A stretch of 64,000 nucleotides of DNA. Origin: Botryllus schlosseri (Eukaryota). Of this stretch, positions 1-64,000 are shown piece after piece (positions within the stretch are counted from its first letter, which is position 1; every line of letters starts with the position of its first letter). The notes beneath the pieces were generated by a model. It did not search any database. It saw only the letters and a list, made by a program, of their open reading frames with translations, and was not told the DNA's origin. Made by a program: the position numbers and the translations under genes. Where the stretch lies: assembly GCA_051294905.1 (NCBI GenBank), contig CM119371.1, positions 12,402,001 through 12,466,000 of the forward strand. The letters are read 5' to 3'.

Positions 1-934
1 CATCGACGACCACTCATAAATAGCTTATAGAGAATTAACGAATTCACGTCTACATACTATCTGATAGAAGACCTACGAATTCACGTATAGCTAGATACAA
101 GCTGGTAAAGAATCAACAGATAAACGCTTATGTAGAGGTACAGTTTTGCTTTCACATCATATCAGGTGGTTGACCAGAAAAAATGTCAACTTTCCTGCTC
201 AGCTGCCGAAATAGTCGCCGGAGCGTTACTTTAGTGCTGATTTACTGTTGTCTTATTCTAATTTGCCCTACATTTACCAAAAAATTCTCAAAAATGAGGA
301 CAGAATCTAAAAAAAGAGGCTACTTCTTAAAATTGTTAGATTATCTAAAAAGAACTTAAATTTGGCTTAATTCCAACCAGTAGAAAGCAATGCTAAGAAA
401 AAATATTTTGGATTAATTACAAATAAAGACTTTCGAAATATACCGGCTACCTCATGATATTGTTAGATTGTGTAAAAATATGATTCATAGAAAATTTGGC
501 TCAATTCCAACTAGAAGAAGCGGAGTTATTAGAGTGGAATATTTTGGATATGAAAAAATAGTCGACTTACTGCTAGTATGTAATTATATTATTTGAAATC
601 ATTTCTCACTAAAAATACTCCATGTATTTTCAAATCCAAAATTTTCTCCTCTCATTTCATTGATTCCACTTTTTCAAATTAGGCCAGATTCGGTGTTCTT
701 TTTATGCAACGTAGCAATTTTATCAAGTAGCCACCCAGTAGAATAAAAAAGAAGGTATTTTTGATCGACCCTATTGTACAAATATCACACAACATTAGCC
801 ATTTATTATCATCACGTGCACAATGCACATACCTAACAAAACGTCAAACGGACGGAGGGTATTGTGTGTTTTCACAGACAGCAGATCAAATCAATGAGTT
901 ACACTTGAAAAATACTAAAGTGAAAAGGAGATTC

Positions 935-1170
935 TCATATATGTTGAGGCGGCATGGCCTTAGAATAATCCACATCCACTGGATACACGTTCCTCTGGTG
1001 CATTAGATGCAGGAATTGAAAAGCAATTTTGAGCCACACTGAAGAGCATTAGATACTCATCCATTCTAGTCGGCCAAAAATGCAAAGAATCATCGCCATC
1101 ATATCTACACATGAGCTTATCAGTCTCTTCCAAGTAGGCTACTTGACCACCTGAGTCATTTCTTTGGCTC
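935..1170 (-). pseudogene. hAT transposase C-terminal dimerisation-domain remnant
   Basis: Minus-strand translation GDDSLHFWPTRMDEYLMLFSVAQNCFSIPASNAPEERVSSGCG* fits the hAT motif DPLxFW...LAxxxLSIPASSAxxERVFSxxG; contains stops. Confidence 0.75.
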
Positions 1171-1452
1171 TAATTGGACTTTGCTTCGATTGTTTGCTTG
1201 TATAATTGAAATGTCTTGAGTACTTTGATGGCGGAGGATCTATTACCTCTTCATCACTGGATGATTTTGTACAATGCATTGCTCTTTGCTACTATGTATC
1301 ATTGTCTTTTGTTTTTACGGCGGTGCATATCTGATATCAGACGAGTGCAACGAAAGCAGTGGTGACAAATAGCGATGTCGACAGAATTCGTCACATGCGT
1401 TGATCTAACCATTGTGATTCGCAACTTTCTTCACCTTCAAGTCACATAAAAT

Positions 1453-1646
1453 AAGCCGAGTCAATGACTTGAGTCGAGTCATGCGTAATGACTCGAGTAC
1501 AAGTCGAGTCAATCCAAATATTGACTCGAGTCGAGTCGAGTCATTTTCCCATTTCAAGAAAATGACTCGAGTCAAGTCGAGTCACAAAAAAATCGTGACT
1601 CGAGTCTGACTCGAGTCGAGTCATGACTCGAGTCATTACAACCCTG
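1453..1646. mobile_element. End of a hAT-type non-autonomous element with GACTCGAGTC subterminal repeats
   Basis: Dense GACTCGAGTC/GAGTC arrays ending in TTACAACCCTG (1636-1646), the reverse complement of CAGGGTTGTAA that starts the related copy at 20184. Partner end not found. Confidence 0.7.
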
Positions 1647-1995
1647 GATTACAATAGATGAAAAATACTGAAATCTTCCTGATAGTAATACAAATTTCCA
1701 CCATTGATCACAATAACAACCTCTATCTAATATTACATTGCACTGAATTGGTTAAAACGGCACAGCACAGGAAAAAACGCGTCCTACCGACTTGAAAGTG
1801 TCAATACAATATTATGTTACAGATGTCAATACACATGACGGATACAGATTTTGTAAAATCTCTAAAGCAGTGGTTCCCAACCTTTTCGTCTTCATTCCCC
1901 ACTTTATATTTAAGCCGAGCCTTCATTCCCCACCAGGACCGTAACAGCACTTCGTCAGCCCCCCCCCCCCCAAAAAAAAAAACGTTGGTCGTGGG

Positions 1996-2475
1996 CAGAG
2001 ATGAGCATGGATTAGGATTAGGATTTGAAAAAAAAGGATTTGTGAAATTTTGTCGGAGTTGGATTGGATTAGGATTGGAGATTTTTTTCTGAACGGAATA
2101 GGATTTGGATTGGATTTACCGATTTTCTGGGAGATTGACATGTCGTGTGGCGAATAGCGACAAACTTTATTCAGATCAGTTATTAAAGTACTTAGGGTAC
2201 ACTACACTATGGTACACTCGGTGCAAATGAACATGAGAGGCGCAGCCCTATGCTGAGTTATCTTAAATCAAGAGAATCGTTGGTTGTGACAGAAAAAAAA
2301 TCCAATCCCTCCATTGCATAAATTAGCATTTTTTCTGAATTTCAAGTTGGAATCGGATTAGGATTGGACATGAACTTGAATATGAAAAAGTTATGGATTA
2401 GGATTTGGATTTGGATTTGATGCTTCGGATTTAGATTGGATTAGGACATGGAAATTCCAAATCCGCTCATCTCTG
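1996..2475. mobile_element. hAT-type MITE with GGATT subterminal repeats
   Basis: TIRs CAGAGATGAGC...GCTCATCTCTG; 8-bp TSD GTCGTGGG at 1988-1995; the right copy is GTCGTG (2476-2481) + [Polinton-like element] + GTCGTGGG (18124-18131). Confidence 0.85.
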
Positions 2476-4329
2476 GTCGTGAGTAGTATGATGGTCTGGG
2501 TTATACGCAGACCAATCCCAGAAGGCCACGTCGCCTTAATTGCCACGCCTACATTGCCACATCATCCGCCCATTGCCGCACCTATAGCACACCTATTGCC
2601 ACATCATCCATCCATTGCTATATCATCGCTGCATTGATTGCCGCATCTTGATACTTTTCTCAGATATTGTATTATGTGTATTTAGGACTAATATCATCCG
2701 TCCATATTTTTTAAACTTGATTTTATGTGTACAAGTTACGGTTTCTGTAGTTTCCACATTTTACGACTTATGATTGCTGCGTCAAAACTTACCTTGGCTA
2801 GAATCGACAGATTTTCTATTATGTGTATTTAGGACTATATATTTAAATTCCTATTCAGATTATACATAAATACGAAAACTATGATGTCTATGTAAGGTTA
2901 TATTCTCCGGATAATATTATTAATATCAAAATTCTACACATCATCACTAATTACTTAATATAAAATGCGATTTTGAGCGCTGCGACTTGATAATATGAAC
3001 CCCTACGCTTCTGATGCATGATTTTTTTTGTGATAAGGACCTAGGTAACATTCAGAGTCTGCAACGATTGTTTGGATATACATTATAGCAATACCCCACT
3101 AAACTATAGGCGGTTATATTACTCTATTGGTCAGAGATAACTCATCCGACCATAATTTTAAACTTGATTTTATGTATACAAGTTACTGTCTCTGCAGCCT
3201 CCACATTTTACGACTTATTTTCATTAGACGCAGGCAAGCGATTCTCCAGTTCCGAGCTACAGAAACAAATCACTCGCATGTGCGCGTTCCGAATAGTATT
3301 GTAGAATTTTCTAAAGTCGTAACAGCTTAGTAGCATATACGCGAATCCCAAGGTGAAAAATAATCGAACGAACTATAGCCGTAGGCGTGCGATTCGCAGG
3401 GCTTTATTTATACAAACTCTATCGATGCCTGTACGCGAACCCCTGCGTTAAAACGATTAGGTCTAATTACCACGTTCTGAAGCCGAAAATTTAGTCAACA
3501 TCATTGAGATAGCCATGATTTGAAGATGGTGATCGAGTGTGACAATAGCACTCGCCAAGGTTAGACAAACATAACCTTAAACTACTCTCTACTTCACAAA
3601 ATATAAAGTTATAAAAGTAAGCAGATTTCTATGAAAACCCGTGAAATAGAAGTAAAAGTAGCCTAGAAACATAACTACTTAATGAAAAATCGTGATTCTT
3701 GAAGTGACCACATTTCATACGATTCAGTCCTTTTCATGTCACTAGAATAAGGGTGATTAAACCAACAGTGAAACGCCGCCGGCGTCTTATAACGTAATAA
3801 TGTAAGCTGCGTCGGGTGCTGCTATAATGTTAGGAGCGAATATAGTAGAAAGTCCGCGTCTGGACACCTGTAAGCAAGTGCGCATACTACCGTAGTAAAC
3901 GCATAACAGAATTCATGCAAAAGTCTATATTGCTTTGTGGTGATTTTGATGTTGTTCCATACCGATTGGGAAGATAGGACTCCTAATTTCCTTATCCCGG
4001 AACGTAGCAAGAAAAATCGTATAAATTTTGTAAAGTAGATAGAAAACTACACTTTTCCGATGCAGTAAAGACTCTTACACGCTGGATTTTGTGCAGTATA
4101 TACTAATTTTACATTGCGGAGTATTCCATAAACGTTAATCCAGTGACCCTCCTTCTATTTTCAATCACGATCCGCTTATTATTCTAGGCTTCGAACCCCA
4201 CACCCAGTACGTTTTATGGGGATTAATATTTTTAGATTAAATATAGGGTATCGAGACTTCGTGAAACTTACTCGGAAATAGTTATTTCTACCCTAATTTA
4301 ATAGATTTCTCAGATATCGTAGCAACGGA

Positions 4330-4412
4330 ACTGGCTTCAGCCAGCGGTTAAGGCGTTGGACTTAAGTTTCAATGAACAAGTGTTCACATAGGTTCGAATC
4401 CCACACCCACTA
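4330..4412 (+). pseudogene. tRNA-Leu(UAA)-derived sequence
   Basis: GCGGTTAAGGCG-TTGGA-CTTAAGT-TTCAA anticodon arm, long variable arm TGAAC/GTTCA, GGTTCGAATCC T-loop; acceptor, D and T stems mismatched. Confidence 0.75.
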
Positions 4413-5551
4413 CGTTTACGAGAATTAATATTTTTAGATTCAAATTTAGCGTATTGAGTACTTTTTCTGCCTTTTTCAGTGCATTAGAGACGCTTACACT
4501 ATTGATTTCGTGAGCTTTACTTAAGTTTTATAAATTAACGTAAAAGTAGCCATTTCCGAGTAAGTAAAACGTTCGTATTGTAGGTTCATTTCTGCTTAAT
4601 ACTATAATCATCATGGAGTTGAAGCAGTCCAATATCAAAAACACCCGAAAGTATTTGTTGCATATAGCTAAAAACCTAATTGAGTACTCTGAAGAAGTAC
4701 AAGTAGCACAGTCTGTGGTATTTCTATGACATCGAAATTTAGCTAACCAGAACTTATACTTGAGTACTCCGAAATGTACAAGTACTTTACCTTTACACGA
4801 CGTTTCTGTAAAATGAATACTGATTTTATTAAAAAATAAAAAAGCACGAAAAATTACATTTTATCCCAAACCATCAGAATACTAAAGTAGCTTATCGCGT
4901 ATATGGACCTAAAGTGTTTATGATTTCAGTTCGCTTCAACTTCATGACATTTTCAGTATTAAACAGAAGTATAGGCCTAGAATGCTAACTTTCTTCGTAA
5001 ATTGCTACTTCTGCCTTAATTTAACGGATATATCTGAGATCATTGCTTTACTTAATCTCTCCAAAATGTGCATTTTACTAGTACGTCACCATCGAATCCC
5101 TCTGGCTATAACTACCCGATAGTATAATTGAGCCAAATACTCGAGTACTAATTTTAAAGTAGCTTAGGTATCTAAATGAACCAACGGTCAGTAAACCATT
5201 TCGAAGTGCAAGTACAGGAATATCATAGTTCTTGAACCGTGCTCAAATTTTGTAAAGTAGATAGAAAACTACACTATTCCGATGCAGTAAAGACTCTTAC
5301 ACGCTGGATTTTGTGCAGTATATACTAATTTTACATTGCGGAGTATTCCATAAACGTTAATCCAGTGATCCTCCTTCTATTTTCAATCACGATCCGCTTA
5401 TTATTCTAGGCTTCGAACCCCACACCCAGTACGTTTTATGGGGATTAATATTTTTAGATTAAATATAGCGTATCGAGACTTCGTGAAACTTACTCGGAAA
5501 TAGTTATTTCTACCCTAATTTAATAGATTTCTCAGATATCGTAGCAACGGA

Positions 5552-5634
5552 ACTGGCTTCAGCGAGCGGTTAAGGCGTTGGACTTAAGTTTCAATGAACA
5601 AGTGTTCACATAGGTTCGAATCCCACACCCACTA
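5552..5634 (+). pseudogene. tRNA-Leu(UAA)-derived sequence (tandem copy)
   Basis: Same as 4330-4412 but with GCGAGCGG in the D-arm region. Confidence 0.75.
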
Positions 5635-8310
5635 CGTTTACGAGAATTATTATTTTTAGATTCAAATTTAGCGTATTGAGTACTTTTTCTGCCTTTTTCA
5701 GCGCATTAGAGACGTTTACACTATTGATTTCGTGAGCTTTACTTAAGTTTTATAAATTAACGTAAAAGTAGCCATTTCCGAGTAAGTAAAACGTTCGTAT
5801 TGTAGGTTCATTTCTGCTTAATACTATAATTATCATGGAGTTGAAGCAGTCCAATATCAAAAACACCCGAAAGTATTTGTTGCATATAGCTAAAAACCTA
5901 ATTGAGTACTCTGAAGAAGTACAAGTAGCACAGTTTGTGGTATTTCTATGACATCGAAATTTAGCTAACCAGAACTTATACTTGAGTACTCCGAAATGTA
6001 CAAGTACTTTACCTTTACACGACGTTTCTGTAAAATGAATACTGATTTTATTAAAAAATAAAAAAGCACGAAAAATTACATTTTATCCCAAACCATCAGA
6101 ATACTAAAGTAGCTTATCGCGTATATGGACCTAATACTAAAGTGTTTATGATTTCAGTTCGCTTCAACTTCATGACATTTTCAGTATCAAACAGAAGTAT
6201 AGGCCTAGAATGCTAACTTTCTTCGTAAATTGCTACTTCTGCCTTAATTTAACGGATTTATCTGAGATCATTGCTTTACTTAATCTCTCCAAAATGTGCA
6301 TTATACTAGTACGTCACCATCGAATCCCTCTGGCTATAACTACCCGATAGTATAATTGAGCCAAATACTCGAGTACTAATTTTAAAGTAGCTTAGGTATC
6401 TAAATGAACCGACGATCAGTAAACCATTTCGAAGTGCAAGTACAGGAATATCATAGTTCTTGAACCGTGCTCAATGCTCAATAGACCATTTTTGCTATTT
6501 TTCATCGCCATAAATCATTCTGGACCGCGTAAACGCATTGTACGTTATAGATGAAACTTATGCAAATCCCCGGAACGCAACAAGAAAAATCGTATGAATT
6601 TGTAAACTACTTATTCATGACATAATAATAATTCTACTTGTACACATTTTCACATTTTATAACACTTTAAGTAGTACTTGAAAGTTTTGTCAAGTTAACA
6701 GGTTAAAAACTTATATTTGAGCACTACGAAATGTACAAGTACTTTACCTTTACACGACGTTTTGTAAAATGAATACTAATTAAAAAATAAAAAATAAAAA
6801 AGACCGAAAAATTACATGTTATCCCGGAACGCAACAAGAACAATCGTAGGAATTTGTAAACTACTTATTCGGTAAACTACTCTTTACTTCACAAAACAAA
6901 GTTACAAAAGTAAGCAGATTTATATGAAAACCCGTTAAATAGAAGTAAAAGTAATAACAATGCATCATACCAAATTTGATCGCAATTTCATGATGCAATA
7001 CCTTTAAAACTAACGCAGTTCTCTATACACTTTTGCGTAAATCTGTGTTTCGCTAGCGTAGCACGTACCTATACATAGTAAGCTTCAATAACGGAATTAC
7101 CATGCTAATAATCAAATCCCAACCCTGAAACTCGGTACGCGGTTGTAGGACATTATGAAAATACAACATACCAAATTTCATCAGACATTTCATGATGTAA
7201 CACCTTTAAAACCAACGCAGTTCTATACTGACTTTTGGCTAAATCTGTTATCCATAGCGCAGCACGTACCTATACATAGTCAACTTTAAAACGGAATTAC
7301 CATGTTAATAATCGGCTCCCCACCTTGAAACTCGGTACGCAGTTATTTTTTTCCTTACATCAAAACAACTAGAATGTGTAACTATACATTAAAATCGTTC
7401 CTAACCCTTTACACACCAGCGATAACTCGTACAAGCAACAAGTTTCGAGTATCGAGTTTTAAATAACGTGAAAGTATCACACCACAAACTGCGCTAACCT
7501 TCAAAGTTGATAAGTAAACAAGTACTTGCACTCCATCAGAATACCAAAGTAGCAGAAGTATAGACCTAGAATGCTAACTTTCTTCGTAAATACCTACTTC
7601 CAGCTTAATTTAATGGATTTATCTAACATCATTGCTTTACTTAATCTCTCCTAAATGTGCATTATACAAGTACGTCACCATCGAATCTCTCTGGCTGTAT
7701 CTATATGGCAGTATAATTGCGGCAAATACTCGAGCACTAATTTTAAAGTAGCTTAGGTATCTAAACGAGCTCCAGGACATTGTGATTATGCAGCATACCA
7801 AATTTCATCACACATTTCATGATGGAACAACTTTAAAACTAACGCAGTTCTTTAGCAACTTTTGCAAGTTTTAGAAAATATTATACCGACATCGCGACAT
7901 CTTTCAAAAACAAAACCATGATCAAAGCTTGAGAGATCATTTTTGCTATTTTTCATTGACATAAGTCATTCTGGAGTGCGAAAACGCATTGTACGATATA
8001 GATGAAACTTGAGCAAATCCTAGGATCCTCATTTTCAAAGTAGCTTAGATCTCAAAATAAGCCGGGATTTACAAATTATCTTTAGCATGAGATATATAGT
8101 GTATCTGCTCTCTAGAGTCCATATCACCTCTCGATGATAAAATTCAGCTTTACCATCTAATTCGCTTCCCAATTTATATTCTACGACACGATAACTTTCC
8201 TCCGTATGATCATTAAGGCTTCTATCTTTATTGCAGGACGGCTTTGTAGAATTCTTTGATAATACCGCTTTATACTACAATAAAGTATGGAAGGGCCTCA
8301 TTTTTCATAC

Positions 8311-8574
8311 AAGAGAAGTATATTCTTGTGTACACAATAGCGGAGCGAATATTTAAAATGTAGTAAGCAGGCCGATGGGTATTCATTGAGTTGTATAAGC
8401 ATAAAAAACATTCCCGCGCGCGCGCGTCTTAGGATTAGGTGGTAGGGTTAGGCAGGGTGTAGGAGCGCGCGGGAATGTTTTTATGCTTATACAACTCAAT
8501 GAATACCCATCGGCCTGCTTACTACATTTTAAATATTCTCTCCGCTATTGTGTACACAAGAATATACTTCTCTT
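8311..8574. mobile_element. Hairpin MITE-like element with G-rich, telomere-like loop
   Basis: ~110-bp near-perfect inverted repeats (AAGAGAAGTATATTCTTGTG...CACAAGAATATACTTCTCTT) around TTAGGATTAGGTGGTAGGGTTAGGCAGGG; no clean TSD. Confidence 0.65.
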
Positions 8575-10249
8575 AGTAACCAATTTCTCGTGAATTCCGA
8601 AACACATTGACGTGTGTTAACTTCTGGTATTACGTGATAATATCATTTTCATGTCTGATAATGTCACTTGTCAAGGTGATATAAACGTAAGCTCAAACTA
8701 CTTTGACATACACAGTCCTAAAAGTAGGTAGTTCCACCTGAAAAACCTTTCGAGTAGAGGGTAAGTTATCTACGGAAATAACCATCTATATTAGTTACTT
8801 TTAGATCCCTAATTGTACTTTTGCGCAATATTTGAGTTTTAGGAAGTACCCTTCAAAGTGAGCCTACATCTTGGATATTATCCAAAACCACATAAATTTC
8901 GCTTTGAACGAGGTATCCTTTAAAATAAGGTAGAAGTAGTCATTTCCGAGTAAGTAAAACGTTAGTACTCTAGGTCCATTTCTGTTCAATACTCTAGCTA
9001 TCATGAAGTTGATGTACTCCAATATCATAAGGACTTGAGAGTATTTGGTGCATGTAGGCAAAAAACCTACTTGGGTATTCTCACAAAGTGCGAGTACTAT
9101 ACTTAACAATTCTGAAAGTTAGCGCAGTGGTATGTTCCATTGTCATAATGTCCTACACCTGTGAACCGATCTTCAAGTTGCGCATTCAATGTTAAGCTCG
9201 GTAATTCCGTTATTAAAGTTGAGTATGCATAGGTACGTGCTACGCCCCCGCAAAAGTCGGCATGGAACTGGATTAGTTTTAAAGTTGTTCAATCATGAAA
9301 TGCGTCACAAAATTTGACATGGTGCATTGTCATAATGTCTTACATCGGTGTAGCGAGTTTCAAGGTTGGGAGTCGATTATTAACATGGTAATTCCGTTAT
9401 TAAAGTTGACTATGCATAGGTACGTGCTACGCTACGGAAAAACAGACTTAGCCAAAAGTCTGTATAGAACTGCGTTGGTTTTAAAGGTGTTACATCATGA
9501 AATGCGTGACGAAATTTGGTATGGTTCATTCTTATTATGTCCTACAACTGCGTACCAACGTTCAAGGTGAGAATTTGATGTTTAGCATACTAATTCTGTT
9601 ATTAAAATTGACTATGTATGGGTATATGCTGTGTTCACGAAAAGCAGATATGCGTAAAAGTCGGTATTCGACTGCGATAGTTTCAAAGGTGTTCCATCAT
9701 TAGATGTGTGATGATGAAATCTTGAAAAACCTCGATCTCAGCTACGCGGAGAACATTAACTTTACGCAACTCGGGACTATTATTTCGTGCGATCTAACAT
9801 ATTTGTCAGTTGTGAACTCGCGCTTGCAGTCAAAAGATTTCATTGCTATGCAGCTCAAAAACATTAAGGTCTGCGCGATTATTGCTGGGGCCGCGCATGT
9901 TGCCGAATACTATTCCAAGAAATTGACGCGTGTAAATGTGCCACGAATATAGTTGATTACGATTCCAAGAAGTCGGGGCACATCGACAATGCGAATTAGA
10001 ACATTATAAATAAAGTTGCGATGGCGATACGAATTAGAATGTTTACTTCCGACGTAAAGTAATTCACATTCTGAAAACTTCACATTTCTGTTCCCAGTAT
10101 TGTTATGTGCACAGCGAACGAGGCAGGCATCACAGGTAAGGTAGGATCCATGTATTTTTGTATCGATTTAAACTAAATTTAGCTATAATTTCTCGATGCG
10201 GTATTAGCTTACGTGGATTGTGCACGCAGATTGAATTACGTTGAGATTT

Positions 10250-11425
10250 CTCCAATAGCTAATAACGTAATAATTAGTTCTGTGCGCAGATATAATATTA
10301 ACCGGCAATATAGCCGAAGTCGCGTAAATTCGAATGTATATGCAAGTTCTCCGTTAAGGGTAGACTCTCTAGCCTCGCTTATTACTCGAATCTCGCGGTG
10401 GTTACAATATTGTGAATTAATTGAGTGGAGCTATACTGTATATTACTTATCGTCTATATTTAAATTCGGTATGCTAATGCATTGAGTTTGAAGCTAAATC
10501 GCTCCATTTCAGGTAGCGAAGAAAATGATTACTGCAGACTCGTTGACACACGCAAGCCCAGGACGACTTACAAGCGTATAATGATGGAGCAGATGGCACA
10601 GTCCTAAGGGTGCGTTATATCATTTCTCAATTATATTGAAAAAATCACCAGAGTTTCATGACTGAAGCTTTATCATTTCGAATGCTGAATAATCATATAT
10701 TACATCTATAGTAATACCTAGATCACGCTACGTCATAATTTGTGCTATTACAATATTAAGATTTAATTAAGTAGAGCTTCGCTATATTATTTACGACCTA
10801 TTTTTTTAAATTTAGCATGCTAATGCGTTGAGTTTGAAGCTACATCGTCTCATTTCATGTAGCGAAGAAAATGATCACGGCATATATTCGCGGACACATT
10901 CAAGCCCGGGACGAGTTACAAGCGTATGATGATGGAGCAAATTGCACAGCCCTAAAGGTGCGTTATATCATTTCTCAACTATTATGAAAAAATCGCCAGC
11001 GTACCGAGATTTCTCCTATATCGTACCATTTAAATAGCTATAACGTAATAATCAGTCCTGTGCGCGGCTATAATGTTAACCGGCAATATGCCCGAAGTCG
11101 CATAAATTCGAATGTATATGCAAGTTCTCTGTTAAGGGTAGACTATCTAGCCCCGCTTATTACTCGAATCTCGCTGTGGTTACAATATTATGAATTAATT
11201 AGGTAGAGCTATACTGTATATTATTTATCGTCTATACTTAAATTCGCTATGCTAATGCGTTGAGTTCGAAGCTAAATCGTTCCATTTCAGGTAGCGAAGA
11301 AAATGATTACTGCATACTCGTTGACACACGAATGCTCGGGGCGACTTACAAGCGTATAATGATGGAACAGATTGCACAGCCCTAAAGGTGCGTTATGTCA
11401 TTTCTCAAATATATTGAAAAAATCG
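10250..11425 (+). repeat. Diverged triplicated module in the spacer of element 1
   Basis: GTAGCGAAGAAAATGAT...GTGCGTTAT at 10513, 10859 and 11291, with repeated upstream flanks. Confidence 0.85.
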
Positions 11426-14342
11426 TCATTCTGGGTAACCCTAAAAATTCCCTTACGTAGCTGTAGAAATTTGACAAATTAAAAGTACAAAGAAGGTTTT
11501 CTTATGGGGCAATCTTTCGAGTATTCTCAGAAAAACTGTATACATCCTACAGAAAAATGGACGCGATTAAACGATGAAGAATTATATTCTTAAAATATTA
11601 CATGAGACAAAACATGCGAACATCCATTATCTTGATAATGCTATTACAATAGATGTCAGTCCGATTCCGAAAAACATGAGGCCCTTCCATACTTTATTGT
11701 AGTATAAAGCGGTATTATCAAAGAATTCTACAAAGCCGTCCTGCAATAAAGATAGAAGCCTTAATGATCATACGGAGGAAAGTTATCGTGTCGTAGAATA
11801 TAAATTGGGAAGCGAATTAGATGGTAAAGCTGAATTTTATCATCGAGAGGTGATATGGACTCTAGAGAGCAGATACACTATATATCTCATGCTAAAGATA
11901 ATTTGTAAATCCCGGCTTATTTTGAGATCTAAGCTACTTTGAAAATGAGGATCCTAGGATTTGCTCAAGTTTCATCTATATCGTACAATGCGTTTTCGCA
12001 CTCCAGAATGACTTATGTCAATGAAAAATAGCAAAAATGATCTCTCAAGCTTTGATCATGGTTTTGTTTTTGAAAGATGTCGCGATGTCGGTATAATATT
12101 TTCTAAAACTTGCAAAAGTTGCTAAAGAACTGCGTTAGTTTTAAATTTGTTCCATCATGAAATGTGTGATGAAATTTGGTATGCTGCATAATCACAATGT
12201 CCTGGAGCTCGTTTAGATACCTAAGCTACTTTAAAATTAGTGCTCGAGTATTTGCCGCAATTATACTGCCATATAGATACAGCCAGAGAGATTCGATGGT
12301 GACGTACTTGTATAATGCACATTTAGGAGAGATTAAGTAAAGCAATGATGTTAGATAAATCTATTAAATTAAGCTAGAAGTAGGTATTTACGAAGAAAGT
12401 TAGCATTCTAGGTCTATACTTCTGCTACTTTGGTATTCTGATGGAGTGCAAGTACTTGTTTACTTATCAACTTTGAAGGTTTGCGCAGTTTGTGGTGTGA
12501 TACTTTCACGTTATTTAAAACTCGATACTCGAAACTTGTTGCTTGTACGAGTTATCGCTGGTGTGTAAAGGGTTAGGAACGATTTTAATGTATAGTTACA
12601 CATTCTAGTTGTTTTGATGTAAGGAAAAAAATAACTGCGTACCGAGTTTCAAGGTGGGGAGCCGATTATTAACATGGTAATTCCGTTTTAAAGTTGACTA
12701 TGTATAGGTACGTGCTGCGCTATGGATAACAGATTTAGCCAAAAGTCGGTATAGAACTGCGTTGGTTTTAAAGGTGTTACATCATGAAATGTCTGATGAA
12801 ATTTGGTATGTTGTATTTTCATAATGTCCTACAACCGCGTACCGAGTTTCAGGGTTGGGATTTGATTATTAGCATGGTAATTCCGTTATTGAAGCTTACT
12901 ATGTATATGTACGTGCTACGCTAGCGAAACACAGATTTACGCAAAAGTGTATAGAGAACTGCGTTAGTTTTGAAGGTATTGCATCATGAAATTGCGATCA
13001 AATTTGGTATGATGCATTGTTATTACTTTTACTTCTATTTAACGGGTTTTCATATAAATCTGCTTACTTTTGTAACTTTGTTTTGTGAAGTAAAGAGTAG
13101 TTTACCGAATAAGTAGTTTACAAATTCCTACGATTTTTCTTGTTGCGTTCCGGGATAACATGTAATTTTTCGGTCTTTTTTATTTTTTATTTTTTAATTA
13201 GTATTCATTTTACAAAACGTCGTGTAAAGGTAAAGTACTTGTACATTTCGTAGTGCTCAAGTATAAGTTTTTAACCTGTTAACTTGACAAAACTTTCAAG
13301 TACTACTTAAAGTGTTATAAAATGTGAAAATGTGTACAAGTAGAATTATTATTATGTCATGAATAAGTAGTTTACAAATTCATACGATTTTTCTTGTTGC
13401 TTTCCGGGGATTTGCATAAGTTTCATCTATAACGTACAATGCGTTTACGCGGTCCAGAATGATTTATGGCGATGAAAAATAGCAAAAATGGTCTATTGAG
13501 CATTGAGCACGGTTCAAGAACTATGATATTCCTGTACTTGCACTTCGAAATGGTTTACTGATCGTCGGTTCATTTAGATACCTAAGCTACTTTAAAATTA
13601 GTACTCGAGTATTTGGCTCAATTATACTATCGGGTAGTTATAGCCAGAGGGATTCGATGGTGACGTACTAGTATAATGCACATTTTGGAGAGATTAAGTA
13701 AAGCAATGATCTCAGATAAATCCGTTAAATTAAGGCAGAAGTAGCAATTTACGAAGAAAGTTAGCATTCTAGGCCTATACTTCTGTTTAATACTGAAAAT
13801 GTCATGAAGTTGAAGCGAACTGAAATCATAAACACTTTAGTATTAGGTCCATATACGCGATAAGCTACTTTAGTATTCTGATGGTTTGAGATAAAATGTA
13901 ATTTTTCGTGCTTTTTTATTTTTTAATAAAATCAGTATTCATTTTACAGAAACGTCGTGTAAAGGTAAAGTACTTGTACATTTCGGAGTACTCACGTATA
14001 AGTTCTGGTTAGCTAAATTTCGATGTCATAGAAATACCACAAACTGTGCTACTTGTACTTCTTCAGAGTACTCAATTAGGTTTTTAGCTATATGCAACAA
14101 ATACTTTCGGGTGTTTTTGATATTGGACTGCTTCAACTCCATGATAATTATAGTATTAAGCAGAAATGAACCTACAATACGAACGTTTTACTTACTCGGA
14201 AATGGCTACTTTTACGTTAATTTATAAAACTTAAGTAAAGCTCACGAAATCGAAAGTGTAAACGTCTCTAATGCGCTGAAAAAGACAGAAAAAGTACTCA
14301 ATACGCTAAATTTGAATCTAAAAATATTAATTCTCGTAAACG

Positions 14343-14425
14343 TAGTGGGTGTGGGATTCGAACCTATGTGAACACTTGTTCATTGAAACTTAAGTCCAAC
14401 GCCTTAACCGCTCGCTGAAGCCAGT
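14343..14425 (-). pseudogene. tRNA-Leu(UAA)-derived sequence (mirror of 5552-5634)
   Basis: Reverse complement of 5552-5634. Confidence 0.75.
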
Positions 14426-15564
14426 TCCGTTGCTACGATATCTGAGAAATCTATTAAATTAGGGTAGAAATAACTATTTCCGAGTAAGTTTCACGAAGTC
14501 TCGATACGCTATATTTAATCTAAAAATATTAATCCCCATAAAACGTACTGGGTGTGGGGTTCGAAGCCTAGAATAATAAGCGGATCGTGATTGAAAATAG
14601 AAGGAGGATCACTGGATTAACGTTTATGGAATACTCCGCAATGTAAAATTAGTATATACTGCACAAAATCCAGCGTGTAAGAGTCTTTACTGCATCGGAA
14701 TAGTGTAGTTTTCTATCTACTTTACAAAATTTGAGCACGGTTCAAGAACTATGATATTCCTGTACTTGCACTTCGAAATGGTTTACTGACCGTTGGTTCA
14801 TTTAGATACCTAAGCTACTTTAAAATTAGTACTCGAGTATTTGGCTCAATTATACTATCGGGTAGTTATAGCCAGAGGGATTCGATGGTGACGTACTAGT
14901 ATAATGCACATTTTGGAGAGATTAAGTAAAGCAATGATCTCAGATATATCCGTTAAATTAAGGCAGAAGTAGCAATTTACGAAGAAAGTTAGCATTCTAG
15001 GCCTATACTTCTGTTTAATACTGAAAATGTCATGAAGTTGAAGCGAACTGAAATCATAAACACTTTAGGTCCATATACGCGATAAGCTACTTTAGTATTC
15101 TGATGGTTTGGGATAAAATGTAATTTTTCGTGCTTTTTTATTTTTTAATAAAATCAGTATTCATTTTACAGAAACGTCGTGTAAAGGTAAAGTACTTGTA
15201 CATTTCGGAGTACTCAAGTATAAGTTCTGGTTAGCTAAATTTCGATGTCATAGAAATACCACAGACTGTGCTACTTGTACTTCTTCAGAGTACTCAATTA
15301 GGTTTTTAGCTATATGCAACAAATACTTTCGGGTGTTTTTGATATTGGACTGCTTCAACTCCATGATAATTATAGTATTAAGCAGAAATGAACCTACAAT
15401 ACGAACGTTTTACTTACTCGGAAATGGCTACTTTTACGTTAATTTATAAAACTTAAGTAAAGCTCACGAAATCAATAGTGTAAACGTCTCTAATGCACTG
15501 AAAAAGGCAGAAAAAGTACTCAATACGCTAAATTTGAATCTAAAAATATTAATTCTCGTAAACG

Positions 15565-15647
15565 TAGTGGGTGTGGGATTCGAACCTATGTGAACACTTG
15601 TTCATTGAAACTTAAGTCCAACGCCTTAACCGCTGGCTGAAGCCAGT
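15565..15647 (-). pseudogene. tRNA-Leu(UAA)-derived sequence (mirror of 4330-4412)
   Basis: Reverse complement of 4330-4412. Confidence 0.75.
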
Positions 15648-15729
15648 TCCGTTGCTACGATATCTGAGAAATCTATTAAATTAGGGTAGAAATAACTATT
15701 TCCGAGTAAGTTTCACGAAGTCTCGATAC

Positions 15730-16348
15730 TAGGGCTGTTCAAAAATAACTTTTTTTCCTGAATCTTGCTGGTTACTTGATTAAATCGTTAGGTTGCCTTA
15801 AAAAACGACGCACACCAAATTTGAATTCATTCCGACAAATATTCGCGGGTTACGTAGAGTTTGAAAATTTTGGATTTGCCCAAAAACGCAAAAAAAAATT
15901 TTTCTCAAATTTTTTTGCCAACCCCATGAAATTGTTGGGCTGTCTTCAAAAACTATGCAAAACAAATTTGACTCAATTCCAAGCCGTAGAAGCGGAGTTA
16001 TTCCAGTTTTTCGGTGATAATTCTTGGATTATCCACCAATCAAGGATAATCCCAGAATTATCGAATAAAAACTGAAATAACTCCGCTTCTACGGCTTGGA
16101 ATTGAGTCAAATTTGTTTTGCATAGTTTTTGAAGACAGCCCAACAATTTCATGGGGTTGGCAAAAAAATTTGAGAAAATTTTTTTTTTGCGTTTTTGGGC
16201 AAATCCAAAATTTTCAAACTCTACGTAACCCGCGAATATTTGTCGGAATGAATTCAAATTTGGTGTGCGTCGTTTTTTAAGGCAACCTAACGATTTAATC
16301 AAGTAACCAGCAAGATTCAGGAAAAAAAGTTATTTTTGAACAGCCCTA
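15730..16348. mobile_element. Foldback hAT-type MITE inserted in the right arm only
   Basis: TAGGGCTGTTCAAAAA...TTTTTGAACAGCCCTA, palindromic over nearly its whole length; exact 8-bp TSD CTCGATAC (15722-15729, 16349-16356); empty site in the left arm near 4248-4255. Confidence 0.92.
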
Positions 16349-19300
16349 CTCGATACCCTATATTTAATCTAAAAATATTAATCCCCATAAAACGTACTGG
16401 GTGTGGGGTTCGAAGCCTAGAATAATAAGCGGATCGTGATTGAAAATAGAAGGAGGGTCACTGGATTAACGTTTATGGAATACTCCGCAATGTAAAATTA
16501 GTATATACTGCACAAAATCCAGCGTGTAAGAGTCTTTACTGCATCGGAATAGTGTAGTTTTCTATCTACTTTACCAAATTTATACGATTTTTCTTGCTAC
16601 GTTCCGGGATAAGGAAATTAGGAGTCCTATCTTCCCAATCGGTATGGAACAACATCAAAATCACCACAAAGCAATATAGACTTTTGCATGAATTCTGTTA
16701 TGCGTTTACTACGGTAGCATGCGCACTTGCTTACAGGTGTCCAGACGCGGACTTTCTACTATATTCGCTCCTAACATTATAGCAGCACCCGACGCAGCTT
16801 ACATTATTACGTTATAAGACGCCGGCGGCGTTTCACTGTTGGTTTAATTACCCTTATTCTAGTGACATGAAAAGGACTGAATCGTATGAAATGTGGTCAC
16901 TTCAAGAATCACGATTTTTCATTAAGTAGTTATGTTTCTAGGCTACTTTTACTTCTATTTCACGGGTTTTCATAGAAATCTGCTTACTTTTATAACTTTA
17001 TATTTTGTGAAGTAGAGAGTAGTTTAAGGTTATGTTTGTCTAACCTTGGCGAGTGCTATTGTCACACTCGATCACCATCTTCAAATCATGGCTATCTCAA
17101 TGATGTTGACTAAATTTTCGGCTTCAGAACGTGTTAATTAGACCTAATCGTTTCTTAACGCAGGGGTTCGCGTACAGGCATCGATAGAGTTTGTATAAAT
17201 AAAGCCCTGCGAATCGCACGCCTACGGCTATAGTTCGTTCGATTATTTTTCACCTTGGGATTCGCGTATATGCTACTAAGCTGTTACGACTTTAGAAAAT
17301 TCTACAATACTATTCGGAACGCGCACATGCGAGTGATTTGTTTCTGTAGCTCGGAACTGGAGAATCGCTTGCCTGCGTCTAATGAAAATAAGTCGTAAAA
17401 TGTGGAGGCTGCAGAGACAGTAACTTGTATACATAAAATCAAGTTTAAAATTATGGTCGGATGGGTTATCTCTGACCAATAGAGTAATATAACCGCCTAT
17501 AGTTTAGTGGGGTATTGCTATAATGTATATCCAAACAATCGTTGCAGACTCTGAATGTTACCTAGGTCCTTATCACAAAAAAATCATGCATCAGAAGCGT
17601 AGGGGTTCATATTATCAAGTCGCAGCGCTCAAAATCGCATTTTATATTAAGTAATTAGTGATGATGTGTAGAATTTTGATATTAATAATATTATCCGGAG
17701 AATATAACCTTACATAGACATCATAGTTTTCGTATTTATGTATAATCTGAATAGGAATTTAAATATATAGTCCTAAATACACATAATAGAAAATCTGTCG
17801 ATTCTAGCCAAGGTAAGTTTTGACGCAGCAATCATAAGTCGTAAAATGTGGAAACTACAGAAACCGTAACTTGTACACATAAAATCAAGTTTAAAAAATA
17901 TGGACGGATGATATTAGTCCTAAATACACATAATACAATATCTGAGAAAAGTATCAAGATGCGGCAATCAATGCAGCGATGACATAGCAATGGATGGATG
18001 ATGTGGCAATAGGTGTGCTATAGGTGCGGCAATGGGCGGATGATGTGGCAATGTAGGCGTGGCAATTAAGGCGACGTGGCCTTCTGGGATTGGTCTGCGT
18101 ATAACCCAGACCATCATACTACTGTCGTGGGCCTCCACATGGTGATAATTCGCCCTCAGCCCCTTGAGCCTGTACGCTTTTTCCCCGCTACTTATTATCA
18201 GCAACATTGGGTCTATTGTGATGCGGGGAAAATTTCTATAATTCATGTTTGAATAGGTTAATCTGATCGGGAATTGCATATATTTTGCTATCAATTTTGT
18301 ATCCCCTCTCTATACACGTAATGAGATATACCAGTAGAGCTGCGTGAGGAGTGTGGGAAAAGGCAGGACCTCTAAATAAGAATTAAACATCTTCGGGCGG
18401 ACCCGTTATTATATTGACTTCGTTACATTATGCTATTCCGTGACCTCCTATATCTGCTACGTCAAAAGATATGGAAATCGCCAAAACTACGAGGCACACA
18501 CGATTTCAAATTGGTATTGCTTTACTGGTAAATAATTTTTACCTGCGGGATGTTATTTGTCCTGTGGGATTCAGATCGCCAGGACAGGAACATTCGGCGC
18601 CAGCCATTTAGCCGCCCAAGGACAGTTAAACATACATGTATATTGTATATATATCGATGTTTTCGGTCACCACAAGGGCATTCCTTCTCGGCCAAGGTCA
18701 TCTCGCTGCTGTTCGTTCTGGAACACTTCTCGGAGTCGCATGTTACATGGCCTATAACTACATATGTCTTGGTGCGTCGCGGCGTCGTGGCCGAAACCGA
18801 ACTCTCCATTTCTATAAATTTTACGTATTTTCTTGGGCGACGGGTACCCAATAATTAGGATATTCGGCAATATTAAATCACCTACCCAGCGCCAAAAAAA
18901 CCTGAAAAAGTGGCATAAATTTCCAAAAATATACTCTATAATTTATGTTAATTCACGAAATAATTTTGTTTCCCTACGAGCTCGCCCGGCAGTTTCCACA
19001 CTACCCAACACTTTTGTCGTCACAGAGCAGCTATTTGCTGGTTTGACTACACAAAACCACACAACACCAGTACGCAAGACAATCGCCTATAATTGCAACA
19101 TGAAACTTATTGTGAATCGATACCGGTGACGATCAAAATTTCGCGAAGGCGTAATTTCACGTCATACTGGTCGTGCTGGAGGCGTTTGTGACGCCATCAT
19201 TTGCCATCCAGAGTTAAAAATGAGATTTGTGAACAACACGCAGCATAATTTTCGATACATAGATTCCAGAGCAGTTAACTGGTAACGGTAATCGCGCATG

Positions 19301-19640
19301 TGTCTTCGTGAATATGTAGACTGTCCGGTATATAATTTTGAACAAATGCGTCTATTCCCCACCAGAAACCACTGAATTCCCCACCAGTGGGGAATTCCCC
19401 GCCGTTTGGGAACCACTGCTCTAAAGTGTTCATTTTCATTGATGACATATTTGTGTCGCTCGTTGCTCTAATTGTATCTCTGGGCCAGGGATTCGCAAAT
19501 GGTAGGCCACAGGGCTATTTGGAAAATTGTGGAATTAGTGAAAGTTGGTTATATTTTTTATGTTCATATATTCAAAACTATATTCATGTTATTCATGAAT
19601 TATACGTATGCTACATAAAGCTTTTCGTCCGACTCTGATG

Positions 19641-20183
19641 TAGGGTTACCATATTTTTGTGAAGCAAATTCCGGACACTCTATAGCGCCCACTTGCGGAT
19701 TTAAAAATGAGGATTAAAACATTGTCGGTCAATATGACGTCACACTAGCAAAGCATTGCCCATCGACAATATACAAGAATGGAGTGAAAAATAGGTCATG
19801 AATTGTGTCATCTGTAATGTGAGCTCTGGTCTTGCAATGGTGTGCAATAGATTTGGATGAAATCGTCTGACGGGCCGTGTCTGACCTGTCGGGATTGTGT
19901 TTGACTTGATTAGCAGATTACTAAAAAAATTCAGCTTGCCAAACTTACTCAGGGTCTATTTTGGAAGCTGATTACGTCCAACATCTTCGCGATCCCAGAT
20001 AAAGGCAAACGACCCCAAGATTTGGGACCACTGTCTGTGACTGAAGCATCCAATTGGCCTCAACCAACTCTACGAATATGCCGTTAGCTTACAATTGCGA
20101 TTACAATTAGACTTATTTCAGTAAATGATGGTAATTTATATTTATTTTTGATTGCATTATTTGCGAGGGCGGTGCCTGTTTAC
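19641..20183. mobile_element. TAGGGTTACCAT-family DNA transposon fragment
   Basis: Starts TAGGGTTACCATATTTTTGTGAAGCAAATT; colinear with 40565-41410 apart from an internal deletion; interrupted at 20184. Confidence 0.65.
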
Positions 20184-20720
20184 CAGGGTTGTAACCAAGT
20201 CACAAGGCTCCGAGTCACAAGCCAATCTCACTTTTATATTTTTGACTCGAGTCCAGTCGAGTCATTTTCAATTCCCACCGAGTCAAGTCCGAGTCCAAGT
20301 CAGCGAACAGAGGATCGAGTCCGAGTCATGGTATTATGACTCGAGTCCGAGTCCAAGTCATTGTGTTGACTGCTCAGTTTCCAGTTAAAGTCTTCCTAAA
20401 CCCACTTTTTTAACTCTGTTTGGTGATATTGAATGGTTCGCATTCATAATATATCAATTTTCCTCACTTTTAGCAGTTTCTGGTCGCATTTTCAAGCACC
20501 AGTACCAACAAACGAAATCCCAATAGTGTGTTGGATTCGAAATTACAATGAAATGTCGGTCTTGGCCGTCTGAATCTCGAGTCAATGACTTGCTTCGAGT
20601 CATGCACAATGACTCGAGTCCAAGTCGAGTCAATACACAGATTGACTCGAGTCGAGTCATTTCCGTATTTTGAGAAAATGATTCGAGTCGAGTCGAGTCA
20701 TCCGAAAATCGTGATCTCGG
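20184..20720. mobile_element. hAT MITE with GACTCGAGTC repeats (right end truncated)
   Basis: Starts CAGGGTTGTAA; 20578-20715 resembles 1456-1600. Related GAGTC arrays at ~27590-27725, 36990-37130, 42130-42360 and 43880-43945. Confidence 0.7.
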
Positions 20721-22464
20721 GAGTAATATGGGTGTCACTCAGACCACCTGCGATGGAAATTTGACAATGTCGCAGTGCATTCTTGATACGTTAGTTCATC
20801 TTTGCAACCTCTAACAAATGTCTAACCTGATTCAATGTTTGCAAATTTTGCAAATCTGGCAATGAGACGATGAAGAACAGCAACAGCACTGAAAGCGACT
20901 TCATACCATTGTAGCACCCAAATCTAACTATGAAGTTACGCAACTACCGCAAAGAACATCACAGAAGATTCTACCAGCAACAATTTTCGCCAACTTTTCC
21001 GATTGCTACAATTATATCTGCTCAGGATATAAATGACGTGAAACAAATCGCGAACCGCAAAAGGGTTTACTTTTAGGTGCTGTGAGATAGTTTTGATAAA
21101 TTTCTTACAACTCCTACTGTGTTGAATGATAAAATAGAAACATAAGCTGCAAATCCGTACCTCTACTTTTGCGTGAAACAGTAAAAATTTTGGTGAATGT
21201 ACTTGGGAATTGGACTGAGATATAGGAAATCAGCGTTCAATGAACGGACGAGCGGGTTTTTCGGGACTTGAGCCTGAAAATGACCTTTTAATAGTCAATC
21301 AACGGATAATCTGAAAAATGGCGATATTCCGAAAGCTTTTTTTCAGTCAAACAACCACAAACTCGGGAAGAATTTACGGATTTCACTCCAGTATTGGATG
21401 TCTGAAAATTTTGAAAAAGTGTCGTCTTCAGATTCTCAAAAATGGTACACCTAGATAATATGAGCATTAAACGTGTATATTGCGACCGTAGTCAGGATAG
21501 AAAGTGACAACCAGGGCTTTGGAGCCGGATCCCGGAGCCGTGCGTTTTTACCGGAGCTGGAGCCGGAGTTCTACATAAAATTCAGCTGGAGCCGGAGCTG
21601 GAACTACTTATTTAAGGGGTAGCTCCGGCTCCGAAGTATTTCATAAGATGCTAATATATATGCAACAACCATATCTTCTGAGTTCACAAATAAGTCAACA
21701 GCAGGCCTTCGCGAAATTATGAATATTTGCCTCTTTGGCTCTACCTATTCCGACTAACCATGTTCCTTGGGAGCAGTCATATGTTCAATGTTCAATTTTG
21801 ATACATGAGTGCCGAACCTCGGTATGCTAGATATTCCTGTGAATATTGTGGGTATTCGGCATACCCGCAATTTCATCATCAACACAACGTTGCTGGCCTA
21901 TTGTATACGGTTCGAAAATAATGATTTCTATGTATTACGCGAAATTGGAGAGAGGATAAAAACGTGATGTCGTTGAACACGTCGATATGACGAGCACGAG
22001 CCGAGAAATTCCATCTCATCGTTGCCATGAAACGGACGAGCAAATACTCGTTCTTTAATCGGGCCGCGAAATTTCATCTCATCGTTGCCATGAATCGGAC
22101 GAGCAAATACTCGTTCTTTAATCTGGCCTCGAAATTAACCAGTGTTATTGAGTATACAATTATGTATGTGAATTGGAGTTCATGGGTGCGCATGATCGAT
22201 ATTCACTCCAGTAAGGATTTTCGAGCGTTAATTGGGGATGGCAGAAGAGTAGCCCAAAACGCCTTTAGGCCTACACTCAGCGAACAATTGTCGCGGTGCG
22301 GCCTACTGAATGAGATGTCAGGACCCCATGGTATTTTATGTTGGAGACAAATTACTGATTTGATACGCGATTTCCAATTTGTAATCATCTGTTTTGTAAA
22401 TTCATTCTTGATGTCTGCTTGATACTCTAGTATTCCCAGATCATCGAGCACTGTGACTTGTAAA

Positions 22465-22620
22465 TGTGCAATGTGCATACTGCATAGTTTAATTCGTTAT
22501 GGACATGGTGCAATGTGCATACGGCATAGTTTAATTAGTTATGGGCATGGCGCAATGTGCATACGGCATAGTTTAATTCGTCATGGGCATGGCGCAATGT
22601 GCGTGGCACAGTGTTTAATT
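22465..22620. repeat. Minisatellite, ~42-bp unit x3-4
   Basis: GTGCAATGTGCATACGGCATAGTTTAATTCGTTATGGGCATG repeated in tandem. Confidence 0.85.
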
Positions 22621-23049
22621 TGATTATTCGATTCGTTTCAACGAGAAAATATTATATTCCAATAAACTTGAGCGACACCGGATGGACTGGTAACAGGTTC
22701 ACCAATGTCGAACGTCAAACCATTGGCCATTTGGTACAAATCGAATTTTTATTGATCAGGTCGTGATGTCCGCCCATATTGCTCTTACTTCAGTTACAGT
22801 TGAATAATAATCGGTTAGATTGAATTGAGCTGTATGGCTTAATGTTAACGAGTACAGTGCCATTGTTAAAACGCCGCATCAGAATTTTCATACTGTACAC
22901 AGCACTGACATGTAGTAAAGTGCGTTCTAGTGCAACTATGATGTCATCGACAATTGACAAGTATTCATGACGACGTCACAGGCCCACCCGGCGGCACCAA
23001 TGTCTTTGTTGCTGCATCCGATGTTACTGACGGTTTACAGACTCTAGAT

Positions 23050-24317
23050 CAGGGGTTCTCAACCTGGGGGGGGGGCGAGAAATTGACAAAGTCTGTATAA
23101 ATTGTGACTAAACATGTGTTCAACAATCATTTTGGAATAACGATTGTTGACAATTAAACATATCTCGTATTCTAGAAAGCTTGCCAAACTCAAACTCCAG
23201 CAGTCGCGCTCAACGAAGTATAGGCTGACTTCAACTTCATTTGAGAAAATTTTTGATATTCTTTGGAGATTTAGAGCAATTCTTACATGCAAGTCATTCA
23301 TTACTTTATAGCTTTGGCAGTAGCCTAAATCTCGGTGCGCTTGGTAGCTGCTGTTATGGCTGGCGACCTGCAATGTCTAAGACAGACTTAGATGCAATAT
23401 AGGTTGCCCCGTTTCGCCCTCAATTAGGCTATAAATCAAAACAATTTAATTCATTTCCAAAACTGACCAGTTTTAGCATGGCAGGACAGAACGACGCCAT
23501 GCTCTCTGTAGTTACCACCAGCATCAGGATTAGTCTCAGTGCAACCTATACCCTGAAATTAATTGATGTCCTGTTCAATGTTTTTTTGTTATTTGCAAAC
23601 AAGTTTAGGCAAATTTGTCAGCAATGTAAAAGACTCAACAACTGGAATGCGGATTAAAAATTGCCGTAAGATATACCTCATGCATACTATTCGATCAGGG
23701 TTGGGCAACCTGCGGCCGTAGAAGGGAATTTGTGCGGCCGCCGACGTCAAATAGTATGTGTTAGCGGCCGTTTGCAATTACGAATTCACTCCCGAATTTT
23801 CGAGAGATTTTATTTAATCTTGAAATTTTCTTCGCGCTCCGCGCAATTCAACAAGACTTCATTTTTCAATTATAAAACAGTCGAGCTCTTCTTAAACTGA
23901 GACGGAATGGGAATCGTCAAGAAATAACAATTCATTCGCGGCTATGAAAATTTTTCGCGCTCAGCGCGACAATATACACTCCCAGCCCCTATTCATAACA
24001 TTGCCACTCGCGATTTCGGTGCGTACAATAGGCCGTTGCGAAAAGCAGAATAGTCCAGAGTTCACCTGGAATGGAAATGGACAGTTTACCAGAGGTATTT
24101 TGCGTCCAGATCGATCATTGCGGCTATGCCCTGGAACGCGGCCTTAGGCTACATAAGTCATCGAAATGCGGCCATGATTAGTAAAAAGGTTGCCCACCTC
24201 TGTATTAGATGATGTGCTCTTTTTGACATGACGATAAATGTAAGGGGGGTAAGGGGGCGCGATTGTTTTGACCATCGCCAAGGGGTGCGCGTGTTAAAAA
24301 AAGGTTGAGAACCGCTG
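23050..24317. mobile_element. hAT (Charlie/Buster-like) non-autonomous element nested in copy A
   Basis: CAGGGGTTCTCAACC...GGTTGAGAACCGCTG; flanks CTCTAGAT/TTCTAGAA fit the NTCTAGAN target; empty site TCTAGA near 30538 in copy B. Confidence 0.8.
23696..24202. mobile_element. hAT MITE nested in 23050-24317
   Basis: CAGGGTTGGGCAACC...GGTTGCCCACCTCTG; TSD TATTCGAT/TATTAGAT (7/8). Confidence 0.8.
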
Positions 24318-24371
24318 TTCTAGAATAATATAAATAACTAACCTACGGGTAGATTAGGAATCTATATCGGA

Positions 24372-25066
24372 CAGGGGTGGTTAACCTTTTTGGCTAAAGG
24401 GCCACATGAAATTGACGAACAGGTGCGCTGCCCGCTAGCCCCGTCAGGCGCGTAAAATTTTCAAAGGTATTATTATTATTACTTGGGTATATCGCGGATC
24501 GACTGTATACCGCCCGCTGTGCTCAGTTTGCATGGACAGAGCTATTCGGCATCTGGACATATCGATATCGAAGATTTCCGCTAATATACGACAATCATTT
24601 TGTGCCTACATTTCATCGTCAACGATCTTTCTGCGAGCGCGAACGCGAAAAGACTTTCTCTCGTAATGGCGAATATAGTTAGACTCAATCGGCTAAATCA
24701 AGCGTTTTTTCGTTTTCAGGATGGGGTAGGCTACAAAGCAAGAACGCGTGTGACAATTAAACACGCGAAGCGTGAAGAAAAATTTTGCTACTCTTTTAGT
24801 TTATTGTAATGTAGGACGATTTACTAAATATGGGACTGGACCATGGATCTGCCAATGGGTCGGAAATGATATTTTAGTCATCAACATCCCAAGTGTCGCG
24901 GCCAGACTAATCATATTTTGGTTGGTCTTGCAAGTTCACAATCTGAGCGATTCAATTGCGTTAATATAACAGGATTTCGATAATATAATGGGAGATTAGC
25001 TCGTGGGCTACTCAAAACCTTCTCGCGGGACACATATAGCCCGAGGCCGCGGGTTGCCCACCCCTG
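24372..25066. mobile_element. hAT MITE nested in copy A (shared with copy B)
   Basis: CAGGGGTGGTTAACC...GGTTGCCCACCCCTG; homologous to 29810-30490. Confidence 0.75.
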
Positions 25067-26597
25067 ATATAGACAGACAGCTTCGATAGTTTTCAGAGCC
25101 GGAGCTGGAGCCGGAGCAGTGGCAGTAATGCGGCTCCGGAGCTGGAGCCGGAGCTAGTGTATCGTAGAAGAATGCTCCGGAGCCGGAGCTGGAGTAATGC
25201 AAATTTGCGGCTGCTCCCAAGCCCTGAGTGTGAGATCTGATATCGGTTCTGCAATTCTCAAATCAGGTTAGTATTTCATTGTACTCAAAATGTCAATACG
25301 TCGGTCTACGTCGGCTATGTCTCTTGCTCCGATCCGGGAAAAAATTCCCGAGATTTAGTAGTTTGAGTGTGGAGAAACTGCCTCTGTCTACTGGGAGATA
25401 GTATACATGGACTGGTGAAAGTTTTCATATTTTGTCACTGAACTGTAAGGTATGAAACTAGTTCCGACGTAGAAATCTACACGAGAGGTCTACTATAGAC
25501 CCAAAAGGTTGTGAACCGCAGATCAAGTCATGCGGTTAGTAATTGGAAAAATAAAAAGCTATGTAAACTGCGTCCTCACAAGATGTCCAAACAAAACGCA
25601 CGCGATTCACCTTTTAATATACAGCAGAGAGAGAGTTGCAGAAAATATGTTAATTTCACCATGAACATCCGATCACACTAATAGCTCCCAAAGTGGGGTC
25701 GACGAGACAGTTTTTTAGGAACGCGTAGCACCTTCCAAAATTATCACGATTCAGAATTTTTTGAATTACCGATTCTTGGAATACATAAATCTTCAGACAA
25801 CTTATTATACGTACCAAATTCGAATGTAGCCCAAAATTATTCGGTAATCAACATTAAGTATAGCTGTTGGTGTATAATATTCAATTTGAAATTTCAGTCG
25901 CGCTTTGCGTGGTTTAGTGTCACTACATAATATGCAGAATTTCAACGAGATAAGTCGAATTGTATTCGTAATTATGGGAGTAGTACAGCGCTTGAGGTTA
26001 TTATAATGCTTCCATGTAGGGCTGTACAACCTACGGGTGCATCATACGCATTTCGGCGCTGATCATTTCCCTGCCGGGACACATCGAGGCATGGAAAGAT
26101 TTGGTCAATGTAAGTCAAAATGATCACCAATGTTGGCCGAACTTTGGATATTGGCATTTCCAGGTACCGTTCTAGTCAGCCCGAATAGCCAAGTTATTGT
26201 CATCTGTGCCCCGCGCGGTACACGCGTGATCTCCTGAGAAAAATAATGGCTCCGGTGTTAAATTGCGAATTAAAAAAGATATTTTGTTTGATCTTGTACG
26301 TGTGAGCAATTCCAATATCTTTCGAGTAGCGGCAATCATTACCTTCACAAAAATAAAATTCATGCGAGACCGATACAATTGACCAAATTTCTTGTCTAGA
26401 ATATATCTGTATCTGCACACTGATTTTTGGAAACACTAGTTGGTACTTAATTAGGCTAGTGGTGGATCGCATAACAGCGTTTCTGAAGCAGATGTATGAA
26501 GGGTAGTGATTAAATTATCCGTAGGGGTAAGAAATTTGAAGGCCAAGATCAGCGTTCTCGAATGTGATTCGTGATATTAGACAGAGTTGTGTTAGAG

Positions 26598-26909
26598 CAG
26601 TGGTTCTCAACCTTTTTAGACACGCACCACTTCATGATAGTAAAAAATCTCGCGCGCCCCTTATCGTCACATCACAAAATCCAACCCGTATGCTAGCAAC
26701 CCCAACGGATTGTTTGATGGCATGGAAAGTAATGACTGCTGATAAGAGAATTAAAAAATACGAAATTAGGTATTTATATGGAGAAACACGGATGAGTAGG
26801 AGGTAAATCGCGCATAGCGCATTTTTTCAGTTGACCGCTTCTTCCCGCCTCCCTTCAGATGCGCTCATGCCCCCCAAGGGGGGCGCCCCCCCCAGGTTGG
26901 GAACCACCG
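26598..26909. mobile_element. hAT MITE
   Basis: CAGTGGTTCTCAACC...GGTTGGGAACCACCG; TSD TGTTAGAG/CGTTAGAG. Confidence 0.8.
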
Positions 26910-27872
26910 CGTTAGAGGGAACACAATCAAACATACCTAAGCTGGTCACAAAAATCAACTACATTCGTTACATTGACATGTGAATCCAACGTGTTTTTTG
27001 ATTCATTTGAGCAAATTGTCAAGGTGTCGTTTGAGAAATTTTCATGAATAGTTTATTAAATACTGGACTATACGATCCGCCGAAATCACGTGTCGATTTT
27101 TCAAGAGGATTTGTTCTCTTTTTTGACTTGATTAAAAGTGTCATCATAGGACGCCGAAGTGTCGTCATTTTTGAGAATTTCCGATAAGATATAGGAAATC
27201 GGCGGTCAAGTAACGTTCGGACGATTTTTTCGGTCTTGAGCCAGGAAACGTTGTCAACCAACGAAAATTCCCACAAAAATCGCTAATTCGCGATTTGAGT
27301 CGGGACGACGGGAAAAATTTACCATTATTCAGTATTTTAGTCCAGTATTCCAAGTCTGAAAATTTTGAAAAGTCTCCTCTTTTCAGATTCCTAAATTATG
27401 GTAACCTGAGTGCAAACTTAATGGGAAAACCGATACATTAGTGACCTCTGGCGCGCGAATGCCATTTATTTTGAACCAAGCTTTAGAACTGTTTCATTTC
27501 GCCTAAGATGTTTCGAACATTCAGTTTATAATATACGGTAACCCAAGCTAACGCTATCTTACAACCCAATTACGCGCGAGCTCAGGGTAGTGTTGGGATG
27601 ACTCGAGTGATGACTTGACTCGAGTCACCTTTTTCGCGTGACTTGACTTGACTCGAGTCACTTTGCTCAAATGACTCGACTTGACATGACTCGGCGTATC
27701 AGAAATGTGGATTGCCTCGTGACTCGGAGCAAAATTCACGAACTGGTTGGCGCGCCCCCCGTGGGGGCGTGAAAGCATCTGAAGGGGGCGCGAAGCTGAG
27801 GTCAACAGAACATTTTTTTCGCGCGCTGCGCGATTTACATCGAAGTTACTGCTCTGTATTTAGTATGAAGTA

Positions 27873-28839
27873 GGGGAGATGTGGTACCGATGGATGAAAA
27901 ATCGGAAAATGATCGCTGGCCCTGAAATGTTCAGCCGAAAACAGCAGATTTTTTGCTGGCTCAGCACTTTGATACAAGCTCTACCTATCGCGCACATATA
28001 CATGAATATCCGTCTTTTCAAAAAATATTTATGGGCGTTCAAAATTTGTTGCTCGAACGTGTCAGCGGTGCCCACCCGGTGGGTCCAATGACACACGACC
28101 CGGATACCTATGACACATATACCCTAAAACACTCAAATGTGACTACTTTTCTTGCTCAGTATTATAATCTAAGCTACAGCAAGCCCAAGAAGAGTGTTTG
28201 GTCGCAACTGTCAAAAAATAGAATAATTATTAACTCAAATGTTGTAATAAAATCACGTTTCGATTTAGGCTCGGGCTTATAAATTTGAGGGTACATACAT
28301 ATTTTCCGAAAATCGACAGTGTGACTTCCAAATACCTCGTCATAGCGACAAAACATCATATGCAATTATTACATAAAGATTTTCTGTACGTAGACATGTT
28401 TCATTTGTTTCATGATTAGTATGCTTGATTAGTTTGCTTGATTTTGATATTGTATCATCGGACCCACCCTACGAATTTTATACATGAATCGAAAAAAAGC
28501 CCACTCAAGGAAAGTACTGAAAAAAATAATATGTGCCATTATATAGCCTGATACAAGCCCTACACTTCACAATAAAAATGATTGCTGGTTTGTTCGTGTT
28601 GAAGGTTACAAAGAAAAATGTATATGTCGATCTAAATTTAGTTTACACCCCCTAAAACAAAAATCATCTGTGAGAGACCCCATTGCTCGCGCACGTCGAT
28701 TTTTTTTTGTATGTGAGGAAAGATGTTGCCAGCATGCAATTGTAGACAAGTTCACGGAGTGTAATCATGGAATTATCATAGAGAATTTTCAAAGTATTTT
28801 CGGTCCCAGTGATCCATCGGTAGCCTACCACATCTCCCC
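27873..28839. mobile_element. TA-flanked TIR element (Tc1/mariner/pogo-type, tentative)
   Basis: GGGGAGATGTGGTA(CCGATGGAT)...(ATCCATCGG)TAGCCTACCACATCTCCCC flanked by TA on both sides. Confidence 0.6.
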
Positions 28840-29656
28840 TACATATTTAAAAATATCTCATTCACAGTCGTAACCTTCCATGACATCAGACTACCCGTTA
28901 GGTTTGTTAACATCCTGGTTGAGTTTTGTGATATGACGATAAGAGGGCGCGAAGTCTTTCACCATCACAGCGGGTGGAAGTGTGTGGGGGGGGGGGGGCG
29001 CGTGTCTTAAAAAGTTTGAGAACCACTGATCTAAGGTAAATACTTGATATTACAGCGGGATAGCTGCAACGAGATTGACATAATTTGGATCAAGGAGTGG
29101 GATTTCAGATTGGTCACTCCATTTTTCATTATTTCAGTGTTGTGCTTATAAAAAACGATTCGGGCCGGTCTTAGGTAGATTCGTTGTATGTATGCGTAGA
29201 ATTGGGGTAATTATATTTTATCTACACATAGTAGAAGCGTGTTTGAAGCTAACATGGTTATGATGCTATCACCATTGTGTGTCCTGGAACTGAAAAAAAG
29301 TTGAATGCAGATTGATCTCACAAATTTAAATTTAAACCTGTTCTAAGAATCGGGCCAACCGACTTTCATCTCTATAGTTTTAACAAATTCGTTATTGAGG
29401 TCCGCTAGCCTATATGAAATCTCGCCACTATATGTTTCTGAAGCATGTATGATATCATCAAAGCAATGTTGGCTTGTTTTAAATAAGAACATATGTTATC
29501 TCCATGTCCTCACTACACAATATTGTGTTTTGGTTTATATTTAACTCTGTAATAGGCCAGCACATTCTTGACGTTCAGAGTTTTCCAAGTCAACAATACT
29601 TTCAAATGAAGGAGCATCTTACATACAGAATTACTTTAAATTACCGTAGGTCCTAC

Positions 29657-30929
29657 CAGGGCTTTGGAGCAGCCGTAAATTTAAACTGCTCCGGCTCCGG
29701 AGCTCTCTTTTATCATACATTAGCTCCGGCTCCAGCTCCGGAGCTGCATTATTACCACTGCTCCGGCTCCAGCTCCGGCTCTGAAATTATCGAATGGGCC
29801 TGTCTATATCAGGGGTGCCCAACCCGCGGGTCAAATGTGGCCCACGAGAGGGTTTTGCGTGACCCGCGAGATAATTTTCTATTATCTTATCGAAAATGAA
29901 TTGCATAGATTGTGAACTTGCAGTGCCAACCAAAAATTACAATTCTGGCTGCGACCCTTGAGATGTTGATGACTAAAATATCAGTTCCGACGCATTGGCA
30001 GAACCAGGGTCCAGTCACATTTTCAGTAAATCGTCGTACATTACAATAAACTAAAATAGTAGCGAAATTTTTCTTCACGCTTCGCATGTTTAATTGTCAC
30101 ACGCTTTCTTGCTTGGTAGCCTACCCCCTACTGAAAATGAAAAAAACGCCCCATTAACCCGATTCAGTCCAACTGTATTCGCAATTACGGGAGAAAGTCT
30201 TTTCGCGTTTGTGCTCGCATAAAGATCGTCGACGGTGAAATGTAGGCGCAACATGATTGTCGCATATTATCGGATACCTTCGATATCGATGTGACCAGAC
30301 GCCGAATAGTCGTGTCCTTGCAAACTGAGCCTAGCGGGCGGTGTACAATAGACCCGCAATACTCAAGTAATATTATTATTGACCTAGTTCATAAACTTAC
30401 AAAATTTTACCCGCTTGGGGCAGCTAGTGGACCGCGCACTCGTTCGTCAACTGCATGTGCCCCTTTAGCCGAAAAGGTTGGCCATTGTTGGTCTATATAG
30501 ATTACTAATCTACCCATAGGTTAGTTATCTATAGTAATCTAGAGTCTGTCAGCCGTCAGTAACATCCGATGTAGCAACGAAGACATATAGGTGCCGCCGT
30601 GCCGGTTTGTGACGTCATACTGAATACTTCTCAATTGTCGACAACATCATTGTTGCACTACAACGCTCTTTACTCTATGCCATTGCTGTACACAGCATTA
30701 AAATTCAGGCCTGCTGTTCAATTGTGATAAATCAGTAGATGTGGTTGTTGCATATATAATAGCATCTTATGAAATATAGGTCGGAGCCGGAGCTACTCCT
30801 GAAATAACGGGCTCCAGCTCCGGTTCCGGCTCCGGCTGAATTTTATGTGGAGTTGCGGCTCCAGCTCCGGTGAAAATGCACGGCTCCGGGGCTCCGACTC
30901 CGGGCTCCGGCTCCGGTTCCAAAGCCCTG
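29657..30929 (-). mobile_element. Composite hAT-type element with GGCTCC repeats, copy B
   Basis: CAGGGCTTTGGAGC...TTCCAAAGCCCTG; inverted homologue of 21512-25226 lacking some of its internal sequence; no TSD found. Confidence 0.7.
29810..30490. mobile_element. hAT MITE nested in copy B
   Basis: CAGGGGTGCCCAACC...GGTTGGCCATTGTTG; exact TSD GTCTATAT (29802-29809, 30491-30498). Confidence 0.8.
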
Positions 30930-31577
30930 GCTTCAACGTATCGAAGAATGAATGCCGATCGGTGGACATCGATCCTTTGCGCTTGAACATTTCCTACGCA
31001 TTGTCGGTAGCAAGTGCAGACTTAATATTTCGTTATGCTACAATTTATTGCTAGCTATTCACAATCTCAACTGAATGATTGCGATTAAATATGCAAAAAT
31101 CTAAAGTGGATATCATAGTAACTATAGATACTATAGTCCTGTATTGTATAATAAACAAGTGATCCTAGAATTTCACGCAGTTACATTAAACATGCGAGCA
31201 TATATATATTGAGTATTTTCCGAGTATTTCATTGCCGGGAGGGGGGGGTAATTTTTCATGCTATATTGAATATAAAGTCACTCATGTGTCAGAAGCTGTT
31301 TTGAATTGGTATCATAAGTATTGTGACCTGTGTGAATGGCGGTAATTTTGCACGCATAGTGAATCGACTATAGAGAATAGATATTACAAAAGCACTCGGT
31401 TTTGTATCGGGTATAAATTTGGTCTCCAACATCGTTTTCAATTCGGATTTAAATCTTGCTGTTTCATTGCACAGAGTCGATACTGGATGTCCTGTGACTC
31501 TTGCTTCATCATAAAGACCGAACGAAAACGTATTCTGTGGTTAATTCGAGTCTGTTAATATTCAGTTACCATATACC

Positions 31578-31771
31578 CAATGTTCCCTCTAAGCTGCGCA
31601 CGTGCGCAAGTGCGCAGGGAATAAACGGTCTCTGCGCACAGAAAATCTAAGTTGCGCACAAAAAATCCGAAGTGATGACCTTTTTTTTAGTCGTTACGCA
31701 CTGTTGTCCAAGGGTCTGCGCAGTGAGTTGGTGAGTGTGCGCAGACTGTTCAAAAATTAAAGGGAACATTG
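31578..31771. mobile_element. hAT MITE with TGCGCA repeats
   Basis: CAATGTTCCCTCTAA...TTAAAGGGAACATTG; exact TSD CATATACC. Confidence 0.9.
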
Positions 31772-34254
31772 CATATACCCCGTGTCTATGCCAAATGATC
31801 TTGCTTACCATTGGCGACTATACCCAGAGGTGGTCGGCAACGAAGTACTCAAGTAGTTTCTCATGTAGATCTAATTTTTTGCTACTTCTACTTCTTCATA
31901 TTTTTGGATTTACTTACTTACTTTACGCAATTGACAGTTTGTGAAGCAGAAGTATCGAGAGGGAGAGAGAGAGTGGGGCCTGGATCGAGCGTGGCGGCTA
32001 CATGATGCAAATTCATGAGCATTGACAACAGAAAAATACCAAGTAATAGCGGTAAATTTTAAAATTAGGTCCCGCTATCACAGATTGCAAAATATGCTAA
32101 TTACTACTTTGGCGTTGAGATATCATCTACTTTTTAATCGCCTAATATCATGTAATTCCTAATTGCTGGATTGATTAATCCACAGTTTGGTCGTAAATCC
32201 ATATCCAATCACTGGAATTCTGATTTTTTCATCCACCCTGGACCGCTCGGATAGTAAGAAGTCTGCGGATCGATGAATGCTGCACGGACCCTAATTTAAG
32301 AATGATGCTTCACACACATGTTTTGTCGCTTCATAGAAACTCCTGCAAGTTCTTGTTAACATTTTTGTCAAAATATTTCATAAAAATATATATTTTTAAA
32401 AATGCCTTATTTTTGACATTTTACTATTTTGATTTTTACAGTTTTGGCACTTGGTTCCCGAAACGCCGAAAATCACTGCGTATACCACATTTATATAAGA
32501 CTACTAACATGTTAGTCTGTTGGGAGGAGTATATGCAAAATATATGTGCACACTGCACACTCACATCCACATGGATTTCGGAATTAATAATAGGTTAATA
32601 ACTCAGATCACGTAGGTCCGCTTGGTGAAGTTAGTAAGAATGATTGGGAATAATACAGGGAATAGTGTCAAAACAATGATTTATTCAACCTCGCATTCTT
32701 CAACGTAGATATTCTTCACTTGAACAGGAGAAAGTTAATCCAATACCGCCTTGATGGAGTTAGTAGCAACATCCAATATTTTGATCTAAGTCAAGAGAAG
32801 GAACCGGCTGGTAAAATGCGAGTTGACAGTAAGGCTGAATGTAATGTGACAGCTCAATATTGCAATATCATCAGCCAGTCCCATTCATTTTTATGTGGTT
32901 TCATAATGGCGAAAGTATTTGAAGTTGTATTCACGGTCGTTTCGGATTCTTACATCGTCTGTTACGCTGGTTTTCTGTTTCAGATACCAAACTACCTCAT
33001 ATAGATGGGTCCAGGTGGAGACCAGCCATAATTTCTAGTCAAAAGCGTTAGTTATAGCATGAAGATATAGATTATCGGTTTGAAATGGTTGTTCTGACGA
33101 TGAGAACCGCCGACCGCAAAATGTGGCATAACTAATGTTGCAAATCGATGATGTTAGGTGGAGAAATGAATATTCAATTTCAGTTATTTATGAGCATCGG
33201 TGTAAAATATCAATTATCATCGACTCATGGAGGGTTTTCACAATTTTCACTTACTAACCCTGACGACAGGTGAGGCACTGCCTCACCTGCCTTATTGGAC
33301 CGCACGTCACTGCTTCGTTTCATGATGTTATTTGGTGACCCCCTGTCTGCTATATCAAAAATATAGAATCACCCAAACGTACCAAACACACGGTTTCAAA
33401 TTGGTATTTATTCACTGGCATCTAATTTTTCCCTGGATGTGGGATGGTATTTGTCTTGTGCGGTTTAGATTGTCAAGACAGGAACATTCGGCTCCAGTCA
33501 TTTAGGTGCCTATGGACAATTACACCTATAAGTATTTTGTATATATAACGAAGTTGTCGGTCAGCATGAAGGCAGTCCTTCACGGCAAATGTTATCTCGC
33601 TACCGGTCGTTCTGGCACACTTTTTGTCGCATGTTGCATGGCCCAAAACTTAATGTCTTGGCGCGGTAATGGCCGACGCTAATATGCCCATTTCTATAAA
33701 TCTTGTATACTTTTCTTGGGAAAGAGTACTCAATAATTGAGATATTTGGCAACTTGAAATCTCGCACAGCGCGAAAATATTTTGAAAAATGTGCCTAAAT
33801 TTGAAGAAAATACTTTAAAATTTATGCTGATTCACTAAATAATTTTGGGCTCCCTTCGAGCTCGGGCCCCCCAATTGGGGGTTTGGACTGCGGCAGTTAC
33901 GACCCTGTATATGAGAACTTCTCATGATCATGGTGTAGGCTCTTCACTCGCTGTGGCTACCAATTGACATGGGCCAAATCGTAAACTACTGCGGTTCCCA
34001 CTTATTCGGGACATCGGATAAACGACATATTCCCTGTATTCGACCAAAATGCTCGAGAAGAGAAGGCAACAAAAGCGAAAAAGGGCAGTTAAAAGCTTTC
34101 GATGAATCGGACAGTTAACCGCCTAATTAGGGGACAGGTTCGCCATTCCCGTGACGCAAAAACATCATTTCATTCATATGAACGAAAGATAAGTGACTAT
34201 GGTGAAACAATACTGACGATAAAAAATTAACAATCGGCAATGCACTCATATAGG

Positions 34255-35572
34255 CAGGGTTGCCATCGACACAGACCCAAAAATAAGGACAGTCGAAAAA
34301 CGATATTAGCATAAATAAGCGTTTTTGAACATACTTTGCCGTGGTATATCACATTCCATACTTTTCGCCAGAAACAATCGGCTGCTGCAATTCCTTGTTA
34401 TTAGAAAGTGCTCACGACAGTTCAGGTGGAGGTTTACCTTCACTCAGGGCCGGAACAGCTCTTCGTCAGCCCGACACGTTTGTGCTATTAACTTGTAGAA
34501 AAACTAATCATCGACTGACTCTAATTAATCATTATGACACAGTTCTTGTGTTTTGGGGTATCAATGTGAGTTTAAATAGCGGTCTTCCTATGGCCTCCAG
34601 GTTAATGTCACAATTGCAGATATTGCAAAGTGCGAAACACTTGCCCTCAAAACTTCGTTAGAGATACCTTTGAATCATCTCTAATAATATTCACCAAAAA
34701 CGTTTTTACGCCTGCTCATTTTAACTACATCAAATTTAGCCTTATTAGTAGCTAAAACTATGTGCGCAAGAGCAATATAATTTAGAACAATTTATCAATG
34801 ACTAATATCTTTACTACTCTTTAACCAATGTGTCGACTGCAGTGCGCCGTGGCGAGATATCGCAGTGGTATAATCCGCGGCTGCAACACCAATGGGTGCG
34901 GGTTCGAGTCCGACCGAGGTCGACTTCCGAATTCCGATACCTAAGTGTTGGAGGTTTACCTAGCTCCTCCTCGCCACCTCATCCGCGTCAGCGTTGTCTT
35001 ACAAAAGCCTAGAGGTGGGCCGTGCTATAAGTCGGCAGTTACGGAAAATAAGAAGAATATCGGCCTGGTGTAAATGACCATAGTAGTCGACAAACACCAT
35101 GAATACCCCAAAACAAACATACAAACTGCACTGCGCCTTTTTTCACTACGCAATAGATGCTGCCTTCCCCACAGCTTGAGCTTATTCTGCTGCAGAACAA
35201 ACAGCAGGAACTTGGTTCTGCTGTTTACTGCTAAAATGACGTCCGCCGTGGTAGCTTGCTACAGACGAAACCACTCACGGCCCGAGCTATCTCACCACTT
35301 AGAAGTCAAATCTTATGGTGTGTACGTCACGATAGTTCCTTTACTTTATGATGTCATAAAATCTCGACGCAAAAGCATAATTTATGAATATCATGCAACA
35401 CAGATACCAGAGGAAAACGGTCGAAGTTATGTAGTTGTTGAAAATAAGACAAAATAAGGACGCAAGTCAAAAATAAGGACATTTCTTAGAAATAAGGACA
35501 TTTGAGTTTTCTAAGACGTGGCCCTTCAAAATAAGGACAAATCTTAGAAATAAGGACGGTATGGCAACCCTG
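34255..35572. mobile_element. hAT non-autonomous element with AAATAAGGAC subterminal repeats
   Basis: CAGGGTTGCCAT...ATGGCAACCCTG; exact TSD CATATAGG; contains a SINE. Confidence 0.88.
34849..35124 (+). mobile_element. tRNA-derived SINE
   Basis: A-box-like TATCGCAGTGG, B-box GGTTCGAGTCC, AAAC-repeat tail, 13-bp TSD ACTGCA(G/C)TGCGCC; second copy at 37366. Confidence 0.85.
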
Positions 35573-35789
35573 CATATAGGACCTTGCTAACTTCATATAG
35601 TTTATTTCATTTCGGCAGAATCATACGTCCTGTTTGTAGAGCAGAATGGTGAAGGAAATACTGTTTCAGCCTTCGCTAACATGCTCAATCCTGTATTTGA
35701 AGAAATACTGTGGTTTGTCCGTTTTATGACATCAGTGCCAATTACTGCAGTATTTTGCACGCATCAGTACAGAATTTTTCTTCCATTGT

Positions 35790-35900
35790 TTGCCTTAACG
35801 CATTACCAGATATTAAATTTTCTGCCTAATTCTAACAATGCTATGTTGACGTCAAATGTAAATGAAACCAAAGTGTATGAATTGAGTGGAGTCGACTGTA
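35790..35900 (-). pseudogene. Possible trypsin-like serine protease remnant
   Basis: TFDVNIALLELGRKFNIW*CVK resembles the S1 protease DIALLxL segment (catalytic D read as N; stop follows). Single short motif only. Confidence 0.3.
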
Positions 35901-36584
35901 CATAACGGCATAACAAAAGTGGCCTTTGAGTAACGTCCGATGACTTACATGAAAGTGATTTTGTTGACTGAACTCGTTTCATGGCCGAGAGCTCGCAATG
36001 TTTGTCAGTAGTAGTCAACTGTTGTATTGAGCATATGAGCGGTCGATTTATAAGTGAAGGCATAGCTAGATTGAGGTTCATAGAGAGCTCATCTATATTA
36101 CTCGATAATTTCCCATAAAAAAGTATAATTCTTATAACATTACCTAGAATCGAAATAATTCGTTTTTGACATGGGTCACAAAACATGGAGACCCATTTTC
36201 GACTACAGACTGTGTATGCAGCGATCAATTACACAGCTATGGTAATATTGTCTTCGTGTCATGACGTCGCGCGACTCTAAAACAAGTATCGTTAGTGAAT
36301 TAGTCGCCTTATAATTTCGACTATGCCAGCTGGCAGCATATTATTATATAGAATTGTAATGAGGAGAAAAATGTATACTATAAGTTGATATTATCGCGCT
36401 GTAGATTGAATTGAAAATTGTTACGTGGCTTGGCTAAATGCATTTCTACTAATATGTTCTATCAATCTATCTTCTTCCATTTGATTTTTTACTGTTATGG
36501 CCTCCCATTCACCCATTAATTGTACTCGATCGATTGCAATACTTCATTCGTATTGCTAATCAAACATTGATGAAGGCTCTAGTT

Positions 36585-36970
36585 CAGTGGTTCCCGACGT
36601 TGGTTGTATCGCCCCCCAGAAGGCGATTTGGCGGCCTAGGGGGGCGAAAATGATGATAGGGGAGCGAAAATGGACAAAGGGGGCGATAGGGGGCAAAAAT
36701 AGCGAAGGGGCGATGGGGGGCGATGACGCGTTAAAACGGCTATGTTGGAGTCAAGTTGGAGAAATGACCCTTTTTTGTCAGTCAACCCACGGAAATTTAG
36801 TTGGAAAAGTGCAAAATTCGACAGCGAGCCCAAAAGTTGACTTTTTTTTAGTCAACCCGCCGTTGATTACAGATTGTATACCGATTTTTCGGTTCACAAA
36901 ATCTGGGGGGCGATGATCGGCATTGAGCTTGAAAAGGGGGCGACGAGTCGAAAAAGGTTGGGAACCATTG
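36585..36970. mobile_element. hAT MITE with GGGGCGA repeats
   Basis: CAGTGGTTCCCGAC...GTTGGGAACCATTG; flanks CTCTAGTT/CCTAGTT. Confidence 0.75.
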
Positions 36971-37365
36971 CCTAGTTCAGATTGATATCAGTGTTAAGAG
37001 CAAGCCACCCTCTTCGAGTCACAAACATCTCGAGTCATTCTACAATTTTACTCGAGTCAAGTCGAGTCACTCGATTTTAGAAGGTAACTCGAGTCACTCG
37101 AGTCACTAAGTCACGATTCACGTCAAGTTGAATTTTCGAAGTACGAGGCATGATTCAAAGTCATTGTATAGTTACAGGCAAGCGGTTTTCAGGTATTAAA
37201 TTGCGGTCCACGCCATTTCGATTGGGTAAATGAGTCAAATACACGAATTAGGATGTATCTCTGGGATGTAGTGGGTTCTGTTTTCGTGTGCTATCCCATG
37301 ACGTCTAAAAATGTGGTGCACAATGGAACAGATTCCACTACACATATGAGATGTATATTTACTGC

Positions 37366-37645
37366 GTGGCGAGATAGCGAGCGTATTGGTTTCATCCACA
37401 GCTACAACACCAATGGGCTGCGGGTTCGAGTGCAATCTGGGTCGACTCCTGAATTCCTACCTAAGTGTTGGAGGTTTATCTAAGCGCCCCCTATCCATCT
37501 CATCCGTGTAAGCGGTGTCTTATAAAAAGCCTAGAAGTGGGCCGTGCTGCAAATCGGCAGCTACGGGATAAAAATGAATAAAATTGGGTTGGTTTAAATG
37601 ACCATATTATTCGACAAAACACCATGAATTCCTCAAAAATCCAAA
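37366..37645 (+). mobile_element. tRNA-derived SINE (diverged copy)
   Basis: Colinear with 34849-35124 (GTGGCGAGAT, GGTTCGAGT, CCTAAGTGTTGGAGGTTTA, AAACACCATGAAT). Confidence 0.8.
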
Positions 37646-38361
37646 AATGCATTTTCATGAGTCTTGGTGTATTTGACTCATGTTCATCCAATGGAATGAT
37701 GTGAAAGCAAAATGTGGTACCTGAAAGTGCAGTATACTTGATTTATATACCTTGTTTCATCGTTGGAGCATACCACTACGGTACTCGGTACCTTTAAGTG
37801 TCCTTAATAACAGGGTTAAGCGACCAGAGATGTAACTAACAGATGGCCAATGGTTGCCATAACTACTTGCTTAGTTAGCGAAATGCCAATCAGCCACCTT
37901 CTGATCTATTACTATTCCCATGATACGCGATTAGTTTGTTGCGTCCGTGGTTCTAACCAATTCACGGCATTCGGAGTCACTCCGGGTCCACTCGGGTCTT
38001 CTTCATTTTGCCACCGAGTTAGCCCGAGTCTGAGTAATTCTAAAAAAGGTCGCATCCAAGTCCAACTCACAAATTTCAGTCACGCATCGTCTAAGGGTCA
38101 GGTGTTGTCATCATGAATTGGAAATGTGGCGAAATAGTGAATCCTTCACTGCATATGGTAGCGTTTGCAATTGATGCGATAGTGAAGTTTGTTGAATAGT
38201 TTCAGGTTTTCGGAGCAATTTAAGAGGGAATTTTAAATTTATAACCTGAAAAAAAAAGTATGTGACACTTATATATTGTCAAATTACCAAAAATCTGAAA
38301 TGGTGTAGACCTACCCTCTGCAGAGTAGCCTCATATTCCGGCCACCCTATATGGTTGAAAT

Positions 38362-39745
38362 CAGACTTGTGCAAACTACTGGATGCTCAAAACTCGCAAA
38401 TCCAATTAGAACTAGAACATACTCAAATCTGCAACTACAACTAGAACTAGAGCTACTCGGTTTTCCTACCCATCAACTGGAACTAGAATTAGGACTATAA
38501 ATAAGGACTAGCGACTGACTAGTTGTTGACCGCTGGTTCTGGGCGAATAATTTGAGTAATATATGAAAGCGTAGTTAGATGTGAAATGTGGTAGATTTTG
38601 GTATTTGTGACTCACTGGAAATTAGGAGCGTACTTAATGCTTCGCGATTAGCGTCATTTTACATCCCGCGGGTCAAACCTATATTGTGTTTACTTTAAAG
38701 GTTGGGCTTCTTAGTAAATATTGACCTATACGTTTTACTGTGAACTAAAACCACGGGCTGTATGAATTAAACCGGGAATGCGTTCACTTAGGGAACATTT
38801 TTGCACCGTGGTTACGAAAGCTACATTCGTCGTGTAATCTATTAAAAATAAAGTCGATATCACAGGGGTTAATTGAAGGGGTTAATTTAAGGATTACGTC
38901 TTAGACACACAGTCACTCGGCTGAGACTGCGAGAAGGCGAATTGCAGGAACCCTGCCCGCAAAACTACCAAAACAACCAAGCTACAAACCGCTCGACATG
39001 TAGTGACCAAGCTGTTATATTCCGTAAATTTTGGTGTCTTGATCAAAGGACGTATATGGGGGTTGGTATGAATAAAACCAGTAAACACTGTTTCTTTGCT
39101 TACCATTGTTTTAAATTATTACTCGGAATAAATATTATTTTTGCACTCCAACTCCCCAATGGCGTAATAGCAATACATCCACTCGGCAGCTTGTGTTAAC
39201 AATATAATTAAATACGTTCAATTTAGAAATTAGTACACCGCAGAATAAAGTGCAAACCTTTGACTTGTTCCGCCAACGTATTTCCTGCTTCTCAGTCTCA
39301 GCGAAATTTTCGTCCACCTCTGGCTTCGTGGTTCTCAAGTCATGAAAGCTTAAAACCATACTGAGCTGAATTTCATTCTCCTAGGCAACACTTTAATTTT
39401 CATTTTATCCGAAATTTCAGATATAGCGTCGACATTTCAAAACAACGTGGTTCCGAGTTTGAAATGAGAGAGATTTCGACCCCCCCCCCAATCCTCACAC
39501 TCGCTACGCCACTGCTAGTAATGGTGGCTCTGAGCTAGCAGTCGCTGCACATTCAGCAGCGAAGACACCTGTGTTCTAGTTGTTCGACGACTAAAGATTA
39601 TTGAATTGTGCAACTAGAACTGGAATTACTCAACTAGAACTACTCAATTTTCAAAGTCTGCGACTAGAACTAGAACTAGAACCACTCAAAACCCCGTAAG
39701 TTAGTTGACCGTCAACCAACTAAAAGGGTGGTTTGTACAAGTCCG
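38362..39745. mobile_element. Old TIR element with AACTAG repeats
   Basis: CAGACTTGTGCAAAC...GTTTGTACAAGTCCG with ACTAGA arrays near both ends; TSD not convincing. Confidence 0.55.
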
Positions 39746-40564
39746 GTGGATTAGGTTCATCAATTGAACGATATAGTTTGAATAGCGTTTTAACTCGATA
39801 AGACGGCCAGCGCAGTCATCTCGACATGGTTCCGCCTGGCTACAGTTTCAAATAATCTTATTTTGGGGGGCTTTAAGGTGCAGTGCTCGTACATGTAATA
39901 GGGAATTTTCGAATGTCTCTTCTATCATGTATGAGTGGCACAGGCCATCTTCGTCTCACGTCATCCCATAAAGTTGAGAATCCAATCGACAATGCTGGTA
40001 AACACAATTGCAAGCTCCGTTCGAGATTCAAATGCATCAAGGTCGTCATAAAGAGTAAATTCTGGCATTATAAATTGAGCATTGCTTAGGAAGATGAAGG
40101 TAATATAGAGTTGCAAATAGTTGTCGACGCTGATGATAACTAACAATATTGACAATATATTAGAGTGGAGAAGATTAACATACTGCAGACCTAGGTTAAC
40201 CTCGTTGCGAGAGACTTTGATATACGGAAAGGTTATCTGAAAGACATTCGCTGAAGGACGACGATTGCTCGTTGTCAAATGATTTGAGAATGAATTTATT
40301 GAAATCAGCTGCTGGTTTATTTTGAGCTATGTAGCAACGATAAACATGTCTGGCTGCTTTTACGGTTTGCATTCATCAAAACAAGGTTTGGACTATTGTG
40401 CGATATGAAGAGTATGTGGTCCACAGACGCTTATTTTGCGGCCCGCAACATCTTAGATGATTATGAAAGGGAAATTTAACCACTAAAACCGAGTTTTCAA
40501 CTCAGCATGGAACAATAAAGTAGCTTTCGCACAGATAAAGGGATAAAACCGAAATGACTTATTT

Positions 40565-41410
40565 TAGGGTTACCATATTTTTGTGAAGCAAATTCAGGAC
40601 ACCGTTTAGCGCCCACTATAGCGGATTCTAAAAATGAGGTGTAGCACATTATCCGTCAATATGACGTCACACTAGCCAAGCATTGCCCAGCCCATCTACT
40701 GTATAATACTATAGATAACTAAGGTAAACCGGTTTGCTAGGGGCTACAATAGATTTCTTCACGGGCCGGATGAAATCGTCTGGTGGGCTGTGTCTCTCCT
40801 GTCGGGATTGTGTTTGACAGCTATAATGTTTGGTCGGTGTGGCTATATCTGGTTATGTGTTTAATCAGGTACTAAACAACATTTTTCTGTCCCATCCGCC
40901 CAAAAAAGTACTGATCTAAGGCCCACCATAGGGATGTAGATGTAACTTGTTCGGCACATAGTATATGCATTTGGTTGTTAAATGTTATGTATGAATTCTG
41001 TCAATAATATCGATTATTCCATGTATTGGGCTACTATAAAATGCACCAGCTGGTTTCGCCGGTGATTTCCAACTATTTATGGTCGCGATCTCATTTCGAA
41101 CTTGAAAATGTTCCGTGGCAAAGCTCAAAACTTTAAAAGCTGATTACTAAAAAAAATCAGCTTGCCCAAACTTACTCGCGGCCTAGGAAGCTGATTACGT
41201 CAAACATCATCGCGATCCCCAGATAAATGCAACGACCCCAAGATTTGGAATCACTCACTGTCGGTGACTGAAGCATCCAATCGGCCTTAACCCACTCTAA
41301 GAATACACCGTTAGCTTATAATTGCAATTGCAATCAAACTTAATTCAGTAAATGATGGTTATTTATGTTTATTTTGACAGCATTTTTCGGCGAGGGTGGT
41401 GCCTGGTGCC
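40565..41410. mobile_element. TAGGGTTACCAT-family DNA transposon fragment
   Basis: Homologous to 19641-20183; right end not defined. Confidence 0.6.
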
Positions 41411-42753
41411 CATACAAATATTATTATACGTTGTATTAACTCGCGCGCGGCGCGAAGGAGAATCTTGAATAGCATGAATCTGCTTGAAAATTGTATTGTT
41501 TATGTTGATTTATGAAACACTTTTGTGCCTGCTTCAAGCCTTCAAAATTCCGGACATCTTATTTGCCGACGAACATATATCATAGCGAAGTGCGGAAGTT
41601 TAAAATGACATAACTGACTCTGAAAGTTTCTTCCGAGGTTAAAAATATTCACCTATACTTATGAAAATAGCGTTGATAGCCCAACAATCCATATTTCGAA
41701 GCATTGAAAATTGCTTGGAACATCGGTAAAGCCAAAAAGTTAGCTTGAGGAGATGAGACTTCAGCGAATTCCCTGTTTTCGGAATTTAGCAAACAAGGAT
41801 GACATCAATCTGGCAAGTCCTAAAGATACCGTTGTCCGATTCAACCGTTTTCAAATGAGTAACAGCAATGTCAGTCGATCTTTGATCGTAGATTTCGAAA
41901 CAAGTGGCCGAGTAGGCTACCTTAGCCCAGCATCGAACGAATACACCGAGTCGCCGACTATACGAACATTGCATATCTAATAATCTTCTCAGAATGGACA
42001 CACTTGTCGAGTAAATGATGGCCGGAAAAACGTAAGGAGGTGACAGTAGGGCTAGAATGGCGAGCCGTTATCGAGGACCATCAAAAACATACCTACTTGA
42101 CAGAGTTGACTTCCTTATATATTGATGGGCAGTGTTAGGATCAAGTCACTACCTTCGAGTCACGTGTCATCTCGAGTGATTGCACATTTTGACTCGTGTC
42201 AAGTCAAGTCAATCGATTTTCAAAGGTGATTCGAGACTAGTCAAGTCACTTTTTTTGGAGGTGACTCGTGTCAAGTCGAGTCAAGTCAAGTCAAGGTACG
42301 AGTCAAGTCAGAATTCAAGTCAAATTGAGTTTTCGAAGTATGAGTGATTATGCAAAGTCATTAGATTTTGCTAACAGGATGAAGGACGTAATAATTGGTA
42401 ATTTATCTTGAATCAAATAACGAATGTAAAGTTAAATATATACGTAAAAAGGTGTTGTATCGCTCACGCACACGACGAAATGCAACTAAAATACGTGAGT
42501 AACTGTATAGCTACATGCTGCAGTCTATTATTATCAGCCAATATAGAGGATCGAATACGAAGCCTCGAGAAGTTGAACAAATTGATATAGTACAATACAT
42601 TACCCATCTACACATCCGTGAGAATAAAAACGCATTAACTATATAATCGTTCGATTAAAATCATACAACTGTGTTGGTAAACGTGAGGACTGCGCAATCT
42701 GAGCACTCAGTCGTCTAATAAACAGTGATACATTCTACTTGATTAGTATATTG

Positions 42754-43599
42754 CAGTGGTCCGGAACCTTTTTCATCTAAAGAGTCATGTTAGCCCTATA
42801 TTTTCCATTTTAACTCCAAAAGAGCCATACATGTCAATCAATTGTTACGTCACAATTGAAAATTCGTGAAGTCATGGTAGCACAATTTCGAACACACTAC
42901 ATGGGATTACTCGTGGGGGCCATATTTTCTCTGTAAAAACTGGTAGGCTACTAATCGTCCTGTGATAGCGCAATTCAAAGTAAATAGCTGATAATTTGTA
43001 ATAATTGATATTAGGCTAATATAACGGTAGCACTGATTCTGAATATCTAAATATTGATCGATTTTTAATTAGGCGGCAACATAAACGTTGCACTACGCCT
43101 ACATTTTACGGCAGTGCTGAAAAGCTACTTATCAATGAAAAACGTGGATAGCGAAGAGTTGTTAGTAATTTGGATTTGTAATTGGAATGTCACTTCCAAG
43201 GCAGTGCATTTCTCGGCTTGGATCAGGAAGACAATATGTATTTTAAAATTAAATTGTCATATAGGCGTTCCCATGTCTGCTATTCACTATGATCAACCAA
43301 CGTATGGAGCAACTCAAGCTTACACATCGCGCGATGCCGAGTTGCCGGGTTCGCGAGGGATGTTGGTCGCTAGCGCTACAACAAATTGAATTTTAGGAAT
43401 TTTTAAAGGATTCCGATCCCTTAGCCCTGGATACACCACTGTCTTGAACTCTCAAATACATGTCACAAGAATAATTATTCTGGCCGTTAAGAAAATTTAC
43501 TAACAAGTTGCTGCAATATCGATAAAATTAAGTCAAAGAGCCATATCTTATACACAAAGCGCCATATATGGCTCGCGAGCCATAGTTTCCCGATCACCG
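42754..43599. mobile_element. hAT non-autonomous element
   Basis: CAGTGGTCCGGAAC...GTTTCCCGATCACCG; TSD GTATATTG/GTCTATTG; GAGCCA subterminal motifs. Confidence 0.7.
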
Positions 43600-45425
43600 G
43601 TCTATTGCTACTGCGAAAATGTAAGCGGTGATCGCTTCGTTTGCGGTCAATTTATTTGTGATGTAGCAATGAAGGATCAGTGAAACATGAAATCAGTTAT
43701 TATTGACTGATTGCTCTCACAAGTGAAGTGACACCGACGTATCGCGAACAATCCGAACATGACGAACATACATGAGATAGAGTGATTCAATCGACACCGT
43801 TTATTTAATGACTTGAAATTGACCCGTAAATTTTGCTCTGAGTGACGTGTCAATCCACATTTCCGAAGCAATGAGTTAGCTCGAGTCATTTTTGCAAAGT
43901 GACTCGAATCAAGTCAAGTCATGCGAAAAGTTGAGTCGGGTCTGACTCGAGTCATAACCTTGTTGATGGGGCCCAAGCCATGGTAGGAAAGGAATAAAGG
44001 GGTAATTGTTTTGCTCAAAAGATATCCCGAAACCCAAGACTTCTTCTCATATCACTGTATTTTGCATGAGAGGCGGAAAGCTCAAAGTATCAATAGTCTC
44101 TGAGACGAAAACATTTTCCGTAATTTTATACTTTCTCACGCATTTAAACAGAGAGTTCCGTGGTGGCGGGGTTGGAATGTGCACTGCATATAGCCTATCT
44201 ATACTTGGCAATGCATGCAACGCGCGCTCCATGAAGCTACTAGTAGTAGTAAGCATATTTCTGAGAGAAAAACCAGCGTGATTTAGTTATGTCACGGGAA
44301 GATCACATATTCACACAGATAATAGCAACTGCGAACTTACGAACGCTGCCCACTACCCATTAATTCGTCAGAATGCATAAACATGTATTTAGCGTCCGTA
44401 TATAACTGTAAACATACTGAATTTGAGGGTAGCCTACCATTACATGGTAATAGTGTTTAATTTGAAATGCGACCCGTTATACATGCCAAGTTGAGAACCC
44501 CTGAAGTATAGTACCCGTTTTACACTTTCCCCAATATCAATGTAACAAGTCAGACGCCGAATAGCCTATAGTCCTACATTGTCCGGTCTGGCATAGACCA
44601 TTCGGGCGTAAAAGCTTATAATCTCTTGAGAGTCCTCGTCGAAATTGTTGGCAAAGTCATTGAAGATATGGATTTTATGGGATTATTATAGCATTTGACT
44701 GCTCCAGTTGATACATTTGGTGACATTTAGAAAGTCAGCATGTACTTCAACATGGTAGTATATTTTGGCCTGTATCGTCACTTGGTATCTTGTATATCAC
44801 TTCACAGAAAAATGTAGGGTTGGAATTAGCCATATGACCTCACGTGACGTCATGGGTTCACGTTCGTGTTCACACACAGCCTTTCAAAAAGGTTCGCATT
44901 TACACGAACCCGAATCTTTCATGGGTTCGCACCATCCCTAATATTGATGTTTGGATATGCTCAGTTGTACGCGGTTTGAACGTAGTTTGAAATTTTGTAC
45001 CCATCAAACAGAACATGAGAATTTCCACATCGAAGCTACAAAAATCAACTGCTGCTGATAAAAATCATAACGAAGCTCGCAATATTGTATTAAGTGGGTT
45101 GTAGGTATAGTCATATCTACGTTCAACTACAAGAATCAATGTTCGGTGGGATATAATTTTCGGACACTTTAACTTATTCTCAAATTACGTTACTTGTAAC
45201 GGGCACCAGTCGTTATGTCTCAATTCTTTACTGAACATAACCTGCAGCCCACCCGTAGCCATCCGCTTCTCCTCCATGTGGGTGCTAGCTATAGAATGAA
45301 ATATTGCTGAAGCAGAGAAATTTCCAGCCATAATGTTGGCAATGGATGCATTGTGACGTGGAAAGCAAATTGCTCAACCCTGGTATGAAATCTTCGAAGT
45401 TATTTTATCAGTAAGGCGTTACAAT

Positions 45426-46713
45426 TAGGGTTGGATTATCCGGATAACGGTTAACCGGTTAACCGGAGGTATTTTCACTATCTGATATTCGGATATTTTT
45501 CTGCCGGTTAACCGGATAAAGAAGAATCGTTTCTAATGCATTTTACACGTTTTAGTAAGCTTCAATAAGTCGTATTCAGTGTTGGCGCGGCCGATTAACG
45601 AGAAGCGTGTTGCCAATTAGCGAGATGCGCCTGTACACATTGCACGATGTAATGTGACGCGATCTCCTGCTGAGAAGATCGTTAAATTAGGTCATTAATT
45701 GCCGCGCGCTCGGCTATCGTCTCTGGCCTGATTTATCGCGTCTTCAACAAGCCGATAGTTCCACTGGATTGAAGAATCGCATCTGCAATAGGCCATGTGC
45801 AGTGCAGTGTACACACTATTCCATCGCTGGCCTGCACTATCGCATCTCCATTGGCTTGGTGCTCACGATATTATCGTTGACCTACACAATCGCATCTGCA
45901 ATAGGCCTACGAACGATCTAATCGCTGCCCTAACCATCTCGGACCCAGCATGCATTGGCTCCTATCTCTCGATGGCTTGTTGACGATATGCCGTTAAGTG
46001 TATTCTAATTAGTGATTCTGAGAGTGACACCGCGAAACTGAATGACATCGAATGTTCGCAAAAATGTGCGTGCGTGCAAGCGTAATTGATTTCCGCTGAT
46101 GATTAATTCGAAAAAAAAAATCGAAACCCCCTGATTTTATTTCAATCCCCCTACATTTTCGACTGGCTGCGTGCTTGATCACGTGAATTAGAGCGAGGTA
46201 TCATGTCGGCATCAATTCCAGTATCAGCTAGTGGTCCTTCTAGTACTCCAAACCTAAACATAAGGATGGTCAAAAGGATGTAAAGCCGTTGAAGTTTCCG
46301 GCGTTCGACCTGCCAACCTTTTGACTCTCTACGAAGCGCTGCTTTCTATTCAGCCCACTTCTGTGGAAGCTGAAAAAGCATTCAATGAACGCGGACTCTT
46401 CGTTACAAAATTCCGGTCCCGGCTACAGGATCCCACAATTGATGCATCTGTGCTTTATAAAGAGGGCATTGCAGAAGCAGTGAACATTAAATTTGCGTTG
46501 TTTTTCTCGTATTCGCTCATACTGCGCGCGTATGTAGGTACTCTACAATAACACTGTGTAATGATTTTGAGATCCGTTTTACATGCAGACCTAATGAAAT
46601 CGATTGTCTCACTTGACAGTTATTATCCGATTAACCGGTTAGATAAATTCCAAAATATCCGGATATATCCGTTATCCGGATAGTGAAAATTATTGATATC
46701 CGAACAAACCCTA
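45426..46713 (+). mobile_element. Internally deleted hAT transposon
   Basis: TAGGGTT...AACCCTA ends, ATCCGGAT/AACCGGTT subterminal repeats, exact TSD GTTACAAT, transposase remnant inside. Confidence 0.9.
46321..46460 (+). pseudogene. hAT transposase dimerisation-domain remnant
   Basis: LYEALLSIQPTSVEAEKAFNERGLFVTKFRSRLQDPTIDA fits PTSVxxERAFSxxGxxxTKxRSRLxDxxID. Confidence 0.85.
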
Positions 46714-48777
46714 GTTACAATGTTGGGACACCACAGTTCATGACACCATCTTTAGTTGTGAAAAGAACAGTGGATTACACCTAATTTAACGCGCGAGGAA
46801 GCACAAGTTTGCTCCGTAATATTAAACTACTTTATTTGCACCCCTGGGCAGGTTTCAAATTGATTATCGCTTAGAGTGCAGCGGCCAGAGTAGTAGACTT
46901 AGCTGGGTTATAGACCGGCCAATCACAGAAGGCCACGTCATCCTAATTGCCACGCCTATATGACGCCCATTGTCACGCCTACAGGATGCCCATTGCCACG
47001 TCACCTGCCACTGCCACATCGTGTGTATTTATGAGCAAATTTCATTGTTTTGTGAATTTCAATACCGGTTTTCCATGGATATTTAGCAATATGTATTGAA
47101 TAACTTGAAATGTATCATCACTAATTAATTAATATAAAATGCGATTTTAAGCGCTGCGACTTGAAAATATTAATATAATAACTTACTTTTTTGGATATAA
47201 ATAACATTCAGATTACACATAAATTTCGAAAACTATGATGTCAATAGAATACTATATTTGCCAGATATTCACAGATAACACTCATCAACGTTGAACTAGG
47301 CGCGGGGTTCTGTGATGATATATCAATATTCTACACATCATCACTAATTAATTAATTCATATAAAATGCGATTTTGAGCGCAGACAGATCGCGGTTTCGA
47401 TTGCCGAGGTCTCCGCATTTCATGACCTAATATGAGCGCACACTACAACTGAATTCATTCCAATACCTGCAAATTTACTTTGCATGTCGAGTATAAGGAT
47501 AATTTAATCAGCGCTAAACGCCAACGGACTAGCCGTAGGCGCACAATGCTCGGCGTTACAATTAAACAAACTTTTCGCGGCAGGTACGCGATTCCTAACG
47601 GTTTCTACAGTTTCCACATTTCACGACTTATTTTCTTTGGACGCATACAAGCGATTCCCAAGGTCGAGGCTATGGAAACAAATCAAGCATGAGTACGTAA
47701 ATCTCGAGCTTAGATCTCCGAGATTCTTGTATGCAACTAACATTATAGACAACCATTCGACAATATTCAACCAGCAATAATGCTTTCGCTATAGTGCATC
47801 ATGTACAGCGACACGCTGATCAATTCAAATTCAACAATGGGATCCCCCGCACAATTATGAAGCCCGATTTTCTCGTTGTTATAATTAAACGAACACCTTC
47901 GCCGCAGGTACGCGATCACCGACGTTATAATGATAAGGACAAATTAGCCGCATGAAATCGAGTCTAATGAATATAACGACAGACAACAAGTTAGTTGAAA
48001 AGTAAAACTAATCGTGACCGATGCAAGACGGCGTGAAACAGCGCTTTCGCTCGATTCTTGTAGTGACCACATTTCATACGATTCAGTCCTTTTCATGTCA
48101 CCAGAATAAGGGTGATTAAACCGACAGTGAAACGCCGCCGGCGTCTTATAACGTAATAATGTAAGCTGCGTCGGGTGCTGCTATAATGTTCGGAGCGAAT
48201 ATAGTAGAAAGTCCACGTCTGGACACCTGTATGCAGATGCGCATACTACCGCAGTAAAACGCATAACAGAATGCAGGCAAAATTCGATATTGCTTTGTGA
48301 TGATTTTGATGTTGTTCCATACCGATTGGGAAGATAGGACTCCTAATTTCCTAACTAACTACAAAATCCCTAGTAACATAGTCGGACGCATAACGGAATT
48401 TACGCAAAATCGGCATTGCTCTGCGATAATTTTGACACCTATGTTTTGATAATAACTTGCTTCCGAGAAATAAATAACATTCATTATACGTTAGATGATA
48501 CTTTTCCTTGATATTCTATTATGTGTATTTAGGGCTTATGCGACATCATTATGTTGGCGACAGGCCTGATTTGAACACACTAATTTTGCGAATTAAACTT
48601 ATCGCTCAACACGGACACTCAATGAAGAGCACCCTGGAGACCCACATAAATGCTCCACAATTCTTGACATATAATATACTGAGCATATAATAAGATGACA
48701 AAACCTATACTTGAGTACTCCGAAATGTGCAAGTACTTTACCTTTAATATACATTTTAATAATATATTCATATTAAA

Positions 48778-48826
48778 ACCCGAAGCTTTTCGAGCTGACA
48801 CTTTTCAAGGGCAATCGTCAGCAAAT
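48778..48826 (-). ncRNA. Hammerhead-ribozyme-like motif in Penelope pLTR
   Basis: CTGACGA...CGAAA-AGCTT core order; PLE pLTRs commonly carry minimal hammerheads; stems I and II weak. Confidence 0.45.
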
Positions 48827-48924
48827 GGAGAATTTCAAAAACATGCATCTAGCTACATTGCATACAACCAATTATGACGTCATAGAAACAAACAACATGA
48901 AATACAGGCAAACCGCGAGCGCAG

Positions 48925-51471
48925 CTAGTGGCCAATTTTCAGATTCACTAAAAATTCCTTCTGCTGACACAAGCGCGGTCGGTGGATTTTAATATAAGTC
49001 GATTCCAGTGCAGACAGATGGAAATTAGTGCGGCCTCTACCTAATATAGAAAATCTTTCATCGCAATAGTTTTTAGCGCAAGTTGCATTCCCAGCCAAAT
49101 GCTTGCCGATGGCAGAGTTCATAGCCATGGCCTGATTACGTTCTAGTAATCGCAGATCAGTTACGGCTGCGTCTTCGCGAGAGTCCAGTGTGCGTGATCT
49201 AATAACGCTCGGAACATGTTGTTTGATGCGTTCCTGCAAGCGCTGAGTTGTTCTTCCCACGTACCGACAATCACAGTGGCACTTGAAATCATAGACTATA
49301 TTGCTTTGTTGAGAAGCAGATAGAACATCTTCGCGCGTTGCAGGAAGCAATTGTTTGGTGGTAAACACAACATTAGTTTTTACGTTATCGTAACAACGAT
49401 TTACAGCAGAAATCAATTGCTTTTCAAACCGGGAAGAGATTGGGCCCAGCCACGGTGAATGTATATATACATTTTCCTCAGATCGTGTGTTCGTGTTTTG
49501 TGACTTGTTGGGATTGAAATTCCTGAGTTTTCTGTCAACAGAACTCTTGATGATGTGTTCGGCGTACCCGTTATCGATTAGAATTTTGCGGATATATTCT
49601 AGCTCCGCGTTTAATTTTTCCTCCGAAGAAATCATCAAGGCTCTGTGCACCAACGTGCCAATCAAATTTAGTTTACGGCGATTCGGGCTAAAAGAATTCC
49701 AGCGTATATAATGCCCTGTAAACGTTGGCTTCCGGTAAATCGAAGTGACAAAGCTAATACCCCGTTTTTCTACTAGAACGTCTAAGAATGGTAACGAGTT
49801 AGCACGCTCTTTTTCAAATGTGAATTTTAAAGACGAGTGTAGAGAATTCAAGTTATCAAAAAAGTCATCGAACTCCGTCTCATTTTGACAGATAACGAAA
49901 GTGTCGTCGACATAGCGACGGTACAAGAATGGAGCCTTGGTTTCATCTGTCGCGAAAAGTCTATTTTCATGGAATCCCACAAATATATTGGCTAAAATCG
50001 GGCCAAGAGGGCTACCCATAGCTACACCGTCGGTTTGCATGTAGATGGTATCGTTAAAACTAAACTCAACAGAGCAAGCAGCCGCATTGAGAAGTTCAAC
50101 GAACACTTTACGCGAAAAGGAAGGTGGTGCTAAATCACCACCACCATTGAGCGCGTCCGCACAGATATCAATGGTCTCCTTCAGCGGCACGTTCGTGAAG
50201 AGGCTAACGATATCATATGAACCGAGAAACATATTCGAGTTTGAAAGGTCGGTTGTTTTCATCTCGTGCGCGAATGTAAACGAATCAGCGACGCAACGCG
50301 AATCATACATGGAACGCACTGGCTCCAAAATACCGATAAGCCACTTCGCGAGCTTGTGCTGCGCCGATCCAATCATAGAAAGAATTGGTCGAACAGGTAC
50401 GTTGGTTTTATGAGTTTTCGGCAGTCCGTACATACGTGGCCTCTGTGCCCCGACCGGTCTGATGGAGGCATAGACCTCAGGTGATATGGAGCCGTTTTTC
50501 TTGAGGCTGAATAGTCGGCGCTGTATCCGTCTTTCGATCTTGGCGATGTTATCGAATTCAGCAGCGGGACCAAGTGTCTTGAATTTTGATTGGTCACCCA
50601 AGATTGCTTCCATTTTGAGTATGTAGTCCCGTTTGTTTAGGATTACAACCCCAGAGCCCTTATCCGGTTTGCTAATGTGAATGTCTGGATTCTGTCGCAA
50701 TGCTTTTATTGCACGAAAACATTCCTTCGTCATTAAAAAATTTTCCGAGTCAATAGGATATCCACAATAGGCATGTGCCAAATCACTCAATCTTGCTTTG
50801 AGGGCAGGCAAATTATCAGCGGAGTTCGCCTTGCGATGATATAGTTGAGCCATTAGCACTTCAAATTCTGCGAATACCTCTTCACTTTTTATGGTAGTAG
50901 GTGGTAAACAAAAGTTGAGACCATGAGACAGTACGAACTCTTCAGTGGGCGTGAGCTTGTAGTCCGATAAGTTAACAATATTTTTCCCGTCAGGACTAGC
51001 ATTGTTACCAAAGCGTTGGGTAATAAGACGGCTCAAGTTGCGATCATTCTTAGCCAAGTTCTCTTTTTCCTTTATGGTATCTATAGATGCCAGGTACCGG
51101 GTGAACCGAATCAAATCAAAGAATGACAGAAATCCACGAATTTCTTTCTGTAGTGACCGACATATACGATGTAAGGTAGCAAGCAACTTGTTGTTCTTGT
51201 CGATTTCATCATATATAAATGCACGCTCAATATTTGGGGTGAGGCGTGCTCGAGACCTCTCTATCCTACCTTTGATAAACTTCGGTAACGTCTTTTTGGC
51301 GATGCAAGCCTTCAGAAAGGCTGTTGTAGATAAAGCTGTTCTCAATCTTCCCCGACTCTTTATCAGCGTATTGATGGTATTTAGCTGCTGCTTGTTGTAC
51401 CGTTTTCGGAAGTATTTGAAGAGACTCTTTGGGGTACAGAACTTTAATATACATTTTAATAATATATTCAT
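48925..51471 (-). CDS. Penelope-like retroelement protein: reverse transcriptase + C-terminal GIY-YIG endonuclease (848 aa from first ATG)
   Basis: Motifs KPDKGSGVV, YGLPKTHK, SYDIVSLFTNVP, QTDGVAMGSPLGP, YRRYVDD, LPFLDV, YRKPT; endonuclease NIVYDFKCHCDCRYVGRT..RLQERIKQH..LESTYI. The ORF-track start at 51501 is GTG; first ATG is 51471. Confidence 0.95.
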   Translation of the reverse strand: MNILLKCILKFCTPKSLFKYFRKRYNKQQLNTINTLIKSRGRLRTALSTTAFLKACIAKKTLPKFIKGRIERSRARLTPNIERAFIYDEIDKNNKLLATLHRICRSLQKEIRGFLSFFDLIRFTRYLASIDTIKEKENLAKNDRNLSRLITQRFGNNASPDGKNIVNLSDYKLTPTEEFVLSHGLNFCLPPTTIKSEEVFAEFEVLMAQLYHRKANSADNLPALKARLSDLAHAYCGYPIDSENFLMTKECFRAIKALRQNPDIHISKPDKGSGVVILNKRDYILKMEAILGDQSKFKTLGPAAEFDNIAKIERRIQRRLFSLKKNGSISPEVYASIRPVGAQRPRMYGLPKTHKTNVPVRPILSMIGSAQHKLAKWLIGILEPVRSMYDSRCVADSFTFAHEMKTTDLSNSNMFLGSYDIVSLFTNVPLKETIDICADALNGGGDLAPPSFSRKVFVELLNAAACSVEFSFNDTIYMQTDGVAMGSPLGPILANIFVGFHENRLFATDETKAPFLYRRYVDDTFVICQNETEFDDFFDNLNSLHSSLKFTFEKERANSLPFLDVLVEKRGISFVTSIYRKPTFTGHYIRWNSFSPNRRKLNLIGTLVHRALMISSEEKLNAELEYIRKILIDNGYAEHIIKSSVDRKLRNFNPNKSQNTNTRSEENVYIHSPWLGPISSRFEKQLISAVNRCYDNVKTNVVFTTKQLLPATREDVLSASQQSNIVYDFKCHCDCRYVGRTTQRLQERIKQHVPSVIRSRTLDSREDAAVTDLRLLERNQAMAMNSAIGKHLAGNATCAKNYCDERFSILGRGRTNFHLSALESTYIKIHRPRLCQQKEFLVNLKIGH

Positions 51472-51477
51472 ATTAAA

Positions 51478-51526
51478 ACCCGAAGCTTTTCGAGCTGACA
51501 CTTTTCAAGGGCAATCGTCAGCAAAT
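51478..51526 (-). ncRNA. Hammerhead-ribozyme-like motif in Penelope pLTR
   Basis: Identical motif just upstream of the ATG at 51471. Confidence 0.45.
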
Positions 51527-51624
51527 GGAGAATTTCAAAAACATGCATCTAGCTACATTGCATACAACCAATTATGACGTCATAGAAACAAACAACATGA
51601 AATACAGGCAAACCGCGAGCGCAG

Positions 51625-51954
51625 CTAGTGGCCAATTTTCAGATTCACTAAAAATTCCTTCTGCTGACACAAGCGCGGTCGGTGGATTTTAATATAAGTC
51701 GATTCCAGTGCAGACAGATGGAAATTAGTGCGGCCTCTACCTAATATAGAAAATCTTTCATCGCAATAGTTTTTAGCGCAAGTTGCATTCTCAGCCAAAT
51801 GCTTGCCGATGGCAGAGTTCATAGCCATGGCCTGATTACGTTCTAGTAATCGCAGATCAGTTACGGCTGCGTCTTCGCGAGAGTCCAGTGTGCGTGATCT
51901 AATAACGCTCGGAACATGTTGTTTGATGCGTTCCTGCAAGCGCTGTGTTGTTCT
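51625..51954 (-). pseudogene. 3' fragment of the Penelope ORF forming the upstream partial tandem repeat
   Basis: Matches 48925-49254 at an offset of 2700 bp. Confidence 0.9.
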
Positions 51955-52222
51955 CAGAGAATGCAACTTGCGCTAAAAACTATTGCGATGAAAGATTTTC
52001 TATATTAGGTAGAGGCCGCACTAATTTCCATCTGTCTGCACTGGAATCGACTTATATTAAAATCCACTGACCGCGCTTGTGTCAGCAGAAGGAATTTTTA
52101 GTGAGTCTGAAAATTGGCCACTAGCTGCCCTCGCGGTTTGCCTGTATTTCATGTTGTTTGTTTCTATGACGTCATAATTGGTTGTATGCAATGTAGCTAG
52201 ATGCATGTTTTTGAAATTCTCC

Positions 52223-52271
52223 ATTTGCTGACGATTGCCCTTGAAAAGTGTCAGCTCGAAAAGCTTCGGGT
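52223..52271 (+). ncRNA. Hammerhead-ribozyme-like motif in Penelope pLTR
   Basis: Identical motif just upstream of the ATG at 52278. Confidence 0.45.
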
Positions 52272-52277
52272 TTTAAT

Positions 52278-55200
52278 ATGAATATATTATTAAAATGTAT
52301 ATTAAAGGTCAACTATATCGACCGAAACAACTTTAGCTCATTCAGTAGAGTTTTACATGCTGATTTCAAAAATATACACCATACCTTCTAAAATTACGTA
52401 TTTTCTGAGATATCGAGCAGCGAAAGTCGCAAAATGCCACCACAGACAAAAACGGTAGTAAAATCAATGAAGCATGTCGATGACGTACTACCATGAGGAT
52501 TTCTGATGCTGCGGCTGTGGTGAATGTATTGAAGTGGGATAATGTCAACCTCTGAAGCTGTGGACTCAACAGATAGCTACACGGTGTCTAGTAAATCTGA
52601 TTCCGACACTATTGAGGAATTCCCGTATATAGGTAATCCATTGAATGGTATATACAATCAGGCATTACTGGACGACGAAAGTACCGTACTGTTTGGTCAA
52701 ATGATTGGACTTGCGCGTCTAAAACAATTAGTGTAACGCATGCATGTAAGATTGTGCGGTATGCTGACGATCTAAGCTTGAAGACCGATGCATATAACTA
52801 ATACATATTGGCTTTTCAGAGACGCTAGACCTGACTAGATTCACTCATAGGAATTCAGCTCCGCCGCATGCACTGGATCCTAAGTATTCCGACGTCGCTG
52901 ATCTGTTCTCACAGACTGCTACTTCCACTTTATCTTTGTATGTAATAAAATGGCTTTACTCGAAAGCTTTTATTGGATTCTAATACATACAGAAAAGTCG
53001 AAAGCTTTTATTGGGTTTTAATAAATACAGAATGGCGAAAATTATAATATCATAGAAGGAAATTATCTCAATAAATCTCTGTGAATAAGTGATATTCCCA
53101 GGATTCTTCGGCGAATTTTCTTTTTTTGATGTTATGCTCCAGCATGATGCCCTCGACCAGGATTGTCAATGTTTCTGAAATAATAATTTACAGCAGAAAT
53201 TCAATGATATACACTCACTAACACTCCATTTACTTTATTTCTATTGTAACACCGGTTCAATATCTATGTGAAAGCCAGCAGCAGGACAAGAGTTTTTTAT
53301 GTAAGCCTAGATCAGGGGTGGTTGTTTGAAGTTACAAAACTCTGAATTTGTTGGGAAAAGTGAGGTTGAAGTAATAATTACCTACCGTGACACGGCATCG
53401 TCGTGATGTATGGCTTGATCTCGTTGCAACCTTGCACGTGCAGCAGCAAGGGGAGTGGTTCTGGCCACACCTCGTGGTCAACTGGTCAATGATTGAATGA
53501 CAGATGTGCCTCCAGACGTCGTTCTTCACCATTGTACAGCATCCTTTGCGGTAGAGAAAGTGTGATGGCAAAGTGATCCTACTCCGACTACAGCAGCTTA
53601 CTGAAAAACACTGTACAGTGTACATCGGTGAGCACAGCAGCCTTCCTTATCTTGGGCTGCAAAAGGGTCTTTCCGGACTTGCTTTTCTTCCGCTCTCCGC
53701 ATCTGTTTTCATTGAAGTGCGGGGCAGCTAGCCGTCCTCGTGCTTACCGAGGTGGCGTTTCCATGGGATCAATACATGAGATGGAAACAGAACTGCTTGC
53801 CTTGCACGTTGGCTTCTGTACTTCCTCTATACACAAGCCATCGCAAATTATAAGAACCTAAAGTACCATAAAATGAAGATTGAATAGTCCAGTCGGGCAT
53901 CACGAATCAAAACAACGCAGCATAATGTAATTTAGGCGAAGACAACAACCAACGATTGACTTAAGCATCCCATTCAGTGTATCGGCATTCCCATGTATCG
54001 GCAAAATCCTCATGGTAGTACGTCATCGACACGGTTGCTGATTTTACAGCCGTTTCTCAGAGGTCGGCAGTTTGCACTGCGATATCTCAGAAAATACGTA
54101 ATTTTAGAAGTTAGGATGTATATTATTGGACAGAAAATACGTAATTTTAGAAGTTAGGATGTATATTATTGGAATCAGCATAAAAAACTCTACAAAATGA
54201 GCCAAAGTTGTTTTGGTCGATATAGTTGACCTTTAAAGTTCTGTACCCCAAAGAGTCTCTTCAAATACTTCCGAAAACGGTAAAACAAGCAGCAGCTAAA
54301 TACCATCAATACGCTGATAAAGAGTCGGGGAAGATTGAGAACAGCTTTATCTACAACAGCCTTTCTGAAGGCTTGCATCGCCAAAAAGACGTTACCGAAG
54401 TTTATCAAAGGTAGGATAGAGAGGTCTCGAGCACGCCTCACCCCAAATATTGAGCGTGCATTTATATATGATGAAATCGACAAGAACAACAAGTTGCTTG
54501 CTACCTTACATCGTATATGTCGGTCACTACAGAAAGAAATTCGTGGATTTCTGTCATTCTTTGATTTGATTCGGTTCACCCGGTACGTGGCATCTATAGA
54601 TACCATAAAGGAAAAAGAGAACTTGGCTAAGAATGATCGCAACTTGAGCCGTCTTATTACCCAACGCTTTGGTAACAATGCTAGTCCTGACGGGAAAAAT
54701 ATTGTTAACTTATCGGACTACAAGCTCACGCCCACTGAAGAGTTCGTACTGTCTCATGGTCTCAACTTTTGTTTACCACCTACTACCATAAAAAGTGAAG
54801 AGGTATTCGCAGAATTTGAAGTGCTAATGGCTCAACTATATCATCGCAAGGCGAACTCCGCTGATAATTTGCCTGCCCTCAAAGCAAGATTGAGTGATTT
54901 GGCACATGCCTATTGTGGATATCCTATTGACTCGGAAAATTTTTTAATGACGAAGGAATGTTCTCGTGCAATAAAAGCATTGCGACAGAATCCAGACATT
55001 CACATTAGCAAACCGGATAAGGGCTCTGGGGTTGTAATCCTAAACAAACGGGACTACATACTCAAAATGGAAGCAATCTTGGGTGACCAATCAAAATTCA
55101 AGACACTTGGTCCCGCTGCTGAATTCGATAACATCGCCAAGATCGAAAGACGGATACAGCGCCGACTATTCAGCCTCAAGAAAAACGGCTCCATATCACC

Positions 55201-56754
55201 TGAGGTCTATGCCTCCATCAGACCGGTCGGGGCACAGAGGCCACGTATGTACGGACTGCCGAAAACTCATAAAACCAACGTACCTGTTCGACCAATTCTT
55301 TCTATGATTGGATCGGCGCAGCACAAGCTCGCGAAGTGGCTTATCGGTATTTTGGAGCCAGTGCGTTCCATGTATGATTCGCATTGCGTCGCTGATTCGT
55401 TTACATTCGCGCACGAGATGAAAACAACCGACCTTTCAAACTCGAATATGTTTCTCTGTTCATATGATATCGTTAGCCTCTTCACGAACGTGCCGCTGAA
55501 GGAGACCATTGATATCTGTGCGGACGCGCTCAATGGTGGTGGTGATTTAGCACCACCTTCCTTTTCGCGTAAAGTGTTCGTTGAACTTCTCAATGCGGCT
55601 GCTTGCTCTGTTGAGTTTAGTTTTAACGATACCATCTACATGCAAACCGACGGTGTAGCTATGGGTAGCCCTCTTGGCCCGATTTTAGCCAATATATTTG
55701 TGGGATTCCATGAAAATAGACTTTTCGCGACAGATGAAACCAAGGCTCCATTCTTGTACCGTCGCTATGTCGACGACACTTTCGTTATCTGTCAAAATGA
55801 GACGGAGTTCGATGACTTTTTTGATAACTTGAATTCTCTACACTCGTCTTTAAAATTCACATTTGAAAAAGAGCGTGCTAACTCGTTACCATTCGTAGAC
55901 GTTCTAGTAGAAAAACGGGGTATTAGCTTTGTCACTTCGATTTACAGGAAGCCAACGTTTACAGGGCATTATATACGCTGGAATTCTTTTAGCCCGAATC
56001 GCCGTAAACTAAATTTGATTGGCACGTTGGTGCACAGAGCCTTGATGATTTGTTCGGAGGAAAAATTAAACGCGGAGCTAGAATATATCCGCAAAATTCT
56101 AATCGATAACGGGTACCCCGAACACATCATCAAGAGTTCTGTTGACAGAAAACTCGGGAATTTCGATCCCAACAAGTCACAAAACACGAACACACGATCT
56201 GAGGAAAATGTATATATACATTTACCGTGGCTGGGCCCAATCTCTTCCCGGTTTGAAAAGCAATTGATTTCTGCTGTAAATCGTTGTTACGATAACGTAA
56301 AAACTAATGTTGTGTTTACCACCAAACAATTGCTTCCTGCAACGCGAAAAGATGTTCTACCTGCTTCTCAACAAAGCAATATAGTCTATGATTTCAAGTG
56401 CCACTGTGATTGTCGGTACGTGGGAAGAACAACTCAGCGCTTGCAGGAACGCATCAAACAACATGTTCCGAGCGTTATTAGATCACGCACACTGGACTCT
56501 CGCGAAGACGCAGCCGTAACTGATCTGCGATTACTAGAACGTAATCAGGCCATGGCTATGAACTCTGCCATCGGCAAGCATTTGGCTGAGAATGCAACTT
56601 GCGCTAAAAACTATTGCGATGAAAGATTTTCTATATTAGGTAGAGGCCGCACTAATTTCCATCTGTCTGCACTGGAATCGACTTATATTAAAATCCACCG
56701 ACCGCGCTTGTGTCAGCAGAAGGAATTTTAGTGAATCTGAAAATTGGCCACTAG
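52278..56754 (+). pseudogene. Second Penelope ORF, disrupted
   Basis: ATG at 52278; Kolobok insertion 52306-54232; TAC>TAA stop at 54281-54283; 1-bp deletion near 56727 truncates the C-terminus; otherwise near-identical to copy 1. Confidence 0.92.
52306..54232 (-). mobile_element. Kolobok-type DNA transposon, internally deleted
   Basis: TTAA TSD (52302-52305, 54233-54236); AGGTCAACTATATCGACC...GGTCGATATAGTTGACCT ends with ~200-bp imperfect TIRs; minus-strand remnant ARGRLAAPHFNENR (~53700-53743) resembles a transposase motif I associate with Kolobok elements. Confidence 0.8.
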
Positions 56755-56852
56755 CTGCGCTCGCGGTTTGCCTGTATTTCATGTTGTTTGTTTCTATGAC
56801 GTCATAATTGGTTGTATGCAATGTAGCTAGATGCATGTTTTTGAAATTCTCC

Positions 56853-56901
56853 ATTTGCTGACGATTGCCCTTGAAAAGTGTCAGCTCGAAAAGCTTCGGG
56901 T
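56853..56901 (+). ncRNA. Hammerhead-ribozyme-like motif in Penelope pLTR
   Basis: Identical motif in the 3' pLTR of copy 2. Confidence 0.45.
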
Positions 56902-59232
56902 TTTAATATGAATATATTATTAAAATGTATATTAAAGTTCTGTACCCCAAAGAGTCTCTTCAAATACTTTACCTTTTCACGACATTTTTGTAAGATGAAT
57001 ACTAATTTTATCGAAATATAAAATTTATGCTCTCAAGTAGGTTTTTGTCTACACGCACCAACAACTCAAGTATTTATGACACAGGAATGATTCATTAAGT
57101 ATAGCGCAAGCAGGCCAAACCTATAATTGAGTGCTCCAAAATGTACAAGTACTTCGCTATGTACTCCCTCCACGTAAAAAGTGACAGATTTAGGCAAAAG
57201 TTGCTATAGAACTGCGTTAGTTTTAAAGTTGTTCCATCATGCAATGTGTGATGAAATTTGGTATGCTGCATAATCACAATGCCCTGGAGCTCATTTAGAT
57301 ACGTTTTTTTAATGTAGTTACACATTCTAGTTGTTTTGATGTAAGGAAAAAATCATTCGATAACTCGATAGTTAACACGCGTTGATGTAACTTTCCTCAT
57401 TTGTATGCATAGCCTACGCGAAATTATTATTATGTCATGAATAAGTAGTTTACAAATTCATACGATTTTTCTTGTTGCGCTCCGGGATAAAATGTAATTT
57501 TTCGCTCTTTTTTATTTTTTCATTAAAATTAGTATTCATTTTACAAAAAACGTCGTGTAAAGATAAAGTACTTGTACATTTCGTAGTGCTCAAGTATAAG
57601 TTTTCAAACCATTACCTTGACAAAATTTTCAGAATAGCAACTTTTGCGTAAAGTCTGTCTTGCATTTAGTTGCCGGCTCTGAAAGCAAGCAAAGTTTGTG
57701 GTATTTGCGCAACATCGAAATTTGTACACTTCACGCGGGGCCTACGATACTTACGGCCTAATATGGCACTACACTTGCTGGATATAAGAGGCCAACACTC
57801 CCAACCAGACATCACGACTGACTCAATGATTGCTTGCGATCTCACTTCTCGATACCAGACGCCTCGCCATACCAGTCTAATAAAGTATTATAACAGACAA
57901 AATTACTTCTTTCAGATGAAACAACCCAATTAAGAGCCAAGTGACAGCGTCGCAATGTATTTAATCGTTCAGGTAGACTTGAATCGTGATCCGGATCTCG
58001 TAACATAGTAAAATCGAGGTATGTAGTTTAATTACTCACTCACTACTCTATATGTTGGTGGTGGTCATACCCTGCAAACTTTTTTGCTGCGAACGTAGTG
58101 TTTCACCTTACATCAGTTGGTTCAATGTATGTACCGGGTTGCGAAAACTGTCGCTGTTTTGACCATGTGTCATAATCAATACTAAATACGAGAATTCGTT
58201 ACTCGTCGAAACGCCGCAGTCAGACATCGTTAACAGCGATTCCGTGTATGGCAATCTTGAGTTCAATTGCGGTTTTGTGATGTTAACCAAGCGGCTATGT
58301 TTCTGCGGTGTGAAGACTGAATTCGTGTTGTTTCCCCACATGAGTGCGATGTCTATTTCACACCTAGAGCAATTATAAAACGCATCTTCGAAACTTTTGG
58401 TCTAGTTCATTCGCTTGCATTTCGAAACGGACCATCACGACAAGACTCTAACCCACCACATCCGTGGTTTCAGTTGATCATATCGAAGAATATCATGTCC
58501 ATTCGTGTTACCACCCACGGATTTCGCCATCCTCACACGGTAGTGCTAAGACACAGACAAGATGCGGTGGTGGAAATATTGAAAATGAGAAAGCAGACCT
58601 TGGTGTCATTTGATTTGGATTTTACACCCGATGAACCCACCATTCGTACTGCGCATTGGGATGAGGATTCTATCATTGATGTCGAGGGAAAGGAGATGTA
58701 CAGATTTGTTGGTCTCGTGAATATTCAACGAAAGTCGGGGTATATGCTTGTGCATGGTTCGCGTATTTGACTGTGAAGATATCGCTATACATAACGTGCT
58801 GTTCACCGTATCGATAGCACCAACGAATATCCGTGAAAGGGTTGTAATCTCGGTGAAATAGTGTGCGACACATTTTTCCACAATTCGAATGCATGTCGGT
58901 TCATACTAAGACCATGTTACGGTCAAATATGTGTGTTTTTCTGTCTCCAAGTCAGCTACCCCCACATTGAATGTACAGAGTCGGTACATGTATGAGACTT
59001 CAGAACATGAATTTGTAATCCATGATGCTTGTAATGCCGGCCATGATGTTATCCATGATGTATGTAATGTCACACACCTCGTTTACGCGAATACTTGGTA
59101 TCTATGAACAATCGTGAAGTATATACTGGATGTGTAATGTCTCGTTATTTTCATTGAAACACGGGGGTGTAACATGTTTGAATATTGTTCATTGGTTTGT
59201 CGCGATTCAGAGTTGATATCCGGATCCGGTTA

Positions 59233-62200
59233 AACAAATCTGTACATCTCCTTTCCCTCGACATCAATGATAGAATCCTCATCCCAATGCGCAGTACGAA
59301 TGGTGGGTTCATCGGGTGTAAAATCCAAATCAAATGACACCAAGATCTGCTTTCTCATTTTCAATATTTCCACCACCGCATCTTGTCTGTGTCTTAGCAC
59401 TACCGTGTGAGGATGGCGAAATCCGTGGGTGGTAACACGAATGGACATGATATTCTTCGATATGATCAACTGAAACCACGGATGTGGTGGGTTAGAGTCT
59501 TGTCGTGATGGTCCGTTTCGAAATGCAAGCGGATGAACTAGACCAAAAGTTTCGAAGATGCGTTTTATAATTGCTCTAGGTGTGAAATAGACATCGCACT
59601 CTTGTGGGGAAACAACACGAATTCAGTCTTCACACCGCAGAAACATAGCCGCTTGGTTAACATCACAAAACCGCAATTGAACTCAAGATTGCCATACACG
59701 GAATCGCTGTTAACGATGTCTGACTGCGGCGTTTCGACGAGTAACGAATTCTCGTATTTAGTATTGATTATGACACATAGTCAAAACAGCGACAGTTTTC
59801 GCAACCCGGTACATACATTGAACCAACTGATGTAAGGTGAAACACTACGTTCGCAGCAAAAAAGTTTGCAGGGTATGACCACCACCAACATATAGAGTAG
59901 TGAGTGAGTAATTAAACTACATACCTCGATTTTACTATGTTACGAGATCCGGATCACGATTCAAGTCTACCTGAACGATTAAATACATTGCGACGCTGTC
60001 ACTTGGCTCTTAATTGGGTTGTTTCATCTGAAAGAAGTAATTTTGTCTGTTATAATACTTTATTAGACTGGTATGGCGAGGCGTCTGGTATCGAGAAGTG
60101 AGATCGCAAGCAATCATTGAGTCAGTCGTGATGTCTGGTTGGGAGTGTTGGCCTCTTATATCCAGCAAGTGTAATGTGCCATATTAGGCCGTAAGTATCG
60201 TAGGCCCCGCGTGAAGTGTACAAATTTCGATGTTGCGCAAATACCACAAACTTTGCTTGCTTTCAGAGCCGGCAACTAAATGCAAGACAGACTTTACGCA
60301 AAAGTTGCTATTCTGAAAATTTTGTCAAGGTAATGGTTTGAAAACTTATACTTGAGCACTACGAAATGTACAAGTACTTTATCTTTACACGACGTTTTTT
60401 TGTAAAATGAATACTAATTTTATTGAAAAAATAAAAAAGAGCGAAAAATTACATTTTATTCCGGAGCGCAACAAGAGAAATCGTATGAATTTGTAAACTA
60501 CTTATTCATGACATAATAATAATTTCGCGTAGGCTATGCATACAAATGAGGAAAGTTACATCAACGCGTGTTAACTATCGAGTTATCGAATGATTTTTTC
60601 CTTACATCAAAACAACTAGAATGTGTAACTACATTAAAAAAACGTATCTAAATGAGCTCCAGGGCATTGTGATTATGCAGCATACCAAATTTCATCACAC
60701 ATTGCATGATGGAACAACTTTAAAACTAACGCAGTTCTATAGCAACTTTTGCCTAAATCTGTCACTTTTTACGTGGAGGGAGTACATAGCGAAGTACTTG
60801 TACATTTTGGAGCACTCAATTATAGGTTTGGCCTGCTTGCGCTATACTTAATGAATCATTCCTGTGTCATAAATACTTGAGTTGTTGGTGCGTGTAGACA
60901 AAAACCTACTTGAGAGCATAAATTTTATATTTCGATAAAATTAGTATTCATCTTACAAAAATGTCGTGAAAAGGTAAAGTACTTGCACATTTCGGAGTAC
61001 TCAAGTATAGGTTTTGTCATCTTATTATATGCTCAGTATATTATATGTCAAGAATTGTGGAGCATTTATGTGGGTCTCCAGGGTGCTCTTCATTGAGTGT
61101 CCGTGTTGAGCGATAAGTTTAATTCGCAAAATTAGTGTGTTCAAATCAGGCCTGTCGCCAGCATAGTGATGTCGCATAAGCCCTAAATACACATAATAGA
61201 ATATCAAGGAAAAGTATCATCTAACGTATAATGACTGTTATTTATTTCTCGGAAGCAAGTTATTATCAAAACATAGTGGTCAAAATTATCGCAAAGCAAT
61301 GCCGATTTTGCGTAAATTCCGTTATGCGTCCGACTATGTTACTAGGGATTTTGTAGTTAGTTAGGAAATTAGGAGTCCTATCTTCCCAATCGGTATGGAA
61401 CAACATCAAAATCATCACAAAGCAATATCGAATTTTGCATGCATTCTGTTATGCGTTTTACTACGGTAGTATGCGCATCTGCATACAGGTGTCCAGACGT
61501 GAACTTTCTACTATATTCGCTCCGAACATTATAGCAGCACCCGACGCAGCTTACATTATTATGTTATAAGACGCCGGCGGCGTTTCACTGTCGGTTTAAT
61601 CACCCTTATTCTAGTGACATGAAAAGGACTGAATCGTATGAAATGTGGTCACTACAAGAATCGAGCGAAAGCGCTGTTTCACGCCGTCTTGCATCGGTCA
61701 CGATTAGTTTTACTTTTCAACTAACTTGTTGTCTGTCGTTATATTCATTAGACTCGATTTCATGCGGCTAATTTGTCCTTATCATTATAACGTCGGTGAT
61801 CGCGTACCTGCGGCGAAGGTGTTCGTTTAATTATAACAACGAGAAAATCGGGCTTCATAATTGTGCGGGGGATCCCATTGTTGAATTTGAATTGATCAGC
61901 GTGTCGCTGTACATGATGCACTATAGCGAAAGCATTATTGCTGGTTGAATATTATCGAATGGTTGTCTATAATGTTAGTTGCATACAAGAATCTCGGAGA
62001 TCTAAGCTCGAGATTTACGTACTCATGCTTGATTTGTTTCCATAGCCTCGACCTTGGGAATCGCTTGTATGCGTCCAAAGAAAATAAGTCGTGAAATGTG
62101 GAAACTGTAGAAACCGTTAGCAATCGCGTACCTGCCGCGAAAAGTTTGTTTAATTGTAACGCCGAGCATTGTGCGCCTACGGCTAGTCAGTTGGCGTTTA

Positions 62201-62826
62201 GCGCTGATTAAATTATCCTTATACTCGACATGCAAAGTAAATTTGCAGGTATTGGAATGAATTCAGTTGTAGTGTGCGCTCATATTAGGTCTTGAAATGC
62301 GGAGACCTCGGCAATCGAAACCGCGATCTGTCTGCGCTCAAAATCGCATTTTATATGAATTAATTAATTAGTGATGATGTGTAGAATATTGATATATCAT
62401 CATAGAACCCCGCGCCTAGTTCAACGTTGATGAGTGTTATCTGTGAATATCTGGCAAATATAGTATTCTATTGACATCATAGTTTTCGAAATTTATGTGT
62501 AATCGGAATGTTATTTATATCCAAAAAAGTAAGTTATTACATTAATATTTTCAAGTCGCAGCGCTTAAAATCGCATTTTATATTAATTAATTAGTGATGA
62601 TACATTTCAAGTTATTCAATACATATTGCTAAATATACATGGAAAACCGGTATTGAAATTCACAAAACAATGAAATTTGCTCATAAATACACACGATGTG
62701 GCAGTGGCAGGTGACGTGGCAATGGGCATCCTGTAGGCGTGACAATGGGCGTCATATAGGCGTGGCAATTAGGATGACGTGGCCTTCTGTGATTGGCCGG
62801 TCTATAACCCAGCTATGTCTACTACT
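59233..62826 (-). repeat. Right inverted arm of element 2 (uninterrupted)
   Basis: Shows the empty Penelope target AAAAGGTAAAGTA near 60969-60981. Confidence 0.93.
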
Positions 62827-63061
62827 GGCCAGTATGCTAGATTTTGGCTAATACCAGCGTCTGCACCATCGCGTCATATATAAATGTTCTTACCGACACT
62901 TAACGATACTTCTTATGATACTCAAGTAATCCCTGATATCGAGAAACATCGAAAGGCGCATCAGTTTCTCTAGTGATCGGCACCTGGTTCTCAATGTGTA
63001 TTGAATTTGAAATACTAATTTTTGATGCATCATTCAAGTATACATTTTGTCATATTTATAG

Positions 63062-63214
63062 GGTCCGCCGCCTCAGCCGAAGAAGGAAATACTGAACAAA
63101 CTATCTCGAATGCAACAATCAATGTTATAGGTGGGAATCAGATTCATGGAACCGCATCCAATATTGAGCAGACGCCTACGGATGGAAATTTAAGGATCCC
63201 TTATAGCGGGGAAA
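63062..63214 (+). CDS. Candidate host internal exon (phase 1-1), RHIM-like motif 1
   Basis: Acceptor TTTATAG, donor GTATGT, 153 bp open: SAASAEEGNTEQTISNATINVIGGNQIHGTASNIEQTPTDGNLRIPYSGE. Confidence 0.65.
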
Positions 63215-63549
63215 GTATGTTCACAGCAGTGTATCCTCAATTGTGGCGCGGCTACTAGAGATGGTTCGTGGATATATAAGCGTTCATGATTGATTATTGG
63301 CTGCTTTTGGGGTTATGGTTGAGAATGAGGCTAGCTTGGTCGCTGCGAAACTGCCACGAGCCGGAATATCGAGAATTATCAGATATGACTGAAACGTAGA
63401 AGGCAGTGATATCATTACGGTTGGTCCATTAAAAATCATTTTCAATCCCCAGGATGCAGATCCATCAACAATCACAACGTAGACTTACACGCTGGTATAA
63501 AGCAAAAGGGAAGGAATTGTTTAAACTGATATATAATACTTGTTTAAAG

Positions 63550-63657
63550 GTAGAGCCGCATTAGCAGTTGGCGACCACGTGAAGCTGCATTTCGTCAACG
63601 CAAACATTAATGTGATTGGAGGAAATCAGTATAATAATAAATTTTACCAGAGGTCAG
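63550..63657 (+). CDS. Candidate host internal exon (phase 1-1), RHIM-like motif 2
   Basis: Acceptor TGTTTAAAG, donor CAG/GTATGT, 108 bp open: RAALAVGDHVKLHFVNANINVIGGNQYNNKFYQRS. Confidence 0.65.
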
Positions 63658-63891
63658 GTATGTGATACGATATTATGTTACGTCATATCGATGATAACAG
63701 AAATATCTTTATAACTTAGAATTGTGTTCTATATTAGATCGCAGATTGAATGGCAATGCAAATGAAAAGATTTTTGCACGTTTGGCCGAACAACTCGGAA
63801 TTTTATAGCATTATGTTGTGATTTATTATGAAATATCCGGTATAAACGAATCGATATCTCAAACGTAATGATGCCGTCTGTGTTTATTCAG

Positions 63892-64000
63892 ACTCAGATG
63901 AAAATACAGAAGCTGATCATATCGCCGGAGGTGATGGACGCAACGAAACGAAAGTACCCGAAATTGTCCATTCCCCGGTATTCGATCCGAAACACAATTC
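63892..64000 (+). CDS. Candidate host exon (phase 1 start), running off the window
   Basis: Acceptor TGTTTATTCAG; in frame with the previous exons: DSDENTEADHIAGGDGRNETKVPEIVHSPVFDPKHN. Confidence 0.55.

What the first reader, a model, noticed from the sequence alone, without database searches (positions are those of the whole stretch)
2482..18123. 15.6-kb gene-less giant palindrome with Polinton/Maverick ends: candidate copy-back defective Polinton
Seen: AGTAGT...ACTACT ends, exact 6-bp TSD GTCGTG, ~5.8-kb near-identical inverted arms around a 3.4-kb spacer, no long ORF. Known: Polintons have AG...CT ends, 6-bp TSDs made by a retroviral-type integrase, and TIRs usually of about 1 kb or less, plus pPolB, integrase, ATPase, protease and capsid genes. 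Inference: a cis-only parasite mobilised in trans. Its TIR may have been extended by template switching during protein-primed strand-displacement replication, like copy-back defective viral genomes. The TSD argues for integration as one unit rather than local chromosomal inverted duplication.
Basis: partly seen in the sequence, partly recalled or inferred. Interest (0 to 1): 0.88.

Follow-up and report, generated by a model that had tools for sequence, protein, structure and literature searches.

The report
Gene-less palindromic satellite of Polinton virus
A 15.6-kb piece of mobile DNA with no genes, built as one giant hairpin, carries the end signals of a virus-like Polinton element that is abundant in the same animal genome and most likely borrows that element's enzymes to copy and insert itself.

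Summary
Observation confirmed. Window 2482-18123 is a 15,642-bp insertion with (AGT)2/(ACT)2 ends, an exact 6-bp target duplication (GTCGTG), 5.8-kb arms 99.4-99.5% alike and no ORF above 118 aa.

It belongs to a large family: 145+145 end motifs genome-wide. Exact 6-bp duplications flank 11 of 12 gene-less and 4 of 5 gene-bearing copies examined. Its first 125 bp match both ends of autonomous Polintons in the same genome. These encode pPolB, an rve-chromo integrase and an A32-type ATPase; at least 35 loci have open integrase frames.

New here:
- The family's normal form is a complete 15.2-16.0-kb palindrome with a conserved centre.
- The window's "3.4-kb spacer" is the inner right arm; its left-arm mirror (~3.1 kb) was deleted.
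- A 619-bp MITE later hit the right arm.
- In six two-copy comparisons, 181 substitutions separating copies are mirrored in both arms and none is arm-specific. The arms are therefore re-copied from one another between insertions, as in snap-back defective genomes. That mechanism is inferred, not shown.

The scan noted this family before in two other windows of this genome. Read-level checks could not be run.

The parts
1996..2475 (.). Older 480-bp hAT-like MITE (TIR CAGAGATGAGC) that received the insertion. Its 8-bp TSD GTCGTGGG is intact at 1988-1995 and is split by the element on the right.
2476..2481 (.). Left copy of the 6-bp target-site duplication GTCGTG.
2482..18123 (.). The whole gene-less palindromic element, 15,642 bp.
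2482..2487 (+). Terminal (AGT)2 motif, mirrored as (ACT)2 at 18118-18123. It is at the left end of 17 of 17 copies examined; the right end reads ACTACT in 16 of 17 (one copy reads ACTTCT).
   Evidence: motif described for vertebrate Mavericks in PMC8097293
2488..2501 (+). 14-nt block that differs strongly between copies but is the same at both ends of a copy (mirror at 18104-18117). The window's version is identical to that of autonomous copy C12a and of palindromic copy C8a.
2482..2606 (+). About 125 bp shared with both ends of the autonomous Polinton C12:22379673-22395758: 97.6% to its left end; 90% over 146 bp to its right end. The mirror lies at 17999-18123.
2482..8305 (+). Left arm, 5,824 bp. 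It contains a ~1.22-kb unit twice (about 4027-5246 and 5249-6474), as does the right arm.
8303..8311 (.). Deletion junction. Relative to the complete palindrome C8a, about 3.1 kb (C8a 4527-7624) is missing from the left arm here.
8311..8574 (.). Family palindrome centre: 97-nt stems (8311-8407 and 8478-8574), GC-rich clamps (AACATTCCCGCGCGC at 8407-8421 and, mirrored, at 8465-8479) and an asymmetric loop of about 43 nt rich in TTAGG-like motifs. As single-stranded DNA it folds at -128 kcal/mol, z = -32.7.
8306..11671 (.). Window 8311-12632 is collinear with C8a 7625-11944 at 98.96%.
9249..9711 (.). 202-bp tandem repeat, 2.3 copies. Related arrays fill the inner arms of other copies.
9890..11248 (+). 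Patchy similarity (65-93%) to the non-coding left subterminal region (426-2075) of the autonomous copy.
11672..18123 (-). Right arm, 6,452 bp including the nested MITE.
15730..16348 (.). Nested 619-bp foldback MITE (ends TAGGGCTGTTC..., 305-nt arms) with 8-bp TSD CTCGATAC, in the right arm only. The left arm keeps the empty site at 4248-4255.
18124..18129 (.). Right copy of the 6-bp target-site duplication GTCGTG.
46889..62826 (.). Second member of the same family in this window: 15,938 bp, TSD GGCCAG, outer arms 1,857 bp at 98.9%. It is interrupted by an inverted pair of Penelope-like retroelement ORFs.

Best explanation
The element is a non-autonomous, gene-less derivative of a Polinton/Maverick family that is abundant in this genome.

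Conserved features. It keeps only the cis signals: the (AGT)2 termini and about 125 bp or more of terminal repeat shared with the autonomous elements. It also keeps a conserved central turn-around module. Family members cluster at about 15-16 kb in length.

Helper functions (inferred). The helpers supply the protein-priming polymerase, the integrase and probably the capsid and packaging ATPase in trans.

Family form. The normal form is a complete palindrome, the DNA equivalent of a snap-back defective genome. Differences between copies are always present in both arms, while damage acquired in the chromosome is one-sided. The two arms must therefore be copied from one another in each round of extrachromosomal replication. 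Two routes fit. The displaced or nascent strand may fold at the centre so that one arm templates the other. Alternatively, mismatches may be corrected in the folded single strand.

After integration the arms drift apart like the two LTRs of a retrotransposon. The window copy then lost about 3.1 kb of its left arm beside the centre and gained a 619-bp MITE in its right arm.

Shown: the anatomy, family membership, shared termini, TSDs, the mirrored versus one-sided differences, and the helper gene content.
Inferred: trans-mobilisation, the hairpin or copy-back step, and packaging.
For: (1) Ends and TSD. AGTAGT is at the left end of 17 of 17 copies, and ACTACT at the right end of 16 of 17 (C8a reads ACTTCT). 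The 6-bp TSD is exact in 11 of 12 gene-less copies (one is 5/6) and in 4 of 5 gene-bearing copies (one is 4/6). The MITE TSD gives an internal empty-site proof.

(2) Helper. Copy C12:22379673-22395758 has the same first 50 nt at both ends. It encodes an rve+chromodomain integrase (3.9e-12), an A32-type ATPase (2.7e-8) and a 942-aa ORF. Most of the 76 relatives of that ORF carry PF03175. Its 425-aa ORF lies nearest Atlas clusters in which PF21738 (DJR-like domain) is on 15-24% of members (a lead only). At least 35 loci have open integrase frames at 96-100% identity, and 36 have an uninterrupted 425-aa ORF at 95-100%.

(3) Deeper sharing of termini. Both arms of C8a carry 536-830 bp of the helper's left end at 97.8%. 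Other inverted pairs carry about 470-500 bp of the helper's right end.

(4) Complete palindromes. C7, C25, C11, C1b, C12b and C8a align to their own reverse complement end to end at 99.27-99.78%.

(5) One shared centre. It was found in every copy tested (8 of 8 for C7 7633-7785) and at 40 scored loci.

(6) Arm relationships. The arms are each other's nearest neighbour in 11 of 11 copies: 0-0.35% apart, against a median of 2.96% between copies. Six quartet tests gave 181 mirrored copy-specific sites, 0 arm-specific sites and 132 single-arm sites, of which 115 are in the quartet with the old copy C2.

(7) Arm content. The arms of five structural subfamilies share only 17-61% of their sequence, yet each copy is a perfect palindrome of 15,201-16,048 bp. 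The termini and the centre are the shared modules.

(8) One-sided changes are chromosomal events: the 619-bp MITE with its own TSD, the 3.1-kb deletion and the Penelope-like insertion in the second member. C2's arms have drifted to 96.3% with an intact TSD, so homogenisation in place is weak.

(9) Length. Of 40 end pairs on contigs C1-C4, 26 have no integrase or capsid-like hit inside, and 12 of those 26 measure 15.0-16.7 kb. Of the 14 with such hits, 7 measure 17.0-18.5 kb.
Against: - No read-level, population or extrachromosomal evidence. Everything rests on one assembly, and polishing could have made the arms slightly more alike than they are.
- Apart from the terminal 125-830 bp and a 65-93% similar inner block, the arm interior has no detectable origin in the helper. 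A strict 'deleted copy of this helper' is therefore not shown. The origin of the centre is unknown.
- No match to the terminal motif in viral or metagenome contigs.
- Gene conversion in place cannot be excluded as a contributor.
- The length clustering could partly reflect recent bursts from a few masters.
- The 'gene-less' label of the 26 pairs rests on hit lists that score only the best candidates.
- The helper copy studied in full has only a 4/6 TSD.
Confidence: 0.72

Rival explanations
1. The element is Polinton-dependent, but no hairpin or copy-back stage is involved. The palindrome arose once, copies are moved by the helper integrase as plain double-stranded DNA, and the arms are kept alike by intrachromosomal gene conversion between inverted repeats, as in large chromosomal palindromes.
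For: Arm identity of 99.3-99.8% and mirrored differences are also what strong arm-to-arm conversion would give. No extrachromosomal form has been seen.
Against: One-sided events persist unconverted: the 619-bp MITE, the 3.1-kb deletion and the 8-kb Penelope-like insertion. C2's arms have drifted to 96.3%, with 115 single-arm differences in its quartet, although its TSD is intact. Whole terminal modules of 0.5-0.8 kb and 1.2-kb duplications are mirrored, which is more than short conversion tracts usually move.
Confidence: 0.15
2. One reading: this very copy was made by a copy-back jump of the polymerase over a 3.4-kb loop, which extended a short TIR to 5.8 kb.
For: Arms around an unpaired 3,366-nt segment.
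Against: The unpaired segment contains the family's own centre, off the midpoint (8311-8574 against midpoint 9988). It is collinear at 98.96% with the centre and inner right arm of a complete palindrome, C8a. The junction looks like a simple deletion.
Confidence: 0.05
3. A foldback (FB-like) transposon of an unrelated DDE-transposase superfamily whose ends merely resemble Polinton ends.
For: Long inverted arms containing tandem subrepeats and no genes. An earlier follow-up in this scan left this reading open (e1-7786796) or preferred it (e1-7786340).
Against: It shares 125-830 bp at 97-98% with the ends of pPolB/integrase-encoding elements. The 14-nt variable blocks are identical between gene-less and gene-bearing copies. 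The TSD is 6 bp, not the 9 bp recalled for Drosophila FB. No other transposase ORF lies inside.
Confidence: 0.04
4. A fold-back assembly artefact or a local chromosomal inverted duplication.
For: Palindromes are a known failure mode of long-read libraries (recalled). No reads could be laid.
Against: The flanks on the two sides are different, non-palindromic DNA with an exact 6-bp duplication, which also fits the split 8-bp TSD of the host MITE. Twelve copies at different loci have different TSDs. The arms carry one-sided nested insertions with their own TSDs.
Confidence: 0.02

Closest known systems
Polinton/Maverick elements (polintoviruses), autonomous form
   Same: (AGT)2/(ACT)2 end motif, 6-bp TSD and terminal inverted repeats. 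The termini are shared at 97-98% with elements in the same genome that encode pPolB, rve integrase and an A32-type ATPase. The end motif, TSD and TIR range of 46-1,447 bp for vertebrate Mavericks were read as passages of PMC8097293.
   Different: No genes at all. The inverted repeat is the whole element (arms 7.6-8.0 kb in undamaged members), not up to 1.4 kb. There is a conserved central turn-around module. By the definition that all Polintons encode pPolB and integrase (start of the abstract of PMC5499653, listing), it is a dependent derivative, not a Polinton proper.
Snap-back / copy-back defective viral genomes
   Same: Complementarity over nearly the full length, no coding capacity, retained terminal replication signals and presumed dependence on a helper (definitions read as passages of PMC13506859). 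AAV snapback genomes are a DNA-virus case (start of the abstract of PMC8235507, listing).
   Different: The known cases are transient by-products within infections. Here it is a germline-integrated, long-lived, diversifying family with its own subfamilies and dozens of copies. Most of the arm interior is not recognisably derived from the helper.
Foldback transposons (Drosophila FB and relatives)
   Same: Long inverted arms with internal tandem repeats, little or no coding capacity and high copy number.
   Different: The termini, TSD length and partner element are those of Polintons. The FB features are recalled, not checked in a paper here.
Palindromic and hairpin deletion derivatives of protein-primed linear plasmids (Kluyveromyces lactis killer plasmid derivatives) and inverted-repeat defective adenovirus DNA
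   Same: Replicons that use terminal-protein priming are recalled to throw off hairpin monomers and palindromic dimers that carry one genome end twice. This is the closest mechanistic precedent for one arm templating the other.
   Different: Those are extrachromosomal laboratory observations. Nothing of these papers was seen here (recalled; PMC354034 was not held). Here the evidence is integrated copies only.
Non-autonomous DNA transposons / MITEs
   Same: They keep only the ends of an autonomous partner and outnumber it: 26 pairs without gene hits against 14 with, on four contigs.
   Different: Size of 15-16 kb rather than under 1 kb, complete palindromy, and arms renewed between insertions.

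Membership tests
Polinton/Maverick (cis signature) | Repeated trinucleotide or dinucleotide end motif, (AGT)2//(ACT)2 or (AG)3//(CT)3 | tested here: met
   AGTAGT at 2482 and ACTACT at 18123. The left end reads AGTAGT in 17 of 17 copies; the right end reads ACTACT in 16 of 17. Motif as described in PMC8097293.
Polinton/Maverick (cis signature) | 6-bp target-site duplication | tested here: met
   GTCGTG on both sides. Exact in 11 of 12 gene-less and 4 of 5 gene-bearing copies. Confirmed by the split 8-bp MITE TSD.
Polinton/Maverick (cis signature) | Terminal inverted repeats shared with an autonomous element of the same genome | tested here: met
   125 bp at 97.6% to one end and 146 bp at 90% to the other end of C12:22379673-22395758. 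C8a shares 536-830 bp.
Polinton/Maverick (full member) | Encodes a protein-primed family B polymerase and a retroviral-type integrase | tested here: not met
   No ORF above 118 aa in 2482-18123. The partner elements meet it: rve+Chromo at 3.9e-12, and relatives of the 942-aa ORF carry PF03175.
Polinton/Maverick (full member) | Capsid proteins, maturation protease and packaging ATPase | tested here: not met
   Absent from the window element. In the partner, the ATPase is met (Pox_A32, 2.7e-8). The major capsid protein is only a lead (Atlas 0.98 to clusters with PF21738 on 15-24% of members). The protease was not confirmed (no Pfam, PHROG or PDB hit).
Snap-back defective genome | Reverse-complementary over nearly the whole length, with no coding capacity | tested here: met
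   Six family members align to their own reverse complement end to end at 99.27-99.78%. The window copy does so except for a one-sided 3.1-kb deletion and a 619-bp insertion.
Snap-back defective genome | Sequence derived from the parental (helper) genome | tested here: inconclusive
   Only the terminal 125-830 bp (left-end type), about 470-500 bp (right-end type) and an inner block at 65-93% match the helper. The rest and the centre have no detected source.
Snap-back defective genome | Generated and propagated by the helper's replicase through template switching | not testable with these tools
   Indirect only: 181 mirrored against 0 arm-specific differences, and one-sided chromosomal damage.
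Foldback (FB-like) transposons | Long inverted arms built of tandem subrepeats | tested here: met
   Arms of 5.8 kb hold 19-bp, 202-bp and ~1.22-kb repeats.
Foldback (FB-like) transposons | FB-type termini and 9-bp TSD (recalled for Drosophila FB) | tested here: not met
   6-bp TSD and Polinton termini. The FB values are recalled, not read here.

The most novel reading that the evidence does not exclude
These are true satellite genomes of an active animal Polinton virus. They would be replicated by its protein-priming polymerase, turned around at a dedicated central hairpin module so that a single arm regenerates the whole genome, and held near helper length because they are packaged in its capsids. 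They would be locked in a specificity race with the helper through the 14-nt hypervariable block next to the (AGT)2 origin, which gene-less and gene-bearing copies exchange. If so, integrated copies record a replication mode of Polintons that has never been observed directly.
Probability: 0.3. Interest if true: 0.85.

Novelty: new variant of a known kind. Interest (0 to 1): 0.62.

Why it matters
As far as I recall, protein-primed, strand-displacing replication of Polintons has been inferred from gene content and has not been observed directly. A family whose two halves are demonstrably re-copied from one another between insertions is natural-history evidence for a single-stranded or hairpin replication stage.

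It also gives an LTR-like clock for dating Polinton-type insertions. It maps the minimal cis requirements as the termini plus, perhaps, a centre and a length. It offers a ready probe: look for free 15-16-kb palindromes or 7.7-kb hairpins in this animal.

It further shows that virus-like transposons can carry a large load of gene-less parasites. On four contigs, 26 pairs without gene hits stood against 14 with.

In five searches of the held library (judged from listings only) I found no description of fully palindromic non-autonomous Polintons. That library lacks most subscription journals and Repbase reports.

Tried and rejected
No read-level confirmation and no empty-allele test resulted.
- The right flank turned out to be a high-copy repeat, so no allelic empty site could be sought that way. 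A paralogue (L055) helped reveal the host MITE instead.
- The terminal motif was scanned in viral contigs and metagenome contigs: 0 matches each.
- PHROGs gave nothing for 7 helper ORFs. PDB sequence search gave nothing for the 155-aa protease-like ORF; its protease identity rests on a recalled motif only.
- Kapitonov and Jurka 2006 (PMC1450207) and Daniell and Mullenbach 1978 (PMC354034) are not held.
- Rejected after checking: that C2 lacks a TSD and has an extra AGT from slippage. Moving the boundary by 3 nt gives an exact TSD, ACTGGG.
- Rejected after checking: that the spacer is a copy-back loop.
- Rejected after checking: that a strict length limit holds. Members of 5-13 kb and 19-24 kb exist.
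- Considered and left open: whether the TTAGG-rich, G-rich loop stalls the polymerase.

Full report
**1.

- The element runs from 2482 (AGTAGTATGATGG...) to 18123 (...CCATCATACTACT), with GTCGTG immediately outside both ends.
- The left arm 2482-8305 pairs with the right arm 11672-18123 in four collinear blocks at 99-100%. By BLAST the arms are 99.44% and 99.48% alike.
- 3,366 nt lie between the arms.
- Thirteen stop-to-stop ORFs of 80 aa or more overlap the element; the longest is 118 aa.

**2. It integrated as one unit**

- The DNA to its left (1996-2475) is a 480-bp hAT-like MITE with the terminal repeat CAGAGATGAGC. This MITE had itself landed in a high-copy repeat.
- The MITE's 8-bp duplication GTCGTGGG is whole on its left (1988-1995). 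On its right it reads GTCGTG, then the 15.6-kb element, then GTCGTGGG.
- The target and the exact six duplicated bases can therefore be read from the locus itself.

**3. It is one of a family**

- The window lies in a 495-Mb eukaryotic assembly; the runs that hold the flank are labelled as a marine organism.
- The terminal 200 bp finds many inverted pairs 8.7-21 kb apart.
- A 20-nt terminal motif occurs 145 times forward and 145 times reverse genome-wide, against 0/0 for the reversed control.
- I read 12 gene-less copies in full, including a second one in this window at 46889-62826.
- Eleven of the 12 have an exact 6-bp duplication, each different, and one has 5/6.

**4. The partner is a Polinton**

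Copy C12:22379673-22395758 (16,086 bp) has the same first 50 nt at both ends as the window element. It shares 125 bp (97.6%) and 146 bp (90%) with it. It encodes:

- an integrase with rve and chromo domains;
- an A32-type packaging ATPase;
- a BIR-domain protein;
- a 942-aa ORF with 76 relatives, most of which are 1,050-1,500-aa proteins annotated PF03175, the protein-primed polymerase family;
- a 425-aa ORF nearest to Atlas clusters that partly carry a double-jelly-roll domain (a lead only).

Genome searches listed at least 35 loci with open integrase frames at 96-100% identity. They also showed three further identity tiers at about 83%, 66-69% and 53-55%. Thirty-six loci have an uninterrupted 425-aa ORF at 95-100%. 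Four more gene-bearing copies whose ends I read all have exact 6-bp duplications and (AGT)2 ends.

The end motif, the 6-bp duplication and a TIR range of 46-1,447 bp are what passages of PMC8097293 describe for vertebrate Mavericks. Those passages tie the repeated end motif to jumping-back in protein-primed initiation.

**5.

- Six copies (15,201-16,048 bp) align to their own reverse complement from the first base to the last at 99.27-99.78%.
- All share one centre. The arms end in ...AACATTCCCGCGCGC and flank an asymmetric loop of about 43-45 nt rich in TTAGG-like motifs.
- This centre is present in every copy tested and at 40 scored loci.
- In the window it sits at 8311-8574, not at the midpoint of the big arms. 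It folds very strongly as single-stranded DNA.

**6. The 'spacer' explained**

- The closest relative, C8a (C8:17424560-17440068; complete palindrome; TSD TACGCG), is collinear at 98.96% with window 8311-12632. That stretch covers its centre and inner right arm.
- The window's left arm stops where C8a position 4526 lies.
- So about 3.1 kb (C8a 4527-7624) was lost from the left arm beside the centre. The junction is a simple deletion with a few odd bases.
- The other asymmetry is a 619-bp foldback MITE with its own 8-bp duplication in the right arm. The left arm keeps the empty site.

**7. The arms are renewed between insertions**

- In 11 of 11 copies the two arms are each other's nearest neighbour: 0-0.35% apart over the terminal 1,150 bp, against 1.2-3% (median 2.96%) between most copies.
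- In six quartets (two copies by two arms), 181 sites separate the copies with both arms of each copy agreeing. Zero sites group left arms against right arms. A further 132 sites are confined to one arm of one copy, 115 of them in the quartet with the old copy C2.
- Larger differences behave the same way. A ~1.22-kb duplication, 0.5-0.8-kb terminal modules taken from the helper's left or right end and whole arm interiors are mirrored.
- The arms of five structural subfamilies share only 17-61% of their sequence, yet each copy is a perfect palindrome.
- In contrast, events that carry chromosomal signatures are one-sided. C2's arms have drifted to 96.3% behind an intact duplication.
- The simplest reading is that one arm templates the other, or the two are corrected against each other, during the extrachromosomal phase. 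They then diverge after integration, like a pair of LTRs.

**8. What is conserved suggests what is needed**

- Across copies, the terminal ~1.5 kb and about 450 bp at the centre are shared, while the mid-arm is variable filler.
- On contigs C1-C4, 40 end pairs could be formed. Of the 26 without an integrase or capsid-like hit inside, 12 measure 15.0-16.7 kb. Of the 14 with such hits, 7 measure 17.0-18.5 kb.
- A length mode kept across subfamilies with unrelated filler hints at packaging, but members of 5-13 kb and 19-24 kb also exist.
- Directly after (AGT)2 lies a 14-nt block that differs sharply between copies. The first 40 nt are identical at the two ends in 15 of 17 copies, with one mismatch in the other two. 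Some gene-less and gene-bearing copies share the same block.

**9. Comparison with what is known**

- By cis features it belongs with Polintons. By the definition that Polintons encode pPolB and integrase (start of the abstract of PMC5499653, listing), it is a dependent derivative.
- Its architecture matches the definition of snap-back defective genomes (passages of PMC13506859). AAV snapback genomes are a DNA-virus example (start of the abstract of PMC8235507, listing).
- Hairpin and palindromic derivatives of protein-primed yeast linear plasmids and of adenovirus are recalled precedents that I could not read here.
- Five library searches found no description of palindromic non-autonomous Polintons (listings only). 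PMC6431247 mentions foldback elements only in another context (passages).
- This scan had already noted the family in two other windows of this genome (e1-7786796, e1-7786340). There it left open, or preferred, a generic foldback transposon.
- The shared termini and the helper copies shown here decide for the Polinton link.

**10. Limits**

- There is one assembly and no reads.
- No free form has been seen.
- Only 12 of perhaps a hundred gene-less copies were read.
- The source of the arm filler and of the centre is unknown.
- The mechanism is inferred.

Noticed in passing
window 46889-62826: A second family member: 15,938 bp, TSD GGCCAG, outer arms 1,857 bp at 98.9%, and no canonical centre motif. 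About 8 kb of it is an inverted pair of Penelope-like retroelement ORFs (859 and 815 aa; RVT_1 plus a weak GIY-YIG hit) inserted in the left half. Without them the element is about 7.7 kb.
   Followed up: partly
window 2488-2501 and 18104-18117; ends of L031-L064 copies: The 14 nt right after the (AGT)2 terminus are hypervariable between copies, while positions from 31 onward are conserved. The first 40 nt are identical at both ends in 15 of 17 copies. The same block is shared by gene-less and gene-bearing copies (window = C8a = C12a; C25 = C12:26318382-26335977). This could be an origin or integrase specificity determinant, or a low-fidelity initiation zone.
   Followed up: partly
window 1996-2475 and 15730-16348: Two unrelated MITEs with 8-bp TSDs (hAT-like): a 480-bp one hosting the insertion, and a 619-bp near-perfect foldback nested in the right arm.
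   Followed up: yes
window 8422-8464: The unpaired loop at the palindrome centre is G-rich on one strand, with TTAGG/TTAGGG-like repeats. Its first half is conserved between copies and its second half varies. Whether it stalls a polymerase or is telomere-derived is unknown.
   Followed up: no
L045:4669-5301 (+), in autonomous copy C12:22379673-22395758: A BIR (inhibitor-of-apoptosis) domain ORF (2e-18) sits near the right end of the autonomous Polinton, as an accessory gene.
   Followed up: no
L044:8908-9849 and L051:36-2864 (both -): The polymerase region of this autonomous copy is read as two overlapping ORFs (942 aa and 314 aa) in different frames, whereas most relatives are single proteins of 1,050-1,500 aa. 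This could be an intron, a frameshift or a real split; I did not examine it further.
   Followed up: no
G000:C4:11847322-11865343 (coordinates only): A gene-bearing copy appears to have the helper's right-end sequence (about 470 bp) at both ends, that is, a lengthened TIR in an autonomous element. This is seen from hit coordinates only.
   Followed up: no
genome-wide: Integrase hits fall into four identity tiers (96-100%, ~83%, 66-69%, 53-55%) with many open frames. This suggests several coexisting Polinton lineages, with 119 matches scored.
   Followed up: no
C8a (L052+L053) positions 1-830 and 4950-6310: Each arm of this complete palindrome holds the helper's left non-coding end twice, in opposite orientations. 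This hints at an older, smaller fold-back event nested inside the present palindrome.
   Followed up: no

Follow-up and report, generated by a model that had tools for sequence, protein, structure and literature searches.

Element 2 (E2), a 15.9-kb palindromic insertion at positions 46889-62826 of the window (the whole 64,000-nt stretch of Botryllus schlosseri DNA analysed here), is a real mobile element, and its fold-back in the middle of a small gene suggests a likely origin from an element that reversed direction during replication and made a copy of its own sequence. We put at roughly 0.72 the probability that E2 is a helper-dependent copy-back (snap-back) palindrome, replicated and integrated by an autonomous Maverick.

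E2 started with AGTAGT at 46889 and terminated in ACTACT at 62826, between identical duplications of the target site (TSDs) of 6 bp (GGCCAG, 46883..46888 and 62827..62832); such a 6-bp match arises by chance about once in 4000 per element. The left arm, on the plus strand, comprised an outer part (46889..48744), which began with the Maverick-type (AGT)2 motif and contained a 23-bp short tandem unit (46946-47000), and an inner part (56965..58710). It was followed by a unique spacer, or loop, of 522 bp (58711..59232) and by the right arm on the minus strand (59233..62826), 3594 bp without interruption. The native element was about 7.7 kb, 93% of it mirror repeat, and the remaining ~8.2 kb consisted of two later nested insertions in the left arm alone. 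Between the arms, 27 substitutions were counted in 3601 sites (0.75%), with two small indels. The outer parts differed at 20/1856 sites (1.08%) and the inner parts at 7/1745 (0.40%; Fisher p 0.02 for a contrast picked post hoc), an unevenness that a single copy-back does not predict. Rfam gave 0 matches across 46000-63500. The TSD, the ~3.6-kb arms and the 522-bp spacer of the original prediction were all recovered; the 8.2-kb nested insertion and the gene spanning the fold-back point had been absent from it.

The nested insertion (48745..56964) was an inverted dimer of Penelope-like copies joined head to head. On either side of it 11-12 bp of the arm were duplicated (48734-48744 and 56965-56975), microhomology blurred its borders, and only its right end carried a tail, of about 30 bp. 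One ORF (48925..51504, minus strand, 859 codons open) contained a reverse transcriptase (RVT_1, E 2.5e-7) and a weak C-terminal GIY-YIG match (E 0.006, under Pfam's cut-off). The second copy (54284..56731, plus strand, 815 codons open) was preceded closely by an early stop codon and contained, towards its end, an indel of 1 base. Two 5′ pseudo-LTR pieces (51442..52305) met head to head at 51954|51957. The reverse transcriptase, the sub-cut-off GIY-YIG, the pseudo-LTRs, the inverted 5′ copy and the one-sided tail were thus all found, as in endonuclease-bearing Penelope-like elements, for which the available text of PMC3846280 and PMC8557442 gives these same features and a TSD of about 10 bp. 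The dimer differed from the elements described there in that both inverted halves were nearly full length; otherwise it was ordinary. Inside the plus-strand pseudo-LTR lay a non-coding 1927-bp Kolobok-type DNA transposon (52306..54232) with a TTAA duplication, AG..CT ends and imperfect TIRs of about 200 bp. It matched Kolobok transposons, as outlined in PMC9587614, in the TTAA duplication, 5′-RR..YY-3′ ends and TIRs, but no DDD/E transposase was found in it (longest frame 104 codons, no Pfam match); assigned by its ends alone, it is at most a non-autonomous Kolobok-type copy. The order of nesting was consistent with divergence, 0.75% between the arms and 0.59% between the Penelope halves.

Element 1 (2482..18123, TSD GTCGTG), separated from E2 by 28.8 kb, has the same family of ends and served as comparison. 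The AGTAGT start and the terminal motifs named in the original prediction were present in both elements, and a 10-nt terminal motif (one mismatch tolerated) occurred at exactly four sites in the window, the four element termini. Element 1 has arms of some 5.8 kb, which differ by 28 substitutions over 5823 sites, around a centre of 3.4 kb. By BLAST, only 1375 of the 4116 bases of the E2 right arm and spacer were covered by element 1, in modules of 72-97% identity, against the 0.75% divergence between E2's own arms. In the best shared module, of 300 bp (48053-48352 in E2), comparison of arms gave 2 and 5 differences inside an element and 13-16 across elements; in the terminal ~130 bp the figures were 1 and 26-27. 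The inner arm and spacer of E2 (57600-59232) gave only 36-bp matches to the arms of element 1 and no match to its centre, and no BLAST match was found between the flanks of the two elements. With different TSDs, unrelated flanks and mosaic arms, the two are shown to be members of a diversified family, inserted independently at two sites in the window. The claims that two such insertions lie within 30 kb, that the arms of E2 resemble each other far more than those of element 1 and that the centres are unrelated all held.

Exact 6-bp TSDs were present on both elements and (AGT)2//(ACT)2 ends on all four termini. In the available text of PMC8097293, (AGT)2//(ACT)2 or (AG)3//(CT)3 ends with a 6-bp TSD define Mavericks, the former being the commonest, and the elements have TIRs of 46-1447 bp (mean 402), eight core genes and a length of 12.7-24.6 kb. 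The ends are those of the virus-like Maverick/Polinton transposons, which gives a name to the family that had been left unnamed in the original prediction. E2 resembled Maverick/Polinton elements, as far as PMC8097293 and PMC6431247 describe them, in end motif, 6-bp TSD, TIRs and interspersed copies in an animal genome, but it differed from the Mavericks of PMC8097293 in its 3.6-kb arms (93% of the native element), beyond the TIR range given there, and in that none of the eight core genes was found. No native ORF exceeded 149 codons, the native frames (about 70 codons up) had no match in Pfam or PHROGs, and no genes for pPolB, integrase, ATPase, protease or capsid were found with these databases; a search for the terminal motif found nothing in either the IMG/VR viral contigs or the metagenome contigs of JGI. 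Maverick-type ends without a core gene point to E2 as a likely helper-dependent Maverick/Polinton derivative. Kapitonov and Jurka reportedly described, in 2006, non-autonomous Polintons as gene-less elements with Polinton ends, and are said, with less certainty, to have included a zebrafish family with long, nearly palindromic TIRs. No description of palindromic non-autonomous Mavericks was found in the literature listings searched, although such elements may already have been described. If the account of the zebrafish family is right, this architecture has been published before, and the additions made here are the variable fold-back point, the split gene and the evidence for arm renewal.

The gene at the fold-back point is an intact orphan of 91 codons (58495..58770, plus strand), continuous over the junction of left arm and spacer, with codons 1-72 in the arm and the remainder in the spacer. 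Its mirror copy in the right arm (59230..59448, minus strand) was truncated, with a stop after codon 72. Four relatives were found among eight candidates, all unnamed and on contigs of about 1-2 kb, with 67-98% identity and the start and end positions kept; the gene is, judging from these coding sequences, conserved. No homologue was present in element 1. A profile search with the 91-aa protein returned only itself and two repeat proteins, of WD40 and tandem-repeat type (E 3e-5 and 1e-3), both judged to be chance matches. The one IMG/VR match (37% over 46 aa) fell in the first part of a gene for 546 aa (terminase-like by eye) amid tailed-phage-like genes, and was judged likewise. There was no match in JGI contigs (0/178 candidates) or in Atlas, the AlphaFold model had a pLDDT of 36.6, and the profile, Pfam/PHROGs and contig searches gave no tie to any Maverick gene.

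Public reads were examined as contigs of four runs (X1, X3, X6 and X16) from four studies. Four of the 20 runs with E2 words were aligned to the window, with the right arm as reference; runs X21-X24 had next to no E2 words. The evidence covers 40 of 343 differences, 15 joints from a total of 105 and 24 loose ends from a total of 1120, in contigs that drop rare variants. Depth was far above the flank within the element and fell at its end, 62826, in 4/4 runs, supporting the predicted high copy number and thus a many-copy, interspersed family rather than a segmental duplication, with no exact count. One X1 contig began exactly at 62827, a hint that alleles with and without the insertion exist side by side. 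Of the 37 listed arm positions at which the majority of reads disagree with the window, 29 had the window's letter in both arms, which therefore likely descend from one template; the same was seen at 18 of the 25 listed sites where at least 90% of X1 depth had another letter. Within 59233-60150, all eight listed read-difference sites were common to both arms, though the arms differ at four. In element 1, the two units of a tandem duplication differed at 11/989 sites, in both arms alike, and corresponding units across the arms by only 3 and 7, so the units diverged before the arms separated. Together with the shared sites of E2, this supports the idea that arms are regenerated from one template, be it at replication or by later gene conversion.

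Runs X3, X6 and X16, which come from three studies, each had contigs that crossed the left junction without a break and contigs that departed from the window's sequence just past 59232, with X16 coverage absent at 59255. The right junction, 59232|59233, is therefore likely a recent copy-back point; the departing contigs may represent a diverged subfamily rather than E2's direct parent. The predicted variation of the fold-back point was supported by arms of 3.6 and 5.8 kb and by relatives that continue beyond 59232. In X3, X6 and X16, the inner arm had about the same single-contig depth as the spacer, a weak hint, as depth is no copy number, that most copies hold this stretch once. All seven listed one-arm matches to reads favoured the left arm, which was attributed to ascertainment and not to polarity, because the right arm alone served as reference. 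Two X1 joints might mark other fold-back points but were not counted: 59220 to 60299 (depth 436), for which the kind of joint was not given, and 59012 to 60274 (depth 40), with only 26 bases on one side.

The marks of copy-back, arms that likely stem from a single template and a likely new junction on one side of the loop, were thus both seen. We suggest that the helper's protein-primed polymerase would replicate an excised family member from its (AGT)2 end and, about 4.1 kb on, at 59232, would turn back onto its own product at 58710. A second copying of the left end would then produce two identical arms of 3.6 kb, with loss of the parent's right half and of the remainder of its loop; the 91-codon gene is intact at the left side and interrupted at codon 72 at the right. 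The helper's retroviral-type integrase would presumably insert the product, with the observed 6-bp duplication. From the nesting, the arms drifted to 0.75%, the Penelope-like dimer entered the left arm and the Kolobok-type element then entered the dimer. Repeated copy-back at varying places would explain the differing arm lengths and centres of the family. Against this, no autonomous Maverick with such ends was encountered in the contig collections searched, and no complementarity to anchor a fold-back was found at the ends of the spacer. As described in the available text of PMC13506859 and PMC10924063, copy-back and snap-back genomes share with E2 a doubly copied end, a long stem, a short unique loop, coding loss and helper dependence (the last probable for E2). 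Those genomes are transient products of RNA viruses (PMC13506859) or occur transiently in AAV preparations (PMC10924063), whereas E2 is integrated, inherited and amplified; it is an analogue and not a member of the group.

A different origin for the likeness of the arms would be chromosomal gene conversion or hairpin repair, equalising the arms and lengthening the inverted repeat of a Maverick-dependent element after its insertion. The inner arms, 0.5-4 kb apart, do differ less (0.40%) than the outer arms, which the Penelope insertion has placed 12 kb from each other (1.08%, p 0.02), and conversion would likewise spread private letters to both arms. However, element 1 had no such gradient (7/1773 outer, 21/4050 inner), insertions confined to one arm persist in both elements, and the parent's continuation beyond 59232 was removed at the new junction, which simple conversion does not do; we consider this origin unlikely. 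Still less probable is a cut-and-paste transposon of the foldback type, built with long TIRs of modular make-up, moved by a non-Maverick DDE transposase and resembling Mavericks at its ends by chance. The arms of foldback elements are mosaics of short repeated modules, as are those here, and no Maverick gene was present in E2, but foldback elements produce 9-11 bp target duplications, against 6 bp in both elements, and cut-and-paste would not renew both arms from one template. The 6-bp TSD with (AGT)2//(ACT)2 is, in addition, the commonest Maverick end in the account of PMC8097293.

An assembly or library artefact, arising from a mis-join or from a long read that had folded back into a chimera, would fit the absence of the right junction from the listed rows of three independent runs. 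It is very improbable: beyond the right arm come the TSD and unique new sequence instead of a mirror image of the left flank, that arm does not carry the 8.2-kb insertion and departs from the left one at 27 sites, the second element is built on the same plan, and an X1 contig agreed without a single difference with the flank on the right, from 62827. A segmental duplication that made two local copies of one palindrome, for which their position within 29 kb might speak, was refuted by the differing TSDs, the dissimilar flanks, the two thirds of arm plus spacer that could not be aligned and the read depth in 4/4 runs, and its probability is negligible.

What is understood of Maverick/Polinton replication in animals comes mainly from the gene content of these elements. 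Palindromes with single-template arms and a moving fold-back offer a large, datable genomic readout of this process, one that needs no culture system for scoring where junctions lie, how far arms have diverged and which polarity they have. Near-perfect palindromes of 7-16 kb are also substrates for rearrangement and easily taken for assembly artefacts. As a tentative extension, which we hold to be possible but somewhat short of even odds, the germline would hold self-renewing copy-back defective Maverick genomes, with the fold-back resettable in each round of helper replication and, in E2, caught as it passed through a conserved orphan gene; the copies may be defective-interfering particles that curb the helper, and the 91-aa protein a factor kept for their own spread. 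If this is true, the integrated copies would be a dated record of template switches by an animal protein-primed polymerase.

The original prediction of a second giant palindrome at 46889–62826 was borne out in its coordinates and motifs: element 2 starts with AGTAGT, ends with ACTACT and is flanked on both sides by the target-site duplication (TSD) GGCCAG. It consists of a right arm (59233–62826, 3594 bp), a 522-bp spacer (58711–59232) and a left arm in two parts, 46889–48744 and 56965–58710; compared with the right arm, these show 20 substitutions in 1856 sites and 7 in 1745, respectively. Without later insertions it measures ~7.7 kb, 93% of it inverted repeat. One of the 27 arm differences was a CpG transition; CpG observed/expected was 1.2–1.4 in the arms and 1.1 in the flank, with depletion in neither.

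The left arm alone carries a later insertion (about 48745–56964), flanked by a duplication of 11–12 bp of arm sequence that occurs once in the right arm. It is a Penelope-like element with a frame of 859 codons containing a reverse transcriptase (RT) and a weak C-terminal GIY-YIG match. Two copies (16 differences in 2702 sites) meet head to head at 51954/51957. The insertion also has pseudo-LTRs and a tail on one side only, a plan described in PMC3846280 and PMC8557442. A 1927-bp element lies within one pseudo-LTR; its AG..CT ends and TTAA duplication are the Kolobok signature given in PMC9587614. Both insertions are ordinary. The Penelope target motif (AAGTACTT core) is repeated many times in both orientations in the arms of elements 1 and 2 (sites include 48730–48745, 57145–57155, 57566–57576 and 4780–4795), and is possibly a protein-binding module.

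According to PMC8097293, Mavericks have 6-bp TSDs, (AGT)2//(ACT)2 as commonest end, terminal inverted repeats (TIRs) of 46–1447 bp and eight core genes. Both elements had Maverick-type ends, but the core genes were absent from the native frames of element 2 scanned, of which the longest was 149 codons and none matched Pfam or PHROGs, indicating that it is no autonomous Maverick. The missing link is a helper whose ends match; the terminal motif had no match in two contig collections scanned.

Sequence 56961–62900 was found in 20 of the 24 listed runs, from 11 studies; five of these runs are labelled seawater or marine metagenomes. Contigs of four runs from four studies (X1, X3, X6 and X16) were compared with 58600–63600 for depth and variants. 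Binned depths inside the element versus four flank bins were 60–1455 versus 0–1.3 (X3), 18–261 versus 0–3.5 (X6), 6–231 versus 0–1.5 (X16) and 9,700–285,000 versus 25–95 (X1); summed contig depths are no copy number. The drop at the element end, seen in all four runs, nevertheless marks element 2 as one of many interspersed copies of a family. The source sample is possibly X1. One X1 contig (62827–63003), without any difference from the window, starts exactly at 62827, the first base of the right TSD, no more than a hint that filled and empty alleles coexist.

An orphan 91-codon frame (58495–58770) spans the left arm/spacer junction, with codons 1–72 in the arm. Its unnamed relatives (67–98% identity, in a database of called ORFs only) begin and end at the same residues, a point in favour of a genuine gene; none of the searches gave it a name. 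The mirror copy ends after codon 72. Contigs of X16 (1161 nt, depth 36.5), X3 (421 nt, depth 118) and X6 (356 nt, depth 22.5, from a part outside the window alignment) crossed the left junction unbroken. In each of these runs contigs departed from the window sequence directly after 59232, and X16 had no cover at 59255. The split gene and these contigs, which drop rare variants and are among the minority of matches listed, indicate that left arm and spacer are the parent's continuous sequence, and 59232/59233 is likely the turn-back point of element 2 or of a small lineage. Those running on past 59232 may represent a diverged subfamily. No complementarity was found between the spacer ends.

Among 40 listed of 343 read differences, 37 lay in the right arm and were used (two spacer and one flank site were dropped); there the left arm had the right-arm letter at 29, the reads' letter at 7 and a third letter at 1. 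At least 90% of X1 depth differed from the window at 25 of the listed sites, 18 of them common to both arms, and at some listed sites the window's letter had depth 4–12 among >40,000. Thus, element 2 had diverged from the bulk of its family, a divergence present in both arms.

The ends of element 1 (2482–18123) are those of element 2, and its TSD, GTCGTG, is a different one; only 1375 of the 4116 bases of element 2's right arm plus spacer align with it, in scattered modules. In the best 300-bp common module, arm-to-arm differences numbered 2 and 5 inside an element and 13–16 from one element to the other, and the flanks were unrelated. Both outcomes named in advance as refuting the prediction, only two copies with shared flanks and arms no more alike within than between elements, therefore failed to appear, and a segmental duplication is exceedingly improbable. 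Both arms of element 1 contain a 1.2-kb tandem duplication (4023–6474 and 13503–16581), whose units differ at 11 of 989 sites within each arm, while matching units across arms differ by 3 and 7. By this comparison the duplication predates the separation of the two arms, in agreement with arms from one template.

Other features were seen in the window. The right arm of element 1 alone holds a 619-bp near-perfect palindromic, TA-flanked MITE (15730–16348), and a 264-bp hairpin element (8311–8574) starts 6 bases inside an arm/centre boundary of element 1, which it may have set. Candidate decayed tRNA genes with A-box-/B-box-like motifs were noted by eye in the arms of element 1 (4345–4412 and 5559–5634). 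Between the two elements (24319–30543) lies a 0.9-kb inverted repeat of 80% identity, 4.4 kb apart.

Element 2 combines its ends and TSD with private letters common to both arms, a split gene and nesting. We read the whole as a Maverick-ended, helper-dependent copy-back derivative (probability about 0.7). Replication would start from the (AGT)2 end by the helper's protein-primed polymerase, which would switch back onto the nascent strand, and the helper's integrase would insert the product. This plan is that of copy-back/snap-back defective genomes in PMC13506859 and PMC10924063; unlike those, element 2 is integrated and inherited. Gene conversion after insertion, making the arms alike, is an unlikely alternative, kept because divergence between the arms of element 2 is higher in their outer part than in the inner one (p 0.02, a comparison chosen after the fact), against a single clean event; element 1 lacked this trend. 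A foldback-type transposon is less probable still, and an artefact would be quite surprising.

The words "nonautonomous" and "palindrom" do not occur in PMC8097293. Polinton TIRs of 744 bp, and no palindromes, appear in the available text of PMC11414722, and palindromic elements are not mentioned in that of PMC6431247. A literature search, covering work other than Kapitonov and Jurka 2006, gave no paper on palindromic elements with Maverick ends. That study reportedly describes non-autonomous Polintons, possibly one near-palindromic, so the palindromic architecture may already be in print. Element 2 adds a short-armed form and sequence evidence on which junction is new.
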